Below the pieces are notes generated by a model that ran no database searches, was not told where the DNA came from, and was given only the letters and a program-made list of their open reading frames with translations. The translations under genes were made by a program, and so were the position numbers. This document shows positions 1 to 64,000 of a stretch of 64,000 nucleotides of DNA, one piece after another (within the stretch, counting starts at the first letter, position 1; every line of letters begins with the position of its first letter). The stretch lies in sequence record PQ349265.1, one strand, 5' to 3'. Source of the DNA: Escherichia phage CJY920.

Positions 1-104
1 TCGGAATGTCATGTAAAATCGCTAAAAACGGTAATGTGTATCTTGACATTAAACGCTCAGCAGAAAACATTGAAGCTGTAATTACTATAGCATCTGAACT
101 GTGA
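1..104 (+). CDS. motA: MotA (middle-transcription activator), C-terminal fragment; 5' end outside window
   Basis: Frame ending at TGA 102-104 translates ...SCKIAKNGNVYLDIKRSAENIEAVITIASEL, which matches the T4 MotA C-terminus as I recall it; position upstream of arn/asiA fits T4 order. Confidence 0.6.
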   Translation, partial: GMSCKIAKNGNVYLDIKRSAENIEAVITIASEL

Positions 105-113
105 GGAATAATA

Positions 114-443
114 ATGAACAAGTTAGAAATTGTTAATGAACTTCGTCGTTGTGCAGAACCTACTCAAGAGGGATGGGACATCTGGTACCATGGGGCTTAT
201 CTTGGAACTATCGTAAAGATTAAGACCGGTAAATACATGATTATTCGTGAAAGTAAAGATGCTCCAGTAGGTATTCGCAATAATTTTATGGCAGCGATAA
301 GTTCATTTACGGATGCAGCTTACGAAATTTACCTTGCTGATTATAAAGAATTCCAGGAATCTCAACCAGTTATTCGCTCAATTGGTGTTAACAAAGCTCA
401 ACAGAAAACTTTGTGGCAGCGTATTAAAGGATGGTTTAAATGA
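114..443 (+). CDS. hypothetical early protein (109 aa)
   Basis: ATG ORF with GAGGA SD 6 nt upstream; tightly packed, same strand as motA-asiA early block. Confidence 0.5.
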
Positions 444-901
444 ATCCATTTATTAATCGTTTAAAAATGCTGAATGTTCCTTTATCTCGTGAAACTCCAG
501 AAAGTCTTGTTCAAAAATTTAAAGCACATGGTTATAAATGCACAGAAGAAGATATTCTTGCAGAAGTTCCGGAAATTTGTTGGCAAACCGCATACTGGGA
601 TGAAAACCAAAAGTACCAACGACGGATTGTTTGCGCAGCCAACCGTTTTAAATTAAAAGATGGACGAACTCTTGTTATTCCAGGTGCTCGTCATTATTCT
701 AAAGATATGGCAGCAGTTTTAGATGTAGTTAAACCCCAATTAGTTACTCAGCAAGTTTGTGATGATGACCAAGGGTTTATTGACCAATATAGTAATTATT
801 GGACACGTGAAGAAGCAATGATTATTGCAACTTACGCTGGACAAGTACGTATTGAACGCGGTGGTAGTGAAAAAGAACTTTACTCTGAGGACCTTTACTA
901 A
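440..901 (+). CDS. hypothetical early protein (153 aa)
   Basis: ATG overlaps previous stop (ATGA); compact early-gene spacing. Confidence 0.5.
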
Positions 902-1197
902 TGAATATTAAAAAGTTTCAAATTGATGGAATTATGAATCAAATCCAGGCATTGGAATATGCCAATAAAATGATGTCAACCAATTGGGGAATTTATACCA
1001 ATGAACCGGCATTTCAGTTCTGTAATATGGAATTCACTAAAAAGCTCGTAGGAAAAGATTATGTATGTCCATTTAGTTCCCCAATAAATGGAATGCTAAA
1101 GCCTGCTTTACGCGATCTTTATATTGCGATGAACGAAGAAATGATAAAAGAACTAAAACGTCAACTGAAGGTGATTCAATTTGGCCAGGGAAATTAA
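901..1197 (+). CDS. hypothetical early protein (98 aa)
   Basis: ATG overlapping upstream stop (TAATG). Confidence 0.5.
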   Translation: MNIKKFQIDGIMNQIQALEYANKMMSTNWGIYTNEPAFQFCNMEFTKKLVGKDYVCPFSSPINGMLKPALRDLYIAMNEEMIKELKRQLKVIQFGQGN

Positions 1198-1399
1198 TTC
1201 AAAATCCGATTATTTTAATTCTCTCAATGATAAAAATAAAAATCTAATACGGCACTTTATCGTTGAGATGGGATATACTGATACACGTGATTTAAGAGAA
1301 CATATATTTGAATGTGGTGTAGCTAAAAAGTTTTCATTCACATGCAAATGTTTAAGAGAGGTAATTCAGCACTATGAACAATTTAGTCGCAAAACATAA
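1181..1399 (+). CDS. hypothetical small protein; start uncertain (TTG at 1181 or in-frame ATG near 1268)
   Basis: ORF-track start is TTG and overlaps previous ORF; coding status uncertain. Confidence 0.3.
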   Translation: MAREINSKSDYFNSLNDKNKNLIRHFIVEMGYTDTRDLREHIFECGVAKKFSFTCKCLREVIQHYEQFSRKT

Positions 1400-1482
1400 T
1401 TTTAATAAAGCTTCTGTTCATAAAGATAAGAAGAAAGCGTTTAAAGAATCTAATCGCAAACAGAAACATAAGGGGAAGGTCT

Positions 1483-1761
1483 ATGATTATTGATTCTCAA
1501 TCTGTGGTTCAATACACAATCAAAATTGATATTCTAGAAAAGCTATATAAGTTTCTACCAAATTTATACCACTCAATTGTTAATGAATTAGTTGAAGAAC
1601 TACATCTCGAGAATAATGATTTCTTGGTTGGAACTTATAAAGACCTCTCAAAAGCAGGATATTTTTACGTAATTCCAGCTCCAGGAAAAAGTATTGATGA
1701 TGTATTAAAAACTATAATGATTTACGTCCATGATTACGAAATTGAAGATTATTTCGAATGA
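1483..1761 (+). CDS. arn: Arn-like anti-restriction protein (92 aa)
   Basis: 92-aa ORF immediately upstream of asiA, same size and position as T4 arn as recalled. Confidence 0.65.
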   Translation: MIIDSQSVVQYTIKIDILEKLYKFLPNLYHSIVNELVEELHLENNDFLVGTYKDLSKAGYFYVIPAPGKSIDDVLKTIMIYVHDYEIEDYFE

Positions 1762-1922
1762 GTCATAATCTTGAAAAGGTAATCGAGCATAATGTAGCTC
1801 AGGAACGCGAGTCGTTCAAGGAATTCGTAGAAAAAATTTTTGAAGAAAATAACACAGACCAGTTTACAAATCAAGTGTCTGATGATATTATAATAAAGTC
1901 AACTAATTGAGTGGTATAGTTA

Positions 1923-2195
1923 ATGAATAAAAACATTGATACAGTTCGTGAAATTATTACTGTTGCGTCTATTTTGATTAAATTTTCCAGAGAAGATATT
2001 GTTGAAAATCGTGCTAATTTTATTGCATTTCTGAATGAGATTGGAGTAACGCATGAAGGTAGAAAGTTAAATCAGAATTCATTCCGTAAAATTGTTTCTG
2101 AATTAACCCAAGAAGATAAGAAAACCCTCATCGACGAATTCAACGAGGGTTTTGAGGGTGTATATCGATATCTAGAGATGTATACAAACAAATAA
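1923..2195 (+). CDS. asiA: AsiA anti-sigma-70 factor (90 aa)
   Basis: Translation MNKNIDTVREIITVASILIKFSREDIVENRANF... matches T4 AsiA as recalled; 90 aa. Confidence 0.9.
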   Translation: MNKNIDTVREIITVASILIKFSREDIVENRANFIAFLNEIGVTHEGRKLNQNSFRKIVSELTQEDKKTLIDEFNEGFEGVYRYLEMYTNK

Positions 2196-2852
2196 TTATT
2201 TAGCCCTTCCTAATATTCTGGCCGCCTGAGAACATATTGATTCAAGGCGGTCATTACTTATATGATCATTTCTATACCAGTACATGGTTATTGTTCCAGC
2301 ATAGATATTATCCAAATTGAAATATGGACAACTGTACATGTAATTTATTTCGGGAGTAGGCTTTTTAGTTGGTAAAAAAGCAAATTTTGAGTCGGAATAA
2401 TAATGACGTCCATTTAAATGAACTGTATATTCATCCATAGTTTTATCAACAGGATATCCTCCAAGTGATTTTTCGCTTATTGTTGAAGGTAATTTTCCTT
2501 CATATGCTATAATATCAACAAAATAGTTTAAGTTTTTAGGGCGGAAAGAATACACCGCACTAAAGTCTGCCTCAGATGATATATGAACTATCTGGAGTTG
2601 TTCCAGGGCGACAGATTCAAAGCGTGCATTTCTTTCCTTTTCAATAATTTCACTGTATGTTTCATACTTTGATTGCTTATAGTACTCAAAGAAACTATCT
2701 CCCCTATACCAAACAATCGCCATTATAAACAAAAGAATTACGACAGCTACCCGGGAAGCAAGAACTTTCCCGGTAGCGTTATCTTTGAACAAGCGATCTA
2801 GAACACCAAACAGAATATCAGAGGGCGAAAATGATATTCTAGGTGCTGCCAT
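2196..2852 (-). CDS. t: holin T (218 aa)
   Basis: Translation MAAPRISFSPSDILFGVLDRLFKDNATGK... with single N-terminal TM segment; 218 aa as in T4 t; downstream of gene 38. Confidence 0.9.
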   Translation of the reverse strand: MAAPRISFSPSDILFGVLDRLFKDNATGKVLASRVAVVILLFIMAIVWYRGDSFFEYYKQSKYETYSEIIEKERNARFESVALEQLQIVHISSEADFSAVYSFRPKNLNYFVDIIAYEGKLPSTISEKSLGGYPVDKTMDEYTVHLNGRHYYSDSKFAFLPTKKPTPEINYMYSCPYFNLDNIYAGTITMYWYRNDHISNDRLESICSQAARILGRAK

Positions 2853-2869
2853 AGACCCTCCTTTTAAGA

Positions 2870-2877
2870 TATTTATA
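2870..2877 (-). promoter_or_regulatory. late promoter TATAAATA for holin gene t, inside the 3' end of gene 38
   Basis: Plus-strand TATTTATA 18 nt upstream of the t start codon. Confidence 0.6.
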
Positions 2878-3424
2878 CGTAATGCTTGAATAAACGCTTA
2901 TACCAAGGCTTCTGTTCTTTTTCAGGCCATGAAGGGAATTCACCACCTAAATGCTCATGCTTTTCTAAAAGAGCAAAGAACCGCTTAAGGTTTTTATAAT
3001 AAAATTTTTCCTTTTTATTGGCGACAGAAGCTTCAATCATATTATTTAAAACTTGGAACTCTTTATATAATTCTTCAATTTTTCTATTACGAATTAAAAC
3101 TCGCTTATATGTTTCGTCTTCTTTCCAACCGTCATCAGTCCATATATCAAATTCGCCGGGCTCATCAAAAGTTATACCAACCGGGCTTCCAATGTCACTT
3201 ATAAAAATTTCTTCTTTATTAAAAGTCCATGCCCGTTTGCCGCGATGGTCTTCTTCATAAATCCAATCTTGAGTACGTTCATCAAATACAACCGCGTATC
3301 CTTCTTTAGGTTCTAAAGGTTTTTTAATTGTTGAATGAGCAGGAAGACCGAGGCCTTTAATCGGTTTGTAATTTTCTTCTTTGTAAAATTCTTTAGTGTC
3401 AAAATAATAATGATATATTTTCAT
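2873..3424 (-). CDS. 38: gp38 tail-fibre assembly chaperone (183 aa)
   Basis: 183 aa, directly after gene 37; preceded by the characteristic SD-hairpin-AUG split RBS. Confidence 0.85.
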   Translation of the reverse strand: MKIYHYYFDTKEFYKEENYKPIKGLGLPAHSTIKKPLEPKEGYAVVFDERTQDWIYEEDHRGKRAWTFNKEEIFISDIGSPVGITFDEPGEFDIWTDDGWKEDETYKRVLIRNRKIEELYKEFQVLNNMIEASVANKKEKFYYKNLKRFFALLEKHEHLGGEFPSWPEKEQKPWYKRLFKHYV

Positions 3425-3454
3425 ATTTAGAAGGGGCCGAAGCCCCTCTCCTTA
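3425..3454 (-). promoter_or_regulatory. split ribosome-binding site of gene 38 (SD - UUCG hairpin - AUG)
   Basis: Minus-strand mRNA UAAGGAGAG-GGGCUUCGGCCCC-UUCUAAAU-AUG; the gene 37 stop UAA overlaps the SD. Confidence 0.75.
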
Positions 3455-6400
3455 TGCTAAACGAACGATATAGTTAAAAGCAATGTTTTTAACCGTGTTT
3501 TCTGTATTACCTGTACTATTTACAGTGATAGTATGACCGTGCGAACCAATTGCTACCGTGTGGGTATGGGCACCGATACCTACAGTATGGGTATGAGCAC
3601 CTATACCTACAGTATGAGCATGGTTACCGGTGGTGTTAGTTACACCTGTCCAAGTTCTTGATGCGTGGAAATCAACGGGAGCGCCATAAGTGAAGTTGGA
3701 ACCTGTGAAGCCGTGTGAAGCCTGACTACTACCCATCACGAACGCTCCACTCGCGGTGTAGAATGAACTATTATCACTTCTGAACCAACCAAACACACCA
3801 GAGATTTCCATGTTACCTCTATCGTGAGCGTGGTTTCCAGTAGTATTGGTCGCTTTAGTACCATAATCAAATGATGAAGAGGTTTTAGTACCATAATCAA
3901 AACTTGATGTGGTTTTAGTACCCAAATCAGTATTAGATGCAGAAGCACTATGATTATGAGACTTAATACCATCAGCTTCAGCACTCAACACTGCGCGACC
4001 GCTCGGTTTACCTTTGATAGTTTGCCCACGCATATCTGGAATAACACCACTAGGATATGCAACAGCTAACTTAGGATATGCAGACTTATCAAAGGTTTGG
4101 CCTTCCATTAAAGCAAACCCGTCAGGAACTGAATCGCTCGGCCACGGAATTGGAGCACCTACCGGATAAGGTATCTGAGCATCGGAATACATCTTATACA
4201 CTTGTCCAAGTACATGGTCTGCAGGTAATTCTTCTACCGGTGATTGAGATGCACCATTAAGACCGATTACCGAAATATTGCTAGTATTTTCTGTAGCATC
4301 ATATTCAACCAATAAAGATTGGGCAAAAGAGCCCATGTATATGTATACATCATAATCATTACCAGATGTATTCACTGTAGCAATGTTTGACGGGCTGGTA
4401 CTAGTGCTAGACCACAGCGCCGCATTAATAGATTTAGGATTATTGTTACCAGTTCTAAGAACAATTTCACTTATGGATGCTTGTTCAGGAGAATTAGCAT
4501 TATAACCATTCCCGCCGATAATTTTGAAACGCGCGGTAGATGTAGATTGTGGCATTGTTACAGTAGCAAATTTGTACCAGTACCAGCCTACTACTTTATC
4601 AACACCTGACCATGTGCCAACATTAACTTTGCGGTTTAATGTGGTATTCAAGTTAGCAAAGTTTCCTGAACCACCAGTGATATTACCGTCAGTTCCTAGT
4701 TTGGTATTTCCAACTTTAAGAGGCTTAGTAATATCGACAGTATCAGAGTTTAATGCAATGCCATGGGCGTAGGTGTAATTATGCATACGAACAATGTTTC
4801 CACCATCACCAATACCTACATACCATTTTGTAACATCTGCTTTGCGTCCTTGGATGAAGTTAGAAGACTCTTGTGTTGGAGCATTTATTCTAATAGCATC
4901 GGCGGCAGTATTAACTGTTATACGCTGAGATGCTGTAGTACCTGATGTATCTACTTTAAACTTGCCCACGCCAATATCAACAACGTGTTCCATAGAAACT
5001 GCGCCGGTGCCTAACTCAATACTAAACGGGCGAAGTGGACCGATATCGCCATGTTTACCTTCACCGTAAGCAGTTGGAATAATATGAAGACTGCCTTCTG
5101 AACGTCTAAAAATGGCTCCATAATCTGCGTTCCAAATGCGAAGACCATTTACAGCATTTGTCGCGATTTCACCGGCTGCGCTGATTGTACCGTCAAATGT
5201 AGCATTTTTTACTACTGTAAAGTTTTCATTAACAATCTGGGTGCCATTTATAACCGATTCGACTTTACCCGCAGTTGTTCGTTGAATATAGCTCATCCAA
5301 CTAGTTGCGTCAGAAATTTCCATGACATTTTTACGGGTGCCTTCACTAGGATTAGTAAAGGTATTACCCCAAACTTTGATTTCCACATTATCAACTGAAC
5401 TATAACCGCTTGTATTTCCTTTGAACAACAGCGTAGAAGCATTATTACGACCATCAATATTAACCGAACCACCAATAACGTCAATATTGCCTGGAGTAAC
5501 TAACAAACCGCCATGAGTATTAATGTTTGTGGTACCTTTACCACGGAAATAGTGATGATAATTACCGCCTTGATAATATCCTAAAAGAGTCTGACCGTCA
5601 CCATACGCGTTATTATCATGATAAGTGACAACCGTCGCCAAAGCATAGTTTTCCGACGGAGGAGTGGTTAAATCGGTACCGTTTACAGAATAACCCATAA
5701 CCATTTTTCTAAGACTGGTGGTTTCTGCCGGGCCACTCAGGAAAGTTCTTGTGCCGTTGTTTACACTAAAGAAATAACCATCTTGGTGCCATTGTAAGCC
5801 GGTATCATTATCGCCAAGAGCAATTGAAGCTGTTCCTAATTCAGAATATCCTTTAGGGCCGTGTGGAAGACCTACAGAAACAGAATGACCTGCTTTCAAT
5901 CCACCAGACCAAGTAAATGACCAAAGATAGGCGTCTAATCCATCGCCGGCATACCAGGTTATTCCATCATTATCTTTAACTTCATGGAATATACCCGCAC
6001 CTACGGCATTACGCATAACACGAAGATGATTAATAGCGGTTTCGCTTTCTGCCAATGGGGTGTTATTTGCTAATGAATAGATATCATAATCGCCTGTCTT
6101 CTTCCCATTTGTAATAACTTTATCGGTCAGAATTTGTGGAGACGAAATAGATTTCCATGCTGATACTTCAGGTGAAGTAAATAGGCCACTGCCTGAAAAT
6201 GCATAAGTGCTTTCGTTACCAGCGGCGTAGTCTTGAACGCGGATATTAACTACTTGTGTAGTTAATCCATCATTAGCCGGGGCATAAATGATTCCACGTT
6301 CGCGACTATTGCCATCGAAAAAACGAACATGCGCTGTACCTGAACTTTTTGTAATAAGTTCTCCGCCTTCGGTCATAATCTGCCCGGCGGCAATAATATC

Positions 6401-6688
6401 GCGAGTTACTCGAGCAATACCAGTTAAATTAAAATTACCTGTCTGAGTGAAGGTGCCATTTAAACTATAATCACCAGTTTGATTATAGTTTCCTATATGA
6501 ATAACATTCCCGTCAATACTACCGCCCTTAGCAAAACCAAGATCAATGATATTTCCTTGGTCGTCTTTAGTAAAAAGTACGCGGTCTTTTAAGTTTATAG
6601 CCAATTCACCTTCGGCTAATACTGAAGCGGCAGGACGTGCTCCTGCAGTTTTGCTTCTTTTAAATTGTATTTGTTTTAAAGTAGCCAT
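3452..6688 (-). CDS. 37: gp37 long tail fibre distal subunit (1078 aa)
   Basis: N-terminus [13 protein letters not shown]...; C-terminal His boxes ([16 protein letters not shown]); position between 36 and 38. Confidence 0.9.
3555..3615 (-). repeat. tandem ~27-bp repeats encoding the gp37 C-terminal His boxes
   Basis: GTGTGGGTATGGGCACCGATACCTACA / GTATGGGTATGAGCACCTATACCTACA, encoding repeated (A/S)HTHTVGIG units. Confidence 0.7.
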
Positions 6689-6696
6689 AAGTCCTC

Positions 6697-7353
6697 TTAA
6701 TAATAGCCGAAATCTTGAACAGAATCCTTAATAACAATTTGATCAAATCGTGGAACATGTGAGGGTTGAGATGCAGGATTCTGTGAAAAAAGGTTTGGCG
6801 CAGTTAAATTTCCTGTCATAGTATCTCCAGAGCGTAATACCCTAGAGTTTGCGTTTGCTGTAACAATATTTATTGCTCCATCAACATAATCTTTCCGTGT
6901 AAGGTCATAATTATTTACTGGAGATAATGAAGCTGCGCGTATTTGTGATGCTTCAATTACACCCTTTGAGCTAATATCTCCATTTCGCGTGTTAATTACT
7001 ACAGTTCTACCTGCTGTTCCTTGTGATGATTTAAAACCAATACCATGCCACGAAACAATATCCATATTTGTAGTATCATACGTGGCATTATCACCAGGAC
7101 CAGCAAAAATACCATTGTCACCTGACCCTGCACCAGGAACAGTCATTCCTTTATTAAAAATTACTTTATTTAAATACGTACCACCATTAGCTTTAGAAAC
7201 GAAATCGTTATCAGTAGCTTGTGGTTTATTATATTCTGAATATATTTTAAATGATTTATAGAGTACATCGTCACCGGCTGGATTCAATGGAAAATTTCCT
7301 TGATGCCAAATGACAGAGCCTCCAGTTGTTGAACCTACTTTTAAATCAGCCAT
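6697..7353 (-). CDS. 36: gp36 long tail fibre hinge subunit (218 aa)
   Basis: Size and position between genes 35 and 37; own late promoter upstream. Confidence 0.85.
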
Positions 7354-7376
7354 TGTATGCCCCTTTATTTTAATAG

Positions 7377-7410
7377 TATTTATAAAGAAAAAGGGAACCC
7401 GAAGGCTCCC
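7377..7410 (-). promoter_or_regulatory. terminator hairpin after gene 35 followed by late promoter TATAAATA for gene 36
   Basis: Minus-strand GGGAGCC-UUCG-GGUUCCC then UUUUUCUU then TATAAATA (7377-84). Confidence 0.65.
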
Positions 7411-7415
7411 TCAAT

Positions 7416-8531
7416 TTAAACTTCTCTAAATTCTTGCCCAAACACTTTACCAGTTTTAGACGATGCTTGCGTAGGAAGTACCATTATATCCGGAGGTGAA
7501 GCAGATTCACAGACATAATTAACTCGAATACCATTGACGCCAAATTCAGCAGGTTTTGAAATTCCGCCATTTCTTGATACTTCAGAAAAGCTTAAATTTC
7601 TCATGCCGCCTTGACCAGCTTGAGCAGTTCTTTGTGCATATATTGTAAATCCTACTGCGTTTTCTGGAATAACTACATAATCTTCCTTTAATTCCCATGA
7701 CCCAGCTTGTCCAGTAAACTCAGCATGTGTTGAAGAAATATATCCATTCGATTCATCATAAAAACGGATAGATATATTTGTAGTTCCAAGCGCAAGTAAA
7801 TCGGCATCAGCATATAACTGTGCTTTAAGATAAAGAACATCGCCAGGAATTAAATTATAATCAGATAATTTACTTATCGCGGATGAAGTTGGTAAACGTG
7901 CAATTTCGTTATTAGTTCCACCAACCGCTGACATAAATTGCTCAACGCTTTCATATGTTCTTTTAGGAAATCCTGTAGCTCCAACGTCTTCTAAACTATC
8001 AAATACAACATCTAAAATAGTTTGATAATCATCTGTGCTTTTTCTATTGCTTAATTTAACATGTTCTAATGCAATAGCTCTTTTAGAAGAAGTGTAAAAA
8101 GCAGCATATGATACGTCAAATCTTGACAATATAAAATCAGATGGAAAAGCAGACGTTCCTGTGGCTCTTAGCCAAGATACTACCTCAGGAGGAAAATTAA
8201 CCTTTCCACTAGTTAATATAGCAACAAGTCTATTATTCGTCAAAGAGTTCATGAAACCAACAAAAGCAGCTGATGTAGTATCATTTGAAGTCGAAAAAGC
8301 ATATGACTTACTATCAACTAATGCTCCTGTAGAAGGGTCAAAAACTCTTAAATGAAGACCTGTATTAAATGTTTGGCTTCCGATAGGATTATCCTGAAAT
8401 TTGACATATGGTCCTGCTGTAGAAAGCGGGCAAGAACCCGCTATACTTATTTTGTATCTTACTGAATTACTTTCCGATAAAAATGGCGTTTGGACATATC
8501 CTTGTCCAAACTCTGCCATAAATTTTTCCAT
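7416..8531 (-). CDS. 35: gp35 long tail fibre hinge connector (371 aa)
   Basis: Size and position between 34 and 36. Confidence 0.85.
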   Translation of the reverse strand: MEKFMAEFGQGYVQTPFLSESNSVRYKISIAGSCPLSTAGPYVKFQDNPIGSQTFNTGLHLRVFDPSTGALVDSKSYAFSTSNDTTSAAFVGFMNSLTNNRLVAILTSGKVNFPPEVVSWLRATGTSAFPSDFILSRFDVSYAAFYTSSKRAIALEHVKLSNRKSTDDYQTILDVVFDSLEDVGATGFPKRTYESVEQFMSAVGGTNNEIARLPTSSAISKLSDYNLIPGDVLYLKAQLYADADLLALGTTNISIRFYDESNGYISSTHAEFTGQAGSWELKEDYVVIPENAVGFTIYAQRTAQAGQGGMRNLSFSEVSRNGGISKPAEFGVNGIRVNYVCESASPPDIMVLPTQASSKTGKVFGQEFREV

Positions 8532-8539
8532 AATACCTC

Positions 8540-11500
8540 TTATTCAACCCATTCAAATTTAACCGTTTTATTCACTGGGTCAGGAATAATGCGAACATTA
8601 CCAATTCGTAAGAAATCACGAATAGTAAGATTCCCCATTGTAGCATTATCAGATGGTAAAGCACCAATATCAGATGGTTGAGGAGGGTTACCTCCATCAA
8701 ATACCTGAACAAAACTTGACCAGGAGTTTTTGGTTTTCTGCCATGTGCGTGTCCAGCGAGTGGTGCGCGCTTCTGGAGTCGTTGGATAAGTAATCCAATC
8801 TTGGTAAAGCGAATCAAGTGTGTTACCAAACTGAGTTAATGTACCAGGAGATTTAACTTCTTCGCCACGTTCTAAGTATGGAAGTCCAGTCACTTCATTA
8901 GTTTTTTCAACCATTTTAAAATAACCCGGGAACTGGTTATAAGTAGCTGAATCATTAATGTCAATTGACCAGAATCCTACAGTATCAGATGTTGGCGCAC
9001 GGGTGTATAGGTCAGATGTTTTAGTACCTTGAGAACGAATTCTCGAGTTAACAGTTAAACCACCTGAATTTATAGTAGCACCTTTGGCAATGATTAAGCT
9101 TTCACCAATCGTTACTTGACCAGATGCATTATTAATAGCTAAAGGACGTAATCCATTAAATCCGCCAGTCTGATCGCCCGATGCAGTAAGCATAAAATAT
9201 GTGCTTCCGCCATCATTCCTGATAAAGAATCCATAATTACCATTTATTGCTCTGAAAGCATTTGCAGACTTGCTAATGAATCCACCATTGGCTGTAACTG
9301 AACTACCGAATGTTGCAACACCATTCACATTCATCAAACCGGAAGCGTTAACATTTATTGGCATTACAGTACCATTAATGCTAAACGCTATATTACCATC
9401 TTTATTACGTTGAGAATAAAAGTGATGAGATGTTTCATCGCCAACTTCAAACACGGTAGAACGAGTCGTATCCGAGCCGCCGTAAAACTGATTTCCCCAT
9501 ACTCTGATAGTCATCGTCTGTGCTGGGTTAGTTCCAGTTTGAGGTCCTTTTTCAAAAATCAGATGAGTTTCTGTACGAGTTTCTGTTCCAGAGTTAGAAA
9601 TAGTTAATGTACTATTTGCCGAAACTGAACCACCAAACGTAGCAGTACTAGATGATACAAGAGGGGCACTCAGATTCGTTTGTTGGGTTAAGGTTAGTGA
9701 ACCATTAACCGTCTGTGCAATATCCCTACGAATGAACTGAGATGAATCTAGACCATCCAGTAAATTTGTATCAGCAGCTTTTGCTTTTAACGGCAAATAA
9801 TTTGCTAATACACGGTTTAATTCATATGGTGATACCGCATAGCTATTTTTCTCATATGATTCTAATGGCTGTGTTGAACCTACCGTATCATTACCAACGA
9901 ATGTAATTGAACCAGATGAAGTTTTAACAAAACCTCTTATCGCAGTAGTAGCTGCCCAGGTAGGTTCACTCTGCACAATCCACTTTAAATTTTTTGGAGA
10001 TACAGCAGTATTTGCTGATGTTCCAGTCACAGTTTCAGACTGAGTCGCAACTTTAATAACACCTTCTTGCGATTCGGTAGATTTAGTACCTAAAAGCTTT
10101 TTAGGAGTTATCAAAACATTATCCAATGTTCCTGCAGCAGCTTCAACTTGTGTAGCTACACGAAGTGTACCACGCTGTGTCTCATTTGCTTCAAGAATAT
10201 TAAGGGTATAATGGTCCCAGAGAGTTCCTGATTCAACTAATCCAGATAGAGCAACAACAGAAGTACGATCAGTACTATTAAATCTAGTTTTAATTTTTAA
10301 TGGTGTAGAGATACGAGTATCGTCGACGCCTGCGTCGAATTCAACTTGAGTAGCAATTTCAGCTATACCACTTAAACTTTCAGTTGCTCTACGGTCATTT
10401 AAAGTTTTAGGAGTGACTGCACGAGTATAATCAGTCCCAGCATTAGTTTCTGCTTGCGTAGCAATTTCAATTAAACCAATTCTTCCATCAGTTGATGTCT
10501 TTTTATGTAACGTTTCTGGCGTTACAACCGCATTTGCCCATCCTTCTTGACTTTTTCCAGCAATTACTTCACTTTCAACTGCTAAAATTACTGCACCTTG
10601 TTGTGTTGGAGTAGCTTTATACTGATCCAAAGCTTTAGGCGAAACAACTAAATTATTAGTGTTTTTATTATAAACATTCGTACCATTTAATTCACGGCTA
10701 GAAGCTGGAGTAGCACCTGCAGTAGATACAAAAGTTACAATACCAGATAATGATTCAGAACCTTGACGAGCTTGAAGCTTTTTAGGAGTAATGATTGTAG
10801 TATCATCAGTACCTGCATTAGTTTCCTGTTGCGTAGCAATTTCAGCAACACCTCTGCGAGTTTCTGTAGCAGTTCTTTCATTTAGCTTTTTAGGAGTGAT
10901 GATAATATCATCAGCAAAAGAGAATGTGGTGTTCTGGTTCACTTGAGCGGTAGTTGCTATTCTTGCGATACCTCTGCGAGTTTCTGTAGCAGTACGGTTA
11001 GCTAATGTTTCTGGTGTAATTGCTAATTCTTTTTGCGGAGAATTTTCTAAATCGACGTTAGCTTGAGCTTGTGTAGCTAAAGCAATTACGCCTAATCTTG
11101 CTCTAGTAGAATCATTTAAAGAATCAACTCTTTCAACTGTTGGAACGTTTTGCTGTACTACCCAGTATTTTCCGTCAGAATCTTCTATATAAGCAAGTTG
11201 TAAAACTGGAACATAATTAGTTTCACCGTTAAAAACTAATTCTTGAACAGTCACCCATTCAGCTTCAGGCGGATATTCTGAACGTTTTGGGAATTGCAGC
11301 AATTGAACTGAAGAAGCAATTTTATCTTCATCAGCAGCTTTGATTTTAACTGTTTGTCCTTTTCTCATGTAATTCATGGAAATTTTAACAGTATCACCAA
11401 CAGAAATATCAGTCGGAAGCTGAAGTTCAATTGTCTGAGCTGTTCCGTTATTCGCACCAAATACCATAACTTCTTCATTTGGACGAATATTAGAATTAGT

Positions 11501-12421
11501 TGTTATAATACGTAAACGTGCTTTACTATCCCCGTCAAACAATCTCCACAATTTCTCATTATCATCAAACATCAAGAAACCGTCAATCGTTGTACGGCCT
11601 TCAATGGAATGAGTTCCAACTTCTTGTATTGAAGTTGTTTCATCGTATGTAGTAACAATTGTATGATAAAGCGGATTTAGTTTATCTAAATCGACGAAAT
11701 TAATAATATCGCCATGATTAGCAAATCTTGGAAGTTTAACATTAATTGGTGCAGCAGAAGTAAATCTACGTACGATAAAATCGTTGGATTGTGCTTGATA
11801 AGTATTCGCTGGTGTTACAACTACAGCTTCTCTACTATAATCAGCAACATACATTTGCCACAGACGATTACTAAAAATTAAAACTATCTGTGATTTTGGA
11901 TGAGTCATTAGTACTGAACGTACCTGTTCACCTCTAAAGTTTACAATACTTTGCACTGGAGCTACAATTAAAACTTGGTTAACTCCAGGTTTTCCTCCAA
12001 TATCTTGGAGAACGATAGTATCACCATCAATTGGAGAAGACGGTAAAGTAAACGTAATGTCATTTCCAGCTGCAGTGTTAACCGAAATTGCTTCACCCGA
12101 TTTTAATTGATATGAACCAGATGAAACCGTAATCCAGTTTGCATCGGTACGTAATGCTCTCCAGCGTCCGCTATTAAAAGCTCCTGCTGGTTTTGGAATA
12201 TCATTTATAGCAGCCCAAAAGCGATTATCATAAATGATTACAAAATCTTTTAAATATCCACGAGTTGGATCATATTGTTGAACTGTGTTTTCTTGAATTA
12301 AGTAATCAACGTTAACACCGTCAGTTCCTACGGTACGATCAGCTAAAGCTACGTTGATTATTTTATCACCACCTGCGTCCAGACCATCTTCTGCTCTGAA
12401 CTTTCTTTTAATCTCGGCCAT
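8540..12421 (-). CDS. 34: gp34 long tail fibre proximal subunit (1293 aa)
   Basis: 1293 aa with internal repeats (…TATETRRGIARIATTAQ… several times); late promoter TATAAATA upstream; position next to rnh. Confidence 0.9.
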   Translation of the reverse strand: MAEIKRKFRAEDGLDAGGDKIINVALADRTVGTDGVNVDYLIQENTVQQYDPTRGYLKDFVIIYDNRFWAAINDIPKPAGAFNSGRWRALRTDANWITVSSGSYQLKSGEAISVNTAAGNDITFTLPSSPIDGDTIVLQDIGGKPGVNQVLIVAPVQSIVNFRGEQVRSVLMTHPKSQIVLIFSNRLWQMYVADYSREAVVVTPANTYQAQSNDFIVRRFTSAAPINVKLPRFANHGDIINFVDLDKLNPLYHTIVTTYDETTSIQEVGTHSIEGRTTIDGFLMFDDNEKLWRLFDGDSKARLRIITTNSNIRPNEEVMVFGANNGTAQTIELQLPTDISVGDTVKISMNYMRKGQTVKIKAADEDKIASSVQLLQFPKRSEYPPEAEWVTVQELVFNGETNYVPVLQLAYIEDSDGKYWVVQQNVPTVERVDSLNDSTRARLGVIALATQAQANVDLENSPQKELAITPETLANRTATETRRGIARIATTAQVNQNTTFSFADDIIITPKKLNERTATETRRGVAEIATQQETNAGTDDTTIITPKKLQARQGSESLSGIVTFVSTAGATPASSRELNGTNVYNKNTNNLVVSPKALDQYKATPTQQGAVILAVESEVIAGKSQEGWANAVVTPETLHKKTSTDGRIGLIEIATQAETNAGTDYTRAVTPKTLNDRRATESLSGIAEIATQVEFDAGVDDTRISTPLKIKTRFNSTDRTSVVALSGLVESGTLWDHYTLNILEANETQRGTLRVATQVEAAAGTLDNVLITPKKLLGTKSTESQEGVIKVATQSETVTGTSANTAVSPKNLKWIVQSEPTWAATTAIRGFVKTSSGSITFVGNDTVGSTQPLESYEKNSYAVSPYELNRVLANYLPLKAKAADTNLLDGLDSSQFIRRDIAQTVNGSLTLTQQTNLSAPLVSSSTATFGGSVSANSTLTISNSGTETRTETHLIFEKGPQTGTNPAQTMTIRVWGNQFYGGSDTTRSTVFEVGDETSHHFYSQRNKDGNIAFSINGTVMPINVNASGLMNVNGVATFGSSVTANGGFISKSANAFRAINGNYGFFIRNDGGSTYFMLTASGDQTGGFNGLRPLAINNASGQVTIGESLIIAKGATINSGGLTVNSRIRSQGTKTSDLYTRAPTSDTVGFWSIDINDSATYNQFPGYFKMVEKTNEVTGLPYLERGEEVKSPGTLTQFGNTLDSLYQDWITYPTTPEARTTRWTRTWQKTKNSWSSFVQVFDGGNPPQPSDIGALPSDNATMGNLTIRDFLRIGNVRIIPDPVNKTVKFEWVE

Positions 12422-12455
12422 TCTCCCGGGCTCCTATTGTGTTTTCAATAATAAG

Positions 12456-12463
12456 TATTTATA
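12456..12463 (-). promoter_or_regulatory. late promoter TATAAATA for gene 34
   Basis: Plus-strand TATTTATA about 35 nt upstream of the gene 34 ATG. Confidence 0.65.
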
Positions 12464-12525
12464 CTTGTTTACTTTAAGATTTGGATGGTATATAATAGAA
12501 ATCTCACTAATTGAACGAGGTTCAT

Positions 12526-13443
12526 ATGGATTTAGAAATGATGTTGGATGAAGATTACAAAGAAGGAATTTGCTTAATTGACTTTAGTCAAATTGCGCTT
12601 TCAACTGCTTTGGTAAACTTCTCAGATAAAGAAAAAATTAATTTATCAATGGTTCGTCATTTGATATTGAACTCAATTAAGTTTAATGTCAAAAAAGCAA
12701 AAACGCTTGGATACACTAAAATTGTACTGTGTATTGATAACGCGAAATCTGGATATTGGCGTCGTGATTTTGCTTACTATTACAAGAAAAACCGTGGAAA
12801 AGCACGAGAAGAATCTACTTGGGACTGGGAAGGTTATTTTGAATCCAGCCATAAAGTTATAGATGAATTGAAAGCTTATATGCCATACATTGTTATGGAT
12901 ATTGATAAGTATGAAGCAGATGACCACATTGCTGTTCTTGTTAAAAAGTTCTCTTTAGAAGGACATAAGATTTTAATCATTTCGTCGGATGGTGACTTTA
13001 CTCAACTTCACAAATACCCAAATGTTAAGCAATGGTCACCGATGCACAAGAAATGGGTTAAAATTAAAAGCGGTTCTGCTGAAATTGACTGTATGACTAA
13101 AATCCTTAAAGGCGACAAAAAGGATAACGTTGCTTCAGTTAAAGTACGATCTGACTTTTGGTTTACCAAAGTTGAAGGTGAACGAACTCCTTCAATGAAA
13201 ACTTCAATCGTTGAAGCTATTGCTAATGACCGTGAGCAAGCTAAGGTGCTTCTCACAGAATCTGAATATAATCGTTATAAAGAAAATTTAGTTCTAATTG
13301 ATTTTGATTATATTCCTGATAATATTGCTTCAAACATTGTGAATTACTATAATTCATATAAATTACCACCGCGTGGCAAAATTTATTCATATTTTGTAAA
13401 AGCGGGTCTTTCTAAATTAACTAATAGCATTAATGAATTTTGA
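12526..13443 (+). CDS. rnh: RNase H (5'-3' exonuclease / flap endonuclease), 305 aa
   Basis: Translation from ATG 12526 MDLEMMLDEDYKEGICLIDFSQIAL... matches T4 RNase H as recalled; ORF-track start at 12511 is a TTG extension; SD GAGG at 12517. Confidence 0.9.
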   Translation: MDLEMMLDEDYKEGICLIDFSQIALSTALVNFSDKEKINLSMVRHLILNSIKFNVKKAKTLGYTKIVLCIDNAKSGYWRRDFAYYYKKNRGKAREESTWDWEGYFESSHKVIDELKAYMPYIVMDIDKYEADDHIAVLVKKFSLEGHKILIISSDGDFTQLHKYPNVKQWSPMHKKWVKIKSGSAEIDCMTKILKGDKKDNVASVKVRSDFWFTKVEGERTPSMKTSIVEAIANDREQAKVLLTESEYNRYKENLVLIDFDYIPDNIASNIVNYYNSYKLPPRGKIYSYFVKAGLSKLTNSINEF

Positions 13444-13451
13444 GGTGAATA

Positions 13452-13721
13452 ATGGCTAAAAAAGAAATGGTTGAATTTGATGAAGCTATCCATGGCGAAG
13501 ACTTGGCTAAATTTATTAAAGAAGCATCTGATCATAAACTGAAAATTTCCGGTTATAATGAACTGATTAAAGATATTCGAATTCGTGCTAAAGATGAACT
13601 TGGTGTTGATGGTAAGATGTTTAATCGTCTGTTAGCTTTGTATCATAAAGATAACCGTGATGTGTTTGAAGCTGAAACTGAAGAGGTAGTTGAACTTTAT
13701 GACACAGTTTTCTCTAAATGA
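13452..13721 (+). CDS. dsbA: DsbA double-stranded DNA-binding late transcription factor (89 aa)
   Basis: 89 aa, position between rnh and 33. Confidence 0.8.
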   Translation: MAKKEMVEFDEAIHGEDLAKFIKEASDHKLKISGYNELIKDIRIRAKDELGVDGKMFNRLLALYHKDNRDVFEAETEEVVELYDTVFSK

Positions 13722-14037
13722 TATTCGTCCGGTCGATGAGACCGGTCTTTCAGAAAAAGAACTTTCAATTAAGAAAGAAAAGGATGAAATAGCAAAGCTT
13801 CTTGACCGTCAAGAAAATGGATTTATTATTGAAAAAATGGTAGAAGAGTTTGGAATGAGTTATCTTGAAGCTACAACAGCATTCTTAGAAGAAAATTCTA
13901 TTCCTGAAACTCAATTTGCTAAATTTATTCCTTCGGGTATAATTGAAAAAATTCAGTCAGAAGCTATTGACGAAAATCTTTTACGTCCTTCTGTTGTTCG
14001 TTGTGAAAAAACTAATACATTAGATTTTCTACTATGA
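13699..14037 (+). CDS. 33: gp33 late-transcription co-activator (112 aa)
   Basis: From ATG 13699: MTQFSLNDIRPVDETGLSEKELSIKKEK...; 112 aa; ORF-track start is a TTG extension. Confidence 0.85.
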   Translation: MTQFSLNDIRPVDETGLSEKELSIKKEKDEIAKLLDRQENGFIIEKMVEEFGMSYLEATTAFLEENSIPETQFAKFIPSGIIEKIQSEAIDENLLRPSVVRCEKTNTLDFLL

Positions 14038-14687
14038 TTAAACTCCGCATGCCTGCTGGTGGTGAAAGATATATTGATGGTAAATCAGTTTATAAATTAT
14101 ACTTAATGATAAAACAACATATGAATGGAAAGTATGATGTAATTAAGTATAATTGGTGCATGCGGGTGTCTGATGCCGCTTATCAAAAGCGAAGGGATAA
14201 GTATTTTTTCCAGAAGTTATCAGAAAAATATAAATTAAAGGAACTTGCTTTAATTTTTATAAGTAATTTGGTTGCTAACCAGGATGCTTGGATTGGTGAC
14301 ATCTCTGACGCTGATGCACTTGTGTTTTATCGTGAATATATCGGACGCTTAAAGCAAATTAAATTTAAGTTTGAAGAAGATATTCGCAACATTTATTATT
14401 TTAGTAAAAAAGTTGAAGTTTCTGCTTTTAAAGAAATCTTTGAATATAATCCAAAAGTTCAATCAAGTTATATTTTTAAACTGCTTCAGTCGAACATAAT
14501 TTCGTTTGAGACGTTTATCTTGCTTGATTCATTTTTAAATATAATTGATAAACATGATGAACAGACTGATAATTTAGTCTGGAATAATTATTCTATAAAG
14601 TTAAAGGCTTATAGAAAAATTTTAAATATTGATTCACAGAAAGCTAAAAATGTTTTCATTGAAACTGTGAAATCTTGCAAGTATTAA
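14034..14687 (+). CDS. 59: gp59 helicase-loading protein (217 aa)
   Basis: 217 aa, start overlaps gene 33 stop (ATGA); position before gene 32. Confidence 0.9.
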   Translation: MIKLRMPAGGERYIDGKSVYKLYLMIKQHMNGKYDVIKYNWCMRVSDAAYQKRRDKYFFQKLSEKYKLKELALIFISNLVANQDAWIGDISDADALVFYREYIGRLKQIKFKFEEDIRNIYYFSKKVEVSAFKEIFEYNPKVQSSYIFKLLQSNIISFETFILLDSFLNIIDKHDEQTDNLVWNNYSIKLKAYRKILNIDSQKAKNVFIETVKSCKY

Positions 14688-14720
14688 TTGCTTATTATAA
14701 ATAGATTATAATTATCTCAC

Positions 14721-14786
14721 TGACCAGCTATGAGGTCATACATCGTCATAGCACCAACTGTTAATTAAATTAAAAAGGAAATAAAA
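14721..14786 (+). promoter_or_regulatory. gene 32 translational operator: mRNA pseudoknot plus A/U-rich gp32 binding tract
   Basis: Stem 1 TGACC(14721-25)/GGTCA(14734-38) and stem 2 AGCTATGA(14726-33)/TCATAGC(14745-51) interleave as a pseudoknot, followed by TTAATTAAATTAAAAAGGAAATAAAA up to the AUG. Confidence 0.8.
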
Positions 14787-15695
14787 ATGTTTAAACGTAA
14801 ATCTACTGCTGAACTCGCTGCGCAAATGGCTAAACTGGCTGGAAATAAAGGTGGTTTTTCTTCTGAAGATAAAGGCGAGTGGAAACTGAAACTCGATAAT
14901 GCGGGTAACGGTCAAGCAGTAATTCGTTTTCTTCCGTCTAAAAATGATGAACAAGCACCATTCGCACTTCTTGTAAATCACGGTTTCAAGAAAAATGGTA
15001 AATGGTATATCGAAACATGCTCATCTACCTATGGTGATTACGATTCTTGTCCAGTATGTCAGTACATCAGTAAAAATGATTTGTATAATACTGACAATAA
15101 AGAGTACGGTCTTGTTAAACGTAAAATTTCTTACTGGGCTAACATTCTTGTAGTAAAAGACCCAGCTGCTCCAGAAAATGAAGGTAAAGTATTTAAATAT
15201 CGTTTCGGTAAGAAAATCTGGGATAAAATCAATGCAATGATTGCAGTTGATGTTGAAATGGGTGAAACTCCGGTTGATGTAACTTGTCCGTGGGAAGGTG
15301 CTAACTTTGTACTGAAAGTTAAACAAGTTTCTGGTTTTAGTAACTACGACGAATCTAAATTCCTGAATCAATCTGCGATTCCAAACATTGATGATGAATC
15401 TTTCCAGAAAGAACTGTTCGAACAAATGGTTGACCTTTCTGAAATGACTTCTAAAGATAAATTCAAATCGTTTGAAGAACTGAGCACTAAGTTCAGTCAA
15501 GTTATGGGAACTGCTGCTATGGGTGGTGCCGCAGCAACTGCTGCTAAGAAAGCCGATAAAGTTGCTGATGATTTGGATGCATTCAATGTTGATGACTTCA
15601 AAACAAAAACTGAAGATGATTTTATGAGATCAAGCTCTGGCAGTTCATCTAGTGTTGATGACACGGACCTGGATGACCTTTTGAATGACCTTTAA
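14787..15695 (+). CDS. 32: gp32 single-stranded DNA-binding protein (302 aa)
   Basis: Translation [50 protein letters not shown]... matches T4 gp32 as recalled; acidic C-terminal tail. Confidence 0.95.
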
Positions 15696-15717
15696 TAGAT
15701 TATATTACTAATTAATT

Positions 15718-15742
15718 GGGGACCCTAGAGGTCCCCTTTTTT
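15718..15742 (+). terminator. intrinsic terminator after gene 32
   Basis: GGGGACC-loop-GGTCCCC hairpin followed by TTTTTT. Confidence 0.8.
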
Positions 15743-15767
15743 ATTTCAAAAATTTTTTCACATAACA

Positions 15768-15797
15768 GTTTACATACAACAAGGACTATGGTACTAT
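15768..15797 (+). promoter_or_regulatory. early promoter (GTTTAC -35, TACTAT -10)
   Basis: GTTTAC at 15768 with a -10-like hexamer about 18 bp downstream, ahead of the small early ORF cluster. Confidence 0.5.
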
Positions 15798-15840
15798 ACA
15801 ACTATCGGCAATACTGCTGATGATTAAAGAGGAAAATAAC

Positions 15841-16068
15841 ATGGCTAAAATTGATATTGATGTTGTTGATTTTGAATATATTGAAGAAATTATTCGTAAT
15901 CGTTATCCTGAACTCCGTATTACAAGCGCACTAAATGATCCTAACTGCAATGTTTCAGTTGTTATTGAAGGTCCTTTAAATCGTCTTAAACAATTTATGG
16001 TTAATGAATATTGTGACGGTATGGATGCTGAAGATGTAGAATTTTACACTGGATTTATTGAGCAGTAA
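15841..16068 (+). CDS. hypothetical small early protein (75 aa from ATG 15841)
   Basis: ATG with AAAGAGGA SD; occupies the frd.x-like position between 32 and frd. Confidence 0.5.
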
Positions 16069-16112
16069 TTATCAAGGGGCTATCAAGCCCCTATTAAAAT
16101 GAGGAAAACGCA

Positions 16113-16490
16113 ATGTATACTGGTAGAAAGTATGAACTTGTTCCAAGACTTATTGATACATTTATTAATTATAGTCCACGTTCTAATTCATCAATAGTTA
16201 AAGCTATTCGAGATAATGGCGGATGGTTTGAAGTTAAAGAAGTTTCCGTCGCCAATGGATACAAAGCAGTAAAACACATTGAATGTGCAAATGGAAAGCA
16301 TTTTTATCTCAAAGATAGACTTTTAGAAATTTGCGAAGATGAATTTCATTGTTTTCGTGAGTATAAAGAACCGACTTCTGAAGATGAAGTCGAAGACAAG
16401 GTTTCTGGCGTAACAAAAATTCACTGCATTGTTGACGAAAACAATGTAGACGAAATCATTGAACTTTTGCGAAAAACTTTCAAAAAGTAG
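16113..16490 (+). CDS. hypothetical protein (125 aa)
   Basis: ATG with GAGGA SD; flanked by terminator-like hairpin and next promoter. Confidence 0.5.
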   Translation: MYTGRKYELVPRLIDTFINYSPRSNSSIVKAIRDNGGWFEVKEVSVANGYKAVKHIECANGKHFYLKDRLLEICEDEFHCFREYKEPTSEDEVEDKVSGVTKIHCIVDENNVDEIIELLRKTFKK

Positions 16491-16520
16491 TTTACAGAAG
16501 GGTAGTAGTGTGATACTATT
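16490..16520 (+). promoter_or_regulatory. early promoter
   Basis: GTTTAC at 16490 and TGATACTAT extended -10. Confidence 0.5.
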
Positions 16521-16544
16521 ACCCTATCAACTAAGGATAATAAA

Positions 16545-16787
16545 ATGAGATTACAACGTCAGAGCATTAAAGATTCAGAAGTTAGAGGTAAATGGTATTT
16601 TAATATCATCGGTAAAGACGCTGAACTTGTTGAAAAAGCTGAACATCTTTTACGTGATATGGGATGGGAAGATGAATGTGATGGATGCCCTCTTTATGAG
16701 GATGGAGAAAGCGCAGGATTCTGGATTTACCATTCTGACGTTGAACAGTTTAAAGCTGATTGGAAAATTGTGAAAAAGTCTGTTTAA
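16545..16787 (+). CDS. hypothetical protein (80 aa)
   Basis: ATG with AAGGA SD. Confidence 0.5.
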   Translation: MRLQRQSIKDSEVRGKWYFNIIGKDAELVEKAEHLLRDMGWEDECDGCPLYEDGESAGFWIYHSDVEQFKADWKIVKKSV

Positions 16788-16797
16788 GGAAAATAAT

Positions 16798-18172
<1,375 letters not shown>

Positions 18173-18426
18173 TAATTGAGGCCTGAGTATAAGGTGACTT
18201 ATACTTGTAATCTATCTAAACGGGGAACCTCTCTAGTAGACAATCCCGTGCTAAATGTTCTTTTGAACTAAATGCCTAACGACTATCCCTTTGGGGAGTA
18301 GGGTCAAGTGACTCGAAACGATAGACAACTTGCTTTAACAAGTTGGAGATATAGTCTGATCTGCATGGTGACATGCAGCTGGATATAATTCCGGGGTAAG
18401 ATTAACGACCTTATCTGAACATAATG
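18173..18426 (+). ncRNA. group I self-splicing intron in td, ORF-less (about 254 nt)
   Basis: Starts TAATTGAGGCCTGAG..., contains core GTAGGGTCAAGTGACTCGAAA and GATATAGTCTGATCTGCATGG, ends ...CTGAACATAATG; no ORF inside. Confidence 0.8.
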
Positions 18427-18738
18427 CTTCCATTTAATATTGCATCATATGCTGCGTTAGTTCATATTGTAGCTAAGATGTGTAATCTTATTCCAGGAGA
18501 TTTGATATTTTCTGGCGGTAATACTCATATCTATATGAATCACGTAGAACAATGTAAAGAAATTTTGCGTCGTGAACCTAAAGAGCTTTGTGAACTGGTA
18601 ATAGGCGGATTGCCTTATAAATTCCGCTATCTTTCTACTAAAGAACAATTGGAATATGTTCTTAAACTCAGGCCTAAAGATTTCGTTCTTAAAGGTTACG
18701 AATCACACCCTCCTATTAAAGGAAAAATGGCGGTGTAA
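18427..18738 (+). CDS. td: thymidylate synthase, exon 2 (103 codons)
   Basis: LPFNIASYAALVHIVAKMCNLIPGDLIFSGGNTHIYMNH... continues ThyA; exon 1 + exon 2 = 286 aa. Confidence 0.9.
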   Translation, partial: LPFNIASYAALVHIVAKMCNLIPGDLIFSGGNTHIYMNHVEQCKEILRREPKELCELVIGGLPYKFRYLSTKEQLEYVLKLRPKDFVLKGYESHPPIKGKMAV

Positions 18739-18761
18739 TTAATTATTAATTGTGAGGATAT

Positions 18762-19007
18762 ATGATTTTACGATTTAAAGATACTTCTGGTGTCGTTCTT
18801 TTTACACTTCCTAATCCAAGTGAGTTAGAAGTTCCAGGACCAAATCAGCCTATTATCATTTATGGCAAAAAATATTATACTCATAAAATGACTCGTGAGT
18901 ATTTTGATAATAAAATTTCTACGGTTAAAACTTCTTCAGATTGTTATTATGATATTACTGTTTTAACGGAAAAACAATATGACGAATGCAGAACTTTAGC
19001 AGTATAA
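18762..19007 (+). CDS. hypothetical protein (81 aa)
   Basis: ATG ORF; its 3' end overlaps the 3' end of the antisense GIY-YIG gene by 12 bp. Confidence 0.4.
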
Positions 19008-19727
19008 ATATGATTCCCAGCAATCTAGAGCGCATCTTTTAGATATAAGTTTTCTGCTTATTCCGGTTTGACGCACAGCTTCTGCTATTGTTGGATATTC
19101 TACCCCATCTATACTTACTCTTAGATGGGGTTTCTTTTTACCTCTTTGTGAGTCAGAAATTCGTTTTCTAACTTCATTGGTATGTGTCTGTCCATAATAT
19201 GGATTATTGATGCCTTTCATATTAAGTGCAGCGTTTCTTTCTTGGAACTTTTTGCTTATTTCTATAGCACGATCTAACCCATAGTGTTCTTCTATAGTTT
19301 TACCTTTGATATCTCTAGGTCTACCATGTTTTTGCTTAAGTTCTTCTGGTGATAATTTTGAATTATTATTTTTAATTGCATTTGAAATTTTATTAAGGAT
19401 TTCTTGCTTTCTTGGGTGATGAGATAAGGTATCCCCAAATGATGCGTCTGCTATATTATACCCATTTTCCTTTGAGTCATATTCATGCATCCAATAATTT
19501 TCACGTTCAATAATGATAGATTTTTCGTATGGAAGTTCTTCTATGATTTTACATACGAAAGCATCTTTCCCATGCTTATTATAAGAACGCTGCAGCTTTA
19601 TTGAATGATGATTTCCATTATCTAAATCTTTAAAGTGTCGTTTCCATCGTTCTTCAAAATTAATTGCACTTCCTATATAGTGCTTATTAGTTTTAGTGTT
19701 TATAATAGCATATATTCCAGATTTCAT
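18996..19727 (-). CDS. GIY-YIG homing endonuclease, I-TevI-like catalytic domain (243 aa), free-standing and antisense
   Basis: N-terminus [35 protein letters not shown]... closely resembles the I-TevI GIY-YIG domain as recalled; C-terminal HTH-like [21 protein letters not shown]; own TATAAATA and AGGAGA upstream. Confidence 0.8.
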
Positions 19728-19749
19728 TATATTCTCCTATATAAAATTA

Positions 19750-19757
19750 TATTTATA
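19750..19757 (-). promoter_or_regulatory. late promoter TATAAATA for the GIY-YIG endonuclease gene
   Basis: Plus-strand TATTTATA is TATAAATA on the minus strand, about 22 nt upstream of the ATG. Confidence 0.6.
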
Positions 19758-19782
19758 TGGGGTAACTTACGACAGAGGACTT

Positions 19783-22047
19783 ATGCAATTAATTAATGTT
19801 ATCAAAAGTAGTGGTGTTTCTCAGAGCTTTGACCCGCAAAAAATTATTAAAGTTTTATCTTGGGCAGCTGAAGGAACATCTGTAGATCCTTATGAATTAT
19901 ATGAAAATATTAAATCATATCTCCGTGATGGAATGACAACTGATGACATTCAAACCATTGTAATTAAGGCTGCTGCGAATTCTATTTCAGTTGAAGAGCC
20001 TGATTATCAATACGTAGCTGCACGCTGTTTAATGTTTGCTCTTCGTAAACACGTGTACGGACAGTATGAGCCCCGTTCATTTATTGACCATATTTCTTAC
20101 TGTGTAAATGAAGGTAAATACGACCCTGAACTGTTGTCAAAATATTCAGCAGAAGAAATTACATTTTTAGAATCAAAAATTAAGCACGAACGGGATATGG
20201 AATTTACTTATTCCGGGGCGATGCAATTAAAAGAAAAATATCTCGTTAAAGATAAAACCACTGGTCAAATTTATGAAACTCCACAGTTTGCATTTATGAC
20301 TATTGGAATGGCATTGCATCAAGATGAACCTGTTGACAGATTAAAACATGTTATTCGTTTTTATGAAGCAGTATCTACTCGACAGATTTCATTGCCAACT
20401 CCTATTATGGCTGGTTGTCGTACTCCGACTCGGCAATTTAGTTCATGCGTTGTTATTGAGGCAGGTGATTCGCTGAAGTCTATCAACAAAGCTTCTGCTT
20501 CAATTGTTGAGTATATTTCTAAACGAGCCGGAATCGGCATTAACGTTGGTATGATTCGTGCCGAAGGTTCTAAGATTGGCACAGGTGAAGTACGCCATAC
20601 TGGTGTTATTCCTTTTTGGAAACATTTTCAGACTGCTGTTAAATCATGCTCACAGGGTGGAATTCGTGGCGGCGCTGCTACTGCTTATTATCCTATTTGG
20701 CATTTGGAAGTTGAAAATCTTCTCGTTTTGAAAAATAACAAAGGCGTAGAAGAAAACCGTATCCGTCATATGGATTATGGTGTCCAGCTGAATGATTTGA
20801 TGATGGAACGTTTTGGAAAGAACGATTACATTACTTTGTTTAGTCCACATGAAATGGGTGGCGAACTTTATTATTCTTATTTTAAAGACCAAGACCGTTT
20901 CCGTGAATTATACGAAGCTGCAGAAAAAGACCCTAATATTCGTAAAAAGCGCATTAAAGCCCGTGAACTGTTTGAATTGCTCATGACTGAACGCTCAGGA
21001 ACAGCAAGGATTTATGTACAGTTCATTGATAATACGAATAACTATACTCCATTTATTCGTGAAAAGGCACCTATTCGTCAGAGTAACTTGTGCTGTGAAA
21101 TTGCTATTCCAACAAATGATGTGAATGGACCTGACGCTGAAGTGGGCCTCTGCACTCTTTCTGCCTTTGTTCTTGATAACTTCGATTGGCAAGACCAAGA
21201 TAAAATTAATGAATTAGCAGAAGTCCAAGTTCGCGCTCTTGATAATCTTTTGGATTACCAAGGATATCCAGTTCCTGAAGCAGAAAAAGCTAAAAAGCGT
21301 CGAAATCTTGGTGTAGGTGTTACTAACTATGCAGCTTGGCTGGCAAGTAACTTTGCTTCTTATGAAGATGCTAACGATTTAACACATGAACTATTTGAGA
21401 GATTACAGTATGGGCTCATTAAAGCATCCATTAAGCTCGCCAAAGAAAAAGGACCTTGCGAATATTATTCAGACACTCGTTGGTCTCGAGACGAATTACC
21501 TATCGACTGGTACAATAAAAAGATTGACCAAATCGCAGCTCCAAAATACGTTTGTGACTGGTCGTCGCTGCGGGAAGACCTTAAGCTCTTTGGCATCCGT
21601 AATAGCACATTATCAGCACTTATGCCATGTGAGTCATCTTCCCAAGTTTCTAACAGTACAAACGGTATCGAGCCTCCACGTGGACCAGTCTCGGTTAAAG
21701 AATCAAAAGAGGGTTCCTTTAATCAAGTCGTGCCCAATATTGAACATAACATAGACCTCTATGATTATACATGGAAATTAGCTAAGAAAGGTAATAAACC
21801 TTATCTTACGCAGGTAGCTATTATGCTTAAATGGGTATGTCAATCAGCTTCAGCGAATACATATTATGACCCGCAGATTTTTCCAAAAGGAAAGGTTCCA
21901 ATGTCTGTAATGATTGATGACATGCTATACGGATGGTATTATGGCATTAAAAACTTCTATTATCATAATACTCGTGATGGTTCCGGTACTGATGATTACG
22001 AAATAGAAACTCCAAAAGCTGAAGATTGTTCATCCTGTAAATTATGA
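19783..22047 (+). CDS. nrdA: ribonucleotide reductase large subunit (754 aa)
   Basis: From ATG 19783 (SD GAGGA): MQLINVIKSSGVSQSFDPQKI...; class Ia RNR alpha motifs; the ORF-track N-terminal extension from 19696 is rejected. Confidence 0.9.
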   Translation: MQLINVIKSSGVSQSFDPQKIIKVLSWAAEGTSVDPYELYENIKSYLRDGMTTDDIQTIVIKAAANSISVEEPDYQYVAARCLMFALRKHVYGQYEPRSFIDHISYCVNEGKYDPELLSKYSAEEITFLESKIKHERDMEFTYSGAMQLKEKYLVKDKTTGQIYETPQFAFMTIGMALHQDEPVDRLKHVIRFYEAVSTRQISLPTPIMAGCRTPTRQFSSCVVIEAGDSLKSINKASASIVEYISKRAGIGINVGMIRAEGSKIGTGEVRHTGVIPFWKHFQTAVKSCSQGGIRGGAATAYYPIWHLEVENLLVLKNNKGVEENRIRHMDYGVQLNDLMMERFGKNDYITLFSPHEMGGELYYSYFKDQDRFRELYEAAEKDPNIRKKRIKARELFELLMTERSGTARIYVQFIDNTNNYTPFIREKAPIRQSNLCCEIAIPTNDVNGPDAEVGLCTLSAFVLDNFDWQDQDKINELAEVQVRALDNLLDYQGYPVPEAEKAKKRRNLGVGVTNYAAWLASNFASYEDANDLTHELFERLQYGLIKASIKLAKEKGPCEYYSDTRWSRDELPIDWYNKKIDQIAAPKYVCDWSSLREDLKLFGIRNSTLSALMPCESSSQVSNSTNGIEPPRGPVSVKESKEGSFNQVVPNIEHNIDLYDYTWKLAKKGNKPYLTQVAIMLKWVCQSASANTYYDPQIFPKGKVPMSVMIDDMLYGWYYGIKNFYYHNTRDGSGTDDYEIETPKAEDCSSCKL

Positions 22048-22063
22048 TATAATTACCACAAGG

Positions 22064-23656
22064 ATGTGGTTAACTAAGAATAACGCTATGTTTGATAATA
22101 TATACAAAAACGGAAAGTTTCTTCCATTTGGAGAAGAAAAACTTAAATCTAGACTAACAGAAGAAGATAAAGCTCTTCTAACTGATGGAATAGATTTTAA
22201 GCTCAATGTGTTCCAAATTATGGAAGGCATTGACATTAACGATCTAAAATGTGCAGTTTGTGGAAATTTCATTTCTCTGAAAACAGCAAAGAAACGTGTA
22301 TTTCCAGCAACATGTAGTAAATCCTGCTCAGGGATATTTTTCGCGGATAAGAGAATTCAAAGCCGTGATACAAATTTTGGCGGAAAAGAAAAATATAAAA
22401 AATATTTGTCTGAACTTCAACACAAAAATTCTTTAGAAAAATATGGAACAACTCATCAAAAAATTTCAAGAAATAAAAATAGAAAAACTTTAATTGAACG
22501 ATATGGGGTAACGCATAATTCACAATTAGAAAGTGTGAAAGAAGCGAGAAAAGTTATAGAAAACGGTAAATCAGTTGATATTCTGAATTCTAAAAAATCT
22601 CGCGAAAAATCTAAGAAGACTAAATTAAATTGGACTGAAGAATATAAGGCATCGTTATATTCATCTATAGGAAAATCTATTAAAAATAACGGTCATATTA
22701 ATCATGATATACTAGATAAAATCAATTACAAAATTTCTATAGAAGAACTACAACAATTAGCAAATTGTTCTCGGATGACGGCTTATAGAGCTCTTTCATC
22801 CAAAGGACTAATTGACGTTCATTATACTCAAAGTTCTATAGAGCAATTCATTTTAGATCTAGGATTTGATTGCGTAGAAACTAGAAAAATTATTCCTCCG
22901 TATGAATTAGATATTTACATTCCTGAGAAAAAATTGGCTATAGAATACGATGGAATTTATTGGCATTCTAGCGGGTCAAAGGAAACAGATAAAATTAAAG
23001 AAACTTATCATTTGATGAAGACAGAGATGTGTGAAGCACAAGGAATTCAATTACTTCACATCTTCGAAAATGAATGGATTGATGATACAAAAAGAGAGAT
23101 CTGGAAATCCATTATAAAGCATAAATTAGGATTATCAGAAAGAATACCAGCCCGAAAATGCAAAGCACGGTTTGTTAATAAGGATGAGGCAAAAGAATTT
23201 ATTAATAAGAATCATCTTCAAGGATTTTGCTCAGGAGCTCATACGTATAAAGGACTTTATTACAATAATGAGTTAGTTCAAATTATTTCTATCGGTAAAT
23301 CTAGATATAGCTCAGGTGATGAACTTTTAAGGATGTGTTCAAAATTAGGGGTTTGTGTTGTAGGAGGAGCCTCAAAATTATTAAAAGGAATTAATTGTCT
23401 ATCTTATGGCAATCGAAGATGGTGCAGTACATTATCAAATGTTTATGACTCTGTCATGGAATTTAGTCATATCTCTGAGCCATGTTATTGGTACGTCGAT
23501 AAAGGAGAGGTATTTCACCGCTCAAGCTATATGAAACATAAGCTTAAAAACAAGCTTAAAAATTATGATGATACAATAACTGAAGTAGAAAATTGTTATG
23601 CAAATGGTCTTAGAAGAATCTGGGACTGTGGAAATTTAGTTTACAGGACAAAATAA
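22064..23656 (+). CDS. putative free-standing homing endonuclease (530 aa): zinc-finger-like N-terminus, tandem YG-TH repeats, Vsr/DUF559-like nuclease core
   Basis: Cys cluster CAVCGNF...CSKSCSG; repeats EKYGTTHQKIS / ERYGVTHNSQ; core PYELDIYIPEKKLAIEYDGIYWHS...GIQLLHIFENEW resembles DUF559/Vsr-type PD-(D/E)xK nucleases; sits at the nrdA-nrdB position where T4 has mobE. Confidence 0.55.
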   Translation: MWLTKNNAMFDNIYKNGKFLPFGEEKLKSRLTEEDKALLTDGIDFKLNVFQIMEGIDINDLKCAVCGNFISLKTAKKRVFPATCSKSCSGIFFADKRIQSRDTNFGGKEKYKKYLSELQHKNSLEKYGTTHQKISRNKNRKTLIERYGVTHNSQLESVKEARKVIENGKSVDILNSKKSREKSKKTKLNWTEEYKASLYSSIGKSIKNNGHINHDILDKINYKISIEELQQLANCSRMTAYRALSSKGLIDVHYTQSSIEQFILDLGFDCVETRKIIPPYELDIYIPEKKLAIEYDGIYWHSSGSKETDKIKETYHLMKTEMCEAQGIQLLHIFENEWIDDTKREIWKSIIKHKLGLSERIPARKCKARFVNKDEAKEFINKNHLQGFCSGAHTYKGLYYNNELVQIISIGKSRYSSGDELLRMCSKLGVCVVGGASKLLKGINCLSYGNRRWCSTLSNVYDSVMEFSHISEPCYWYVDKGEVFHRSSYMKHKLKNKLKNYDDTITEVENCYANGLRRIWDCGNLVYRTK

Positions 23657-24331
23657 TGAGTACAGTTTTTAATACTAAACAGGTCGATGTTTTAAAAGAA
23701 CCTATGTTTTTTGGTTCAGGTCTTGGTATTGCGCGTTATGATATTCAACGGCATCGAGTATTTGAAGAACTTATTGAACGTTCGCTCTCGTTTTTCTGGC
23801 GTCCGGAAGAAGTAAACTTGATGATGGATGCTGCACAGTTTAATAAGCTTCCTCAGTATCAACAAAATATTTTTACTAATAATCTGAAGTATCAATCATT
23901 ACTTGATAGTATTCAAGGTCGTGCGCCGTCTGCTGTACTTATGCCATTGCTTTCAGACCCAAGCCTTGATACATGGGTTGCTACATGGACTTTTAGTGAA
24001 ACTATTCACAGTCGTTCATATACTCATATCATGCGAAATCTTTATACTGATCCATCGAAGGTATTTGATGAGATTGTACTAGATGAAGCTATCATGAAAC
24101 GTGCTGAATCTATCGGTCGCTATTATGATGATGTTCTGACTAAAACCCGTGAATGGGAAAATGCTAAAGAATTTACAGAACTAGCTAAAGAATCTCCTGA
24201 TGCTGTTTTTCGTTTAAATCGAGCTATTAAACAAGAAGCCGAAGCTAAACGTGCTTTAATGAAATCTCTTTACCTCTGTTTGCATGTTATCAACGCATTG
24301 GAAGCTATTCGTTTTTATGTATCTTTCGCGT
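23656..24331 (+). CDS. nrdB: ribonucleotide reductase small subunit, exon 1
   Basis: ...NALEAIRFYVSFA then T of a split Cys codon; R2 signature as in E. coli NrdB. Confidence 0.85.
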
Positions 24332-24640
24332 AAAATGCGCCTTTAAGCAGTAATGCTTATCGAAAACTCCTTTAATTGCTGGAAAATCCAGAAATGGAAA
24401 ACTAGCAGCCAAGGTTTTGCTTGCACCTTTAATTAGTATCATATTATAAATATGATTATACTTTTAAGAGGATGCACAATTGCAAAGCAAGGTTCAACGA
24501 CTAGTCTTCGGACGTAGGGTCAAGCGACTCGAAATGGGGAGAATCCCTCTGGGATTGTGATATAGTCTGGTCTGCATAGTAATATGTAGCAGTTCATAAG
24601 AGAACGGGTTGAGAATTAGCGAGCTCAATCGAACATAACG
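24332..24640 (+). ncRNA. group I self-splicing intron in nrdB, ORF-less (about 309 nt; boundaries within a few nt)
   Basis: Core GTAGGGTCAAGCGACTCGAAA and GATATAGTCTGGTCTGCAT paralogous to the td intron core; ends ...GAACATAACG; no ORF inside. Confidence 0.7.
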
Positions 24641-25143
24641 GTACCTTTAACTTCCATAAGAACATGGAAATCATGGAAGGTAATGCCAAGATTATGAAGT
24701 TCATTGCTCGTGATGAACAGCTTCACCTTAAGGGTACCCAATATATTATTCGTCAACTTCAATCCGGTACTGATGGTGATGAATGGGTTAAAATTGCTCA
24801 AGAGTGTGAACAAGAAGCAGTTGATATTTTCATGGAAGTTAACCGTCAAGAAAAAGACTGGGCAGTTCATTTATTTAAAGATGGTGATGTTCCTGGATTA
24901 AATACAAATAGCATGTGGAGCTTTATTGATTACTTAACTGTATCTCGTATGAAACAGTGTGGTCTTCCATGCCCAATTACCGATGCTCCGGTTAAACATC
25001 CATATCCTTGGATTCGTGAATACCTTAATTCTGATAATGTTCAATCCGCGCCACAAGAAGTAGAACTATCATCTTACCTTGTAGCACAGATTGATAATGA
25101 TGTTGATGATAAAGTTATGATGAGTTTTAAAAAATATTTTTAA
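24641..25143 (+). CDS. nrdB: ribonucleotide reductase small subunit, exon 2
   Basis: Splice restores [36 protein letters not shown]..., homologous to E. coli [24 protein letters not shown]... Confidence 0.85.
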
Positions 25144-25170
25144 GGAGTGGGCCGCAAGGCCCATTTTATT

Positions 25171-25173
<3 letters not shown>
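25141..25173 (+). promoter_or_regulatory. SD (AGGAG) - GNRA hairpin - AUG arrangement at denA (split RBS and/or nrdB terminator)
   Basis: AGGAG 25143-47, hairpin TGGGCC-GCAA-GGCCCA 25148-63, TTTTATT, ATG 25171. Confidence 0.5.
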
Positions 25174-26758
<1,585 letters not shown>

Positions 26759-26761
26759 GCT

Positions 26762-26814
26762 GTTTACAAGTTCCTCATGTTGTGTTATAGTAGTCTTACT
26801 GACATAACATGAGG
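26762..26814 (+). promoter_or_regulatory. early promoter with embedded 9-bp inverted repeat (copy A), upstream of alc
   Basis: GTTTAC 26762-67, extended -10 TGTTATAGT; arms CCTCATGTT (26773-81) and AACATGAGG (26806-14), the latter overlapping the alc SD GAGGA. Confidence 0.6.
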
Positions 26815-26822
26815 ACTTTATG

Positions 26823-27326
26823 ATGGATTTGCAGCTTATTACTACTGAGATGGTCGTTGAAGCATACGGTGATACTACAGATGGGATTTCTGTGTTTAAA
26901 GGAAATCGTCGAGTTGGATATATCACCGATCTTAAGAAAGATTTAGCTAAGCAAGTCAAGCGGAAAACGACCATTAAAGAATATCGAAATCGTCGTCTTG
27001 AGCAAGCCCGTGATATGCTTCCTGATGCAGTTGAGGAGATGAAAGTCTTTTTAGAAAATCAGCTTGCGAAATATGATTGTGATGTGTTCATTAATCAGAC
27101 TCAACCTAATGTTCACATTAATAGTTGTAAATGTTACATCATCGTTAATCCTTTGACGGGAAAACATCGTCTTGGAATTAGTAATCCAAATCGTAGTGCA
27201 TCAGATATGGCAGAAGATGTTGAGGCATGCTTTAAAATTTCTAAATCTCCGGCTGAACATCACATTTTAATTAACGGTCTTTCTCAAGACGATATTGTAG
27301 AGGTTATTAAAACTTTATGCATGTAA
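26823..27326 (+). CDS. alc: Alc, transcription termination on cytosine-containing DNA (167 aa)
   Basis: 167 aa; position between rnlA and the spanin genes as in T4. Confidence 0.8.
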   Translation: MDLQLITTEMVVEAYGDTTDGISVFKGNRRVGYITDLKKDLAKQVKRKTTIKEYRNRRLEQARDMLPDAVEEMKVFLENQLAKYDCDVFINQTQPNVHINSCKCYIIVNPLTGKHRLGISNPNRSASDMAEDVEACFKISKSPAEHHILINGLSQDDIVEVIKTLCM

Positions 27327-27670
27327 GTAATTTTACAGCTGGATTGCTATTACTTGTAATAGCATTTGGCGGAACATCTATTATTTTAAAAAATAAGGTA
27401 GAAAGATTAGAAACATCGGTTACTGAAATTACAAAAACGGCCAATGAAAACGCTTTAGCATTAAATAATTTGCGAATTCAGTATAATTATATTGATGCGA
27501 TGAATAATAAAAATCGTGAGGCAATTGCTGCTATTGAGCGTGAAAATGAAAAACTGCGCAAAGACGCAAAGAAGGCGGATGTGGTGGCTCATAAGCCAGG
27601 ATTGGTTGAAAAACAAATCAACAACTCCTTCAACAAGTTCGCAGAAGACATCCAGGACCTTTCTAAATGA
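27317..27670 (+). CDS. pseT.3: i-spanin (inner-membrane spanin subunit), PseT.3-like (117 aa)
   Basis: N-terminal TM helix FTAGLLLLVIAFGGTSIIL followed by coiled-coil-like periplasmic domain; immediately precedes a lipoprotein gene. Confidence 0.7.
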   Translation: MHVSNFTAGLLLLVIAFGGTSIILKNKVERLETSVTEITKTANENALALNNLRIQYNYIDAMNNKNREAIAAIERENEKLRKDAKKADVVAHKPGLVEKQINNSFNKFAEDIQDLSK

Positions 27671-27966
27671 TTAAACTATCGGCAGTAATATTATCTATTG
27701 GTCTTCTAGTTGGTTGTTCGACAAAGCCTCTAGAAGTAAAGAAAGAAACAGTTCATCCTAATTGGCCTGTGCAAATAAAGTCATATGACGAAGCTAAACT
27801 ATCTTGGCAAGTTAAAGTTATTGATGGTAAAGCTTGGGTCGGTATGCCATTCGAAGATTCTCAGGAATTTCGTATTTGGCTTAATGATGTAAAACGATAT
27901 GTACATGACCAAAAAACTATGATATGTTATTATCGTCAAGAGCTAAAAGAGGATAAATGTAAATGA
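27667..27966 (+). CDS. pseT.2: o-spanin (outer-membrane lipoprotein spanin subunit), PseT.2-like (99 aa)
   Basis: Signal peptide with lipobox LLVGC|S (MIKLSAVILSIGLLVGCSTKP); start overlaps i-spanin stop. Confidence 0.7.
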   Translation: MIKLSAVILSIGLLVGCSTKPLEVKKETVHPNWPVQIKSYDEAKLSWQVKVIDGKAWVGMPFEDSQEFRIWLNDVKRYVHDQKTMICYYRQELKEDKCK

Positions 27967-28187
27967 TTTCATGGCATCAATTTGAACATCTCAAAGGATT
28001 GATTTATGAATCTGAGATGGCTGCAATGATTTATGGACGCCAGATTCAACGATTAGAATCTTTACCTCCAACTAATGATGTTTTATTAGCTCAATCACGT
28101 GCTAATCTCAAAAATGAATATCAAAATAAGTGGGGTAAAGCATCTAAAGACCTGCATGATTATATTCAATCATTGGTTGAGAAATAA
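27963..28187 (+). CDS. hypothetical protein (74 aa)
   Basis: ATG overlapping previous stop. Confidence 0.45.
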   Translation: MISWHQFEHLKGLIYESEMAAMIYGRQIQRLESLPPTNDVLLAQSRANLKNEYQNKWGKASKDLHDYIQSLVEK

Positions 28188-28190
28188 TAA

Positions 28191-29415
<1,225 letters not shown>

Positions 29416-29416
<1 letters not shown>

Positions 29417-29613
29417 TGGCGTGGCATCATGAAACTTGGTCTATTGTTATTGTAAATAGTGGTTTAGTTGGTACTAGTAATGGGCAATTTTGTGTATTCA
29501 CTAGTGAAATCAGAGCTTGGGAGGAATGCCTTAAATTAAGAGAAAAGAATCCTGATGTTGAACTAACAGTAAAGAAAACTAAACTGCCTTTACCATGGAA
29601 AACTTATGAATAA
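29416..29613 (+). CDS. hypothetical small protein (65 aa)
   Basis: ATG overlapping pseT stop (TAATG), GGAG SD; ORF-track start at 29386 lies inside pseT. Confidence 0.4.
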
Positions 29614-29806
29614 CATAGAAAAGATTTATCAACTTTGCGATAAAATTGAAAAAGAAAAGAAATATCTATTTTGTTTATGGCCTATTGTTGATGGAAGAAT
29701 AGACTTAGATATTCTTGATTATGAAACAGAAGACATAGTAGATGGTTCAACTTTTGATAATGCGTTGGATGTTATTAATTGGCTTGAAGAAAATTATGTG
29801 GGGTGA
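29606..29806 (+). CDS. hypothetical small protein (66 aa)
   Basis: ATG ORF in the pseT-cd small-gene cluster. Confidence 0.45.
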   Translation: MNNIEKIYQLCDKIEKEKKYLFCLWPIVDGRIDLDILDYETEDIVDGSTFDNALDVINWLEENYVG

Positions 29807-29808
29807 AT

Positions 29809-30084
29809 ATGTTTCCGACTTATTCTAAAATCGTAGAAGTAGTGTTTAGCCAAATTATCGCTAATAACATGTTTGAAAAGCTTGATAACGCAGCTGAGCT
29901 TCGAATTCATGCTCAAGTGACTCATGTATTGAACACTTTGCTTCCAGACCAGGTGGATTCTATTGCAATTACGCTGTATCCAGGTTCCGCGCATATCATT
30001 GTCGTATTCGGTCTTGATGCTGAGCTAGTCATCAAAGGCGATATTCGCTTTGAATCACAGACATCAGAATTCAAAGCAATTTAA
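29809..30084 (+). CDS. hypothetical small protein (91 aa)
   Basis: First ATG of ORF whose track start is GTG 29803. Confidence 0.45.
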   Translation: MFPTYSKIVEVVFSQIIANNMFEKLDNAAELRIHAQVTHVLNTLLPDQVDSIAITLYPGSAHIIVVFGLDAELVIKGDIRFESQTSEFKAI

Positions 30085-30086
30085 TG

Positions 30087-30116
30087 GTTTACTTTATGGT
30101 AGAGTTGTGATATTAT
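30087..30116 (+). promoter_or_regulatory. early promoter
   Basis: GTTTAC 30087-92, TGATATTAT extended -10. Confidence 0.5.
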
Positions 30117-30147
30117 AGCTCTACCAAAACAAATGAGGAAAAACAAA

Positions 30148-30402
30148 ATGCTAAGTGAAAAACCAATTACTGTTAAAGAATTCCAAGAAAAAGTTAAACT
30201 ATTTGCTCAGGAATTGGTAAATAAGGTTTCTGAACGATTTCCTGAAACATCGGTTCGTGTTATTACCGAGACTCCTCGTTCAGTATTAGTAATTGTGAAT
30301 CCAGGTGATGGTGACCAAATAACACATCTCAAATTGGATTTTGATGGATTAGTTGAAGCACAAAGGGTGTATGGCGACTATGATGAATTTAACTTGATAT
30401 AA
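30148..30402 (+). CDS. hypothetical small protein (84 aa)
   Basis: ATG 30148 with GAGGA SD. Confidence 0.45.
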   Translation: MLSEKPITVKEFQEKVKLFAQELVNKVSERFPETSVRVITETPRSVLVIVNPGDGDQITHLKLDFDGLVEAQRVYGDYDEFNLI

Positions 30403-30482
30403 TTGATAATTGTCTTGAAAATGATACTGGCGATCATAGAGCGCTTGATTCTGAAACAGCGCAGTTCATTAGAATAACTTTA

Positions 30483-30719
30483 ATGAACGATACTCTAGTG
30501 AACAGTATTCATCCTTCTGTGTATGATGCTATTATTGTGACGAAGTATCCAGTTGAGCTTCACAAAAAGATGGCTGGTGCAATTTTTATTGATAAGAAAA
30601 ACCGCTTTAAAGACGGGCAGAATATAATTAGTTCTGTTATTAAAAGTATAACTAAACTTCGTCACGAAATTTATCGTGTTGAAACTGCTAAATCTGCTTA
30701 TCTGGTGATTATGAAATGA
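30483..30719 (+). CDS. hypothetical small protein (78 aa)
   Basis: ATG ORF; stop overlaps cd start. Confidence 0.45.
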   Translation: MNDTLVNSIHPSVYDAIIVTKYPVELHKKMAGAIFIDKKNRFKDGQNIISSVIKSITKLRHEIYRVETAKSAYLVIMK

Positions 30720-31297
30720 AAGCGAGTACAGTACTTCAAATTGCATATTTAGTATCACAAGAATCAAAATGTTGCTCCTGGAAGGTAGGAGCAGTAATTG
30801 AAAAGAATGGACGTATTATTTCTACTGGATATAACGGTTCTCCGGCAGGTGGTGTGAATTGCTGTGATTATGCTGCCGAGCAAGGTTGGTTGCTGAATAA
30901 GCCTAAACATACTATCATTCAAGGTCATAAGCCCGAATGTGTATCGTTTGGTTCAACTGATCGTTTTGTCTTGGCGAAAGAACACCGTAGCGCTCACTCT
31001 GAATGGTCGTCTAAAAATGAAATTCATGCTGAACTAAATGCGATTTTGTTTGCTGCACGAAATGGTTCTTCAATTGAAGGTGCTACTATGTATGTAACAC
31101 TTTCTCCTTGCCCAGATTGCGCAAAAGCGATAGCTCAATCTGGTATTAAAAAGCTGGTTTATTGCGAAACATACGATAAAAATAAACCTGGCTGGGATGA
31201 TATTCTGCGAAATGCAGGTATTGAAGTGTTCAATGTTCCTAAGAAAAACTTGAATAAGTTAAACTGGGAAAATATCAACGAATTCTGTGGTGAATAA
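30716..31297 (+). CDS. cd: dCMP deaminase (193 aa)
   Basis: Zinc-binding deaminase motifs HAELNAILFAARNG and SPCPDCA; 193 aa as T4 Cd. Confidence 0.9.
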   Translation: MKASTVLQIAYLVSQESKCCSWKVGAVIEKNGRIISTGYNGSPAGGVNCCDYAAEQGWLLNKPKHTIIQGHKPECVSFGSTDRFVLAKEHRSAHSEWSSKNEIHAELNAILFAARNGSSIEGATMYVTLSPCPDCAKAIAQSGIKKLVYCETYDKNKPGWDDILRNAGIEVFNVPKKNLNKLNWENINEFCGE

Positions 31298-31533
31298 TGA
31301 AATTTCGTTTGGTAAAGCTCACAGCAATTAGTTCTTATTCTAACGAGAACATCTCATTTGCTGTAGAGTATAAGAAATATTTTTTCTCTAAATGGAAGCA
31401 GTATTATAAGTCAGAATGGGTTTGTATTGATAGACCATATAGTTGGAAATCTGATTTAGAAAAATGCCAAAAACTGCTTTCCACACTTAAAGAACGTGGA
31501 ACAACCCATATTAAAACCGTGATAGGTAAATAA
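31297..31533 (+). CDS. hypothetical protein (78 aa)
   Basis: ATG overlapping cd stop. Confidence 0.5.
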   Translation: MKFRLVKLTAISSYSNENISFAVEYKKYFFSKWKQYYKSEWVCIDRPYSWKSDLEKCQKLLSTLKERGTTHIKTVIGK

Positions 31534-31842
31534 ATGAAACTGACAACTAAGCAGAAGCAAGCAATTCGTGAAATTTTGAAAACTAAATTGTCCATGGGTA
31601 TTTCAAACGTGGTTTTTGAAAAGTCTGATGGTACTATTCGTACTATGAAAGGCACTCGTGATGCTGACTTTATGCCAACCATGCAAACCGGTAAATTGAC
31701 TGAATCTACTCGGAAAGAATCTATTGATATGATTCCAGTATTTGATGTTGAGCTTGGTGCATGGCGAGGCTTTTCTATTGACAAATTGATTTCCGTTAAT
31801 GGTATGAAAGTTGAGCATTTGCTTCAATTTATTGGTAAATAA
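31534..31842 (+). CDS. hypothetical protein (102 aa)
   Basis: ATG ORF upstream of gene 31. Confidence 0.5.
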   Translation: MKLTTKQKQAIREILKTKLSMGISNVVFEKSDGTIRTMKGTRDADFMPTMQTGKLTESTRKESIDMIPVFDVELGAWRGFSIDKLISVNGMKVEHLLQFIGK

Positions 31843-31870
31843 ATGCTTTAAGAATTATTTGTTATTATTA
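31842..31870 (+). promoter_or_regulatory. middle promoter (MotA box ATGCTTTA, -10 TATTAT) for gene 31
   Basis: TGCTT at 31844-48 and TATTAT about 19 bp downstream. Confidence 0.55.
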
Positions 31871-31898
31871 ACTCATCTGTTAACAAAAAGGAAAAACG

Positions 31899-32234
31899 AT
31901 GTCTGAAGTACAACAGCTACCAATTCGTGCTGTCGGTGAATATGTTATTTTAGTTTCTGAACCTGCACAAGCCGGTGATGAAGAAGTTACAGAATCAGGA
32001 CTTATTATCGGTAAACGTGTCCAAGGTGAAGTTCCTGAACTGTGTGTAATTCACTCTGTTGGTCCTGATGTTCCTGAAGGTTTCTGCGAAGTTGGTGATT
32101 TGACTTCTCTTCCAGTTGGTCAAATTCGAAACGTTCCGCATCCTTTTGTAGCTCTGGGTCTTAAGCAGCCAAAAGAAATTAAACAAAAATTCGTTACTTG
32201 TCACTATAAAGCTATTCCGTGTCTTTATAAGTGA
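31899..32234 (+). CDS. 31: gp31 co-chaperonin (GroES-like), 111 aa
   Basis: [61 protein letters not shown]...; 111 aa as T4 gp31. Confidence 0.85.
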
Positions 32235-32381
32235 TATAAATAATAATATGAATTGGGTGTCGGAATAATAAGTTAACCGAACAATTCTACGTGGTAGTCT
32301 ACAACTGAGAGATCTGTCGAAAGAAGATGAAATTCAGAAGAACGTGACTACCGAGTTTTAATCTCTAACGAGAATTTTTAA

Positions 32382-32630
32382 ATGATTAAACAATTACAAC
32401 ACGCTCTTGAACTGCAACGAAACGCATGGAATAATGGTCACGAAAACTATGGTGCATCTATTGATGTTGAAGCCGAAGCTCTTGAAATCCTGCGTTATTT
32501 CAAACATCTGAATCCTGCTCAAACTGCACTAGCTGCCGAGCTTCAGGAAAAAGATGAACTTAAGTATGCTAAGCCTCTGGCTTCTGCTGCACGAAAAGCA
32601 GTTCGTCACTTTGTGGTAACACTGAAATAA
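32382..32630 (+). CDS. rIII: RIII lysis-inhibition accessory protein (82 aa)
   Basis: 82 aa; MIKQLQHALELQRNAWNNGHENYG...; position after gene 31. Confidence 0.8.
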   Translation: MIKQLQHALELQRNAWNNGHENYGASIDVEAEALEILRYFKHLNPAQTALAAELQEKDELKYAKPLASAARKAVRHFVVTLK

Positions 32631-33028
32631 TTTATTGGAGAGTCACTGCCTTAGTGTGAAGTTAAAACGAGGAGCCGTCGAACTGTCTGATTAATGATTT
32701 GCGAATCATTATAGTTTTAAGACCCCGGCAGTTTTACGGTGTACCTCTTGAATGTTATTCTTATAGCGGCAAGTGCATGCTACCCCGAGGTGATGGCCAA
32801 TCGGGAGTACGCCTCAAGGCCTATATATCCATCAGTATATATCTTATCCTCGAGAAATCGAACCCGGAACCTTTAAGCTAACGGTGTGCAACAGATAAGA
32901 GCTATAAGGTATGATGACGGGTTTATGGTTATCCTGGTCGTTAAATATCCAAAAACCTATGTTCCCCTTGAGGGCTTGCGCAGGCAATGCCAATAAGTCC
33001 TGCATTTTCATTTAAAAGAGAATTTATA

Positions 33029-33205
33029 ATGGCAAAACAAGCTAAAGCAAAGAAAGCAGTTGAAAAGAAAGTTGGTGATTCTAAACGCGCTGGTTACAAG
33101 CGTGGGTCGAACTCTCGTATCAATCAAACTGTTGAGAAGATCATGCGCCGAGCACGTGCGGTTCTTCGAGATGATGCTTCTCGTTTTGGTAAGCAGAAAG
33201 CATAA
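33029..33205 (+). CDS. small highly basic protein (58 aa), function unknown
   Basis: MAKQAKAKKAVEKKVGDSKRAGYKRGSNSRINQTVEKIMRRARAVLRDDASRFGKQKA; SD-like AAAAGAG; followed by a terminator. Confidence 0.4.
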   Translation: MAKQAKAKKAVEKKVGDSKRAGYKRGSNSRINQTVEKIMRRARAVLRDDASRFGKQKA

Positions 33206-33210
33206 GTTGA

Positions 33211-33236
33211 GGACTCCTTCGGGAGTCCTTTTTTAT
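33211..33236 (+). terminator. intrinsic terminator
   Basis: GGACTCC-TTCG-GGAGTCC hairpin followed by TTTTTTATTTT. Confidence 0.75.
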
Positions 33237-33258
33237 TTTCCAAAGATTGCACAAAGTT

Positions 33259-33291
33259 GTTTACAGTATGGTTCCTTTGTGATAGTATTAT
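33259..33291 (+). promoter_or_regulatory. early promoter
   Basis: GTTTAC 33259-64 and TGATAGTATTAT -10 region. Confidence 0.5.
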
Positions 33292-33315
33292 CTTACACAA
33301 ACAAAGGAGAATAAA

Positions 33316-33366
33316 ATGAAAACGATTAATCGGGTTACGGTCATTGGGCTGATGTTGAAATTATAA
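33316..33366 (+). CDS. 16-codon upstream ORF (MKTINRVTVIGLMLKL) with strong SD, candidate leader peptide
   Basis: AAGGAGA SD 5 nt upstream of the ATG; stop lies 9 nt before the SD-less ATG of the NADAR-like ORF. Confidence 0.35.
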   Translation: MKTINRVTVIGLMLKL

Positions 33367-33375
33367 GTATTGAAA

Positions 33376-33834
33376 ATGTCTGAGCTAGAAATAAGAAGCA
33401 ATTTTAGATGGCCATCATGTGCATTAAGCAATTTCGCCCAATGGCCTTTCGTTATGGATGGTATCCAATTTGGAGGTCTCGAAGGATTCCTCCAAGGATG
33501 TAAGGTGAAAAATGTTGAACAGCAAAGACGTATATTTGGGTTATCCGGGCTTGCCGCCCAACAAGCTGGAAGGTCTTATGCTAGAGCTCAGGACCGTGGC
33601 ACGTTGTTCTGGCTTGGAACTCCGTTTTCAAGATATTCCGAAGCATGGAAAGAATTATACACAAATGCATATTTTGAAGCAGCGATCCAAAACAGGGGTT
33701 TTCGTGATGCATTACAAGCCTCGAAAGGAAAAGTTTTGAAGCACAGCATGGCTAGTGGTCTAACAAAAGATGATACAATACTAACCGAAGCTGAATTTAT
33801 TGATGTGTTAAACCTATTAAGAGACTCTCTATGA
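33376..33834 (+). CDS. NADAR (YbiA/DUF1768-like) domain protein, 152 aa
   Basis: Motif LSNFAQWPFVMDGIQF...EGFLQGCK parallels E. coli YbiA FSNFAAWPIKVDGKTW...EHYFQAQK as recalled; ORF-track start is TTG 33370; ATG at 33376. Confidence 0.55.
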   Translation: MSELEIRSNFRWPSCALSNFAQWPFVMDGIQFGGLEGFLQGCKVKNVEQQRRIFGLSGLAAQQAGRSYARAQDRGTLFWLGTPFSRYSEAWKELYTNAYFEAAIQNRGFRDALQASKGKVLKHSMASGLTKDDTILTEAEFIDVLNLLRDSL

Positions 33835-34679
33835 AGCCAACTATTTTGACTGATATTGATGGAGTATGTTTAAGCTGGCAATCAGGCCTTCCTTATTTTG
33901 CTCAGAAATATAATCTTCCGTTAGAACATATTTTAAAAATGATCCAAGATGAGAAATTTATTTCTCCAGGTAAACTCTTTAATTGTGATGAAGAACTTGG
34001 TGTCAAGTTAATTGAAAAATACAATCGTTCAGATTTTATTCGTTACTTGTCTCCGTATAAAGATGCCCTGTGTGTAATTAACAAATTAAAAGAAGATTAT
34101 AATTTTGTAGCTGTTACAGCATTGGGTGATTCTATTGATGCTCTATTAAATCGTCAATTTAATTTGAATGCTCTTTTTCCTGGTGCCTTCTCAGAAGTAA
34201 TGATGTGTGGTCATGATTCTTCAAAAGAAGAGTTGTTTAAAAAGGCAAAAGAGAAATATAACGTAATTTGTTATATTGACGATCTCGCTCACCACTGCGA
34301 CCACGCGAGTGAAATATTAAATGTTCCGGTTTATTGGATGGCTCGAGGAGAACGTGACAATATTCCAAAAACTGCTCAGCGAGTTTATACATGGAATGAT
34401 GTAGAAAATAAGCTTTTTTCGCCGAAGGAAAATAAAGAAAGTTTTGATAGTGAAAAAGCTATAAAAGATTTAATTGAGAAGATGGTTAAAAACGATTCTT
34501 TTCCTTGGAACACTACCTGGAGAACGCCTGGATTAAATCCTTATAATCATCTATATCATCTATATCATCCATATCAGACACATCCGTTTCAGACATGGAA
34601 CTATATTAAACCTGGTGGCATAGAGTATTTGTATAATAGACCTACTAGTGGTGATAATATTTTTCAAGGAGCATTCTAA
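33831..34679 (+). CDS. HAD-superfamily hydrolase, 5'(3')-deoxyribonucleotidase-like (282 aa)
   Basis: N-terminal motif I ILTDIDGV (DxDGV); start overlaps upstream stop (ATGA); aromatic/His-rich C-terminal tail. Confidence 0.5.
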   Translation: MKPTILTDIDGVCLSWQSGLPYFAQKYNLPLEHILKMIQDEKFISPGKLFNCDEELGVKLIEKYNRSDFIRYLSPYKDALCVINKLKEDYNFVAVTALGDSIDALLNRQFNLNALFPGAFSEVMMCGHDSSKEELFKKAKEKYNVICYIDDLAHHCDHASEILNVPVYWMARGERDNIPKTAQRVYTWNDVENKLFSPKENKESFDSEKAIKDLIEKMVKNDSFPWNTTWRTPGLNPYNHLYHLYHPYQTHPFQTWNYIKPGGIEYLYNRPTSGDNIFQGAF

Positions 34680-34948
34680 TGTTTGTTGTTCATACTATTT
34701 ATGAAAATGAAGATAATACTACACGTGATTACGGTCACGTAAATCAATTTTTTAGATGCAATCCAGAATTCCGTGCTCAAAAAGACGAACGAATTTTTAA
34801 AAAATGTGTAGAACAAGGTTTCATTTACGTCAAGCACTGGATGCAAGGAAATAAAGTTAGAACTACATATCATAAGTCTTTGCCTGAGCTTAATGATGAA
34901 TTGATTTATAATAGAAATGTAAATCAAACTCTGAAGGATGAACAATGA
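34679..34948 (+). CDS. hypothetical protein (89 aa)
   Basis: ATG overlapping previous stop; precedes ligase. Confidence 0.5.
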   Translation: MFVVHTIYENEDNTTRDYGHVNQFFRCNPEFRAQKDERIFKKCVEQGFIYVKHWMQGNKVRTTYHKSLPELNDELIYNRNVNQTLKDEQ

Positions 34949-36405
34949 TTCTTAAAATTCTGAATGAAATAGCATCTATTGGATCAACTAAGCAGAAGCA
35001 AGCAATTCTTGAAAAGAATAAAGATAATGAATTGCTTAAACGAGTATATCGTCTGACTTATTCTCGTGGGTTACAGTATTATATCAAGAAATGGCCTAAG
35101 CCTGGTATTGCTACCCAGAGTTTTGGAATGCTGACCATTACCGATATGCTTGACTTTATTGAATTTACGTTAGCTACTCGGAAATTGACTGGAAATGCAG
35201 CAATTGAGGAATTAACTGGATATATCACTGATGGTAAAAAGGATGATGTTGAAGTTTTGCGTCGAGTTATGATGCGAGACCTTGAATGCGGTGCTTCAGT
35301 ATCTATTGCAAATAAAGTTTGGCCAGGTTTAATTCCTGAACAACCTCAAATGCTGGCAAGTTCTTATGATGAAAAAGGCATTAGTAAGAATATCAAGTTT
35401 CCAGCTTTTGCCCAGTTAAAAGCTGATGGGGCTCGGTGTTTTGCTGAAGTCAGAGGAGATGAATTAGATGATGTTCGTCTTTTATCACGAGCTGGTAATG
35501 AATATCTAGGATTAGATCTTCTTAAGGAAGAGTTAATCAAAATGACCGCTGAAGCCCGCCAGATTCATCCAGAAGGTGTGTTAATTGATGGCGAATTGGT
35601 ATACCATGAGCAAGTTAAAAAGGAACCAGAAGGCCTAGATTTTCTTTTTGACACTCCTGAAATTAGCAAAGCTAAAGACTTCGCAGAAGTAGCTGAATCT
35701 CGTACTGCTTCTAATGGAATCGCTAATAAATCTTTAAAGGGAACTATTTCTGAAAAAGAAGCTCAATGCATGAAGTTTCAGGTCTGGGATTATGTCCCGT
35801 TGGTAGAAATATACGGTCTTCCGGCGTTTCGTTTAAAATATGATGTACGTTTTTCTAAACTAGAACAAATGACATCAGGATATGATAAAGTAATTTTAAT
35901 TGAAAACCAGGTAGTAAATAACCTAGATGAAGCTAAGGTAATTTATAAAAAGTATATTGACCAAGGTCTTGAAGGTATTATTCTCAAAAATACCGATGGA
36001 TTGTGGGAAAATGCTCGTTCAAAAAATCTCTATAAATTTAAAGAAGTAATTGATGTTGATTTAAAAATTGTAGGAATTTATCCTCACCGTAAAGACCCTA
36101 CTAAAGCCGGTGGATTTATTCTTGAATCAGAATGTGGAAAAATTAAAGTAAATGCTGGTTCAGGCTTAAAAGATAAAGCCGGTGTAAAATCACATGAACT
36201 TGACCGTACTCGCATTATGGAAAACCAAAATTATTATATTGGAAAAATTCTAGAATGTGAATGCAACGGTTGGTTAAAATCTGACGGCCGCACTGATTAC
36301 GTTAAATTATTTCTTCCGATTGCGATTCGTTTACGTGAAGATAAAACTAAAGCTAATACATTCGAGGATGTATTTGGTGATTTTCATGAGGTAACTGGTC
36401 TATGA
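34945..36405 (+). CDS. 30: ATP-dependent DNA ligase (486 aa)
   Basis: MILKILNEIASIGSTKQKQAILEKNKDNELLKRVYRL...; adenylation motif KADGAR; size as T4 ligase. Confidence 0.9.
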   Translation: MILKILNEIASIGSTKQKQAILEKNKDNELLKRVYRLTYSRGLQYYIKKWPKPGIATQSFGMLTITDMLDFIEFTLATRKLTGNAAIEELTGYITDGKKDDVEVLRRVMMRDLECGASVSIANKVWPGLIPEQPQMLASSYDEKGISKNIKFPAFAQLKADGARCFAEVRGDELDDVRLLSRAGNEYLGLDLLKEELIKMTAEARQIHPEGVLIDGELVYHEQVKKEPEGLDFLFDTPEISKAKDFAEVAESRTASNGIANKSLKGTISEKEAQCMKFQVWDYVPLVEIYGLPAFRLKYDVRFSKLEQMTSGYDKVILIENQVVNNLDEAKVIYKKYIDQGLEGIILKNTDGLWENARSKNLYKFKEVIDVDLKIVGIYPHRKDPTKAGGFILESECGKIKVNAGSGLKDKAGVKSHELDRTRIMENQNYYIGKILECECNGWLKSDGRTDYVKLFLPIAIRLREDKTKANTFEDVFGDFHEVTGL

Positions 36406-36590
36406 AAGCTTACTTAGAAACAATTGTCATTGCTCAAAAAGAAGGTGGAGATGTTTCTACTTCTGTATCACAAGTCATTCTCGAATTTGTAGATGCATAT
36501 GCTTATAATAAATTTACAGAAACATTTGATGCCTATGAAAAAGGACCAAAGTTTGAAATATATCGTACTCTCTTACCACTAGATTACTAA
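36402..36590 (+). CDS. hypothetical small protein (62 aa)
   Basis: ATG overlapping ligase stop (ATGA). Confidence 0.45.
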   Translation: MKAYLETIVIAQKEGGDVSTSVSQVILEFVDAYAYNKFTETFDAYEKGPKFEIYRTLLPLDY

Positions 36591-36619
36591 AGGCCTTCGG
36601 GCCTTTAATTTTATAAATA
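36591..36619 (+). promoter_or_regulatory. terminator hairpin followed by late promoter TATAAATA for alt
   Basis: AGGCC-TTCG-GGCCT hairpin 36591-36604, then TATAAATA at 36612-19, 24 nt upstream of the alt ATG. Confidence 0.65.
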
Positions 36620-36642
36620 GAATAAACACTAGAGAGGATATG

Positions 36643-38736
36643 ATGGAACTCATTACAGAATTATTTGACGAAGATACTACTCTTCCGATTACAAACTTAA
36701 ATCCAAAGAAGAAAATACCACAAATTTTTTCAGTTCATGTTGATGACGCAATTGAACAACCAGGCTTTCGTTTATGTACCTATACATCTGGAGGTGATAC
36801 TAACCGTGATTTAAAGATGGGCGATAAAATGATGCATATTGTTCCTTTTACATTAACTGCTAAAGGTTCAATTGCTAAATTAAAAGGTCTCGGTCCAAGC
36901 CCAATTAATTATATCAATTCAGTTTTTACTGTTGCAATGCAGACGATGCGTCAGTATAAAATTGATGCCTGTATGCTCCGTATTCTTAAGTCTAAAACTG
37001 CCGGTCAAGCTCGACAAATTCAAGTTATTGCTGATAGACTTATCCGTAGTCGTTCAGGTGGCAGATACGTCCTTCTTAAGGAACTCTGGGATTATGATAA
37101 AAAGTATGCATATATTCTTATACATCGCAAAAATGTATCACTAGAAGACATTCCAGGAGTTCCGGAAATTAGTACCGAGCTCTTTACTAAAGTTGAATCG
37201 AAAGTCGGCGATGTTTATATCAATAAAGATACTGGAGCTCAAGTAACTAAAAATGAGGCAATTGCAGCATCTATTGCACAAGAAAACGATAAACGTTCTG
37301 ACCAAGCTGTAATCGTTAAAGTTAAAATTTCCCGTAGAGCAATTGCACAAAGTCAGTCATTGGAATCTTCTAGATTTGAAAGTGAATTATTCCAGAAGTA
37401 TGAATCTACTGCAGCTAATTTCAATAAACCTGCTACAGCTCCTTTAATTCCCGAAGCAGAAGAAATGAAACTTGGAATTAATTCAATAGCTTCTAAAACT
37501 AAGGCAGCAAAAATTATTGCCGAAGGAACCGCAAATGAACTTCATTATGATTATAAATTCTTTTCAAAAAGTGAGGTTAATGAAGTTTCTGAAAAAATTA
37601 AAGATGTAATTCTTAATGCGATTAAAAATGAACCGACTACTTCAATAAAATGTTTAGAGAAGTATGCAGCAGCTATTAATAAATTCTTTGAAGAATATAA
37701 AGATACTTGGCTTGATAAACATAATAAAACCCGTAAAGGACAGCCAGATGAAGTCTGGGAAGAAATGACTAAAAATTCCTGGAACGCAGCAAAAACTAAA
37801 TTCCTCAAAAGAATGATTTACAGCTTTTCTGGAATTGGTGCAGGTCCAATGATTGATATTACTATTGCCCGTGATGGTTCTAAATATACTCCATCACAAA
37901 AGCGCGGCATTAGAGAGTATTGTGGTTCAGGATATACTGACATCAATAATCTTCTTTTAGGACGCTACAATCCAGAACGATATGATGTAATGAGTGAAAA
38001 AGAAATTGAATCTGCTATAAATAACTTAGATTCAGCTTTTGAAAATGGTGACCGTATACCGGAAGGAATTACAGTTTATCGTGCACAAAGTATGACTGCT
38101 CCTATATACGAAGCACTAGTTAAAAATAAAGTGTTCTATTTCAGAAATTTTGTATCTACTTCTTTAACTCCTATCATTTTTGGACGTTTTGGAATTACAC
38201 ATGCTGGTATTGGTCTTTTAGAACCAGAAGCTCGTAATGAATTGACAGTTGATAAAAATGAAGAAGGAATAACTATTAATCCAAACGAAATAAGAGCGTA
38301 TAAAGAAAATCCTGAATACGTTAAAGTTCAAATAGGATGGGCAATTGATGGAGCTCATAAAGTTAATGTTGTATATCCAGGAAGTCTCGGAATAGCAACA
38401 GAAGCTGAAGTTATTCTACCACGCGGATTGATGGTCAAAGTTAATAAAATAACTGATGCTTCTAATAATGACGGAACAACATCTAATAACACAAAACTCA
38501 TTCAAGCTGAAGTTATGACTACAGAAGAACTCACCGAATCGGTAATTTATGACGGTGACAGTCTAATGGAAACTGGTGAAGTAGTTGCAATGACAGGTGA
38601 TATTGAAATAGAAGACAGAGTTGACTTTGCATCATTTGTTTCATCAAATGTTAAACAAAAAGTAGAATCATCTCTTGGAATTATTGCGTCTTGCATAGAT
38701 ATTACAAACATGCCTTACAAGTTCGTTCAAGGATAA
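36643..38736 (+). CDS. alt: Alt ADP-ribosyltransferase (capsid-packaged), 697 aa
   Basis: N-terminus MELITELFD...; ART R-S-ExE signature (VYRAQS, FVSTSL, EAEVILPRG); downstream of ligase as in T4. Confidence 0.85.
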   Translation: MELITELFDEDTTLPITNLNPKKKIPQIFSVHVDDAIEQPGFRLCTYTSGGDTNRDLKMGDKMMHIVPFTLTAKGSIAKLKGLGPSPINYINSVFTVAMQTMRQYKIDACMLRILKSKTAGQARQIQVIADRLIRSRSGGRYVLLKELWDYDKKYAYILIHRKNVSLEDIPGVPEISTELFTKVESKVGDVYINKDTGAQVTKNEAIAASIAQENDKRSDQAVIVKVKISRRAIAQSQSLESSRFESELFQKYESTAANFNKPATAPLIPEAEEMKLGINSIASKTKAAKIIAEGTANELHYDYKFFSKSEVNEVSEKIKDVILNAIKNEPTTSIKCLEKYAAAINKFFEEYKDTWLDKHNKTRKGQPDEVWEEMTKNSWNAAKTKFLKRMIYSFSGIGAGPMIDITIARDGSKYTPSQKRGIREYCGSGYTDINNLLLGRYNPERYDVMSEKEIESAINNLDSAFENGDRIPEGITVYRAQSMTAPIYEALVKNKVFYFRNFVSTSLTPIIFGRFGITHAGIGLLEPEARNELTVDKNEEGITINPNEIRAYKENPEYVKVQIGWAIDGAHKVNVVYPGSLGIATEAEVILPRGLMVKVNKITDASNNDGTTSNNTKLIQAEVMTTEELTESVIYDGDSLMETGEVVAMTGDIEIEDRVDFASFVSSNVKQKVESSLGIIASCIDITNMPYKFVQG

Positions 38737-38739
38737 ATC

Positions 38740-40797
38740 ATGGAACTTATTACAGAATTATTTGACGGCGCTTCGGCGCCGGTTGTTAACTTAAATCCTA
38801 AGCATAAAATACCTCAAATTTTTGCTATTCAAGCCGGTGAAGAAAGCGTGCTTCCTGGATTTAGATTTTGTACATACACCTCTGGCGGTGATACAAATAA
38901 AAATGTTAAGCCAGGCGATAAAATGATGCATATCGTAATGATAGGTGTTAATGAGAAACTATCATTAGTTAAACTTAAAAACTTGGGTGGAAATCCAATT
39001 GGTGTCATTAATGCGGTTTTTGATACTGCTCTTCAAACAATGAAACAGTATAAAATTGACGCATGCCTATTCCGCGTGCTAAAGAGTAAAACAAACGGTG
39101 CAGCTCGTCAAATGCAAGTTATTGCCGACCGTTTAGTACGTACTAAAGGAGCAGGTCGATATGTTCTTTTAAAGGAAATCTGGGACTATGATAAAAAGTA
39201 TGCATATATTATGGTTTACCGTAAAAATGCCAATTTAGAAGACATTCCAGGTGTACCTCCTATTTCAACTGAGTTATTCACAAAAGTTGAATCAAAGGTT
39301 GGTGATGTTTATGTAGACGTTAAAACAGGTAATGCTGTTCCTAAAGCTGTTGCTGTTGCTGCTTCTATTGCTTTAGAAAATGATAAGCGTACGGATCAAG
39401 CTGTTATTCAGAAAACTAAAATTAGTCGTCGATTAGCAGCACAAGCTCAATATTCTACTGTCGATGCTTCACTTCAGGGTGATAGCTTCGCTGCTAAGAA
39501 ATATCAAGAGTTTGAATCTAAAGTTCCGGTATATAAAGCAGAAGGACCAATGAACTCCGGTGTTATTCAAGTTGGTTCAAACTTCAGCAAAGGAGCTATC
39601 GGTGGTATGAGGAGTGCTTCTCGTTTTAAATCTAATGATTATGAATTAGAAAGCTTCCGAAATCATATTGCATTGGCTCATGCACGTTTACGTGATCCAT
39701 CTATCAAGTTACAGAGCGATATAACATATCAAGGTTCTCAGGAATATTTAAAGAATAAAGAATTTTTTGATTATAAAACTGATAAAATTTTAAGCGATCT
39801 TGCTGACATTAATATTTCTAATAGCTTTGATGTTATTAAGAAAATTGTCAATGATTTAGTTAAAGGTTCTAAAGCCACACCAGATGAAAAGGTAGCTATT
39901 GTTCAATTTGTCATGAATGGCGTTTATAAATTGATTAATGAATCTGCTTCTCAAGCGTATGAATACGCAAGCACCGAAGTAACTCCAAAAGGATTAACTC
40001 AGGCTGAGTCTGATGTAATTGAAGATTATTGTGCAGATTCATATGTTGAAATGAACTCGTTCCTTTTAGGTAAACCAGATTCTACTCGTGAAGAATATAT
40101 GGAACGAGCTATTAAACACATCGAGACAATGGATTCTGCCTTTGCCAAAGGATCAGTTCTTCCTCCAGGAACTACACTTTATCGTGGACAAGAAGTTACC
40201 TTTAAAACTTTACGTCATAATATTGAAAATAAAATGTTCTATTTCAAGAACTTCGTATCCACATCGCTTAAACCAAATATCTTCGGTGAGTATGGTAAAA
40301 ACTATATGGCTCTAGATGATTTCAGTGCAGTATTTTCTGGTGAAGGAGAAGGTTCAGTTGATGCTGAAGATTTAATGCATATGGGTAGTCATTCTGCTTA
40401 TGCGAATGAAGATGCTGAAACTAGCGTAGGTATGGTAATTAAAGGAGCTGAGCGAATCAAAGTTATCGTTCCAGGACATTTATCAGGATTTCCATCAGAA
40501 GCTGAAGTTATTCTACCGCGTGGAATTTTGCTGAAGATTAATAAAGTGAGTACGTACATGATGAAAGAAACTGCTTATAATAAGTATCTAATCGAAGGCA
40601 CAATCGTTCCTCCTTCTGAACAATTAGAAGAATCGGTATATGATGGCGACCATCTAATGGAAACTGGTGAAGTTCGTCCAATGGCTGGATTTAATCAATT
40701 CCTTGTAGAAGAATCAAAAGAAGAGGAAAACGAAGTTTCTCAAATCTTGGCTTCTTTGGTTAACATCAACGGAATGTCTAAAAAGTTCAAGATGTAG
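38740..40797 (+). CDS. Alt-like ADP-ribosyltransferase paralog (685 aa)
   Basis: Collinear with upstream alt at roughly half identity by eye; conserved MELITELFD N-terminus, LYRGQE / FVSTSL / EAEVILPRG motifs; SD AAGGA inside the end of the upstream gene. Confidence 0.8.
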   Translation: MELITELFDGASAPVVNLNPKHKIPQIFAIQAGEESVLPGFRFCTYTSGGDTNKNVKPGDKMMHIVMIGVNEKLSLVKLKNLGGNPIGVINAVFDTALQTMKQYKIDACLFRVLKSKTNGAARQMQVIADRLVRTKGAGRYVLLKEIWDYDKKYAYIMVYRKNANLEDIPGVPPISTELFTKVESKVGDVYVDVKTGNAVPKAVAVAASIALENDKRTDQAVIQKTKISRRLAAQAQYSTVDASLQGDSFAAKKYQEFESKVPVYKAEGPMNSGVIQVGSNFSKGAIGGMRSASRFKSNDYELESFRNHIALAHARLRDPSIKLQSDITYQGSQEYLKNKEFFDYKTDKILSDLADINISNSFDVIKKIVNDLVKGSKATPDEKVAIVQFVMNGVYKLINESASQAYEYASTEVTPKGLTQAESDVIEDYCADSYVEMNSFLLGKPDSTREEYMERAIKHIETMDSAFAKGSVLPPGTTLYRGQEVTFKTLRHNIENKMFYFKNFVSTSLKPNIFGEYGKNYMALDDFSAVFSGEGEGSVDAEDLMHMGSHSAYANEDAETSVGMVIKGAERIKVIVPGHLSGFPSEAEVILPRGILLKINKVSTYMMKETAYNKYLIEGTIVPPSEQLEESVYDGDHLMETGEVRPMAGFNQFLVEESKEEENEVSQILASLVNINGMSKKFKM

Positions 40798-40849
40798 TTT
40801 ACAAGTCCCTCGTGTTGTGTTATAATAATCTTACTGACATAACATGAGG
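40797..40849 (+). promoter_or_regulatory. early promoter with embedded inverted repeat (copy B)
   Basis: GTTTAC 40797-802, TGTTATAAT; arms CCTCGTGTT (40808-16) and AACATGAGG (40841-49); about 50 bp near-identical to 26762-26814. Confidence 0.6.
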
Positions 40850-40857
40850 AACACAAA

Positions 40858-41148
40858 ATGAAATCTTCTTTGCGCTTTTTAGGCCAAGAACTTGTAGTTG
40901 AAGGCGTTATTCCTGCTGATAACACTTTTAATGAAGCAGTTTATGATGAATTTATCAAAATTTTTGGAACAGATAAAAAGTTCGGAATTTTTCCTTCTGA
41001 AAATTTTTCAAAGCCAGAGCAGACTGAAAGCATTTTCCAGGGTGTAGTAACAGGTAAATTTGAGTCAGAAGCTCCGGTAAAAATTGAAGTTTATATTGAA
41101 GATAGTTTAGTTGCTTCAGTTTCCGCTTTTATTTCATTCCGTAAATAA
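40858..41148 (+). CDS. hypothetical protein (96 aa)
   Basis: ATG 8 nt after GAGGA; followed by a bidirectional terminator. Confidence 0.5.
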   Translation: MKSSLRFLGQELVVEGVIPADNTFNEAVYDEFIKIFGTDKKFGIFPSENFSKPEQTESIFQGVVTGKFESEAPVKIEVYIEDSLVASVSAFISFRK

Positions 41149-41154
41149 AAACAT

Positions 41155-41172
41155 GGGGACCTTTCGGTCCCC
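41155..41172. terminator. bidirectional terminator hairpin between the 96-aa ORF (+) and gene 54 (-)
   Basis: GGGGACC-TTTC-GGTCCCC with flanking T/A runs. Confidence 0.7.
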
Positions 41173-41176
41173 ATTG

Positions 41177-42142
41177 TTATATTGCTCCTAATATTTTACT
41201 TTGCGAGTTGACAATTCCCGTCATAGTATTAATGTTTGAAATGCTTCCTGCAGTTCCTCCTAATCTACTAAGTCGTGAAAGCGAATTAGATAGTCCAGTA
41301 ACACCTCCACTATTTCCGAGAACGCTTTGAATGCCATTTATAGCAGCAGATTCAAGCCACTCAAGCGCAGCTTGTCTATCAACCGCTCCAGCCTGCATGA
41401 CTCTATACGCAAAAGTAACATCAAATGTAGTTATTTGGTTATCTCCATCATATGATAACTCAGGAGCGCTCACTGACACTGGAATGCATCCGGTGAACAT
41501 CACAGCAGTATGAGGTAATCCATTACGAGCATGAAGATTAACCTGAATATCTGCCTCGACATCTTGTGGCAAAGCACGCAGTCCAGTTACTGGGTCTTGA
41601 ACAGCATTAACCCAGTCTTGCATTGCACGATAATTACATGCTTCTGAATCCATTCTAAATGAAATAACCAAAGGGTCTAATTCTCTCCCAGTTATACGAA
41701 TATTAGGAGAATTATAGTTCCAGTCAGTTTCATAGGATAATCTATTCTCTGGCATTTTTACTGAATATATCATCAATCCAGATGAGTTATATGCCATATT
41801 AAAGAAGTCAATTAAATATGTACCAACTGTAAATGAGCCCAATAAACTTTGAACTGTACGTTGACTCATGGCACCAATAAGATATTTACTAACTCCTGAT
41901 TTTCTTATCAGTTTTTGTGTGCCAGCAGTAATTAGCGTGGTAATTCCCTGATTAATATCGACTTGAGTCAATCCTAACCAATCTGAATTTAAACCCAAGT
42001 TATTATAAGAAAAGTTGCTAATTGAACTTATCAACGAAGAGCTTTTAGTTGATGGAGTTGTCGCAAAAACGCAGCTAAACATATTATTACGTTGGAAATC
42101 TGCGTTTATTGCTTGATTATTAAATTCCTCTAAAGAATACAT
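41177..42142 (-). CDS. 54: gp54 baseplate tail-tube initiator (321 aa)
   Basis: Size and order 54-48-29-28-27-51 as in T4. Confidence 0.8.
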   Translation of the reverse strand: MYSLEEFNNQAINADFQRNNMFSCVFATTPSTKSSSLISSISNFSYNNLGLNSDWLGLTQVDINQGITTLITAGTQKLIRKSGVSKYLIGAMSQRTVQSLLGSFTVGTYLIDFFNMAYNSSGLMIYSVKMPENRLSYETDWNYNSPNIRITGRELDPLVISFRMDSEACNYRAMQDWVNAVQDPVTGLRALPQDVEADIQVNLHARNGLPHTAVMFTGCIPVSVSAPELSYDGDNQITTFDVTFAYRVMQAGAVDRQAALEWLESAAINGIQSVLGNSGGVTGLSNSLSRLSRLGGTAGSISNINTMTGIVNSQSKILGAI

Positions 42143-43236
42143 TAAAAAGTCCCCGCATATAAAGAAGCACGGTTTAACGTGATAATTTCTCTCATAGTAA
42201 TCTCAAGAGTAAATGTACTAGGGAGGTTTGGAGCAATAGCTAATCCGTTAAAGTTACCATTAGGTGTTTTATCAAATCTGATGCTCTGTATTTGGCATGG
42301 GCCAAATATTTCCGTTTTTCCATCAAACTTAGATGTTGCACCAAAGTTTTTCACCATCCAAATTGTCGGGTTTGAAACTACTAGAACGTTAGTTAAACTC
42401 GATGTCATTTTCTCAAATAGTGTTTTATTTTTAGCTGCGTCTTCCGGAGATAAAGGTTCAATTAACGTAGAACGATACCAATCATCTAAATACCCCTTTA
42501 TTTCAGCAGCATATTGAGATTTGCCCGTTTCACCATAAGAAAAATAGTTAAAATATTGATAGATATTAATAATAGCCATTAAATCTTCTGTGGAACGTGG
42601 AGTCAAATCCCATGTAAACACTTTAGTTCTATTCTCAGCACCACCATACATACTTCTGGCTGTCGTATAAATCTGTTCATTATTATCAGCCATTATACCT
42701 TGTGTTATACTTTCCAGTGCCCCAAATACTGCAGTTGAAGCAATATTACTTAGCACACCAGTAGCAGTACCTCCGCCTCTGCTGATAAGACTTTCTTGAA
42801 CATCATTAAATCTATGTGATGATGTATCAACATCGGATTTAGATCTTGGTAAAAGAATATTTGCAACAGGTGCTTTACTTATTGTTCCTGAATTATTATC
42901 TGATATTAATCCATTTGACAGTTTTGATACTGTATTACTGATAGTGTTTCTGGCTGTACGTAAAATACTCGAAGATGAAGAAGAGTAGTTAGATCTCATC
43001 AATCTAAGACTTCCAGAATCCCTAGATGACATATTGTATGCAGTAAATAATAATCCATTCTTATATAGATCTGTTACCTGGAAGTCCCCTGTAGTGTCAT
43101 TACCACTAGCACGCCCAGTTGGAAACTGGGCAGTGTATGTTTTAGTTGCTACTTCTGATTTAGTACTCTGTCCGGCTGAAATTTTCTCACCTGACTTTTT
43201 AATTAAATCAGCAGTTATTTCTTTAACAATTGCCAT
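42142..43236 (-). CDS. 48: gp48 baseplate tail-tube cap (364 aa)
   Basis: 364 aa, T4 order. Confidence 0.8.
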   Translation of the reverse strand: MAIVKEITADLIKKSGEKISAGQSTKSEVATKTYTAQFPTGRASGNDTTGDFQVTDLYKNGLLFTAYNMSSRDSGSLRLMRSNYSSSSSSILRTARNTISNTVSKLSNGLISDNNSGTISKAPVANILLPRSKSDVDTSSHRFNDVQESLISRGGGTATGVLSNIASTAVFGALESITQGIMADNNEQIYTTARSMYGGAENRTKVFTWDLTPRSTEDLMAIINIYQYFNYFSYGETGKSQYAAEIKGYLDDWYRSTLIEPLSPEDAAKNKTLFEKMTSSLTNVLVVSNPTIWMVKNFGATSKFDGKTEIFGPCQIQSIRFDKTPNGNFNGLAIAPNLPSTFTLEITMREIITLNRASLYAGTF

Positions 43237-43244
43237 ATTATTCC

Positions 43245-45017
43245 TTAATTAACTCCAGTCGCATCAAATACACCAGGAGCAGTCGTGCTCGTAACAGGTG
43301 TCATATTATGAACGACAGTATTTTTCTTAATAACATTATTAGTATTATTGATCGAAGGAGATACTTGTTGAACAGGAGCTTGCTGTGCTTTGTTCTTTTC
43401 TATTACCTGGACTTGTTTTGCTTCTGGCGATTTAGCAGAAGTTTCAGGCTTGGCGTTAGGCTGATTTTTCTTGAGCTCTTGATAAGTAGCATCAATTTTA
43501 GAAAATCTAGCAGCAAGTTCCTTTTTAACTGCCGGTGAATTATTTAAATCTGGGTCATCCATCCGTTTTTTAAGGTCTTCATAGGCAGCTTCAACTGATT
43601 TAACTGTTGAGTCTTTACTCATATCAGCCGAATCAGCATATTTTTCAAAGCGAATCATCGCGGCGCGCGCTTCATTAGCCTTCATTAAAGCATTTTTTCT
43701 TTCTTCAGGTGAAAGTTGCTTTAATTTTTCTTCTTCTGCTGCACGTTCTTCGTCGGTAGTTAGTGCTTCTTTATTATCAACGCCACGAATCCAGTTAGAT
43801 GCACGAGTTTTCCAGTTCGCAATTTTGTCTAGTCCTTCTGCTATTGGACCAAGGTCTCCATTCATTCGTTTATCTTGATAATTTGCAACTTTTTCCTGGT
43901 CTTCTTTATTGAGAGATGCTCCAGTAGAATTTTGGAAATTTTCTAGCGCTCTTCCTTCTACTTCATCAGCGGTATCCTTCATGCCAGGAATGACTCGAAG
44001 AATTGCAGCAGATAATTTAGCCATTCCAAGCTGAATAAGTTCTCCTAAATTATAAAGAACCTTTCCAAGCCCTTCTACAATAGCTACCGTCAAACCGCCC
44101 CAATCTCCCTCTTCCCAGAATTTTTTAATTTCATCAATAGAACTAAAGATGCTCTGTAATAAAGGACCCCATGTTCCTGTTTCACTAGAGAATTTAGTAA
44201 AGTCTGTACTAAATAAATCCCATGCCTGCGAAAATTTATCTGACCAATATTTAAAGTGAACCATCAGCAGATCTATTCCAACAACAACAGCCAATATCAT
44301 TGCAGTCATTTTAGCAGCTTCAATAGCAGCACTGACGGTGTACTTAAATAGCATGCTTGATATTTTATCAGTAATTGAAATGGATTTTTTAAATCCAAAA
44401 TCAACTGTCTTTGTTAATTTATCTAAAGCTTGAGATAATTTTAAGTTAAATGCGTCTTTTTTCTGTTTTTCTTCTGGCGATTCTTGTTTAGGTTCAACTG
44501 GCTGAGGGGTAGGGAAAAAATCAGCATCAGGATCATTATTAACTGCTTCAGGAGCCGGTAATAAAGGACCCACAGATTCAGCTGTATCGTCCTCAACAAC
44601 TTTAACAGGAATAGCGCTTTCAACCGTGGCTAAACTAGTTCCTGTTTGTTGAATTCCGGCTGTCTGGATTTTTTGCTCGAGTAAACTGGTTAATTTATCT
44701 AATTTGCTCCCGAGTGATTCACCGATTTCTTTATTAATATTGTTGCCAATTTCAACAGTTTCAGCAATTAACTCAGAACCAGCAGTAGTATCACTCACTG
44801 CACTTTCTACATTGTCAATTGCTCCAATTATTTCATTCGATTTTTCTTCGACAGTTTGAGCAATTAATTCAGAAGCAGCTTGAGCATCATCCAATTTCGT
44901 AGATATATCGTTAAGTCCAGATAAAGTGTTAGAAGCGGATTTAGCCGCTTCCTGTGTTGGTTTATTATCTGAAATAACTTTTCTACGCATCGTTTGCATT
45001 TCTTGTGGCTTTTTCAT
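43245..45017 (-). CDS. 29: gp29 tail tape-measure / baseplate hub protein (590 aa)
   Basis: 590 aa, T4 order. Confidence 0.8.
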   Translation of the reverse strand: MKKPQEMQTMRRKVISDNKPTQEAAKSASNTLSGLNDISTKLDDAQAASELIAQTVEEKSNEIIGAIDNVESAVSDTTAGSELIAETVEIGNNINKEIGESLGSKLDKLTSLLEQKIQTAGIQQTGTSLATVESAIPVKVVEDDTAESVGPLLPAPEAVNNDPDADFFPTPQPVEPKQESPEEKQKKDAFNLKLSQALDKLTKTVDFGFKKSISITDKISSMLFKYTVSAAIEAAKMTAMILAVVVGIDLLMVHFKYWSDKFSQAWDLFSTDFTKFSSETGTWGPLLQSIFSSIDEIKKFWEEGDWGGLTVAIVEGLGKVLYNLGELIQLGMAKLSAAILRVIPGMKDTADEVEGRALENFQNSTGASLNKEDQEKVANYQDKRMNGDLGPIAEGLDKIANWKTRASNWIRGVDNKEALTTDEERAAEEEKLKQLSPEERKNALMKANEARAAMIRFEKYADSADMSKDSTVKSVEAAYEDLKKRMDDPDLNNSPAVKKELAARFSKIDATYQELKKNQPNAKPETSAKSPEAKQVQVIEKNKAQQAPVQQVSPSINNTNNVIKKNTVVHNMTPVTSTTAPGVFDATGVN

Positions 45018-45547
45018 TCAAATAATCCAATAATATTGCCAATTCCGGTTATTGGACCATTAGGGCCAGGAATTGCTAAAGTTGTAAAAATATCATTTGC
45101 CCATTTTAAAACGAATGCTGGCATCTCAAGAAAATTAATTTCTTTAACTTCATCATTGACCTTAAGCAAGCATTTGGATAACATATCGCTCACAGTTAAA
45201 AATTGTTCAAATTTTCCAGGCGGTCTAAAATAAAATGTATTTCCTTGGTATTGAAATTCTAATCTTTGGCATACATAAACATCATTAATGTCATAAGTAT
45301 AACCATCTATTTCTTTACGAGATTTAATCTTTCCATTAAATTCCAATAAATGAATTGAAACGAAATCAACTTCTGCTGGTGATAAATTCGGACAAATAGA
45401 ATCAATAAGAAGTTTTAAATTTTCATCAGGACCTTTAACATCTTTTAAAATGTTATAATGTTTAAGACCCATTTTAGGAATAGAAACTTCTTTATTGCTT
45501 ATTGGAAGAACTACTTTCTTCAGTGGTAGTATCAGATTTAAATTCAT
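45014..45547 (-). CDS. 28: gp28 baseplate distal hub subunit (177 aa)
   Basis: 177 aa; start overlaps the 3' end of gene 27 by about 56 nt. Confidence 0.75.
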
Positions 45548-46667
45548 TTTTAACCTTAACTGGGTCTATTGTTTCCAGTTTCGTTGCATTAGTGAACATA
45601 TATAGATGAGTTACCGAATTATTATTGGATAATTCATGGATGACTTCATCAACGTAAAATTCTGTTTTAAATTGGTTTTTACTATCATTAAAAATAATTT
45701 TAACGCCAGGAGTCAAGTTAAAATTACCGACAGTAGAACATTTAGCATAACCATCGTATTGTGCCATAGTTTGAAGACGAATAGCTTCTTCATATCCATT
45801 CCTATAAGTCATTTCAGAATAAGCACCTGACCTTGATACTACAATAGAGTTTTCTCCCTTTCCTGTAGTAATCATTGGCAATGAAGAATCTAAAAATGAA
45901 TGCGCATAGATAGTAGCGTTTTTCATTGGGTCGCGTTTGTGAGGATTTGATTTAGTCAACCAAACGAAATCATATGCTAATGGATATTTTAATTCTTGGA
46001 TGAATTGACCTATTAAAGATGGCTCACCGACAATCATTGGATATGGTTCTTGATTTATCATCATATCATAGTCCATCATGTTAACTCCCATGATGTCTTG
46101 CCATACAAATACAAATTTGTCACTTCCTACAGCTAGAGCAACTTCTCTGACATACGACAAATAGTTTTCAAATGTGCTAGTCCATGGAATATCAGGAACA
46201 TAAGCATTTATAGCATTTATTGCTGGAGTTAATAACGTGCGATCCTGATAAATGACACCAAGCATTTCCTTTATAGATTCACCTGCATCAGAGAAAAACG
46301 GTCTGCCAAATTTAAGATTTTCTATAGAATGAATAGTTCCCAATTCAATAGCAATGATGTTATCACCCTTTGAATCTACAGATACAGAAAAATGCTTACA
46401 TCCATAAATTCGTGTTTTAACATTATTAATATCGTTTGCATTAGCTACAGAAATCTGAATTATTTCATTTCCATCCATTTTTGTATGGATATTTTTAGAA
46501 TCATAAAACTGCAGCATTCCTTCATTTCGGCCATAAAGAGAATCCCGCATAGTTAATGTGGTAATAGTAGCAGCTAATTCAACAAATCTATTATTACTCC
46601 AAGAGTCGTAGCTATCAAATAATTTAACGCTGAGATTTGGATATCCTGGGCGTTGCAACATACTCAT
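45492..46667 (-). CDS. 27: gp27 baseplate hub subunit (391 aa)
   Basis: 391 aa, T4 order. Confidence 0.85.
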
Positions 46668-47416
46668 TATTGTTTATCCTTCTCAATCAGTTTTAATACG
46701 AATCCGCGCTCGGCAGGAATCATTTTCATTATTGAATTTAAGCTATAATTACTTTTTACGAGTGTGTGATTAATTTGATAAAAAGTAAATATCTCATCTG
46801 GGTTAACTAATAGCTTAAACACATCTACTATATCAGTGTATTTTTTTACATACTTATCACAGCAGGACATATGTAGAGTTAAATTAATAGGATTCATTGC
46901 ATCGAGAATTTTTTCTAATGTTTCTATCTCGATGGCGTCAACGAGTTCTATTTGACTTGATTCGCTAATTTCCTTCCAATCATACCAAGTTTCATCTACT
47001 TGAACAGAATGAATATTTTCAGTAATCATCTTTGCTTTATTTTCATAAAACTCAGAAGGAAACTTTAATTTAATTTTAACATTAGCTACATCAAAAACAG
47101 GTTCCTTTAATTCTTTTTGATATATTTCAAATGGAACTGTCTTTTCTTTTTTACATTTTGGACATACAAATGTGACCGGTACTTTAGTTTTACCTATTGA
47201 CCCTACAAATACCTGCAAAAATATAAATGGTTGCCAAGTCTTCGGATAATCTCCAAAATAATCGGCAATTAAATCAGCAATTATTTCTTTTTGTTCTTGT
47301 GGTGACCGATGTTCTATATCGTTTCGAACTAACAAAAAATCTCGATAATCTTCTACCGTAAATGGTTTAAAACGATGAACACCATCTGGTAATTTACAAC
47401 GAATAATGTTTGCCAT
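46667..47416 (-). CDS. 51: gp51 baseplate hub assembly catalyst (249 aa)
   Basis: 249 aa, divergent from gene 26. Confidence 0.8.
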
Positions 47417-47432
47417 AGATGCTCCTTTTATT

Positions 47433-47444
47433 CTATTTATAAAT
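47433..47444. promoter_or_regulatory. overlapping divergent late promoters (TATAAATA on both strands) for genes 51 and 26
   Basis: TATTTATAAATA: minus-strand TATAAATA at 47433-40 for gene 51 and plus-strand TATAAATA at 47437-44 for gene 26. Confidence 0.7.
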
Positions 47445-47466
47445 ATGATAAATAAAGGAGCTAAAT

Positions 47467-48093
47467 ATGTATGAATACAAATTTGATGTGAGAGTTGGTT
47501 CTAAAATAATCAACTGTCGCGCATTTACTCTTAAAGAATATCTAGAACTTATTACTGCTAAAAAGAACGGTTCAGTAGAAGAGATCGTTAAAAAGCTAAT
47601 TAAAGACTGTACAAATGCAAAAGATTTAAACCGCCAAGAATCAGAACTACTGCTGATTCATTTATGGGCGCATTCTCTTGGAGAAGTTAATCACGAAAAC
47701 TCCTGGAAGTGCACCTGTGGAACTGAAATATCAACCCATATAAATCTATTACATACACAAATAGATGCACCAGAAGACCTCTGGTATACACTGGGTGACA
47801 TTAAAATTAAGTTCCATTACCCTAAAATTTTTGATGATAAAAACATAGCCCACATGATAGTATCATGCATAGAAACGATTCATGCTAACGGGGAAAGCAT
47901 TCCAGTTGAAGACTTAAATGAAAAGGAACTAGAAGATTTATATTCTATCATCACAGAGTCAGATATTGTAGCTATAAAAGATATGCTTTTAAAACCTACC
48001 GTTTATTTGGCTGTTCCAATTAAGTGTCCAGAGTGTGGAAAAACCCATGCTCACGTAATAAGAGGCCTCAAAGAGTTCTTTGAGTTACTATAA
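47467..48093 (+). CDS. 26: gp26 baseplate hub subunit (208 aa)
   Basis: 208 aa, T4 order. Confidence 0.8.
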
Positions 48094-48095
48094 TG
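48060..48095 (+). promoter_or_regulatory. split ribosome-binding site of gene 25 (SD - hairpin - AUG)
   Basis: AAGAGG 48060-65, hairpin CTCAAAG-AGTT-CTTTGAG 48067-84, ATG 48093. Confidence 0.7.
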
Positions 48096-48491
48096 GCAAA
48101 TATTAATAAGCTTTATTCTGATATTGACCCGGAAATGAAAATGGATTGGAACAAAGATGTTTCCAGATCACTTGGATTAAGGTCAATTAAAAACAGTCTT
48201 TTGGGAATTATTACAACAAGAAAAGGTTCAAGACCGTTTGACCCTGAATTTGGATGTGATTTATCAGACCAGCTTTTTGAAAATATGACTCCTCTTACTG
48301 CTGACACAGTTGAGCGCAATATTGAAAGCGCAGTAAGAAACTATGAGCCACGTATTGATAAATTATCAGTTAATGTGATACCAGTTTATGATGATTATAC
48401 TCTGATAGTAGAAATACGCTTTTCGGTCATCGATAACCCTGATGATATTGAGCAGATAAAACTGCAACTGGCTTCCAGTAATAGGGTATAA
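48093..48491 (+). CDS. 25: gp25 baseplate wedge protein (132 aa)
   Basis: 132 aa, T4 order. Confidence 0.85.
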   Translation: MANINKLYSDIDPEMKMDWNKDVSRSLGLRSIKNSLLGIITTRKGSRPFDPEFGCDLSDQLFENMTPLTADTVERNIESAVRNYEPRIDKLSVNVIPVYDDYTLIVEIRFSVIDNPDDIEQIKLQLASSNRV

Positions 48492-48518
48492 TGCTTCACG
48501 TTAAAACGTGGTATAATG
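48489..48518 (+). promoter_or_regulatory. middle promoter (MotA box AATGCTTCA, -10 TATAAT) for uvsY
   Basis: TGCTT at 48492-96, TATAAT at 48512-17. Confidence 0.65.
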
Positions 48519-48557
48519 AATCTAAGTCCATCCAATAACAATTGAATAGAGAACAAT

Positions 48558-48971
48558 ATGAGATTAGAAGATCTTCAAGAAGAATTGAAGAAAGATGTGT
48601 TTATAGATTCGACTAAATTACAGTATGAAGCAGCTAATAATGTGATGTTATATAGTAAATGGCTTAATAAGCATTCAAGTATTAAAAAGGAAATGCTTAG
48701 AATTGACGCACAGAAAAAAGTTGCTCTTAAAGCTAGATTAGACTACTACTCGGGACGAGGAGATGGTGATGAATTTAGTATGGACCGTTACGAGAAATCA
48801 GAAATGAAGACAGTTCTATCAGCTGATAAGGATGTTTTAAAGGTTGATACCTCGTTACAGTATTGGGGAATTTTATTAGATTTCTGTAGCGGAGCTCTTG
48901 ATGCTATTAAATCACGCGGATTTGCTATTAAGCATATTCAAGACATGCGAGCATTTGAGGCTGGAAAATAA
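48558..48971 (+). CDS. uvsY: UvsY recombination mediator (137 aa)
   Basis: 137 aa, T4 order after gene 25. Confidence 0.85.
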   Translation: MRLEDLQEELKKDVFIDSTKLQYEAANNVMLYSKWLNKHSSIKKEMLRIDAQKKVALKARLDYYSGRGDGDEFSMDRYEKSEMKTVLSADKDVLKVDTSLQYWGILLDFCSGALDAIKSRGFAIKHIQDMRAFEAGK

Positions 48972-49195
48972 TGAGATATAGCATTGATGATGCTTTTAAT
49001 TATGAAGAAGAATTCGAAACGGAAATTCAATTCTTAATGAAAAAGTATAATCTCAAGCGTCAGGATATTCGTATCCTGGCCGACCATCCATGCGGTGAAG
49101 ATGTACTTTATATTAAAGGAAAATTTGCCGGATATCTTGATGAATATTTTTATTCTAAAGATATGGGCATTGATATGCATATGAGAGTTGTATAA
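48971..49195 (+). CDS. hypothetical protein, uvsY.-1-like (74 aa)
   Basis: ATG overlapping uvsY stop. Confidence 0.5.
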   Translation: MRYSIDDAFNYEEEFETEIQFLMKKYNLKRQDIRILADHPCGEDVLYIKGKFAGYLDEYFYSKDMGIDMHMRVV

Positions 49196-49231
49196 ATAGA
49201 TATAGATATATATAATTCAGAGGAGACAATC

Positions 49232-49399
49232 ATGTCAGATAAGATTTGTGTTGTCTGTAAAACTCCAATCGATTCTGCATTGGTTGTTGAAACAGACAAA
49301 GGTCCTGTACATCCTGGGCCTTGTTATAATTACATTAAAGAACTACCAGTTTCAGAAAGTTCGGAAGAACAATTAAATGAAACACAACTTTTGCTATAG
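49232..49399 (+). CDS. small Cys-containing protein, uvsY.-2-like (55 aa)
   Basis: ATG with AGGAGA SD; CVVCKT...HPGPC; below the ORF-track length cut-off. Confidence 0.4.
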   Translation: MSDKICVVCKTPIDSALVVETDKGPVHPGPCYNYIKELPVSESSEEQLNETQLLL

Positions 49400-49454
49400 T
49401 GTGACCTTTAGTCTATAGTTTTGGCCCTTCCTTTTTGGTTGGGCCTTTTTTAAT

Positions 49455-49685
49455 TTAAAAGCTTTCTTCTACTTCATCGTCTGAATCTTCTAATTCAGCT
49501 CTTTTTCCTGCCAAAGCATCTCTCACAGAGATGTCATCAGTATCTTTTAATTCAGTTTCTTTAACTCTTTTCTTATAATAAGCTTCAAGTTCTTCTAAAC
49601 CTTCTAATGTTTGACAAGAGGCAATTTTACCCATAAATTCATCAATAGAAGCTTCATAAAGAAATTGTTTAAATCCTAGTAACAT
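49455..49685 (-). CDS. uvsW.1: UvsW.1 (76 aa)
   Basis: From ATG at 49685 (SD GGAGA): MLLGFKQFLYEASIDEF...; ORF-track start is a TTG extension. Confidence 0.7.
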   Translation of the reverse strand: MLLGFKQFLYEASIDEFMGKIASCQTLEGLEELEAYYKKRVKETELKDTDDISVRDALAGKRAELEDSDDEVEESF

Positions 49686-49710
49686 CTTTTTCTCCAAAGG
49701 GCCGAAGCCC

Positions 49711-51222
49711 TTATAAATTAACTGTTTTCATTACGTAATTAAATTTTTCATCTGCGTAGCGCTGAATACGATCAATGCCGTGTTTTAAAAGATAGTTCAA
49801 ATGAACGTATTTCTTTTTCGTATTAGCAGATTTTGGTCTAACGCCCGCGTCATCTATGAGGTCCCAGACCGTTGCGATTGTTTTAGAACCATGCTTACGT
49901 AATACACGACCGATTGTTTGTAATACAATGATTTTTGATTTAACGCCGTGCGCTAAAACAACATGATGCAGATTTTTAACTGAAATACCAGTAGAAAATA
50001 CACCATAACTCGCTACTATAATTATTCCTTTACCGTTTTCAGCTAAGGTTTTCATTACGTTGCGGGTTTCGGTATCAACTTCCCCTGATACGTAATAAAC
50101 TTTATCGTATTCATTTTTAATTAAATCGAAAATAGCTTTACCGTGTGATACGTGTTTAAACATGACAAAAGCGTTTTCATCTTTTTGCGCAAGCTTAATA
50201 GCTAATTTAGCGATCCATTTATTTCTTTTACTGAGCCCAGTAATAATTTTTATTTCTTCTTGGTAAGTTTTTCCCTTTAATTTAGTAGTGAACTCATCGG
50301 GATAGCGAAGAAAAATACTATTAATTTTTAGCTCAGTTACTTGTCCATCTTCCATTAATTTAGAAGTCGTTACTGGCTTAAATATTTCACCAAACATTCC
50401 AACATACTGCATGATATTAGCTTTGCCATCACGTAATGAACCAGACAAACCGAATTTGAACATGCAGTTATTTAAACCTGATATGATAGATGAAATACTT
50501 TTTCCTGTAGCAAGATGGCATTCATCATTCATCATCATTCCAAACTGTGAGAACCATTCTTTTGGTTGTTTTACTACAGTTTGCCATGTACCAACAACGA
50601 CTGGCGCATCATTTTTATATTTATCATCTTTTGATGCTCCGCCACCGATTTTCTTTATCATTGCATGACTGAATAAACGATAGTCAACGAAGTCATCAGC
50701 CATCTGAGTTGTCAGAGCAGTTGTTGGAACAATGATAAGAATTTTACCTTCATAATTTTCCAAATAATATCGCGCAAGCAAAGCTTGAATTAAAGATTTA
50801 CCAGCAGATGTTGGAAGATTAAGAATTCTACGACGATTAACTAATCCTTCGAACACTGCATCTTTTTGATACCAGTGTGGTTCAATTCTTTTATTTCCTG
50901 AATAGATTTCTAATTTAGAAAGCCATTCATCAAAATCTTTTCTTGATAATTCTTCTTTTTCATTAATTTGTGGGTCAATCCAGGCTTTATAACCAAAGTT
51001 ATCACAGAACTTTTTAATTTGCCCGACTAAGCCGAATGGAAGAAGACGATTATAATCTAAAAGACGGATTCGTCCATCCCAGTTGCCATATCTGAAGCGA
51101 GGATTAAACCTATATCCATCAGCTTCAAAGCTAAAGAAATCACGGAGTTCATGAAATGTACTTTCTTCACAATCAATTCTCACGTGACTAAAATCATAAA
51201 AATGTACTTTAATGTCAGTCAT
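49711..51222 (-). CDS. uvsW: UvsW DNA/RNA helicase (503 aa)
   Basis: SF2 helicase motifs (PTSAGKS Walker A, DECH box); 503 aa. Confidence 0.9.
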   Translation of the reverse strand: MTDIKVHFYDFSHVRIDCEESTFHELRDFFSFEADGYRFNPRFRYGNWDGRIRLLDYNRLLPFGLVGQIKKFCDNFGYKAWIDPQINEKEELSRKDFDEWLSKLEIYSGNKRIEPHWYQKDAVFEGLVNRRRILNLPTSAGKSLIQALLARYYLENYEGKILIIVPTTALTTQMADDFVDYRLFSHAMIKKIGGGASKDDKYKNDAPVVVGTWQTVVKQPKEWFSQFGMMMNDECHLATGKSISSIISGLNNCMFKFGLSGSLRDGKANIMQYVGMFGEIFKPVTTSKLMEDGQVTELKINSIFLRYPDEFTTKLKGKTYQEEIKIITGLSKRNKWIAKLAIKLAQKDENAFVMFKHVSHGKAIFDLIKNEYDKVYYVSGEVDTETRNVMKTLAENGKGIIIVASYGVFSTGISVKNLHHVVLAHGVKSKIIVLQTIGRVLRKHGSKTIATVWDLIDDAGVRPKSANTKKKYVHLNYLLKHGIDRIQRYADEKFNYVMKTVNL

Positions 51223-51272
51223 GTCTAAATACCATGTAATAAATATATCTATATTTATACTGAGGAAATATT

Positions 51273-51953
51273 ATGATAGATAAAGATTATATTGCAGAGC
51301 TGAAGGCTCTTGATGATAATAAAGAAGCTAAGGCTAAATTAGCTGAATATGCTGAACAGTTTGGTATAAAGGTCAAAAAGAATAAATCTTTTGATAATAT
51401 CGTTAATGATATTGAAGAAGCCCTCCAGAAGCTCGCTAGTGAACCTATGCCAGAGACTGATGGGTTATCTATTAAAGACTTAATCAATGCTGCTGATGCC
51501 GCAGAGGGGTTAAAATATGACGATGAAGAAGTCAATCCAGAAGCAGCACTTCTGATTGATTCTCCGGTTAAATCTGATATTAAAATTGAAGTAGTAGAAA
51601 CGGATAAAATTCCCGAAAATACAGATGTTTTGATTGAAGATACTCCTTTTGTTGAAGAAAAATTTGAACAGGCTGTAGCTGAGATTATTGAATCTGAAAA
51701 GCCGTCTGTATTTACTCTTCCGGAAAACTTTAGTCCGAATCTTCAGCTGATTGGAAAAAATCCAGGATTCTGCACTGTTCCTTGGTGGATTTATCAATGG
51801 ATAGCTGAAACTCCGGATTGGAAATCTCACCCAACTAGTTTTGAACACGCGTCGGCACACCAAACTTTATTTAGCTTAATTTACTACATTAACCGTGACG
51901 GATCAGTTCTAATTCGTGAAACACGCAATTCTTCTTTCGTAACATTAAAATAA
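51273..51953 (+). CDS. inh: Inh-like inhibitor of prohead protease (226 aa)
   Basis: 226 aa acidic protein directly upstream of hoc. Confidence 0.6.
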   Translation: MIDKDYIAELKALDDNKEAKAKLAEYAEQFGIKVKKNKSFDNIVNDIEEALQKLASEPMPETDGLSIKDLINAADAAEGLKYDDEEVNPEAALLIDSPVKSDIKIEVVETDKIPENTDVLIEDTPFVEEKFEQAVAEIIESEKPSVFTLPENFSPNLQLIGKNPGFCTVPWWIYQWIAETPDWKSHPTSFEHASAHQTLFSLIYYINRDGSVLIRETRNSSFVTLK

Positions 51954-51962
51954 GGATAACTT

Positions 51963-53093
51963 ATGACTTTTACAGTTGATATAACTCCTAAAACACCTAC
52001 TGGAGTTATAGATCAGACTCAGCAGTTTACTGCTACACCCAGTGGTCAAACTGGAGATGGACCTATTACATATGTTTGGACTGTAGACGGTGCTCAACAG
52101 GAAGAAACGTCAGCAACTTTTAATTATGTATTAAAAGGACCTGCCGGTCAAAAGACTATTAAAGTAGTTGCAACAAATCAAGTTGCCGATAGTAGTCCCG
52201 AAACAGCTGAAATTAGTACAACTATCACAGTTCAAAATAAGACACAAACAACTACTTTAGCCGTAACTCCTGCTAGTCCTGCTGCTGGAGTAATTGGAAC
52301 TCCTGTTGAATTTACCGCTGCCTTAGCTTCTCAACCATCAGGTGCATCTGCTACGTATCAGTGGCATGTAGATGGTTCTCCTGTGAGCGAAGCAACTAGT
52401 GCTACATTCAATTACACTCCTACTACAAGCGGAGTTAAAAAAATTAAGTGTGTAGCTCAAGTAACAGCGACAGATTATGATGCACTAAGCGTTACTTCTA
52501 ATGAAGTATCACTGACTGTTAATAAGAAGACAATGAATCCACAGGTTACATTGACTCCTCCTTCTATTAATGTTCAGCAAGATGCTTCGGCTACATTTAC
52601 TGCTAACGTTACGGATGCTCCGGAAGAAGCGCAAATTACGTATTCATGGAAGAAAGATTCTTCTCCTGTAGAAGGGTCAACTAATGTATACACCGTTGAT
52701 ACATCATCTGTTGGAAGTCAAACTATTGAAGTTACTGCAACTGTTACTGCCACTGATTATGATAGCAAAACTATTACAGCAGAAGGCCAAGTTCAGGTAA
52801 CTGATAAAGTTGCTCCGGAACCAGAAGGTGAATTACCTTATGTTCATCCTCTTCCACATCATAGCTCAGCTTATATCTGGTGCGGTTGGTGGGTTATGGA
52901 TGAAATCCAAAAAATGACTGAAGAAGGTAAAGATTGGAAAACTGAAGATCCAGATAGTAAATACTACCTGCATCGTTACACTCTTCAGAAGATGATGAAA
53001 GACTATCCAGAAGTTGATGTTCAAGAATCACGTAATGGATACATCATTCATAAAACTGCTTTAGAAACTGGTATCATCTATACCTATCCATAA
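51963..53093 (+). CDS. hoc: Hoc highly immunogenic outer capsid protein (376 aa)
   Basis: Tandem Ig-like repeats; 376 aa as T4 Hoc. Confidence 0.85.
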   Translation: MTFTVDITPKTPTGVIDQTQQFTATPSGQTGDGPITYVWTVDGAQQEETSATFNYVLKGPAGQKTIKVVATNQVADSSPETAEISTTITVQNKTQTTTLAVTPASPAAGVIGTPVEFTAALASQPSGASATYQWHVDGSPVSEATSATFNYTPTTSGVKKIKCVAQVTATDYDALSVTSNEVSLTVNKKTMNPQVTLTPPSINVQQDASATFTANVTDAPEEAQITYSWKKDSSPVEGSTNVYTVDTSSVGSQTIEVTATVTATDYDSKTITAEGQVQVTDKVAPEPEGELPYVHPLPHHSSAYIWCGWWVMDEIQKMTEEGKDWKTEDPDSKYYLHRYTLQKMMKDYPEVDVQESRNGYIIHKTALETGIIYTYP

Positions 53094-53098
53094 TCTCA

Positions 53099-53120
53099 GG
53101 GGCTTCGGCCCCTTTCTTCA
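53099..53120 (+). terminator. intrinsic terminator after hoc
   Basis: GGGGC-TTCG-GCCCC hairpin followed by TTTCTTCATTTT. Confidence 0.75.
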
Positions 53121-53181
53121 TTTTGAAAGCACACAAAACACAATCAGAAAACGATGTATATAATGGCACCAACTCGATAAC

Positions 53182-53397
53182 ATGAGATTGATTATGAGAA
53201 CTGAGGTTGTGGTGTTTACTCTTCATGAGTCTGGAAAGTCATTCATTGAAATTGCTCGTGAATTGAACTTACAGGCGAAAGAAGTGGCTGTATTATGGGC
53301 TCGAGCTATGACTGCTAAGAATAAATTTGAGACTCGAGAAAAAGTTGTCTATAGAAAAAGACATATTAATAAGAAGGTGAAAAATGGAACAGTATGA
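53182..53397 (+). CDS. hypothetical protein (71 aa)
   Basis: ATG ORF between hoc and rnlB. Confidence 0.45.
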   Translation: MRLIMRTEVVVFTLHESGKSFIEIARELNLQAKEVAVLWARAMTAKNKFETREKVVYRKRHINKKVKNGTV

Positions 53398-53662
53398 TCT
53401 TTATGAAAATGAATCTTTTGCTAATCAATTACGCGAAAAAGCACTTAAAAGCAAACAGTTTAAGCTAGAGTGTTTTATTAAAGATTTTTCGGAACTTGCT
53501 AATAAAGCAGCTGAACAAGGTAAAACATATTTTAGTTATTATTGCACTGCTCGCGATAAATTGATTACTGAAGAAATTGGTGATTGGCTGAGAAAAGAAG
53601 GATTTAGCTTTAAAGTCAATAGTGACCAGCGTGATGGTGATTGGTTAGAAATTACATTTTGA
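53384..53662 (+). CDS. hypothetical protein (92 aa)
   Basis: ATG overlapping previous ORF. Confidence 0.45.
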   Translation: MEQYDLYENESFANQLREKALKSKQFKLECFIKDFSELANKAAEQGKTYFSYYCTARDKLITEEIGDWLRKEGFSFKVNSDQRDGDWLEITF

Positions 53663-53671
53663 GGATTAATT

Positions 53672-54676
53672 ATGTTTAAAAAGTATAGCAGTCTTGAAAA
53701 TCATTACAATTCTAAATTCATTGAAAAACTTTACAGTTTAGGATTGACTGGCGGCGAATGGGTAGCTCGTGAAAAGATTCATGGCACAAATTTCTCACTA
53801 ATTATTGAACGCGATAAAGCAACTTGTGCTAAACGTACTAGACCGATTCTTCCTGCTGAAGATTTCTTTGGGTATGAAATTATTCTAAAGAATTACGCTG
53901 ATTCCATTAAAGCAGTACAAGATATTATGGAAACTTCGGCAGTTGTATCTTATCAAGTCTTCGGCGAATTCGCTGGACCTGGCATTCAGAAGAATGTCGA
54001 TTATGGTGATAAAGATTTTTATGTATTTGACATTATTGTTACTACAGAAAGTGGTGATGTGACTTATGTCGATGATTATATGATGGAATCATTCTGTAAT
54101 ACATTCAAATTTAAAATGGCTCCACTTTTGGGTCGTGGTAAATTTGAAGAACTTATTAAATTGCCAAATGATTTAGATTCTGTCGTCCAGGATTATAATT
54201 TTACAGTAGACCATGCTGGATTAGTTGATGCAAATAAATGCGTTTGGAATGCCGAAGCAAAAGGCGAAGTATTTACTGCTGAAGGATATGTATTGAAACC
54301 TTGTTATCCTTCTTGGATGCCTAACGGAAATCGTGTAGCTATTAAATGCAAGAACTCTAAATTTAGTGAAAAGAAAAAGTCTGATAAGCCTATTAAAGCT
54401 AAAGTTGAGCTGTCAGAAGCTGATAATAAATTGTTGGGAATTTTAGCTTGCTACGTTACACTGAACCGAGTAAATAACGTTATTTCTAAAATTGGTGAAA
54501 TTGGTCCAAAAGATTTTGGAAAGGTGATGGGACTAACTGTTCAAGATATTTTGGAAGAAACTTCTCGTGAAGGTATTACTCTAACTCAAGCGGATAATCC
54601 TTCTTTGGTTAAAAAGGAATTAGTTAAAATGGTACAAGATGTACTTCGTCCGGCTTGGATTGAATTGGTAAGTTAA
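53672..54676 (+). CDS. rnlB: RNA ligase 2 (334 aa)
   Basis: [44 protein letters not shown] with nucleotidyltransferase KxHG lysine; 334 aa. Confidence 0.85.
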
Positions 54677-54683
54677 ATAAAAA

Positions 54684-54699
54684 GGGACCGAAAGGTCCC
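54684..54699. terminator. bidirectional terminator hairpin between rnlB (+) and gene 24 (-)
   Basis: GGGACC-GAAA-GGTCCC (GNRA loop) flanked by A and T runs. Confidence 0.7.
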
Positions 54700-54705
54700 T
54701 TTGTT

Positions 54706-55989
54706 TTATTCATCAACGATAATTTTTGGTAATTTAACACCTAATAAAACAGACAAATCTGAACGACCCGCCATTTTATCCATGTCTCCACCATCAATTA
54801 TTCTTGCTTCTTTTTCATCTTTTGCTACAGTGTAAGGATTTGCAGATAAAGCATATCTAACCAATAAACCGATAGATGGTTGTAAGCTTTCTGGATCAAC
54901 TACAACTTTAAATGCACCTACATGTTCAGGGTCATCTAAGTCAAGACCTTCTGTATACGGAGCATAGAAAATTGATCCAACAATTTCTTTTTCGCCAATA
55001 TTTTCTACCACGCCAACGATTACATAATCTAATGGGCTGTTAGTATCGCAATAAAGCGGTAAACCATTAGCTAAGAACCCGTAGGCATTTTGTGAAAGAT
55101 ATTTATCATCTTCTGGTTTATGTTTTAACCAACCTGATGCAGCAAGAATCGCAGCGGCACGAGCTGAAGCAACACAGAACGTTGCTGTATAAGTTGATTC
55201 TTTTTGGATATGTGAAACCATTTCACATACCATTCGGTATAATGAACGACCAGCTTCAGGTGCAGATGCATAACTCAAATCAATGAAACCGGTATCAGTA
55301 ATTCCTGTAACTTTATAGCGTTTTGATACTGTAATCAAAGACTGTAAAATATCTTTATTGATTTCATCCGCCATTTCAGTTGCAAGCAAATCTTCCAGGA
55401 AATTAGGAGCATCGAATCCATTTGCTTCTAAATCTTGTGCTAATTCAACTGTGATGCCAGTTTTAAGTTTACGAGATTTAACTGCGGTTTGCCATTTATT
55501 AATCTGGAATCTAGCATCAGCAATTTCGCTATCAGAGCTTTCAAATTTGCTTGTTACCGCAGCATCAGAAAATAGACGAACCTTTAAAAGAACAATTGCA
55601 ATCTGAAGAGCTAATTCTAAATCACTTTCTTCAATGGTAGCAAATGGTGTATCTTCTAATACTTTATAAACGATATTATTATATTTGAATAAATCGCCTT
55701 TATTGAGAGTTAATTTAGACTCTTCTGTTAATTCTGTGATTTGTTCTCGGTCTACGTATCCAGCTTCGCCAGCGTAAGTAGCACCAGTTTTAAATGTAAA
55801 TTCGTTATCTGGGTTAAGGTATTTGATACCATAAAAAGCAGCAACAGGTTGATTAGTTCTTTGCGTTGCTACAATGTCAGAATATATTAATTTAGTTGTA
55901 GCGCGAGTCAAAGCAACGAGATTTGGGCGACCGATTGAGTTGCTATTCGTTGTGGTTGATTCGCGCAGAAGTTCGTTGATTTTAGCCAT
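54706..55989 (-). CDS. 24: gp24 head vertex protein (427 aa)
   Basis: 427 aa; gp23-like fold; late promoter upstream at 56017-24. Confidence 0.85.
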   Translation of the reverse strand: MAKINELLRESTTTNSNSIGRPNLVALTRATTKLIYSDIVATQRTNQPVAAFYGIKYLNPDNEFTFKTGATYAGEAGYVDREQITELTEESKLTLNKGDLFKYNNIVYKVLEDTPFATIEESDLELALQIAIVLLKVRLFSDAAVTSKFESSDSEIADARFQINKWQTAVKSRKLKTGITVELAQDLEANGFDAPNFLEDLLATEMADEINKDILQSLITVSKRYKVTGITDTGFIDLSYASAPEAGRSLYRMVCEMVSHIQKESTYTATFCVASARAAAILAASGWLKHKPEDDKYLSQNAYGFLANGLPLYCDTNSPLDYVIVGVVENIGEKEIVGSIFYAPYTEGLDLDDPEHVGAFKVVVDPESLQPSIGLLVRYALSANPYTVAKDEKEARIIDGGDMDKMAGRSDLSVLLGVKLPKIIVDE

Positions 55990-56088
55990 TGTATTTTCCT
56001 TGTTGAAATATAATACTATTTATAAAGTTATTTACAAGACCAAAGTAATATGATATTATATTCATATACAAATGGAGTGGTGTTTAAA

Positions 56089-56751
56089 ATGAAATATTTA
56101 ATATATCAAATTACTAATATCATCAATGGAAAAATTTACATCGGAGCTCATGCTACTCTTGACGAAAACGATGGTTATATGGGTTCTGGCGTAAACATCA
56201 AAAAATCCATCAAAAAATATGGTATTCATAACTTTAAAAAAGAAATTCTTTATTCTTTCTCCTCATCTGAGGAGATGTATAAAATGGAAGCTTTACTAGT
56301 CAATGAGGAATTCGTTATGAGAACTGATACTTATAATGCTGCTATTGGTGGTAGAGGAAATCCAGTTATAGTTCATTTGCAAGATCCTTCATATCGTAAT
56401 ATGTTATCAATGCGAACAAAAGAAGGAATGACTGCGGAAGTTAAACGAAAAATATCAAAGGCAAAAACAGGCGTTAAGCAATCTGATGAAACTATCGCGA
56501 AGCGAGTTAAAGGGCGCAATGAATATTATAAAACACATGTTCATCCACGAAAAAATAAACCTATATCGATTTCACATCGTAAAGCTATTTCTGAAAAACT
56601 TAGCGGTATTAAAAAATTTATTCCAATATGTATAAAGGGTGTCAAATTTGATAATCCTGATTACGCAGCGGAGCATTTTAAAGTTAGTCCTAAAACTATT
56701 CGCAATTGGATAAATGCGGATGATATGCCTGATTGCTATCGTATAAAATAG
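56089..56751 (+). CDS. segD: SegD-like GIY-YIG homing endonuclease (220 aa)
   Basis: From ATG 56089: MKYLIYQITNIINGKIYIGAH...; sits between genes 24 and 23, antisense to the late genes. Confidence 0.75.
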   Translation: MKYLIYQITNIINGKIYIGAHATLDENDGYMGSGVNIKKSIKKYGIHNFKKEILYSFSSSEEMYKMEALLVNEEFVMRTDTYNAAIGGRGNPVIVHLQDPSYRNMLSMRTKEGMTAEVKRKISKAKTGVKQSDETIAKRVKGRNEYYKTHVHPRKNKPISISHRKAISEKLSGIKKFIPICIKGVKFDNPDYAAEHFKVSPKTIRNWINADDMPDCYRIK

Positions 56752-56756
56752 AAAAA

Positions 56757-56774
56757 GGGAACCCGAAGGTTCCC
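56757..56774. terminator. bidirectional terminator hairpin between segD (+) and gene 23 (-)
   Basis: GGGAACC-CGAA-GGTTCCC perfect hairpin. Confidence 0.7.
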
Positions 56775-56800
56775 TAAAATTGTGCTTCTATCGTTAGAGA

Positions 56801-58366
56801 TTAGATACCTTTAACATATACACGTCTAAAGTAAGCGTTTTTACCAAGGCTATTCAGAATAGAAGGCATACCGCTCTGGATGCGAGAAGCCGGAGCCTGA
56901 GCAGCGGATTCTGCAAATGGGTTGATACCGATACCGTAACGAGTTTTGAATCCCATTACTGGTTGGAAGTTCTTCGGATCGGAACCACGCAGCGGAGTCA
57001 GAGCTACATATGGAGCATAGTAAATACCAGCATCCATTTCGTTCGGACCTTTATAACCTACAGTGAAATAATCCTGTTTAGCATACTGGTCGATATATAC
57101 ACGGTATTTACCACCCAGAACACCAGCAAATACTGACTTGGTAGTATCAGTGTTAAAGCCGGTAGCCAGACCCTGTGCAGCATAAGAAATGCCAGTATCA
57201 ACTGAAGCCAGAACGTTAACTACGTTACGGGAAGCGATAATGAAGTTACCTTCACCACGACCGGTCTGACGAGCAATTTCAACTGCTTCTTTGTCAATCT
57301 GGAACAACAGAGCTTTAAAGGATTCACCCGCCCAGCGAGCACCACGAATATCAATCGGATCCTGGAAGTCAAATACACCAGCTTTAGAACCTGGAGTCAG
57401 GGTCATACCAGATTTACCAACCTGAGCTGAGTAGTTAATCCAATCAACAACTTCACGGTTGATTTCCAGCATGATTTCGGTAGCCAGAATACCAGACAGT
57501 TCAGCATCAGCATCCATACCGTGAACAGCGCGGAGGTCTTGTGCTAATTCGATAGAGTAAGCAGCTTTCAGCTGGCGAGATTTAGCTTCGATAACTTGTT
57601 TATCGATACGGAAGCCCATTTCATTCCATGGGTTATCGGTAGAACCGTTGAAACCTTCCTGAAGTTCAGCGATAGAAGTAGCCATACCTTCAGCGATTTC
57701 TACCAATGCACCAGCTTCCATTTGTTTCTTAATTTCAGCATCTAATTTAGCTGCATCAGTTGCGCTTGCACTAATTGTTACTTGAGCAGAAGCCTGCAGA
57801 TACACAGTACCAGTGTCCTGGAAGAAGTGAGTATAGATATCACCTACTGTGGTTTCTGTGCTAGCAGCCAGAGCCGGGAATTTCTTAGCAGCACCCTGAC
57901 CAGAGAACATTGCATCTGGGCCATACATTGGGTGGAATGCTTCTTTAGCACCGGAAGCGATTGGGTCTTTACCATATACTGCGCGCAGTGCGAATACCTG
58001 GCCAGTCGGGCTGTTCATCGGCTGAACACCGCAAATATCGAAAGCAATCAGGTTAGGAATAGCACGACGTACCATACCCATAACAGCTGGGCCAATCTGA
58101 GTTACTGCGCCAGAAGTCTGACCAGCAGCGATGTTAGTAGCATTGTAACCGTGGTCACCACCGATTTCAGCTTCTGTTAAGAAAGAACCGAACGCCTGAG
58201 CGATTTTTTCGTCTTTGTACTCTGGAGCTGTCTGGAAATCTTTTTCCTGGTTTTCAAAGATTTTAGCGATAATCGCTTGTTTGCTATTAGCAATTTCCGG
58301 TAAACCTTCACCTTCCAGTAATGGCTTCCATTTGTTCAAAAGTTCAGCTTTAGTTTTGATAGTCAT
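56801..58366 (-). CDS. 23: gp23 major capsid protein (521 aa)
   Basis: MTIKTKAELLNKWKPLLEGEGLPEIANSKQAIIAKIFENQEKDFQTAPEYKDEKIAQAFGSFLTEAEIGG... matches T4 gp23 as recalled. Confidence 0.95.
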   Translation of the reverse strand: MTIKTKAELLNKWKPLLEGEGLPEIANSKQAIIAKIFENQEKDFQTAPEYKDEKIAQAFGSFLTEAEIGGDHGYNATNIAAGQTSGAVTQIGPAVMGMVRRAIPNLIAFDICGVQPMNSPTGQVFALRAVYGKDPIASGAKEAFHPMYGPDAMFSGQGAAKKFPALAASTETTVGDIYTHFFQDTGTVYLQASAQVTISASATDAAKLDAEIKKQMEAGALVEIAEGMATSIAELQEGFNGSTDNPWNEMGFRIDKQVIEAKSRQLKAAYSIELAQDLRAVHGMDADAELSGILATEIMLEINREVVDWINYSAQVGKSGMTLTPGSKAGVFDFQDPIDIRGARWAGESFKALLFQIDKEAVEIARQTGRGEGNFIIASRNVVNVLASVDTGISYAAQGLATGFNTDTTKSVFAGVLGGKYRVYIDQYAKQDYFTVGYKGPNEMDAGIYYAPYVALTPLRGSDPKNFQPVMGFKTRYGIGINPFAESAAQAPASRIQSGMPSILNSLGKNAYFRRVYVKGI

Positions 58367-58384
58367 TTGTGTTAACCTTTAAAA

Positions 58385-59194
58385 TTAGAAACGAGATGCG
58401 ACTTTCGCATATACACTTACAATATCTTCTGCACCAGGTGCAGCTTTATCTTCTACAGCTTCAGTGACGAAATTCAGTCCGGCTGCTTCAGTATCAGGAG
58501 TATTTATACCCTCAGTAATAGTGCTTTCATCTTTATTAGACTTCTTCACCATTTCTACGATGGCACTCAATTTACTTGAGAATTCATCTGAATAATCCAT
58601 ACCTTCGACCAGAGCAGAGACTTTTTCTTTTTGAGACTCAGTCAGATCTTTAGTACTTTCGCTCAATGCCACTTCACGCTGCACATAATTGATATATGCG
58701 TCACGCTTATTGAGTTCTTCGAACAGACGAGCTGATTCTTCTTTATGTTCTTGCAGCTCTTCTTCCATTTCAGCTACAACATCAACTGATTCTTCTGGAA
58801 CAACAACGTTGTGTTCAACAAAGAGCTCTTTTAATCCACCAAGCATGGATTCAAACAGTTCGGCTTTGATGCCTTTATCAACTGCTAATTTATTTTCGGC
58901 GAGCCATTCTTTCGCAAGATGGTCGATGAATTTAGAAGCTTGCTCAGCGATTTTCTTCTCAGCTTTTTCTTCGGCTTCTTCTTTATTTTTTTCTACTTCT
59001 TCTTCTGCTTTTTCAGCAATTTTAGCGATATGAGATTCAGCTAATTTAACGGCGTGCTGCTTGACGGTAGCTTCGAATACAGTGCCGAAAGTTTCTTTTG
59101 CTTCCGGAGAAATATTAACTGATTCGAAAATACTATCAAGAGCAACGGAAGCATCAATTTTTTGCGCTTCAGCAATCAGTTGTTCTTTAAGCAT
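58385..59194 (-). CDS. 22: gp22 prohead core scaffold protein (269 aa)
   Basis: Highly acidic coiled-coil protein; 269 aa. Confidence 0.85.
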   Translation of the reverse strand: MLKEQLIAEAQKIDASVALDSIFESVNISPEAKETFGTVFEATVKQHAVKLAESHIAKIAEKAEEEVEKNKEEAEEKAEKKIAEQASKFIDHLAKEWLAENKLAVDKGIKAELFESMLGGLKELFVEHNVVVPEESVDVVAEMEEELQEHKEESARLFEELNKRDAYINYVQREVALSESTKDLTESQKEKVSALVEGMDYSDEFSSKLSAIVEMVKKSNKDESTITEGINTPDTEAAGLNFVTEAVEDKAAPGAEDIVSVYAKVASRF

Positions 59195-59221
59195 TTTGTA
59201 GTCCTGTTGTTTAGATAATAA

Positions 59222-59229
59222 TATTTATA
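59222..59229 (-). promoter_or_regulatory. late promoter TATAAATA for gene 22
   Basis: Plus-strand TATTTATA between the gene 21 stop and gene 22 start. Confidence 0.6.
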
Positions 59230-59863
59230 ACGCTTTTTTCATGGCCTCTGCGAGAGCCATATAGGCGTCATCGGCACTTGTATCGGCTTCCGCCGTCTGT
59301 GATTCGGTAATTTCCTTAGGAGTTACCCATGCATCTGGAGCACTTGGACCCCATACTGCATCAACACCTACAGTTAATTTAAATCCTTCGTTTACGATAC
59401 GATAACCTTTATTTGTGTCAGTCAATGAACCTAATCCACGAGAAGAAACTCCTGGAATCCATCCGGCACGAATATTAGCTGCTAATTTATCTCCAGGACC
59501 ATGGTCACCTTCAATAACACGAGCTCGTCCGTATACGTCATTTCCTTTCCACCACATATCTTCTATAATGATAGCGGCTTGCATCGGGTCAACATTAGCG
59601 CGTGGAGGATGATTTAATTCTCCGAGAGCTTGTTTAGTTAAAACTTGCTCATTGATATAGTCTTTTACCGCTTTTTCTAATATGCGTTTTGGATAAAGAC
59701 GTTTATTTCTATTGACGACTTCCGCTTGCATGAATATTCCTTCGATGTATAAACCAGGTTTTAAACCTAGGTCTTTTCCATCGTGAGATTCAAGCATTGG
59801 CACGCCATCAATAATTTCGCCAGGTTGACCCCAAGTTTCAATTAGTAATTGGGGTTCATTCAT
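59225..59863 (-). CDS. 21: gp21 prohead core protease (212 aa)
   Basis: 212 aa between 68 and 22; start overlaps gene 68 stop. Confidence 0.85.
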   Translation of the reverse strand: MNEPQLLIETWGQPGEIIDGVPMLESHDGKDLGLKPGLYIEGIFMQAEVVNRNKRLYPKRILEKAVKDYINEQVLTKQALGELNHPPRANVDPMQAAIIIEDMWWKGNDVYGRARVIEGDHGPGDKLAANIRAGWIPGVSSRGLGSLTDTNKGYRIVNEGFKLTVGVDAVWGPSAPDAWVTPKEITESQTAEADTSADDAYMALAEAMKKAL

Positions 59864-60288
59864 TAGCTTAATCCTAATGCTTTACGGCGTTTAAGAGCTT
59901 TTTTACGCTTACGCTGAGCACGAGATTGACCTGCTGGATTGGCAATCTTCGTTTTGGTAGCTTTGCGAGCAATTTGTCTACGTTTTGCTTTAGACAGCCC
60001 AGTGGTTTGAAATGCATTACGTTCGCGCGTTTTGCGGTCTTTAGTACGTGTAATTTCACCACGAGCTGAAACATGCTTAACAATGAATTCATTTAACGGC
60101 ATATTTTCATTAATAGAAGCTAATGCAACTGCTAAATCAGTTTCATCATCAAGCATATTCTCGACAATTGTATTTATATCGTCTTTATTTAAAGCAGAAG
60201 ACAATTCGTCAAAGCGACCCTGTGCTTCAGGAATAAGTGCTTCGACATTCTCGAGAACTAATTCATGAGTTTCAGGGATCAGAAGCAT
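59863..60288 (-). CDS. 68: gp68 prohead core protein (141 aa)
   Basis: 141 aa, T4 order. Confidence 0.7.
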
Positions 60289-60529
60289 TATTCATCATCC
60301 TCGTCTTCGTCATCTTCGTCAGAGTCTTTGTCTTTTTTGTCGTCTTTATCATCACTATCTTCGTCATCATCCTCGTCTTCAGGTTCTTCACCTTCGATTA
60401 AGAAATTACGAGCGATAGCGATTTTTTCTTCTTTAATTAAATCAATCGTTCTTGCAGCCATGGCTTCAGCAAATAATTTACGAGCGGCTACGAGGTCGTT
60501 TGATTTAATAGCTTCAATTAAACCTTCCA

Positions 60530-60530
<1 letters not shown>
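60288..60530 (-). CDS. 67: gp67 prohead core protein (80 aa)
   Basis: 80 aa with poly-acidic C-terminus [33 protein letters not shown]. Confidence 0.75.
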
Positions 60531-62155
<1,625 letters not shown>

Positions 62156-62187
62156 TTAAGCAGGATGGGGATTTCTCCCCATTCATT

Positions 62188-62679
62188 TTATTCCCAATAA
62201 TCGAGAGCGAGAGTTACTTCAAAGGTTTGGATTTCATTGTTTGAATCCCAATCTAATTGAAGTTCACCCACGTTAGTAGGCCACAAGCCTTTAATTTCGA
62301 CTTCTTTTGTTACAGTTTTAGCGTCACGAGCATATTGGCGAACAACAGCGCTCTTTTTATATTCTGCTGGTTTTCCACCAGTAATTTCGTTCCCTTGCCC
62401 AGCAGCAATGCTTTGCCAATCAACAAACTTCTGGCGAGCATCATGTGCTTCATCGTTCATTACTGTAATAGTCCAGTCATCGAATGTACGATCGCCTGCT
62501 ACGTTAATTTTACGGTTCATAAATCCGACTGGAATTTTTTCTACAATACCAGCTGGTAAAGCAGTGGCTTTACATTGAAACGTAAAATTTTGTCCAAGAT
62601 AAGAAATTTCTACTTGGAATAAGTTAGGTCGAGCAAAATCACCAGATTCAAACGCTCGTGTTACATCATCTACAAACAT
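62188..62679 (-). CDS. 19: gp19 tail tube protein (163 aa)
   Basis: 163 aa; late promoter at 62693-62700. Confidence 0.85.
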   Translation of the reverse strand: MFVDDVTRAFESGDFARPNLFQVEISYLGQNFTFQCKATALPAGIVEKIPVGFMNRKINVAGDRTFDDWTITVMNDEAHDARQKFVDWQSIAAGQGNEITGGKPAEYKKSAVVRQYARDAKTVTKEVEIKGLWPTNVGELQLDWDSNNEIQTFEVTLALDYWE

Positions 62680-62786
62680 ATTAGCCTCTGTAGTATTTAT
62701 ATCCCTATGTTTAACCTAGGGCATATAGAATTAAAGAATTAAGGATATAGTGTATTTATATGGCCTGCCGAAACAGGCCTTTAGAA

Positions 62787-63278
62787 TCATTCTAGTAAAT
62801 CCCAAAGATCTACGCTATTTCTTTTTGACTTTTCTCGGTTAGATTCCCAAGTGATTATTTCTAAATTTTTTACGCTTGCTATAATTTCCGGCGGAATTAA
62901 ATTATCAAATCCATATTTGATAGATACTTTATGATCGAGTTGGTAAGCACCTTCTACACCGCACACTCCTATTTTATCAGCATTCGGCCATTTTGACCAA
63001 ATTTTTCTTATTTTAGCTGACTTAGTTATAGAATGAACTCTACTAGCATATAATGCAAACTCTTTTCTTTTACCAGTCCATCGAGGATGTTTATCGCCTC
63101 TTTGCCATGGTCTGCTTATTCCGGATTGAACTTCCGAATTTTTAATAGCAACTTGTTTAATACTACATTTTCTACATGCATGTGTGGGTGTTCTATTTAA
63201 AAGCTGAATGCTTCTACTAAATTTAATACCGCACAAATCACATTTAGCGTCAACTATTTTATTACTATTCTTTGGCAT
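62787..63278 (-). CDS. putative HNH homing endonuclease with N-terminal zinc ribbon (163 aa), between genes 18 and 19
   Basis: CDLCG...CRKC Cys pairs; HNH-like YQLDHKVSIKYG...NLEIITWESNREKS; no SD, 7-bp hairpin just upstream. Confidence 0.5.
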   Translation of the reverse strand: MPKNSNKIVDAKCDLCGIKFSRSIQLLNRTPTHACRKCSIKQVAIKNSEVQSGISRPWQRGDKHPRWTGKRKEFALYASRVHSITKSAKIRKIWSKWPNADKIGVCGVEGAYQLDHKVSIKYGFDNLIPPEIIASVKNLEIITWESNREKSKRNSVDLWDLLE

Positions 63279-63409
63279 TAATTCTATTGGAACAGATACT
63301 GTATCATGTTATGATACTTTATATCCTAGAATTGTCGACCACATTTTTGAATGATTTCTTGGTTTTATTGTAACAAACTTAGAAATAATCACTTGTTTCC
63401 TCGAGAATA

Positions 63410-63424
63410 GGGGCCGAAGCCCCA
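63410..63424 (-). terminator. terminator hairpin after gene 18
   Basis: GGGGC-UUCG-GCCCC on the minus strand immediately after the gene 18 stop. Confidence 0.7.
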
Positions 63425-63431
63425 CAATCAA

Positions 63432-64000
63432 TTAACCTGCAAGACCAGTTAACTCATCGAAATCTGCGCCAGTAGCAGTTGCGACGAAATTAAGTTGGAT
63501 ATAATTTATACTACGAGCCGGTTGGATGTAGAATGTTGCAACAAACTCATTTCTATCAATTACTGACGGAGTGTTATTTGTTGTATCGCAAACTACACGA
63601 TATTCATAAATTCCACCGAGAGCTTTAATTCCCTGTAAGTATTGGGCAGTTTCTGTGCGGAATGATGAACGAGTAAACGCGTTGTTTAATTCGAATAAAC
63701 GATATTTTGAACTACGTCCGATATTCGTTTTCAACATATTAAACAGACGACGAACGTTAATACGATCAAATGGAGAAGGAACAGAAGTAGCTGTTTTATC
63801 ACCATACAATACGTAACCATCACCACCTGTACCGGTTACCGGGTTGATAGCTTCTTGATATAAACGGTCGCGCTGAGCCTGGCGAGTTTCAATAGCAAGT
63901 TTAATAACGTTAAGAATCTGGCCGCGATTATAACCAGCTGGAGACATCCAAGTCTGAGAAACGTTATCAGTTCTTGCGCATAAACCTGCAATATCAGCTG
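63432..64000 (-). CDS. 18: gp18 tail sheath protein, C-terminal part (5' end outside window)
   Basis: Open reading frame runs to the window edge; C-terminus ...IDFDELTGLAG; position adjacent to gene 19. Confidence 0.85.
   Translation of the reverse strand, partial: ADIAGLCARTDNVSQTWMSPAGYNRGQILNVIKLAIETRQAQRDRLYQEAINPVTGTGGDGYVLYGDKTATSVPSPFDRINVRRLFNMLKTNIGRSSKYRLFELNNAFTRSSFRTETAQYLQGIKALGGIYEYRVVCDTTNNTPSVIDRNEFVATFYIQPARSINYIQLNFVATATGADFDELTGLAG

Follow-up and report, generated by a model that had tools for sequence, protein, structure and literature searches.

The nrdB gene of Escherichia phage CJY920 is interrupted by a 309-nt group I intron that contains no endonuclease ORF. This is very probably the IA2-type intron known from nrdB of T-even phages (the T4/RB3/U5 family), which has here lost its homing-endonuclease gene, I-TevIII. 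The same ORF-less allele is already in GenBank, where it has gone unrecognized.

Intron boundaries and exons

The window (the whole 64-kb stretch of sequence record PQ349265.1 that we analyzed) is a T4-like (Tequatrovirus) segment with the gene order frd, td, a small ORF, a reverse-strand GIY-YIG gene, nrdA, hef, nrdB, denA, and rnlA. The nearest public genomes are LH2, N2, ESh36, and SG1, with about 95-96% identity over 24 kb. Two of the mechanically called ORFs, 25147-25581 and 19696-22047, are longer than the real genes. The start of denA is probably the ATG at 25171, which gives a 411-nt coding sequence as in its relatives, and for nrdA the likely start is the ATG of MQLINVIK... instead of the GTG at 19696.

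The original prediction, which was made from the reading frame and sequence motifs, placed an intron at roughly 24332-24640. These boundaries are exact to the base, as judged both from the frame of the exons and from phage N2 (ON645936.1, 138246-139424), which has an uninterrupted nrdB of 1179 nt. When nrdB from N2 is aligned with positions 23656-25143 of the window, the intron is the sole internal gap. As had been noted, nrdB reads into a stop codon in frame after ...FYVSFA: this TAA (24331-24333) is completed by the first two bases of the intron, which begins with AAAATGCGCC and ends with ...GAACATAACG. Removing the intron restores the R2 frame, and the Cys codon that was expected to be split across the junction is formed from the last T of exon 1 and the first GT of exon 2 (TGT). 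The predicted ligated exons read ...TTCGCGT/GTACCTTT..., and conceptual joining gives a protein that reads ...FYVSFA-C-TFNFHKNMEIMEGNAKI....

The joined NrdB has 392 amino acids and aligns end to end and without gaps to R2 of Escherichia coli (E = 2.6e-128; FYVSFAC/TFNF versus FYVSFACSFAF at the junction). It is 96.9% identical to NrdB of RB3 and 92.8% identical to NrdB of T4. The insertion site, after the first base of the Cys codon of FYVSFAC, is that of the T-even nrdB introns, and the exon contexts are identical to those of T4, RB3, U5, and SG1. Within 100 nt on either side of the junction, every difference among the alleles that we compared is synonymous. By these comparisons, both exons are intact and appear to be under purifying selection. 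Overall, the sequences argue for an intron that splices and for a functional nrdB.

Table 1. Coordinates of the features discussed in the text (positions within the window).
Feature	Position	Strand	Remarks
td group I intron, ORF-less	18173-18426	+	254 nt; RF00028 match 18163-18378, 75.7 bits
Motif GTAGGGTCAAG[CT]GACTCGAAA	18298 and 24514		td and nrdB introns
Motif GATATAGTCTG.TCTGCAT	18348 and 24559		td and nrdB introns
Motif GAACATAA[CT]G	18417 and 24631		td and nrdB introns
hef, free-standing homing-endonuclease gene	22064-23656	+	530 codons; 528/530 identical to U5 Hef ABI48935
nrdB exon 1	23656-24331	+	676 nt: 225 codons plus T of the split Cys codon
nrdB group I (IA2-type) intron without endonuclease ORF	24332-24640	+	RF00028; alignment with T4, RB3, and U5; gap in N2
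P1	24328-24340	+	Exon GCGU plus intron A (24328-24332) with UGCGC (24336-24340); fold
P2 hairpin AAGCA-GUAA-UGCUU	24345-24358	+	3/5 pairs with compensatory changes among alleles
P3, 5' strand CUCCUU	24367-24372	+	Partner GGGGAG, 24536-24541; invariant, 100% paired
P4 (UGCUGG/CUAGCA) around P5 (UCCA-GAAA-UGGA)	24377-24407	+	Fold and allele alignment
Extended P6 arm (P6, P6a, P6b, P6c, AT-rich apical hairpin)	24408-24493	+	Minimum free energy (MFE) fold; former site of the I-TevIII gene
TATAAATA, match to T4 late-promoter consensus	24445-24452	+	Relic; same element upstream of I-TevIII in RB3 and T4
GAGG, Shine-Dalgarno of lost I-TevIII	24468-24471	+	Paired within P6c; 8 nt upstream of TTG
ACAATTG, single copy left (deletion scar)	24476-24482	+	Last three bases are the former TTG start, 24480-24482
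Residual 26-codon ORF from old TTG	24480-24560	+	Out of frame across P6'-P8; presumed meaningless
P7, 5' strand GACUA	24499-24503	+	Partner UAGUC, 24563-24567; 5/5 pairs invariant, 100% paired
P7.1 (GUC-UUCG-GAC)	24504-24513	+	Fold; extra hairpin of subgroup IA2
P7.2 (GGGUC-AAGC-GACUC)	24517-24530	+	Extra hairpin of subgroup IA2; one compensatory U-A to C-G in DCP80
P8 hairpin AUCCC-UCU-GGGAU	24543-24555	+	Fold and allele alignment
P9	24572-24589	+	One compensatory pair
P9.1	24592-24605	+	Fold and allele alignment
P9.2	24608-24629	+	Two compensatory pairs
Terminal G (omega-G), 3' splice site	24640	+	Conserved in all alleles
nrdB exon 2	24641-25143	+	Opens GTACC; GT finishes the Cys codon; stop codon included

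A conserved group I ribozyme

A covariance-model scan and a comparison with the nrdB intron of T4 had been proposed as checks, and both gave the expected family. Positions 24313-24589 match RF00028 (Intron_gpI) with 71.7 bits (the gathering score is 50; E = 3.1e-16), covering model positions 1-253 of 253. Nothing else in the 64-kb window reaches an Rfam gathering score, apart from the td intron. The intron is 93.9% identical to that of T4 over their common parts; across T4, RB3, U5, and SG1, these identities are 92-95%, with homology along the whole ribozyme. The core junction sequences agree with the Rfam consensus. Also, both P7.1 and P7.2 are found between P7 and the 3' strand of P3, which places the intron in subgroup IA2. 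An MFE fold gives the same local hairpins (-86 kcal/mol, z = -2.5).

We counted base pairs in an alignment of ten distinct alleles from which the ORF segments had been removed (17 helices with 90 pairs). Standard pairs are formed in 98.2% of the cells. Eight pairs have changed on both sides: three in P2, two in P9.2, and one in each of P5, P7.2, and P9. As a control, we slid the 3' partners by 1-3 columns; 31-46% of the cells then paired, with zero compensatory pairs. None of 500 shuffles attained the observed pairing values. P1 keeps 5/5 pairs in 10/10 alleles, including the wobble pair at the 5' splice site (U24331.G24337). The closing pair of P5 is U-A, A-U, or G-C in different alleles. In the P6 arm, where Rfam sets a 70-nt insertion, one-sided changes preserve pairing. 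P3, P4, and P7, which belong to the core, do not vary among the alleles, so covariation neither supports nor contradicts them. By analogy with other group I introns, P7 should hold the guanosine-binding site.

The differences that are specific to the window in P2 and P5 (relative to RB3) and in P9 (relative to T4) are all compensatory pairs, which suggests that selection for folding has continued. More broadly, eight compensatory pairs across ten alleles argue that splicing has been maintained. We infer that the intron is self-splicing. The nrdB transcript would fold into the standard P1-P9.2 core, and exogenous guanosine would attack after U24331, in the U.G pair of P1. The freed end of exon 1 would then attack after the terminal G, which would join the exons, form the TGT codon, and allow functional full-length NrdB (R2) to be made.

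We also considered P10, which we rejected: the loop of P1 is only AAA, with essentially no complementarity to the start of exon 2. P10 is essentially absent from the other aligned alleles as well, T4 included.

Probable remnants of I-TevIII

The original prediction described the intron as lacking an endonuclease ORF, and indeed its longest internal ORFs on the + strand encode just 21-27 amino acids. An HNH homing-endonuclease ORF inside the intron, as expected for a mobile intron, is absent. When we compared I-TevIII from RB3 to the window with tblastn, only its last ~15 residues were matched (24460-24498, E = 0.46).

In the alignment, the intron corresponds to the RB3 intron minus positions 142-926 (785 nt), which encode residues ~2-259 of I-TevIII. 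In RB3, a direct repeat of 7 nt (ACAATTG) bounds this segment. The annotated TTG start codon of I-TevIII is part of the first copy, and the second copy lies 10 codons before the stop codon. We propose that ~785 nt were lost between the two copies of ACAATTG that flank the coding segment. This event would have taken all of I-TevIII except for the last ~10 codons, and it would have left the late promoter, the Shine-Dalgarno sequence, and the TTG in place (Table 1). It would also have brought the strands of P6a and P6b together, as one compact and continuous hairpin arm. Promoters for the ORFs of T-even introns have been described (PMC2988022). Since a late promoter, a Shine-Dalgarno sequence, and a TTG codon would serve nothing without a gene to express, we regard the ORF-less state as most likely derived instead of ancestral.

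Two short ORFs at the junction, the 26-codon ORF from the old TTG and a 10-codon ATG ORF (MHNCKARFND), were rejected as by-products of the fusion. Compared with the exon junction (24329-24331 plus 24641-24657), positions 24422-24438 resemble the putative operator site of I-TevIII (PMC2988022). This site appears to have outlasted the gene. In P6, the AT-rich apical loop (24436-24461), which includes the late promoter, is hypervariable, with indels of 3-11 nt in TATAA-like units; this is probably due to replication slippage. The TATAAATA consensus is missing from U5, SP21535, and SG1.

One deletion junction in six alleles

We aligned the intron with those of RB3, U5, T4, SG1, DCP80, PD112, CE1, BYEP01, and SP21535 (Table 2). 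At least three other deletions within I-TevIII are evident, each with a different microhomology of 5-7 nt. (The aligner placed the junction for T4 6 nt away; we took this to be the same 491-nt deletion with a point change.)

Table 2. Lengths of nrdB introns, state of I-TevIII, and deletions relative to RB3.
Phage	Intron length	I-TevIII	Deletion	Microhomology
RB3	1091 nt	Complete (269 aa)		
U5	1083 nt	No large deletion relative to RB3		
T4	598 nt	Defunct relic	491 nt (also ESh36 and G8-like)	GAAGA
AV109			504 nt	AAGAACA
SG1	420 nt	Mostly deleted	664 nt	AGATG
Window, DCP80	309 nt	Absent	785 nt	ACAATTG
PD112, CE1, BYEP01	304 nt	Absent	785 nt	ACAATTG
SP21535	300 nt	Absent	785 nt	ACAATTG

About 126 public phage records cover this part of the intron, and five phages among them have the ORF-less form (six records, as PD112 was deposited twice). 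In all five (PD112, CE1, BYEP01, SP21535, and DCP80), the junction is identical to that of the window, GAGGATGC-ACAATTG-CAAAG. The sequences around the junction vary. Outside of the missing segment (783 nt in these alignments), the intron of SP21535 agrees with that of U5. The introns of PD112, CE1, and BYEP01 match RB3 except for the deletion and the loss of 2 nt from a loop, with one more substitution in BYEP01. The intron in the window combines a 5' half of the SG1 type with a 3' half of the RB3 type, and it shares its P6 apical loop only with DCP80, a Gaprivervirus whose allele is the most divergent of the ORF-less ones. The six ORF-less alleles thus represent at least four sequence backgrounds of the ribozyme, from two genera.

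RB3 has other direct repeats of 7-8 nt that could remove most of the ORF. Since these went unused, recurrent slippage alone does not explain why six alleles have one junction. Judging from the sequences, the common junction points to one deletion that was followed by spread and recombination, or else to a hot spot that was favored by selection. As for the haplotypes that flank the deletion, the P6 loop is hypervariable via slippage, and T4-type phages recombine freely.

The deletion junction had no match among metagenome contigs from IMG/VR and JGI, where T4-like coliphages are too few to give a prevalence. A more general pattern for the nrdB intron matched one contig in IMG/VR (a 592-nt form) and one in the JGI metagenomes.

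None of the five public ORF-less introns is annotated as an intron. In PD112, CE1, BYEP01, and SP21535, nrdB is annotated as two coding sequences, with the intron unmarked, and in CE1 the coding sequence for exon 2 (URG13164.1) is labeled as "major capsid protein." The record for DCP80 (PQ671644.1) is only 141 kb. It contains the ORF-less intron and exon 2, with about 205 nt upstream, and then an inverted DNA primase gene, which points to rearrangement, to a deletion mutant, or to misassembly.

Alternative explanations

If the ORF-less form were the ancestral, empty state, and I-TevIII had invaded it later (with ACAATTG either duplicated or already present at the insertion point), then a single junction in six alleles, on at least four backgrounds and in two genera, would need no recurrent identical deletions. 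It would also be no surprise that repeats of equal or greater length in RB3 went unused. It is an accepted idea that endonuclease ORFs invade introns, reportedly put forward by Loizos et al. in 1994. But a promoter consensus, a Shine-Dalgarno sequence, and a TTG codon at the correct spacing make sense only as relics of a gene that was expressed. Also, the ORF-less alleles are interleaved with ORF-containing alleles instead of being basal (SP21535 is close to U5, and PD112 differs from RB3 by only 2 nt besides the deletion), and at least three further deletions at microhomologies have hit this ORF. We consider an ancestral empty intron to be improbable.

We think it even less likely that the insertion no longer splices and is decaying, with nrdB a pseudogene in a phage that relies on the ribonucleotide reductase of its host. 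The nrd genes of T4 are dispensable on normal hosts, and the public annotations do show the gene as two fragments. However, the exons are intact and show purifying selection, as all of the differences near the junction are synonymous. Every helix of the ribozyme is intact, the substitutions in P2, P5, and P9 are compensatory, and the core junction sequences fit the Rfam consensus. We give almost no credence to an artifact of assembly or sequencing in which the I-TevIII region collapsed between repeats. The junction does lie in a short direct repeat, where assemblers or PCR occasionally create deletions, but an assembly would not collapse on a repeat of only 7 nt. Moreover, the same junction was found in five genomes that were sequenced independently, by different laboratories, with different flanking polymorphisms. 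Loss of I-TevIII from a T-even nrdB intron that still splices is the explanation that we favor.

Potential for mobilization by Hef

Without I-TevIII, the intron cannot initiate its own homing. It would persist since nothing short of an exact excision could restore nrdB. It might still spread passively, by co-conversion when the adjacent nuclease Hef cuts the nrdB gene of a co-infecting phage, or because I-TevIII is supplied in trans.

The hef gene is directly upstream of nrdB and ends where nrdB starts, and the insertion site of the intron is 676 nt past the stop codon of hef. Thus, a free-standing nuclease gene lies within recombination distance of an intron that lacks an endonuclease, which is the arrangement expected for trans (or collaborative) homing. 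Collaborative homing is exemplified by the psbA intron of cyanophages and the nuclease F-CphI. According to a review, Hef of U5 cleaves nrdB (PMC2988022). In T4, the free-standing nuclease MobE drives the inheritance of the defunct nrdB intron by co-conversion, which was termed "trans homing" (PMC2790892). As in these systems (T4 nrdB with MobE, and psbA with F-CphI), the intron in the window lacks an endonuclease and is ~0.7 kb from a free-standing nuclease gene that targets the same host gene. The differences from trans homing by MobE are that the neighbor in the window is Hef and that mobilization is only hypothesized. By analogy, it is plausible that Hef mobilizes the nrdB intron in trans.

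In PD112, CE1, and BYEP01, which carry the ORF-less intron, hef is missing, and nrdA and nrdB have no endonuclease gene between them. This implies that linkage to Hef is not necessary for the intron to persist.

Hef belongs to a Vsr-like family (PMC3239194). In Pfam, the hef product has only a sub-threshold hit, to the Vsr-like REase_MTES_1575 (22 bits, with a cut-off of 38.2). In U5, hef is annotated with a start 14 codons farther upstream, within the end of nrdA.

Phage N2 has a hef region that is nearly the same as in the window (about 3-4 mismatches in 1.8 kb). Mismatches between N2 and the window cluster beside the insertion site, with 10 sites upstream (24252-24330) and 5 sites downstream (24708-24738). 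These clusters resemble a co-conversion tract. The last full codon before the insertion site is GCA in N2 and GCG in the window; GCA would weaken P1. This genome and N2 form a natural pair, with and without the intron, that have the same hef and could be used for a direct test of trans homing.

The td intron of the same genome

The original prediction noted a resemblance between the core of the nrdB intron and the td intron of the same genome. The two are homologous, with 61% identity over 239 aligned columns and identical blocks of 21, 19, and 10 nt. Each of the three motifs that had been listed as common to both introns (Table 1) has exactly two occurrences in the 64-kb window, one in either intron.

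In T4, the td intron is 1016 nt. The short form of the td intron that is present in the window is also found in N2, CE1, PD112, BYEP01, GRNsp7, and HMD-9; of these, CE1, PD112, and BYEP01 carry it together with the ORF-less nrdB intron. Between td and nrdA, there is a free-standing I-TevI-like gene of the GIY-YIG type (18996-19727, reverse strand, 243 amino acids). Its product has GIY-YIG and NUMOD3 domains above the Pfam cut-offs, and I-TevI_DNA-bd falls just below (21.4 versus 27 bits). It is 46% identical to I-TevI of T4, 100% identical to its counterpart in N2, and 91% identical to that of Klebsiella phage Merci. In collaborative homing, this nuclease could serve as partner to the ORF-less td intron.

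A broader idea is that a single deletion allele of the nrdB intron has become a successful non-autonomous element, which has spread across Tequatrovirus and Gaprivervirus by hitchhiking on nearby free-standing nucleases (Hef, for example) or on I-TevIII from co-infecting phages, and that the td intron of this genome has done likewise with the adjacent I-TevI-like gene. We view this as unlikely, if far from negligible. If true, it would mean that introns and endonucleases can act as separated partners in nature.

Comparison with known introns

According to a 2010 review, each of the three T-even introns carries an endonuclease gene of its own (PMC2993671). In the literature that we searched, we found no description of a natural ORF-less nrdB intron in T-even phages; the survey of Sandegren and Sjoberg from 2004 was outside this search. 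That survey, along with Sandegren et al. from 2005, is said to describe Hef and the distribution of T-even introns.

The ORF-less allele extends the natural decay series of a classic phage intron, from 1091 to 598 to 420 to 309 nt and no ORF. Each step occurred at a short microhomology, and the series illustrates the cycle of invasion, degeneration, and loss of homing endonucleases. Selection would preserve the ribozyme, since imprecise removal is not an option. Recognizing the intron also corrects the annotations that split nrdB into two "partial" coding sequences.

The td intron of this genome has a homologous IA2 core (with identical blocks in J8/7-P7, P7.2, and the 3' terminus), belongs to the same Rfam family, and is also ORF-less. 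It differs in its host gene (thymidylate synthase) and in the sequences of P1-P6, and its P6 is much shorter. The ancestral endonucleases differ as well: I-TevI (GIY-YIG) for td and I-TevIII (HNH) for nrdB.

The nrdB introns of RB3 and U5 have the same insertion site, ribozyme, and P1-P9.2 architecture, and their 3' 165 nt are 100% identical to the window. The promoter, Shine-Dalgarno, and TTG signals of the P6 arm are shared as well, except that U5 lacks the promoter consensus. In contrast to these introns, the intron in the window lacks 785 nt, and its 5' half has SG1-type variants of P2 and P5, which are compensatory. The nrdB intron of T4, in which Eddy and Gold reportedly found a defunct I-TevIII in 1991, is likewise a natural deletion derivative of the RB3 type that cannot home by itself. 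However, T4 lost 491 nt inside the ORF, at GAAGA, and a relic of 97 codons remains, whereas the intron in the window lost the whole ORF, at another junction. The five public ORF-less introns are 93.5-94.8% identical to the window overall. They differ from it in P2, P5, and the P6 loop, and DCP80 differs in P7.2, P9, and P9.2 as well. Decay of this sort is already known for such introns, and the ORF-less form is where it would be expected to end; it does not represent a new type of element.

Follow-up and report, generated by a model that had tools for sequence, protein, structure and literature searches.

A conserved hairpin between nrdB and denA of T4-like phages: a candidate split ribosome-binding site built on a possible nrdB terminator

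The DNA analysed, referred to here as the window, is a stretch of 64,000 nucleotides from Escherichia phage CJY920 (PQ349265.1). It is a T4-type (Tequatrovirus) segment in which the region around the nrdB–denA junction shares 97-99% identity with many T4-like phages; the junction in the T4 record is the same to the letter. The nrdB ORF (24664..25143, plus strand, as are all features of the junction) ends with the stop codon TAA at 25141..25143, the last two bases of which are the first two of the Shine-Dalgarno (SD) sequence AAGGAG of denA at 25142..25147. The SD is followed by the hairpin TGGGCC-GCAA-GGCCCA at 25148..25163, composed of six Watson-Crick pairs (five G-C and one U-A) and a GNRA tetraloop with a core free energy of -11.6 kcal/mol, by the U-rich linker TTTTATT at 25164..25170, and by the denA ATG at 25171..25173. 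The linker is at once the spacer between the SD and the AUG and the U-tract of the putative terminator. The denA ORF (25171..25581) encodes endonuclease II (EndoII), a GIY-YIG protein of 136 aa with a Pfam GIY-YIG match and a known structure (PDB 2WSH). The gap between the nrdB stop and the denA ATG is 27 nt, and no more than 4 nt separate the stop codon from the hairpin stem. A preliminary description of the DNA had proposed for denA the layout AGGAG, 6-bp GNRA hairpin, TTTTATT and ATG, with the SD 23 nt from the start; every element was located at the coordinates given there, and 23 nt separate the last G of AAGGAG from the A of the ATG.

Folding of a 61-nt region with RNAfold gave -16.4 kcal/mol (z = -3.49), a value that none of 200 shuffled sequences matched, and the six core pairs of the hairpin had a pair probability of ~1.0 in three sequence contexts. 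The minimum-energy fold lengthens the stem by GGAG:UUUU wobble pairs worth about -4.8 kcal/mol in both the minimum-energy and partition function calculations, with the result that the SD is predicted to be partly paired. The unpaired probability of the SD was 0.01-0.37 in the T4 type by partition function, and the SD of gene 38 was more open. The hairpin itself is as the preliminary description had it; the predicted partial pairing of the SD with UUUU had been overlooked. A long-range fold of the AUG region with nrdB codons was set aside, having a minimum-energy structure frequency of 0.0095 and a pairing that ribosomes on nrdB would disrupt. The sole overlapping Rfam match, L20_leader, was ascribed to chance, the score of 24.2 bits being below the gathering score of 58.7 (E = 0.07).

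In order to examine the junction in relatives, nrdB-denA junctions were gathered from IMG/VR and GenBank, yielding 25-27 distinct variants, of which 23 were used for covariation, from phages of Tequatrovirus, Mosigvirus, Dhakavirus, Karamvirus, Jiaodavirus, Moon-like, Serratia PS2/Muldoon, Proteus PM2-like and other groups. The order of elements was constant over the 25-27 variants: an SD-like AAGGA(G) overlapping the stop, 0-3 nt, a tetraloop hairpin of 5-7 bp, a linker of 6-10 nt and the ATG. The distance from stop to ATG ranged from 24 to 32 nt and was mostly 26-28 nt, and the SD-like core touched the nrdB stop codon in all listed variants. The loop was UUCG in most variants, with GCAA or GUAA confined to the T4 group. 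In a loop-anchored alignment of the 23 distinct junctions, 90.7% of the cells were paired and double changes occurred in five of the seven pairs, as illustrated by one position with GC in 16, CG in five and AU in two sequences. The observed covariation score was reached by none of 500 shuffles, and slid controls scored far lower. RNAalifold returned the same 6-bp consensus with compensatory changes in four of the six pairs. This pattern of substitutions indicates that the hairpin is real and under selection. The linker kept its length of 6-10 nt in 25 variants while its sequence differed widely. For the window junction, the duplex with the anti-SD was calculated as -8.7 kcal/mol at AAGGAG versus a best value of -3.0 within 4-12 nt of the ATG; in none of the 25 variants was there an SD at the canonical spacing of 4-12 nt (best -3.7 kcal/mol there), and the only good complement to the anti-SD sat 17-24 nt upstream of the ATG.

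Two relatives, Yersinia phage fHe-Yen9-01 and Pseudomonas phage PspYZU05, are without the hairpin and the SD, and in them the nrdB stop overlaps the denA start (ATGA and TAATG, respectively), from which it follows that the split ribosome-binding site is dispensable. Similarity of the fHe-Yen9-01 sequence (L086/L028) to its relative phiR1-RT sets in only at the denA start; the 3' end of nrdB in fHe-Yen9-01 has a T4-like appearance (…SFKKYL) and is joined to denA as ATGA, which suggests that the hairpin was lost by a recombination event. Distant denA-like loci on contigs from IMG/VR that measure 37.5-152 kb, ~151 kb in two cases (L042-L046; for example L042, 1462-1866), were uninformative as junction evidence, having another gene context and a frame broken by stops. 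In these loci the denA-like gene (about 42% identity) adjoins an rnlA homologue, and the frame contains five in-frame stops, yet the motifs VYIGKTK and KPKWNIQH are kept; the two stops within the stretch inspected are TAG. The pattern suggests either reassignment of a stop codon in this lineage or a pseudogene.

Ribosome-binding sites bridged by a hairpin are experimentally established for T4 genes 38 and 25, the only two named in a review of the subject (Uzan & Miller 2010, PMC3014915). Both strands of the whole window were scanned for an SD, at most 3 nt, a hairpin, 4-11 nt and a start codon opening an ORF of 50 aa or more. Four starts matched, those of denA, gene 38 and gene 25 and one internal ATG regarded as a false positive, versus 0.7 expected when the 45 nt upstream of 616 candidate starts were shuffled; with hairpins of -9 kcal/mol or lower, two starts were observed versus 0.03 expected. 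The scan thus recovered both of the genes that the preliminary description had named as precedents. At the gene 37 stop/gene 38 start (3422..3454, minus strand; scan and PMC3014915) the sequence is TAAGGAG-AGGGGC-TTCG-GCCCCT-TCTAAAT-ATG, and gene 38 begins at ATG 3424 on the minus strand and encodes 183 aa. The gene 25 site (48060..48095, plus strand; scan and PMC3014915) consists of AAGAGG, C, the hairpin CTCAAAG-AGTT-CTTTGAG, TTACTATA and ATG; gene 25 starts at ATG 48093 and encodes 132 aa, and the gene 26 stop overlaps this ATG.

The resemblance of denA to gene 38 is close. Both have TAAGGAG overlapping the upstream stop, a GC-rich tetraloop hairpin of 16 nt and 6 bp and a 7-nt linker, with the ATG 27 nt past the stop, and neither has a canonically spaced SD. 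The two differ in the loop, which is GCAA at denA and UUCG at gene 38, and in the linker, which is terminator-like at denA (UUUUAUU, d = +39.8 in the terminator score described below), in contrast to gene 38 (UCUAAAU, d = +1.1). They differ further in the predicted partial pairing of the denA SD with the U-tract and in that the denA site is a candidate, the gene 38 site an established one. The 'accommodated' site between genes 26 and 25 (Nivinskas 1999; Malys & Nivinskas 2009, both as given in the review PMC3014915) likewise lies at an intercistronic junction, is conserved among relatives, and has an intervening hairpin that brings a distant SD near the AUG. It differs from denA in that its hairpin is AU-rich (-6.4 kcal/mol) and within the coding sequence of gene 26, the stop of which overlaps the ATG, and in being reported in close T-evens only, whereas the denA layout spans many genera of the Tevenvirinae.

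Several properties expected of a split site are found together at denA. The SD is more than 15 nt upstream (23 nt), with none at canonical spacing in the window or the 25 variants, and the hairpin lies wholly between the SD and AUG so that its removal takes out 16 nt and leaves 7 nt, within the effective spacing of about 5-11 nt expected of such sites. The hairpin is retained by compensatory changes in relatives, and the ATG downstream of it, conserved in 27 of 27 junction variants and matching the beginning of the crystallised endonuclease II (PDB 2WSH starts at MKEIA), appears to be the true start. Coupling through an overlapping stop and start is absent from the window junction with its 27-nt gap and is a feature of the hairpin-less relatives only. 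The suggestion that denA has a split site is supported by the gene 38 geometry, the covarying hairpin, the constant linker length and the lack of a canonical SD. Most likely, as judged from these features, the denA junction is a third member of the known T4 class of split sites and involves no new mechanism; an earlier mention in the older T4 literature is possible. Toeprint, reporter or 3'-end mapping data on the denA junction were not found in the searchable literature, including T4 Term-seq, cappable-seq and ribosome profiling.

The junction also has the sequence features of an intrinsic terminator, a GC-rich stem-loop directly followed by the U-tract UUUUAUU. When scored with a d'Aubenton-Carafa-style discriminant d and tail score T, the hairpin gave T = 4.77 and d = +39.8, a rank within the first three among some 15 strong tetraloop hairpins of the window. 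A standard terminator scan of the window did not report the junction hairpin, a miss probably caused by the G-T extension of the stem consuming the T-run, not by absence of the motif. The mean U fraction of the linker was 0.64 over the variants versus 0.28 in the 7 nt that precede the ATG in 42 genes of the window with an ordinary SD; judged by this comparison, the U-richness of the linker is itself conserved, with the exception of Serratia phages PS2 and Muldoon. The window junction has only a short U-tract (U4 A U2), in PS2 and Muldoon the tract is lost (GTAAAGCT / ATAAAGCT), and d was negative in six of 25 junction variants. A terminator is annotated at the junction in 7 of 60 sampled GenBank records. 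The two strongest classical terminator-like hairpins of the window are at 33210-33229 (plus strand, d = +47.9) and 56775-56756 (minus strand, d = +37.2), both 8-bp UUCG stems followed by T5-rich tails.

Comparison of loci in which only one of the two genes is present indicates to which of them the hairpin belongs. In five Aeromonas phage loci (L094, L096, L097, L100 and L109) nrdB has no adjacent denA, and a UUCG terminator lies within a few nt of the nrdB stop. A TTGACA-type promoter-like element follows this terminator in the first four loci; L109 has none in the sequence shown. The Aeromonas terminators (Ah1, Aeh1-like, PX29-like and 65-like loci) resemble the denA junction in the placement of a hairpin, with UUCG loop, a few nt past the nrdB stop; they differ in having longer stems (8-10 bp) and long T-runs, and in that the next gene is neither denA nor abutted to the hairpin. 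Conversely, the SD-hairpin-AUG layout is not found at denA of Krischvirus, Tulanevirus, Cinqassovirus, Ishigurovirus, Slopekvirus or Pseudotevenvirus, in which nrdB is not adjacent. The denA of Phi1 (Krischvirus) has a hairpin and then a canonical SD (GAGGAAAGGA) 4 nt from the ATG, and the denA genes of avDM3, Ah1, avDM6, KLB1 and leE have overlaps or ordinary sites. Since the hairpin is present after nrdB without denA, and the SD-hairpin-AUG layout is absent at denA without nrdB, the hairpin goes with the 3' end of nrdB. The distribution among these loci points to the bridged SD as an accommodation of the denA start to the hairpin at the nrdB 3' end.

A different arrangement was observed in a 183-kb T4-like contig (L095, 1154-1192), where nrdB is followed by the hairpin GGGAGC-CTCGT-GCTCCC and TTTTCTTTT running into the ATG of a different gene. 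The 5' arm of this hairpin is the SD-like AAGGGAG, and the locus may be another overlap of terminator and ribosome-binding site with a different design.

Only 7 nt lie between the hairpin and the denA ATG, a space into which no promoter fits; nrdB and denA must therefore be co-transcribed, and any terminator at the junction must be leaky. A promoter of denA downstream of the hairpin, which the preliminary description had named as evidence against its proposal, is thus physically impossible. A time course of the T4 transcriptome and proteome (Viruses 2022;14:2502) placed the nrdA, nrdB.1, nrdB and rnlA RNAs in the 'early' class and denA RNA in the 'middle' class, the classes being derived from clustering, and detected EndoII protein, from which it follows that read-through and translation of denA occur. 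In the same RNA-seq data (Viruses 2022;14:2502), mobE RNA is likewise 'middle' among 'early' neighbours. The T4 mobE gene has a leaky intrinsic terminator with 30-50% termination and mapped 3' ends (Wilson & Edgell 2009, PMC2790892), which tunes a downstream nuclease gene that has no promoter of its own. The mobE terminator belongs to the same nrd cluster, is also a hairpin with a short U-tract, and is associated with a 'middle' RNA as is denA; it differs from the denA junction in lying 27 nt inside the coding region, in having no role in ribosome binding and in its mapped 3' ends. A leaky terminator before denA would produce the observed RNA classes, which constitute indirect evidence. A pattern match identified a middle-promoter-like (MotA-box-like) element for rnlA at 25582..25607 on the plus strand, consisting of TGCTTCCA, 12 nt and TACTAT, directly past the denA stop, the rnlA ATG (25634) following about 27 nt further on. 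If active, this element would explain why rnlA RNA is 'early' and denA RNA 'middle'.

The results favor, with a probability slightly above one half (about 0.55), a single dual-purpose structure in which a leaky nrdB terminator or 3' stabiliser has the ribosome site of denA built around its hairpin. A terminator or dual role had been raised in the preliminary description, and this reading gains support from the d value of +39.8, the U-rich linker across genera, the tie of the hairpin to the nrdB 3' end and the T4 RNA classes. In the nascent RNA the GC-rich GCAA hairpin and UUUUAUU would act as a leaky intrinsic terminator, and the hairpin may alternatively or additionally be a barrier to 3'-exonucleases. 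denA would then be present on no more than a fraction of the transcripts, most of which would end, or be stabilised, at the 3' end of nrdB; low expression of denA makes sense because the gene encodes a toxic nicking enzyme. Of the 23 nt that separate AAGGAG from AUG in the read-through RNA, 16 would be folded into the hairpin, for an effective spacing of ~7 nt, and by analogy with genes 38 and 25 the 30S subunit would bind the SD and AUG together with the hairpin looped out. The helicase site of the ribosome is located roughly at +11 to +13 from the first P-site nucleotide. From this geometry a ribosome stopping at the nrdB UAA would cover the SD and unwind most of the stem, in which case nrdB termination and denA initiation would alternate and re-initiation would be possible. 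The modelled pairing of the SD with UUUU could lower rather than raise denA initiation, and a ribosome closely following the polymerase would hinder termination, the stop codon being only 4 nt from the stem.

The alternative in which the hairpin is a terminator or 3' stabiliser and nothing more, with denA produced at a low level by termination-reinitiation from nrdB and the SD-hairpin-AUG geometry irrelevant, is considered unlikely. It accounts for the hairpin-less lineages, where denA is coupled directly to the nrdB stop with no SD, and for the phages in which the hairpin follows nrdB without an adjacent denA, and the terminator scores and pipeline annotations agree with it. It leaves unexplained why every listed variant keeps an SD-like sequence directly upstream of the stem and why the linker stays at 6-10 nt despite turnover of its sequence; moreover, no variant puts the SD after the hairpin, an arrangement seen with other hairpins of the window (for example at 16075 and 49712).

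The converse, that the hairpin solely bridges the SD and AUG, with no termination or 3' ends and with a U-rich linker that is an unstructured, S1-friendly spacer, is judged distinctly improbable. The identity of its geometry with that of gene 38, the linker of which is not U-rich (d = 1.1), is in its favor, as are the retention of hairpin and spacing in PS2 and Muldoon without the U-tract and the nearness of the stop codon to the stem, which disfavors termination under coupled translation. However, placing a canonical SD 7 nt before the ATG would be the simpler solution, and denA homologues elsewhere use a canonical SD or overlaps and never a bridged site. The U enrichment is also unusual for T4 spacers, true terminators follow nrdB in the Aeromonas phages, and the RNA class of denA differs from that of nrdB.

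A more elaborate version of the dual-purpose reading is a ribosome-gated switch, which is put forward as a speculative and rather improbable model. A ribosome close behind the polymerase would occlude the 5' arm of the hairpin while the polymerase is at the U-tract and so suppress termination, and the hairpin would later refold into the ribosome-binding site of denA. If this were true, denA would be transcribed only from actively translated nrdB mRNA, and one 16-nt hairpin would couple nrdB translation to both transcription and translation of a toxic nuclease gene across the Tevenvirinae.

It is very improbable that the structure is repressive, an extended 10-bp helix (GGAGUGGGCC / GGCCCAUUUU) sequestering the SD and keeping toxic EndoII low in the manner of the hairpins of T4 gene e and I-TevI. 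The calculated GGAG:UUUU pairing would allow it in T4, and UAAGG can pair with CUUUA in several other genera. Yet the extension consists in T4 almost wholly of G-U pairs and is not conserved, many genera lacking it (L013, L015, L021, L030-34, L036). The AUG is free, and the SD/anti-SD duplex, at a predicted -8.7 kcal/mol, outweighs the extension. A RegB cleavage site at the GGAG beside the stem is kept as a minor possibility only, the GGAG not being conserved (mostly AAGGA followed by A, U or C) and having no A-rich 3' context.

Finally, the hairpin would be merely coding sequence if denA began at GTG 25147, eight codons upstream and encoding 144 aa, as annotated in the T4 RefSeq (NC_000866.4, 137951); the Dhakavirus phage vB_EcoM_FB likewise has a longer denA ORF annotated from an in-frame upstream start inside the hairpin, and no further stop codon interrupts the frame after the nrdB stop in the T4 type, but such a start is almost certainly wrong: an in-frame upstream start exists in only 4 of the 27 variants, the junctions measure 24-32 nt and do not keep to multiples of three, the peptides added by the extension in different variants are unrelated, the GTG directly touches the SD with zero spacing, and the crystallised protein begins at MKEIA. 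On this comparative evidence the true start of denA is ATG 25171 (136 aa), and the T4 RefSeq start is corrected thereby. Annotation pipelines label the junction inconsistently, as a terminator, a ribosome-binding site inside the hairpin or coding sequence. An 'AGG' in the loop and 3' arm of the hairpin, the ribosome-binding site in the annotation of phage Ge15, was rejected; it exists in the GCAA-loop variants only and not in the UUCG variants.

If the dual-purpose reading is correct, it offers a simple account of how EndoII, a toxic enzyme that nicks DNA, is kept low beside abundant NrdB. A third bridged site at denA would differ from those of genes 38 and 25 in covarying over many genera and in being placed on a terminator-like element. 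It would further suggest that split sites arise when the start of a gene packs against an existing 3'-end hairpin, a general explanation of such sites.

Other features of the window were recorded. A perfect 7-bp hairpin, TCTCCTC-ATCT-GAGGAGA, at 56258-56275 (plus strand) contains the SD-like GAGGAGA 8 nt before an internal in-frame ATG, and is located inside an ORF for a GIY-YIG (Seg-like) homing endonuclease (56050-56751).

The gap between nrdA and nrdB, where T4 has mobE and nrdB.1, is filled by an ORF of 530 aa (22064-23656, plus strand) that has no DNA similarity to T4 in the gap and whose stop overlaps the nrdB ATG. The only Pfam match of this ORF was a weak, sub-threshold one to REase_MTES_1575 (residues 258-346); it is presumably akin to the homing endonuclease of Hef type that reportedly takes the place of mobE in some T-evens. 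The group I intron of nrdB (24313-24589, plus strand; Rfam RF00028, 71.7 bits) lacks about 287 nt relative to that of T4. The T4 segment with the defective I-TevIII ORF (record 138622-138908) is absent from it, for which reason the intron of the window is ORF-less, and the late-promoter motif TATAAATA remains at 24445. A sharp mosaic boundary lies at the intron (23655-24482 versus 24476-25700), with identity to T4 of only 85.9% for nrdB exon 1 and of 97.7% for exon 2, denA and the start of rnlA.

Follow-up and report, generated by a model that had tools for sequence, protein, structure and literature searches.

A hairpin that pairs the spacer of the alc early promoter with the alc Shine–Dalgarno region is a candidate translational switch in T4-like phages

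Introduction

Early promoters of phage T4 are shut off within minutes, and the genes behind them are still transcribed from upstream. The sharp stop of early protein synthesis is partly explained by RegB cleavage and promoter shut-off. In front of alc, the gene for an inhibitor of host transcription, an inverted repeat is embedded in an early promoter and reaches the ribosome-binding site, which raises the question of whether the leader of an early gene can distinguish RNA started at its own promoter from RNA arriving from upstream. We analyzed this locus in a 64,000-nt stretch of Escherichia phage CJY920 (PQ349265.1), hereafter the window. A sequence-only reading had proposed that transcripts from the alc promoter leave the Shine–Dalgarno (SD) sequence free, while longer transcripts carry both arms of the repeat and could sequester it. 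Our analysis leads us to consider it rather probable that alc is translatable solely from transcripts of its own early promoter and that read-through RNA is silent.

Results

Layout and stability of the alc element

The window belongs to Tequatrovirus (T4-like): the 2-kb region around the element matches ~500 Tequatrovirus genomes at 95–98% identity. Its plus strand corresponds to the direction of T4 early transcription, and the genes on this strand run from rnlA through alc to pseT.3 (Rz) and onwards. The end of rnlA lies 3 nt upstream of the −35 of the alc promoter, and the region is laid out as follows.

25635–26758, plus strand: rnlA (gene 63, RNA ligase 1), an ORF with an ATG start whose T4 homologue is annotated as rnlA
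26762–26767, plus strand: −35 of the alc early promoter, GTTTAC (sequence)
26768–26786, plus strand: hairpin 5′ arm, AAGU.CCUCAUGUUGUGUU, which holds the anti-SD CCUC and occupies the promoter spacer (RNA fold)
26786–26791, plus strand: −10, TATAGT, with GTGT directly before it (TG-extended; promoter scan)
26798, plus strand: predicted transcription start site (TSS), an A 7 nt past the −10, in the loop region (spacing rule)
26801–26818, plus strand: hairpin 3′ arm, GACAUAACAUGAGGACUU (RNA fold)
26811–26815, plus strand: alc SD, GAGGA, wholly in the 3′ arm (sequence and RNA fold)
26820–27326, plus strand: alc (inhibitor of host transcription), an ORF with adjacent ATGs at 26820 and 26823

The second ATG is the alc start in the T4 annotation, and GAGGA sits 4 and 7 nt ahead of the first and second ATG, respectively. 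The promoter is of the early type typical of T4 (GTTTAC-N18-TATAGT). As the earlier reading had it, the left arm of the repeat lies within the promoter spacer, all 18 nt of which are filled by the hairpin 5′ arm, and the right arm lies over the alc SD. The repeat itself is where it had been reported and larger than claimed. A repeat search returned arms of 14 nt, 26772–26785 (TCCTCATGTTGTGT) and 26802–26815 (ACATAACATGAGGA), which are 93% complementary and 16 nt apart, and the perfect core comprises 10 bp (TCCTCATGTT/AACATGAGGA) rather than 9 bp. All sequence-level elements of that interpretation are supported.

In RNA, 26768–26786 would pair with 26801–26818 in a stem of ~19 bp, with a small additional inner stem, spanning both the spacer and the −10. 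The read-through hairpin has a computed energy of −24.8 kcal/mol (z = −4.4 versus shuffles), and RNA initiated at the predicted start (A26798) reaches only −4.8 kcal/mol and is no more stable than its shuffles. The alc hairpin is tied for third most stable when 56-nt folds are slid along both strands of the window (31,972 folds; mean −7.2, sd 3.5); this ranking and the shuffles led us to reject a chance origin. An intrinsic terminator is poorly supported, because the hairpin lacks a U-tract and is not called by a terminator scan. The late-promoter motif TATAAATA was not found near 26762–26820, and the promoter is classed as early, not as gp55 late. An Rfam search of 25000–41500 at E ≤ 1 returned nothing at either copy of the element (the second copy is described below) and two sub-threshold matches elsewhere in that range. 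The T4 equivalent of the predicted alc start lies at ~136300 on the minus strand; T4 has been the subject of a dRNA-seq study (bioRxiv 10.1101/2024.04.04.588121, GSE255091).

Two other structures lie further upstream. The most stable fold of the window is an 18-bp hairpin with several G·U pairs on the minus strand at 25041–25096 (−27.4 kcal/mol, z = −6.5), antisense to the early genes and located in the 3′ end of an nrdB-like ORF; the plus strand reaches only −14.4 kcal/mol there. On the plus strand at 25142–25174, a GGGCC-gcaa-GGCCC hairpin followed by a T-run lies between AAGGAG and the denA ATG at 25172. This hairpin could terminate nrdB transcripts or be a split ribosome site like those of T4 genes 25 and 38, and the T4 annotation starts denA at a GTG within it.

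Accessibility of the ribosome site in long and short RNA

The terminator scan called no plus-strand terminator-like site in 22000–31000. Any complete rnlA or alt transcript would therefore have to cross the cassette, and read-through from upstream into the alc leader is expected from the sequence. A candidate middle promoter resembling a MotA box, GATGCTTCC-N12-TACTAT, lies at 25583–25607 on the plus strand, 5′ of rnlA (ATG 25635). rnlA has no entry among the identified T4 middle promoters in Table 1 of Hinton 2010.

We next compared long and short RNA by the opening cost, defined as the ensemble energy needed to make the SD-to-AUG stretch single-stranded. For alc, the opening cost was 20.8–21.4 kcal/mol in read-through RNA carrying 25, 100 or 200 nt of upstream sequence and 3.9–4.5 kcal/mol in RNA from the predicted TSS. 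With the predicted TSS between the arms, the computed difference of ~4 versus ~21 kcal/mol agrees with the proposal that the SD would be free in RNA from the promoter and sequestered in longer RNA. The same calculation gave 19.5 kcal/mol for T4 alc and, for the experimentally established T4 cases, 15.5 (e), 15.6 (gene 49), 14.3 (I-TevI) and 8.8 kcal/mol (soc). Unmasked T4 genes lay at 2.5–5.9 kcal/mol, for example rnlA at 2.5, gene 32 at 3.5 and motA at 4.5 kcal/mol. Judged by modelled opening cost, the alc hairpin would be at least as inhibitory as the known T4 examples.

A second copy of the element before alt.-3

The earlier reading had also reported that the element recurs 14 kb away, at 40797–40849. 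We found this second copy (copy B) as a 54-nt element at 40797–40850 that is identical to the alc copy at 50 of 54 positions and has unrelated flanks; a pattern search allowing 3 mismatches returned only these two copies in the window. It is placed between alt and a homologue of T4 alt.-3, a gene pair that lies 14 kb past alc; the alt.-3 homologue faces late gene 54 on the opposite strand.

38740–40797, plus strand: alt (ADP-ribosyltransferase), the upstream neighbour, whose stop codon overlaps the copy B −35
40797–40802, plus strand: copy B −35, GTTTAC (sequence)
40805–40825, plus strand: copy B hairpin 5′ arm, including the G that forms a G·U pair (RNA fold)
40821–40826, plus strand: copy B −10, TATAAT (promoter scan)
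40831–40852, plus strand: copy B hairpin 3′ arm, with the SD GAGGA at 40846–40850 (RNA fold)
40858–41148, plus strand: 96-aa ORF downstream of copy B, homologous to T4 alt.-3 (ORF and T4 annotation)

The predicted TSS of copy B lies at ~40833. In its 5′ arm, an A-to-G change breaks the inverted repeat at the DNA level, so that a repeat search misses copy B, and stays a G·U pair in RNA. The copy B hairpin (−21.4 kcal/mol) ranks fifth in stability among the 31,972 window folds, and the opening cost computed for alt.-3 of the window is 19.1 kcal/mol in read-through RNA versus 3.2 kcal/mol from the predicted TSS.

In ~500 Tequatrovirus records, every genome has exactly two copies of the 54-nt element, one at alc, the other at alt.-3, and no more; T4 carries both copies, which differ by one base. 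The alt.-3 homologues of Dhakavirus, Mosigvirus, Marfavirus, Kagamiyamavirus and Gaprivervirus are preceded by a different early promoter, which has a small hairpin within the spacer (e.g. ACACCACAAGGATGTGGT) and leaves the SD uncovered. Because the alt.-3 promoters of other genera are of this different type, the masking layout appears to be ancestral at alc and copied to alt.-3. From the sequence comparison, it looks like the original alt.-3 promoter gave way to the alc cassette in the ancestor of Tequatrovirus. GTTTACA and ACATGAGGA, motifs common to both promoter types, delimit the replaced tract, and exchange between these shared motifs could have produced the second copy. Such cassette exchange has been proposed for the promoter-early stem-loop (PeSL) cassettes of T4-type phages (PMC2839356, PMC4122927), and the event would amount to a transfer in the PeSL style.

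An indel directly adjoins copy B. In T4, alt.-1 and alt.-2, which partially duplicate the alt start, lie between alt and the alt.-3 cassette (NC_000866 123033–123454). The window lacks both (40780–40800), and its alt ends in KKFKM*, the closing sequence of T4 alt.-2.

Conservation of the pairing at alc across genera

We then compared alc upstream regions from IMG/VR contigs and 14 GenBank phages, picked at even steps along the tblastn ranking. Most sampled regions have a GTTTAC-N18-TAnnnT promoter 61–64 nt from the ATG. Complementarity between the spacer and the leader/SD is kept in nine genera of Straboviridae, and the arm sequences are lineage-specific.

Tequatrovirus: 5′ arm TCCCTCGTGTTGTGT, 3′ arm ACATAACATGAGGA
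Gelderlandvirus: 5′ arm TCTCCGTTTAGTT, 3′ arm AACCAAACGGAGA
Karamvirus: 5′ arm TCTCCATTTGGTTGTGT, 3′ arm ACACTAACCAAATGGAGA
Kagamiyamavirus: 5′ arm TCCTCATTTTGTTG, 3′ arm CAACAAAATGAGGA
Bragavirus: 5′ arm ACCTCTCATTTTT, 3′ arm GAAAATGAGAGGT
Dhakavirus: 5′ arm TCTCCTCAT, 3′ arm ATGAGGAGA

Winklervirus, Kanagawavirus CIP9 and a Klebsiella phage show the same layout, again with arm sequences of their own. Computed energies of the duplex between spacer and leader range from −14 to −24 kcal/mol in 11 of the 14 leaders sampled (in phages besides the window, 10 of 13), and shuffling of the spacer gave p ≤ 0.002 for the duplex energies. Column-wise covariation on a plain MAFFT alignment was dropped, since the genera differ by as much as 3 columns in helix register. 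It was replaced by an alignment of 13 sequences with gapless 14-nt arms, anchored at the CAU...AUG core by its invariant C/G pair. In this hand-fitted alignment, which leans towards the structure, includes four near-identical Tequatrovirus rows and omits three non-conforming lineages (TG1, PEi26 and NHEP10), 89% of the cells are standard pairs, versus 41–53% in registers slid by 1–3 columns. Changes on both sides are seen in 12 of the 14 pairs; at one such position, for instance, seven sequences have U-A, three have G-C and one has C-G. None of 500 shuffles attained the covariation score, the percentage paired or the double-change counts of the real alignment; its count of further pair types was reached in 21 of 500.

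The outer pairs follow the flavour of the SD, with GAGGA matched by TCCTC, GGAGA by TCTCC and GAGAGG by CCTCTC. Across genera, several helix pairs are G·U, and such pairs favour a structure of the sense-strand RNA over a DNA palindrome. Taken together, the comparative data support selection for pairing between spacer and SD.

Other lineages depart from this layout to varying degrees. Strong hairpins across the −10 in Tegunavirus TG1 and Kanagawavirus PEi26 end 4–5 nt short of the SD, and phage NHEP10 has a small hairpin wholly within the spacer upstream of alc. The hairpins of these three phages stop short of the SD, and masking may therefore not be the sole role of the hairpin. At alc of Gaprivervirus, a terminator and a weak promoter are accompanied by a 10-bp SD-covering hairpin that starts directly after the −10, and in Acinetobacter phage 133 an SD-covering hairpin is followed by six U. 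On these sequences, a promoter-associated hairpin appears nearly universal at alc, and coverage of the SD is frequent, not universal.

Early promoters across the T4 genome

We reassembled the early strand of T4 (149 kb), predicted 36 cassettes running from an early promoter to a gene, and scored masking as the opening cost in read-through RNA minus that in TSS-initiated RNA. Masking is at least 9.5 kcal/mol in 10 of the 36 cassettes, with an eleventh that rounds to 9.5, and the distribution is bimodal. The ten and the eleventh are those of regB, alc, nrdC.8, alt.-3, ndd.4, modB, motB.2, 30.8, e.8, denV and mrh.2. Eight of these T4 cassettes, which lie outside the window, each have their own arm sequences and a masking of 9.5–16.6 kcal/mol (NC_000866, minus strand):

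62797, minus strand: regB
53943, minus strand: nrdC.8
166807, minus strand: ndd.4
13186, minus strand: modB
8218, minus strand: motB.2
65413, minus strand: denV
15288, minus strand: mrh.2
70696, minus strand: e.8

Controls reached the same level in 2.5% of 1,260 chimeric combinations of upstream and downstream parts and in 2.9% of spacer-shuffled versions (binomial p ~5 × 10⁻⁸, or 5 × 10⁻⁷ with alt.-3 left out as a duplicate). The enrichment is confined to the upper tail of the masking distribution; across all 36 cassettes, the overall shift against the controls was not significant (Mann–Whitney p = 0.15 and 0.39). Regardless of the SD, 15 of the 36 cassettes fall in the lowest 5% of fold energies of random genomic 60-mers and 10 in the lowest 1%, with alc the strongest fold of all. 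Many of these early-promoter hairpins do not touch the SD, so the hairpin may have a more general role to which SD masking is secondary. By these folds, promoter hairpins are a general feature of T4 early promoters, which fits the PeSL concept, and a distinct subset of them masks the SD.

Discussion

The hairpin structure and its conservation with compensatory changes are solid, and folding shows a clear contrast between long and short RNA; from these we infer the function, along with the transcription start, the presence of read-through RNA, the block to translation and its timing. The element would act as a compact cassette of promoter, leader and ribosome site in which the spacer is the complement of the gene's own SD region. 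Polymerase starting between the arms would produce a leader of ~22 nt with the SD free, so that Alc could be made in the first minutes of infection. Transcripts entering from rnlA, or from alt at copy B, would carry both arms and fold locally into a hairpin of ~19 bp that buries the SD, leaving them silent for alc and alt.-3. Once the early promoters are off, translation of alc and alt.-3 would stop even though the region is still transcribed.

This arrangement resembles that of T4 e (lysozyme), soc, 49 and I-TevI, whose ribosome site is sequestered in long RNA and freed in RNA from an internal proximal promoter (PMC3014915). There, as predicted for alc, the 5′ arm lies upstream of the internal start and the 3′ arm over the SD or AUG, and the long RNA is closed and the short RNA open, at a computed 8.8–15.6 kcal/mol compared with ~19–21 kcal/mol for alc and alt.-3. 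Those genes differ in using gp55 late promoters (TATAAATA), whereas alc has a sigma-70 early promoter whose spacer is itself the 5′ arm. Their hairpins delay translation to late infection, whereas the effect predicted at alc is the reverse, restricting translation to the immediate-early phase. By sequence, alc matches this class in all testable features except the class of promoter, and by analogy the element would be an early-promoter version of the mechanism known from T4 late promoters. In Aeromonas phage Aeh1, a hairpin that hides the mobE ribosome-binding site (Gibb and Edgell 2009, as cited in PMC3014915) likewise masks the SD of a gene inside a longer transcription unit of a T4-type phage; mobE differs in being a homing-endonuclease gene and in having no early promoter embedded in the 5′ arm. 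SD masking at alc or at any early promoter is not described in the T4 reviews PMC3014915 and PMC2988021 or the PeSL papers PMC2839356 and PMC4122927, and an older mention is possible.

The alc element also carries hallmarks of the PeSL cassettes (Arbiol 2010, PMC2839356; Comeau 2014, PMC4122927): a strong sigma-70-type early promoter with an A/T-rich upstream region, a stable stem-loop that overlaps this promoter, and a 3′ end made up of an SD with its start codon. Like PeSLs, it is repeated within the genome, has an indel beside one copy (copy B) and shows signs of moving as a unit, the alc cassette having apparently been copied to alt.-3. PeSL stem-loops have been read as terminators or attenuators and as recombination sites, are usually G/C-rich and are not tied to the SD, and the authors place the T4 and PST stem-loops upstream of the promoter. 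The alc stem, in contrast, lies in the promoter, is defined by complementarity to the SD, lacks a U-tract and occurs only twice per genome.

A rather unlikely alternative is that the hairpin serves as a PeSL-type attenuator or insulator that halts or pauses incoming transcription or stabilises the 3′ end of the upstream mRNA; its overlap with the SD would then be a side effect of packing into a 60-nt intergenic space. PeSLs of RB49 and phi1 do consist of an early promoter with a stem-loop that lies between −35 and −10 or spans the −10, and they finish with an SD and a start codon; one such stem-loop lowered reporter expression as strongly as rrnB T1 (PMC2839356). The excess of hairpins over T4 early promoters (15 of 36 in the lowest 5%), many of which miss the SD, and the six U after the alc hairpin of Acinetobacter phage 133 point the same way. 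However, the hairpin lacks a downstream U-tract at alc (CUUUAUG) and alt.-3 (ACACAAAAUG) as well as in eight other genera, and it goes uncalled in the terminator scan. A terminator or stabiliser would not need outer pairs that track the flavour of the SD across genera, as they do here, and a hairpin can be accommodated wholly within the spacer, as the alt.-3 promoters of other genera demonstrate. Cleavage by host RNase III or another nuclease, separating the rnlA and alc messages, is most improbable: a stem of ~19 bp is within the size range of substrates, whereas homologous stems measure only 7–10 bp elsewhere (Roth80, KIT01) and nothing in the data indicates cleavage.

The hairpin could instead enforce translational coupling rather than silencing: a ribosome terminating at the rnlA stop codon would open the foot of the stem and expose the SD, and alc would be made from read-through RNA only when rnlA is translated. 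The rnlA stop runs into the −35 in most other genera (TAGTTTACA), where the anti-SD begins 6–7 nt after that stop, a distance within reach of a terminating ribosome; the alt stop also overlaps the −35 of copy B. In the window and in T4, though, the anti-SD CCUC begins 15 nt past the rnlA stop, which by our own footprint estimate is beyond the reach of the ribosome. A stem of ~19 bp would also quickly reform, and with spacing as the sole basis of the idea, coupling strikes us as clearly unlikely. A role at the level of DNA, as recombination substrate, cruciform or site for a dimeric regulator, or an origin as passive by-product of cassette duplication, appears very unlikely. The element is indeed duplicated, PeSL-like cassettes have been proposed as recombination sites (PMC2839356, PMC4122927), and shared promoter and SD motifs flank the conversion tract at alt.-3. 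Against this, the arms differ completely between genera and among the ten masked T4 cassettes, yet every arm fits the SD of its own gene, a pattern that no single binding protein would produce; the G·U pairs would be G·T or A·C mismatches in DNA; and the compensatory changes seen in nine genera are incompatible with a passive by-product.

If the SD is masked in read-through RNA as proposed, the hairpin would provide a simple, protein-free timer for dosage-sensitive takeover functions (Alc, RegB and ModB) and account for the joint movement of promoter, leader and ribosome site as cassettes in T4-type genomes. In practice, a foreign promoter combined with the native upstream sequence would silence such genes when they are cloned or re-wired. 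More tentatively, an anti-SD in the promoter spacer may reflect a design general to the early genes of T-even phages and not peculiar to alc, acting as a genome-wide translational gate on about a quarter of T4 cassettes (regB, alc, modB, denV, motB.2, nrdC.8, ndd.4, 30.8, mrh.2 and alt.-3). Under such a gate, these cassettes would be translatable only from their own immediate-early transcripts, and host-takeover functions would be switched off once the early promoters shut down. Promoter and ribosome site would then be forced to co-evolve and to move as one cassette, which would give PeSL-type modules a functional reason.

Further early promoters on the plus strand of the window carry hairpins of their own. 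In the promoter at 33259–33316 the spacer includes an anti-SD (TTCCTTTGTG, pairing with CACAAACAAAGGAG), with an opening cost of ~9–10 kcal/mol in long RNA versus 0.5 kcal/mol in short RNA. Its T4 homologue is the cassette that precedes gene 30.8; in the window it is followed only by a 16-codon ORF, and the next gene starts at 33377. Repeats straddle the −10 at 16490–16545 (GGGTAGTAG...CTATTACCC, −15.9 kcal/mol) and at 30087–30148 (GGTAGAG...CTCTACC, −19 kcal/mol); both stop short of the SD and are PeSL-like hairpins. Finally, an early-promoter type with a small in-spacer hairpin (e.g. CCACAaggaTGTGG) recurs in several genera and at several T4 promoters, and is the type seen upstream of alt.-3 in other genera and upstream of alc in NHEP10.

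Follow-up and report, generated by a model that had tools for sequence, protein, structure and literature searches.

The overall goal of our analysis was to determine whether the non-coding gap downstream of rIII in a T4-like phage encodes a structured RNA. We found that the center of this gap contains a 151-nt element (32759-32909, + strand) with a predicted multi-helix RNA fold that is supported by compensatory changes and matches no described RNA family. The element occurs in about 400 T4-like phages of enterobacteria, is absent from T4 as one clean unit, and is also present in an unrelated 76-kb phage, where it is inserted into a ToxI-like RNA. In the T4-like phage it lies near a degenerate ToxI-like unit at the start of the same gap. 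ToxI is the RNA antitoxin of the ToxIN abortive-infection system. We have high confidence in the structure and distribution of the element. Its function is inferred, and our tentatively favored model is that it is a stand-alone RNA that binds a partner as a counter-defense decoy.

The rIII-30.9 gap is non-coding and GC-rich

We analyzed a 64,000-nt stretch of Escherichia phage CJY920 (PQ349265.1), referred to below as the window. It is a T4-like (Tequatrovirus) segment with its genes on the + strand: cd, 31.2, 31.1, gene 31 (31899-32234), rIII (32382-32630), the gap (32631-33028), and gene 30.9, which begins with an ATG at 33029 and ends at 33205. A strong terminator follows at 33209-33240, then an early-type promoter at 33260-33288, and then the 30.3, 30.2 and 30.1 genes and DNA ligase. 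The gap is 398 nt. Its GC content is 0.422 compared to 0.360 for the window, at the 94th percentile of 398-nt windows, and that of the central element is 0.489. A scan for promoters and terminators detected no sigma-70-like promoter within the gap (one match, 32603-32631, straddles the rIII stop codon) and no terminator, the first being that after 30.9.

The observation made in the initial annotation, that about 390 bp of GC-richer sequence after rIII has no convincing ORF and contains local hairpins, was confirmed. The only ORFs are a 60-aa TTG ORF (32699-32881), a 45-aa GTG ORF and a 55-aa minus-strand ORF. Both inverted repeats that it named exist. TCTTATC (32842-32848) and GATAAGA (32894-32900) form a helix (P4, below) in which 4 of 7 pairs have compensatory changes, and GCAGG (32980-32984) and CCTGC (32999-33003) form a conserved hairpin.

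Its interpretation, a possible structured RNA or gene remnant, was partly supported. The structured RNA reading is strongly supported by the analyses below, and one of the two inverted repeats is a covarying helix of that RNA. The gene remnant alternative is not supported. Some GenBank records annotate short hypothetical ORFs here, in addition to the 60-aa ORF of the window. However, among 22 distinct homologous sequences, stop codons occur in nearly every one of the six frames (one frame is open in one phage), indels of 1, 2, 4 and 7 nt break the frame, substitutions keep base pairs rather than codons, and no protein-level similarity was seen. We consider a frameshifted remnant of a protein gene, or a small protein gene, very unlikely. 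The initial annotation also pointed to a T-loop-like string on the minus strand, although no cloverleaf could be drawn. This hint is wrong. The string, GGGTTCGATT, is the complement of AATCGAACCC (32856-32865), which on the + strand is the 3' half of hairpin P5 plus the start of P6, and G-U wobble pairs and GNRA loops place the RNA on the + strand. The initial annotation did not recognize that the unit is discrete and closed by its own stem, that it is absent from T4 and present in an unrelated phage, or that the start of the gap resembles a worn copy of the ToxI antitoxin RNA.

A sharply conserved core within the gap

BLAST of the gap against 50,697 phage records matched 1010 of them, which share the flanks of the gap. 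One sub-stretch behaved differently from the rest. Positions 32767-32901 are 91-96% identical in phages of other genera (Jiaodavirus, Marfavirus, Karamvirus, Moonvirus and Kanagawavirus), 85% identical in Aeromonas phage PS49, and 70% identical in EcS1. In a separate comparison with rIII, identity of the element to the window was 89-95% in five genera, 83% in PS49 and 70% in EcS1, whereas rIII in the same phages was 71-76% identical at the DNA level and its third codon positions were about 50% identical. Part of the high identity between genera may reflect recent exchange rather than constraint, because the neighboring gene 30.9 is also 86-87% identical between Tequatrovirus and Jiaodavirus.

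The core was present in 407 GenBank phage records and in 19 of 47 rIII-bearing IMG/VR contigs, with one copy per genome, and thus in about 40% of T4-like enterobacterial phages. A covariance model search with filters off detected no weaker relatives in the rIII-bearing phages that lack the element, and none were detected beside ToxI-like units of other phage families. T4 lacks approximately positions 32758-32909 as one clean deletion, but retains rIII and 30.9. Metagenome hits were all T4-like. There were no bacterial copies in 185,579 species genomes scanned with exact patterns, or in BLAST searches of all complete E. coli genomes and of PLSDB plasmids. Because the searches of the large collections used exact patterns, divergent relatives elsewhere could have been missed. 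A search of viral contigs with the pattern CGGCAAGNGCATG..ACCCGG gave more than 100 hits that were all chance matches in GC-rich coding DNA (our loci L034-L139; L numbers designate individual loci in our collection). The additional hits of a two-part pattern in viral contigs, metagenomes and genomes were also due to chance.

Covariation supports a predicted four-way junction with a kissing loop

The folding energy of the single sequence was no better than that of shuffled sequences (z = -0.41), and single-sequence z-scores were uninformative on both strands. The evidence for structure therefore comes from comparison between phages. RNAalifold on 21 distinct sequences (alignment A1) predicted six helices, with compensatory double changes in 15 of 39 pairs. 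In this alignment 99.1% of cells were paired, and the 15 double-change pairs compared with 4.3 ± 1.4 in shuffles. The 47 G-U cells in this count would be A-C mismatches on the other strand, indicating that the RNA reads in the same sense as the genes. Three additional features were found by inspection and then tested: a loop-loop pairing, a divergent member (L196) that supplied missing compensatory changes, and a closing stem, P0. The complete model, counted on 17 distinct sequences, has 50 pairs in 8 helices, with 95.4% of cells paired. Twenty-nine pairs had double changes, compared to 12.6 ± 2.0 in shuffles (0 of 500) and 6-10 in slid controls, and every helix had at least one such pair. The covariance model scored 171 bits over 32764-32902 in the window and 99 bits in L196.

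In the predicted architecture, P0 closes a nearly linker-free four-way junction of P0, the P1-P2 arm, hairpin P3 and P4. The 5' strand of P0 (TCTTATAG, 32759-32766) pairs with 32902-32909 (CTATAAGG). The sequences flanking the core differ between phages but pair with each other in every phage: CATATTA/TAGTATG in EcS1, AAACAG/CTGTTT in phage PKM.Lu.22.1 (PKM), TAAA/TTTA in Klebsiella-type phages, and 10 bp in L020 (permutation p < 0.0005). All 7 P0 pairs that were counted had double changes. P1 is formed by GGC (32768-32770) and GCC (32819-32821), and a C-G pair becomes U-A in L196 and U-G in L160. P2 is a long hairpin arm (32779-32812; 5' strand 32779-32790, 3' strand 32797-32812, with bulges) in which 7 of 12 pairs had double changes and G-C alternates with G-U at the top pair in about half of the sequences. 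P3 is a hairpin (32822-32841; 32822-32828 paired with 32835-32841) with double changes in 4 of 7 pairs.

The P4 domain (32842-32900) opens into a three-way junction. P4 (32842-32848 paired with 32894-32900) had double changes in 4 of 7 pairs, P5 (32850-32853 paired with 32858-32861, usually with a GAAA loop) in 3 of 4, and P6 (32862-32866 paired with 32882-32887) in 1 of 5 (G-C to A-U in L196). The stretch GCTAACGGTGTGCAACAGAT is invariant in the 21 sequences of alignment A1, with one change (C to T) in L196 that is compensated across P6. The apical loop of P2 (GAUGG, 32792-32796) is predicted to pair with the P3 loop (CCAUC, 32829-32833). This kissing loop is a perfect 5-bp match in all 23 distinct sequences (L024 was read from alignment A1), in three forms: GAUGG/CCAUC, UAUGG/CCAUA and AAUGA/UCAUU. 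Two of the five pairs had double changes and 100% of cells paired. About 60 positions in junctions and loops are invariant (including AAG.GCAU, ACCCGGA.CC and GCUAACGGUGUGCAACAGAU), while the stems change by compensatory substitution.

The element matches no described RNA family

We compared the element to known RNAs using Rfam 15 (4227 models, including all riboswitch, ribozyme, tRNA, tmRNA and sRNA families). The only hits in the window at the gathering score were two group I introns (RF00028) elsewhere, at 18163-18378 and 24313-24589. With permissive filters and E ≤ 10 over 32200-33400, there were no hits within the gap, and a scan of seven related loci at E ≤ 1 also gave none. ARAGORN detected no tRNA or tmRNA in the window on either strand. 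Like tRNA, the element has a stem that closes a four-way junction and a loop-loop contact between arms, but there is no T-loop or anticodon loop on the + strand and no CCA end, and the arms that touch are neighbors rather than the first and third.

The T4 stable RNAs rnaC and rnaD (species 1 and 2 RNAs) are also small non-coding RNAs of T-even phages (120-140 nt) without an assigned function. They are located in the tRNA cluster and differ in sequence, and a covariance model search that included that T4 locus (L168) gave no hit at E ≤ 1. PeSL cassettes of T4-type phages (Arbiol et al. 2010, PMC2839356; Comeau et al. 2014, PMC4122927) are likewise short conserved non-coding modules that shuffle between intergenic positions in variable regions of T4-like genomes. 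However, PeSLs are an early promoter plus a terminator-like stem-loop of about 50 nt, whereas the scan found no promoter-like or terminator-like site within the gap proper (the nearest clear ones are the terminator at 33209 and the promoter at 33260), and the element is a large multi-helix fold. Purine and lysine riboswitch aptamers are built on junctions with loop-loop contacts, and resemble the element in general architecture, with a closing stem, invariant junction bases, variable covarying stems and a covarying kissing loop between neighboring hairpins. The element matches no Rfam riboswitch, has no conserved expression platform and no consistent downstream gene, and its topology is a four-way plus a three-way junction. 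The nearest analogies to the element are pseudo-ToxI of phage PhiTE (below) in proposed function and in context, junction-type riboswitch aptamers in architecture, and the orphan T4 stable RNAs in status.

Searches of the literature on T4-like phages, rIII and 30.9, on structured phage RNAs and on the invariant sequence strings found no description of the element, although the computational catalogue of phage RNA candidates by Fremin et al. 2023 (PMC10690425) may list it. We regard the element as a new RNA family.

The element moves as a unit between unrelated phages

The element is present at 84.5% identity in PKM, a 76-kb Grimontviridae phage unrelated to T4. In a comparison of the whole PKM genome with the 64-kb window, it was the only shared sequence at either the DNA or the protein level. 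No protein partner appears to move with the RNA, as its PKM neighbors are an unknown protein (phrog_6599) and a sigma factor, and no PKM protein has a relative in the window. Salmonella phage 7-11, of the same family, has the same locus, in which the space between a phi32_40-like gene and an ECF sigma factor gene contains only a ToxI-like unit and a terminator. In PKM, the element, with its own P0 stem, is inserted in the 5' tail of that unit, between the AAAUUC tail and the AGGUGA body. The T4 deletion removes the same P0-bounded unit.

The patchy distribution, the clean absence from T4, the movement between unrelated phages and the inverted repeat formed by the termini could reflect a selfish or neutral insertion, or a DNA-level site (origin, recombination or endonuclease site) with no RNA function. 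We think this is unlikely. The terminal repeats differ in sequence between phages and include G-T pairs, so it is pairing that is conserved and not a protein-recognition sequence. There is no target-site duplication, the G-U cells are tolerated on one strand only, loops and junctions are invariant while neighboring third codon positions are saturated, and there is one copy per genome.

It is also possible, though unlikely, that the element is a small self-cleaving or otherwise catalytic RNA of a new class that cuts the polycistronic transcript or excises itself. It is a compact multi-junction fold with invariant junction bases and its own closing stem, its removal would restore an intact ToxI-like unit in PKM (judging from 7-11), and self-cleaving ribozymes are known in phages. 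However, it matches no ribozyme family in Rfam even at E ≤ 10, no conserved candidate cleavage site was identified, and P0 sequences vary freely. Any catalysis is conjecture on present evidence.

ToxI-like units and other modules in the gap

A short module recurs in these gaps. It is directly 5' of the element in Klebsiella-type phages and PEi20, directly 3' of it in PKM, and immediately after the rIII stop codon in Tequatrovirus and Mosigvirus. The copy in phage Mineola matches toxI arrays on 67 small mobilizable enterobacterial plasmids at 91-94% identity, with 3-10 copies each. In pNMEC-O75B the copies form an array of 5.6 x 36 nt (AGGTGATTTGCTACCTTTAAGTGCAGCTAGAAATTC) directly upstream of a ToxN/AbiQ-family toxin gene; this array is toxI. 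Single ToxI-like units occur in 200 phage records from several families. One is Pectobacterium phage PhiTE (Blower et al. 2012, PMC3475682), which encodes a mimic of the ToxI antitoxin of the type III toxin-antitoxin system ToxIN and whose record annotates the unit as the ncRNA pseudo-ToxI and a "weak antitoxin".

The copy in the window (32632-32671) is the positional orthologue of well-kept copies in ATK47, L021, Mineola, PEi20 and PKM (alignment A4) and, as in PhiTE, is in non-coding DNA of a phage without toxN. It is heavily decayed, matching ToxI at only about 17 of 36 positions, and has lost the GAAAU cleavage motif. A profile scan found one copy in the window and one per related locus, in contrast to the tandem units of toxI (5.5 copies) and PhiTE (1.5 or more). 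As read by eye from alignment A4, without a formal count, the stem UGC/GCA of the pseudoknot covaries (TTGC/GCAG, TCGC/GCGG, TCAC/GTGA), and the GGU/ACC pairing covaries in PEi20 (AGU/ACU) but is reduced to GG/CC in the window. Any antitoxin activity of these T4-like phage units would be by analogy to pseudo-ToxI. We found no paper noting ToxI-like units in T4-like phages. Guegler et al. 2023 (PMC10853763) attribute the resistance of T4-like phages to ToxIN to the protein TifA and do not mention one.

The 151-nt element does not appear to be derived from a toxI array. It is four times larger than the ToxI unit, with a junction-based fold rather than a 36-nt pseudoknot, and its local alignment to six tandem ToxI units was no better than dinucleotide shuffles (p = 0.2 for the window). 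The element of the window does share the words AAGTGCA, TGCTACC, AGGTGAT, AGAAAT and ACCTTTAAG with ToxI, on the same strand and in scrambled order. Shared 6-mers cover 30 of 36 ToxI positions, far above dinucleotide shuffles but only about the 99.9th percentile of real windows of this AT-rich genome, and they cover only 6-14 positions in divergent members. We treat this unexplained similarity as a lead and not as evidence.

The remaining sequence of the gap consists of small conserved hairpins, some with compensatory changes. A hairpin at 32692-32711 (TAATGATT-TGCG-AATCATTA) is conserved in T4-type gaps and has a compensatory change in L160 (TATCGATT/AATCGATA). A hairpin at 32916-32939 (GACGGG...CCTGGTC, module C) has a compensatory change in L021 (GGCGAGG/CCTGCC), and the same module is upstream of the element in Klebsiella-type phages. 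Two small hairpins at 32964-33003, CCCC-TTGA-GGG (32964-32974) and GCAGG/CCTGC (32980-33003), are conserved across T4-type gaps, with a G-U variant in L021. These modules occur in a different order in other genera, and none has a counterpart in E. coli genomes or plasmids.

Possible functions of the element

Our comparisons establish that the element is a discrete RNA domain, predicted to fold independently, whose fold and loop and junction sequences are under strong constraint, and that it is accessory, dispensable, patchy in distribution and horizontally mobile. It is in a region that also contains a ToxI-like unit. In contrast, that the RNA is made as part of the rIII-30.9 transcript, that it functions as a folded RNA that binds a specific partner, and the identity of that partner are inferences from sequence. 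Transcription would begin at promoters upstream of rIII, where there is a T4 late-promoter consensus (TATAAATA, 32235-32242), and would continue to the terminator after 30.9.

We tentatively favor a counter-defense or host-takeover decoy that neutralizes an RNA-binding host protein, as pseudo-ToxI does for ToxN. An accessory, patchy, horizontally moved element beside a known RNA anti-defense element fits such a role. However, the element also occurs without an adjacent ToxI-like unit (Merlin, PG7, PS49 and EcS1), so the link to ToxIN is by neighborhood only.

Because the element has no promoter or terminator of its own in T4-like phages, it may be that it acts only in cis. A cis-acting element controlling stability, processing or translation of its transcript (rIII upstream, 30.9 or a ToxI-like unit downstream), for example as a nuclease-resistant block or a riboswitch-like sensor, remains possible and is nearly as likely as the decoy model. 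The element is often 12-35 nt after a stop codon, the whole gap is filled with conserved hairpins, and in PKM and Klebsiella-type phages the ToxI-like unit is between the element and another stable hairpin or terminator, as if it were being protected. On the other hand, the flanking genes differ completely between T4-like phages (rIII and 30.9) and PKM (phrog_6599 and the sigma factor), T4 retains rIII and 30.9 without the element, no alternative pairing or expression platform is conserved downstream, and about 60 invariant bases plus a covarying kissing loop are more than a simple nuclease block needs.

T-even phages are among the best-studied genomes in biology, yet this RNA has no family, no name and, in the literature searched, no paper that prints its invariant sequence, which may be because T4 itself has lost it. 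The evidence for its fold is unusually complete for a computational find. It is more conserved than the genes around it, is dispensable, and crosses between unrelated phages on its own, as counter-defense and host-takeover factors do. Natural phages with and without the element exist, including public BASEL phages such as AlbertHofmann and Paracelsus. It is possible, although doubtful on present evidence, that the element is the first member of a new class of phage RNA, an autonomously folding, mobile domain that inactivates a host immunity protein such as an RNA-binding abortive-infection nuclease, and that with the ToxI-like unit it makes the rIII-30.9 gap an RNA anti-defense island. A still bolder possibility is a new small ribozyme that removes itself from the RNAs into which it inserts. 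Known phage counter-defenses are nearly all proteins, and the ToxI mimic is the classic RNA exception. A second, larger RNA of this kind would open RNA-based immune evasion as a wider theme. If the element is instead a sensor or a ribozyme, it would be a new class of either.

Additional RNA motifs and ToxI-like units

We found a second conserved RNA motif of about 60 nt in the 5' UTR of rIII (window 32293-32352). The motif consists of three nested helices capped by a GAAA loop, with conserved internal loops UACAAC and AAGAACGU. It has 16 pairs, and 8 of these have compensatory double changes in 6 distinct sequences. In Klebsiella-, Karam- and Moon-type phages, the same motif lies in the 5' UTR of gene 30.9 instead. 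There was no match to this motif in Rfam. Two group I introns on the + strand of the window, at 18163-18378 and 24313-24589, reached the Rfam gathering score (75.7 and 71.7 bits).

Well-preserved single ToxI-like units were found in 200 phage records of several families. These include units in the loci from Salmonella phage 7-11 (L218, positions 899-945), the T5-like phage Kenya-K36 (L219, 901-939), the Kuravirus XT32 (L217, 901-940), and the Mosigvirus ATK47 (L003, 2267-2308). One copy is between tRNA-Ile and tRNA-Met in a T5-like phage, and another is between the terminase and portal genes in a Kuravirus. Mosigvirus ATK47 keeps a near-intact copy after rIII. Work on the ToxIN resistance of T4-like phages credits the protein TifA and does not mention these RNAs (PMC10853763).

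We also compared the structured element (window 32764-32902) to the 36-nt ToxI unit. The element shares five exact ToxI words (6-9 nt), in scrambled order and on the same strand only, that together cover 30 of 36 ToxI positions. This amount of sharing is very unusual compared to shuffled sequences. However, it is at about the 99.9th percentile when compared to real windows of this genome, and it is weak in divergent members of the family.

Sequences flanking the structured element

A strong intrinsic terminator is located after gene 30.9 (33209-33240), and is followed by a sigma-70-like promoter (33260-33288). Downstream of the promoter and ahead of the 30.3-like gene, there is a 16-codon ORF with a strong Shine-Dalgarno sequence (33316-33366, MKTINRVTVIGLMLKL).

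Gene 30.9 (33029-33205) encodes a very basic protein of 58 amino acids that has no Pfam or PHROG family. A small basic protein encoded right after an RNA-rich gap could, judging from sequence and position alone, be an RNA binder. The gene is 86-87% identical between this phage and Jiaodavirus/Marfavirus phages, although rIII next door is only 71-76% identical. This difference points to mosaic exchange of this stretch. In addition, Mosigvirus ATK47 has an unrelated stretch of about 55 nt (L003, positions about 2490-2545) at the exact position where the structured element sits in the window, and the site seems to accept different inserts.

Follow-up and report, generated by a model that had tools for sequence, protein, structure and literature searches.

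The window analysed here, that is, the whole stretch of 64,000 nucleotides from Escherichia phage CJY920 (record PQ349265.1), contains a gene block whose order reads cd-31.2-31.1-31-rIII-30.9-30.3-30.2-30.1-DNA ligase. This is the order found in bacteriophage T4, the T4 reference carrying it on the other strand, and the sequence around 30.9 is 96-98% identical at the nucleotide level to T-even phages. Identity and gene order together indicate that the window is a segment of a Tequatrovirus genome. The ORF under study, 30.9, is adjoined upstream by rIII in the same orientation, with 398 nt between the rIII stop and the 30.9 ATG, and its position downstream of rIII and inside the block running from cd to DNA ligase is that of the gp30.9 family. 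The features of the rIII-30.9 region are collected in Table 1.

Table 1. Coordinates (positions in the window) and basis of the features around gene 30.9.
Feature	Position	Strand	Description and basis
Three-tier RNA hairpin (motif 2)	32293..32352	+	internal loops UACAAC / AAGAACGUG, bulged G, GAAA apical loop
rIII, lysis-inhibition accessory protein	32382..32630	+	ORF list; annotation of near-identical phages and T4
Candidate T4-early-type promoter	32732..32761	+	TTTTAC-N18-TATTCT, TGn before -10; 1 mismatch to GTTTAC-N18-TAnnnT
137-nt RNA element (motif 1)	32766..32902	+	six helices, GNRA-capped hairpin; 153-bp indel vs T4; covariation
Remaining 30.9 leader	32903..33028	+	nearly identical in T4, partly alignable across genera
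Gene 30.9 (ORF under study)	33029..33205	+	58-aa basic protein; ORF list, homology, dN/dS
Intrinsic terminator	33209..33240	+	9-bp stem, UUCG loop, T-run; annotated terminator in SA21RB
Canonical T4 early promoter of the next gene(s)	33259..33288	+	GTTTAC-N18-TAGTAT; annotated early promoter in SA21RB

The ORF runs from an ATG at 33029 to a stop codon at 33203-33205 and encodes precisely the 58-aa product quoted in the initial annotation. That annotation had described the product as Lys/Arg-rich and strongly basic, a description borne out by 19 Lys plus Arg residues against 5 Asp plus Glu and by a pI of 11.4 (6.5 kDa, net charge +13.5). The protein is 100% identical to T4 gp30.9 (NP_049823, UniProt P17310), with zero non-synonymous differences and one synonymous difference between the coding sequences, and it occupies the same position, between rIII and 30.8/30.3. 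It matches PHROG 1427 with E=2.3e-31; the annotation of that group is 'unknown function'. The initial annotation could not place the protein in a family. This holds insofar as no functional family can be assigned, but placement as T4 gp30.9 / PHROG 1427 is possible. The protein is thus already catalogued as a T4 gene, uncharacterised, and the earlier description of it is accurate and not new.

Size alone is no proof that such an ORF is a gene, as the 6.5 kb around 30.9 are overlapped by 53 ORFs of 30 aa or more. Homologs of 30.9 were found by tblastn in 1,006 phage records, the phages having hosts in the genera Escherichia, Shigella, Klebsiella, Enterobacter, Salmonella, Yersinia, Serratia, Citrobacter, Erwinia and Proteus. 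When 19 distinct coding sequences were each compared with the window, dN/dS was 0.08-0.55 at dS values of up to ~2; to judge from these ratios, 30.9 is under purifying selection. In the protein alignment the MAKQ start is conserved across homologs, and the longer in-frame N-terminal readings are not conserved; these measure 72 aa in this phage and 68 aa in Klebsiella phages, and an old UniProt version of the product, listed as '11.1 kDa', has 97 aa. Because of the dN/dS values, the conserved start and the unconserved extensions, 30.9 is regarded as a real gene of ~58 codons, and the concern that homology might expose it as a fragment of a larger gene did not materialize. On these comparisons the ORF is almost certainly an ortholog of T4 gene 30.9 and truly coding.

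A strong terminator directly after the gene had also been proposed, and it is present. A 9-bp GC-rich hairpin at 33209-33230, with a UUCG loop and -15.4 kcal/mol, starts 4 nt past the stop codon and is followed by a T-run of the form T6AT4 (TTTTTTATTTT). A hairpin and T-run likewise lie 3' of the 30.9 homologs in relatives L025 and L027, and the T4 locus has the same terminator and the same downstream early promoter. The terminator and this promoter make up a stem-loop plus early-promoter cassette at 33209-33288. Cassettes of this kind, called PeSL, reportedly flank small early ORFs in T4-type phages and are said to have been described by Arbiol et al. in 2010. The present locus resembles them in that the 30.9 terminator hairpin is followed directly by a canonical early promoter, and in lacking a 1.43-kb block of small ORFs just past the cassette, from the first codons of 30.8. 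It differs from them upstream of 30.9, where a long structured leader is found and no simple cassette. A match to Rfam Atu_C8, a Rhizobiales sRNA, at 33161-33244 (+) overlaps the ORF end and the terminator; at 31 bits against a gathering threshold of 50, it was dismissed as chance.

Past the cassette this phage differs from T4 in missing the downstream genes 30.8-30.4. About 1.43 kb is absent relative to T4 (T4 ~130237-128803), with the junction at ~33332-33338, and phage LH2 has the same arrangement. Missing are 30.7, 30.6, 30.5, most of 30.4 and all of 30.8 beyond the first codons; what remains is a 16-codon chimeric ORF at 33317-33367 (MKTINRVTVIGLMLKL). The 30.3 ortholog follows at 33370/33376-33834 (+): the ORF list starts it at a TTG (33370), and a start at the ATG at 33376 gives 152 aa as in T4.

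With regard to the 5' side, 30.9 had been taken for a stand-alone transcription unit. The strong terminator agrees with this view, but upstream there is a 398-nt structured leader following rIII, with a near-consensus early promoter only. A simple generic scan for sigma-70 promoters found none in the spacer, the nearest site lying right at the end of rIII. It missed the candidate early promoter of Table 1, which lies 268 nt upstream of 30.9 and is recognised from its consensus match alone. The predicted start of this promoter, at ~32768, falls on the first bases of the RNA element; its -10 lies on the margin of the 153-bp segment missing from T4, and the candidate promoter is not conserved in other genera. 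In several genera the rIII stop and the RNA element are separated by only 10-26 nt, which leaves too little room for a terminator plus a promoter, so that co-transcription with rIII is at least as likely. Probably, 30.9 closes the rIII-30.9 transcripts as their last cistron, and this lineage may have an extra internal promoter.

At 32693-32710 (+), 63 nt past the rIII stop, the AT-rich sequence AATGATT-TGCG-AATCATT can form a hairpin; it is followed by ATAGTTTT and is conserved in T4. It may be a weak terminator and, with the candidate early promoter, may constitute a stem-loop plus promoter cassette before the RNA element.

Between the RNA element and the start codon, the remaining leader comprises a conserved block at ~32912-32960, a small hairpin (CCCCUUGAGGG), and a hairpin GCAGG...CCUGC at 32980-33003 followed by AUUUUCAUUU. 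The Shine-Dalgarno sequence of 30.9 is weak (AGAGA, 33017-33021). Single-sequence folding of the 30.9 leader was no better than that of shuffled sequences (z = -0.6 and +0.4). This phage, Merlin, EcL8g and Cronus have the block at ~32912-32960 (GTATGATG..GGTTATC..CGTTAAA) on the 3' side of the 137-nt element, and JD18-type Klebsiella phages (L005 ~835-880) have it on the 5' side. This difference in block order indicates that modules of the rIII-30.9 spacer have been shuffled between genera.

When the rIII-30.9 spacer was aligned with that of T4, 153 extra bases were found in this phage, the remainder being almost identical. This leader segment, which carries the 137-nt element here and not in T4, is present in 404 phage records. 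Among the records sampled, its identity to the window is 91-96% in Klebsiella and Citrobacter phages and in most Enterobacter phages; Erwinia phage Cronus and Enterobacter phage EcL8g are lower, at 80-85%. In the same genomes, the coding sequences of rIII and gene 31 alongside it reach only 69-79% identity to the window. The RNA element is therefore more conserved than the flanking coding sequences across at least five Tevenvirinae genera (80-96% vs 69-79%).

From 15 distinct copies, RNAalifold predicted six helices with 39 pairs. The closing helix P1 has 3 bp; P2 is a long irregular hairpin and P3 a further hairpin; P4, of 7 bp, encloses the GNRA-capped hairpin P5 and the hairpin P6, which has a 15-nt loop. 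Among these 15 sequences 99.5% of the pairs are canonical, and compensatory changes occur in 10 of the 39. None of 500 shuffles matched these values, and sliding the partners by 1-3 columns gave at most one compensatory pair. A covariance model (R1), made from the alignment of these copies, then located 37 copies in 59 sources, one per locus, including a single copy in the window. With 24 distinct sequences, compensatory changes were counted in 21 of the 39 pairs and 99.4% of cells were paired, in an alignment that was fitted to the model and thus favours the structure somewhat. The G-U pairs and GNRA loops show that the functional strand is the + (mRNA) strand. The junctions AAG.GCAU and GCAACAGAU are invariant. 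In the sampled loci the element always lies between the rIII stop (at 10-136 nt) and the 30.9 start (at 72-184 nt), the 30.9 ORF being unlocated by a motif-based script in 3 of the 37 copies. The element is missing from roughly half of the 30.9 loci, T4 and several further lineages among them. Judged by covariation, the 137-nt RNA is very likely a genuine selected structure.

No counterpart of the element was found in Rfam 15 (at E<=1 for 3 kb and at E<=10 for 291 nt), in E. coli genomes, or in one genome each of 185,579 prokaryotic species, and ARAGORN detected no tRNA or tmRNA in it. Several readings of the element were discarded. First, a tRNA-like reading, suggested by the 7-bp acceptor-like stem, found nothing in ARAGORN or Rfam. 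Secondly, an H-type pseudoknot in the 5' domain was dropped since the nested hairpin P2 explains the same covariations. Thirdly, mimicry of rRNA was rejected: apparent short similarities to E. coli 16S rRNA were not confirmed, as BLAST matched the element to none of the E. coli genomes. Finally, T4 rnaC and rnaD (species 1 and 2) are likewise small structured T-even RNAs of ~120-140 nt, but they have another location and are not paralogs, the covariance model giving at most 2.6 bits on the rnaC/rnaD/tRNA region. With a riboswitch in mind, the leader was seen to have a conserved multi-helix fold, invariant junctions, and a weak hairpin plus a U-rich tract before the RBS; the distance from the element to the 30.9 start is variable (72-184 nt), and no alternative pairing emerged. 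In SA21RB a 'rho-independent terminator' is annotated at 32787-32825 (= L003 1488-1526). This is helix P2, which has no T-run after it; hairpin-finding software probably produced the annotation as an artefact.

A second structured RNA, motif 2, is found upstream of rIII (Table 1), with one copy in the window and one per related locus. Compensatory changes occur in 8 of its 17 pairs, and 95.5% of cells are paired. In Tequatrovirus (this phage, T4) and in Mosigvirus-like phages it stops ~27 nt short of the rIII start codon; in Jiaodavirus, Moonvirus, Karamvirus and Roskildevirus it is the 30.9 start codon that follows, after ~29 nt. Examples are found at L005 ~1060-1120 and L007 ~1119-1178. Motif 2 looks like a portable element beside a translation-initiation region. 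It is possible that RNA motifs described here were listed earlier, among the candidates of a 10,000-candidate viral RNA survey (PMC10690425) or in similar lists.

The shape of the protein was modelled with AF2 from the family alignment. Overall confidence is low (mean pLDDT 65) and differs along the chain: residues 1-24 have a pLDDT of ~48, and a single helix at 29-53 has block mean values of 83-87. The helix is amphipathic, its hydrophobic moment being 0.59 vs 0.26+/-0.13 for shuffles, with a hydrophobic stripe formed by I31, V35, I38, M39, A42, V45, L46 and F53. In a widened alignment that reaches down to ~32% identity, the columns M1, R20, Y23, K24, R25 and R30 are invariant, and G22, N28 and R43 are nearly so. 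Residues R20 to R30 form the family motif R-x-G-Y-K-R-x-x-N-x-R, which lies outside the predicted helix. In the predicted shape, gp30.9 would consist of a disordered Lys/Ala-rich arm, the invariant motif and one amphipathic helix. Nucleic-acid contact surfaces typically combine basic, aromatic and Asn residues as this motif does, and nucleic-acid binding is what the predicted shape appears to fit best. The initial annotation had suggested nucleic-acid or ribosome binding on the basis of composition, and with the predicted shape added this stays the most plausible conjecture.

The single gp30.9 sequence hit no family in Pfam, NCBIfam or PDB sequences; in particular, ribosomal-protein, RMF, Sra and hibernation-factor families gave no match in Pfam/NCBIfam at E<=10 or in PDB sequences. 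A sensitive profile search had been proposed as a check in the initial annotation. A profile of 27 gp30.9 homologs, run against 1.84 billion representative proteins in an exhaustive HMM search, gave 19 matches, all of them small basic orphan proteins (20-97 aa) except one 617-aa repetitive protein, which looks spurious. The small matches share S-K-R-A-G-Y-K-R-x-S-N-K-R-[IV]-[DN] and, after it, a helix patterned as L..QL.R.ARKAL. Relatives were thus found, but no named family was reached, and none of the 1.84 billion representatives forms a bridge from gp30.9 to a known family. Against the PDB, the sole match of the family profile, and the only pointer to a characterised protein, was one helix of the E. 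coli nucleoid-occlusion factor SlmA (residues 122-147; PDB 3nxc, 5hbu), which aligned at a marginal E=0.02 with gp30.9 residues 30-55 (window ~33116-33193; RINQLFERIEAQLRQVLRE vs RINQTVEKIMRRARAVLRD). The matched helix belongs to a 198-aa protein of TetR fold, whereas gp30.9 has no HTH or other matching region. With 26 residues aligned and a single predicted helix in 58 aa, kinship of gp30.9 with SlmA/TetR was rejected, the match being probably due to chance. Sub-threshold Pfam matches among the 27 members (Arc_C, LZ_Tnp_IS481, TetR_C) were set aside as amphipathic-helix noise.

Among distant homologs, the order 31-rIII-30.9 is retained in L025 and L083. In L085 the 30.9 homolog lies 29 nt after a gp31-like gene and before ligase; in L027 a ligase gene precedes the homolog, which forms a clean cassette complete with a strong SD, a terminator and a TTGACC-17-TATAAT promoter of its own. 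The sampled contexts of distant homologs are phage-like. Both RNA motifs are absent from the distant homologs in L027, L084 and L085.

For T4 itself, rIII and 30.9 are both classed as early, and time-resolved omics recorded an early 30.9 transcript with the protein undetected (PMC9697503 Table S2). With 19 K/R in 58 aa, such non-detection by tryptic MS would be expected. T4 30.9 was scored 'Non-essential', with insertions in 6 of 6 TA sites (HIDEN-SEQ, bioRxiv 10.1101/2025.11.20.689424), and 'Not Fit', dCas13d knock-down having no fitness effect (CRISPRi-ART, PMC11879866). Of its neighbours, rIII binds ribosomal protein S1 (PMC9409239), and T4 30.3 has been reported as adfN / AdfN, an anti-DarTG factor (2025 preprint). 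The literature searched, whose coverage of T4 papers was incomplete, gives no function for 30.9. In vivo expression of rIII and 30.9 is said to have been described by Driukas and Nivinskas in 2003.

We propose that gp30.9 would be made early in infection as the last cistron of one or more rIII-30.9 transcripts ending at 33209-33240, and that it would be dispensable for growth on laboratory E. coli. These two steps draw on the T4 literature for the early transcript and non-essentiality; the binding partner is something we infer only. The protein may bind nucleic acid directly, RNA more probably than DNA, a reading which we put forward tentatively and at somewhat less than an even chance. The disordered Lys/Ala-rich N-terminal arm and the invariant R20-x-G-Y-K-R-x-x-N28-x-R30 might both contribute to binding, and the 25-residue amphipathic, Arg-rich helix might become folded upon contact with its target or associate with another copy of itself. 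As candidate ligands, the two covarying GNRA-capped RNA structures on the same transcript come into consideration. A polyanionic partner is favoured because of the Lys/Ala-rich arm, the basic/aromatic/Asn motif and the Arg-rich amphipathic helix; homology provides no link to nucleic-acid binders in Pfam, NCBIfam, PDB or the 1.84 billion representatives. Since T4 has the identical protein and lacks motif 1, and the distant homologs in L027, L084 and L085 are accompanied by neither motif, motif 1 alone is not the RNA partner, and a dedicated pairing of RNA and protein is improbable as the full explanation.

The N proteins of phages lambda and P22 are Arg-rich-motif peptides that bind boxB hairpins with GNRA-like loops. 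Like them, gp30.9 is short and basic and is predicted to be mostly disordered with an Arg-rich helix, and GNRA hairpins are present on its transcript. Unlike them, it has no sequence similarity to N and no demonstrated nut-like arrangement, and its invariant RxGYKRxxNxR lies outside the predicted helix. By this analogy one might speculate that gp30.9 acts as an ARM-like peptide on the GNRA helices of its own transcript, in autoregulation, processing or read-through.

A highly basic disordered peptide could equally dock on an acidic host protein. On this reading, gp30.9 might be a host-takeover or counter-defence peptide that binds not nucleic acid but such a host protein, for example a nuclease or toxin active in defence, a protein of the nucleoid or of cell division, or a component of the RNA degradosome. 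The gene is early, accessory and non-essential and lies in a block rich in such functions, its neighbours being the anti-DarTG AdfN gene 30.3 and rIII, whose product binds S1 (PMC9409239). In addition, the hydrophobic stripe of the helix suits protein docking, and dispensability in K-12 is typical of conditional anti-defence genes. Nevertheless, gp30.9 has no similarity to known anti-defence proteins, its invariant residues are nearly all basic and so better suited to a polyanion than to a folded protein surface, and 30.9 insertions were not significantly depleted in one comparison row of HIDEN-SEQ (p=0.28). We consider docking on a host protein rather unlikely, while giving it a substantial minority chance.

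A special case of RNA binding would be association with the ribosome, gp30.9 sitting on rRNA and modulating translation. In size, charge and its combination of disorder with a helix, gp30.9 resembles small ribosomal or ribosome-associated proteins; its neighbour rIII acts on ribosomal protein S1, and early expression coincides with the period when host translation is taken over. This seems improbable, however, in view of the lack of any match to ribosomal-protein, RMF, Sra or hibernation-factor families in Pfam, NCBIfam or PDB (E<=10), and of homologs that are only small orphan proteins in sampled contexts that are phage-like. Finally, that the 58-aa ORF is incidental, the function residing in the RNA (leader, terminator) or in the 97-aa or 72-aa reading of which it would be a fragment, might be argued from the failure of proteomics to detect the T4 protein, from surrounding non-coding RNA that is conserved at least as well as the ORF and from the 97-aa '11.1 kDa' version still held in UniProt, but it is scarcely credible against dN/dS values far under 1 at dS up to ~2, a motif kept in homologs to ~32% identity in unrelated contexts, and N-terminal extensions that are not conserved.

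The protein gp30.9 itself adds little, as it is among the roughly half of T4 genes that have stood in databases for 30 years without a function. The interest lies in its context, where an unannotated 137-nt RNA occurs in one of the best-studied groups of viruses. The unexpected result is a strongly supported structured RNA without an Rfam counterpart, together with a relocatable hairpin, both of them outside the reading frame that was initially annotated. That the 137-nt element, and perhaps motif 2 (UACAAC / AAGAACGUG), constitutes a new phage RNA class functionally linked to gp30.9, by acting jointly with the protein or by controlling it, is a long shot; its role could be that of a cis-regulator, a processed stable RNA, a ribozyme or a decoy. 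T4, without the element, and this phage, with it, form a natural presence/absence pair. Such natural variants make the function of the RNA and its links to gp30.9, to rIII/S1 and to RegB testable by a swap of the 153 bp between near-identical phages. If the link between the RNA and gp30.9 is true, it would represent a previously unrecognised RNA-protein module in T-even phages.
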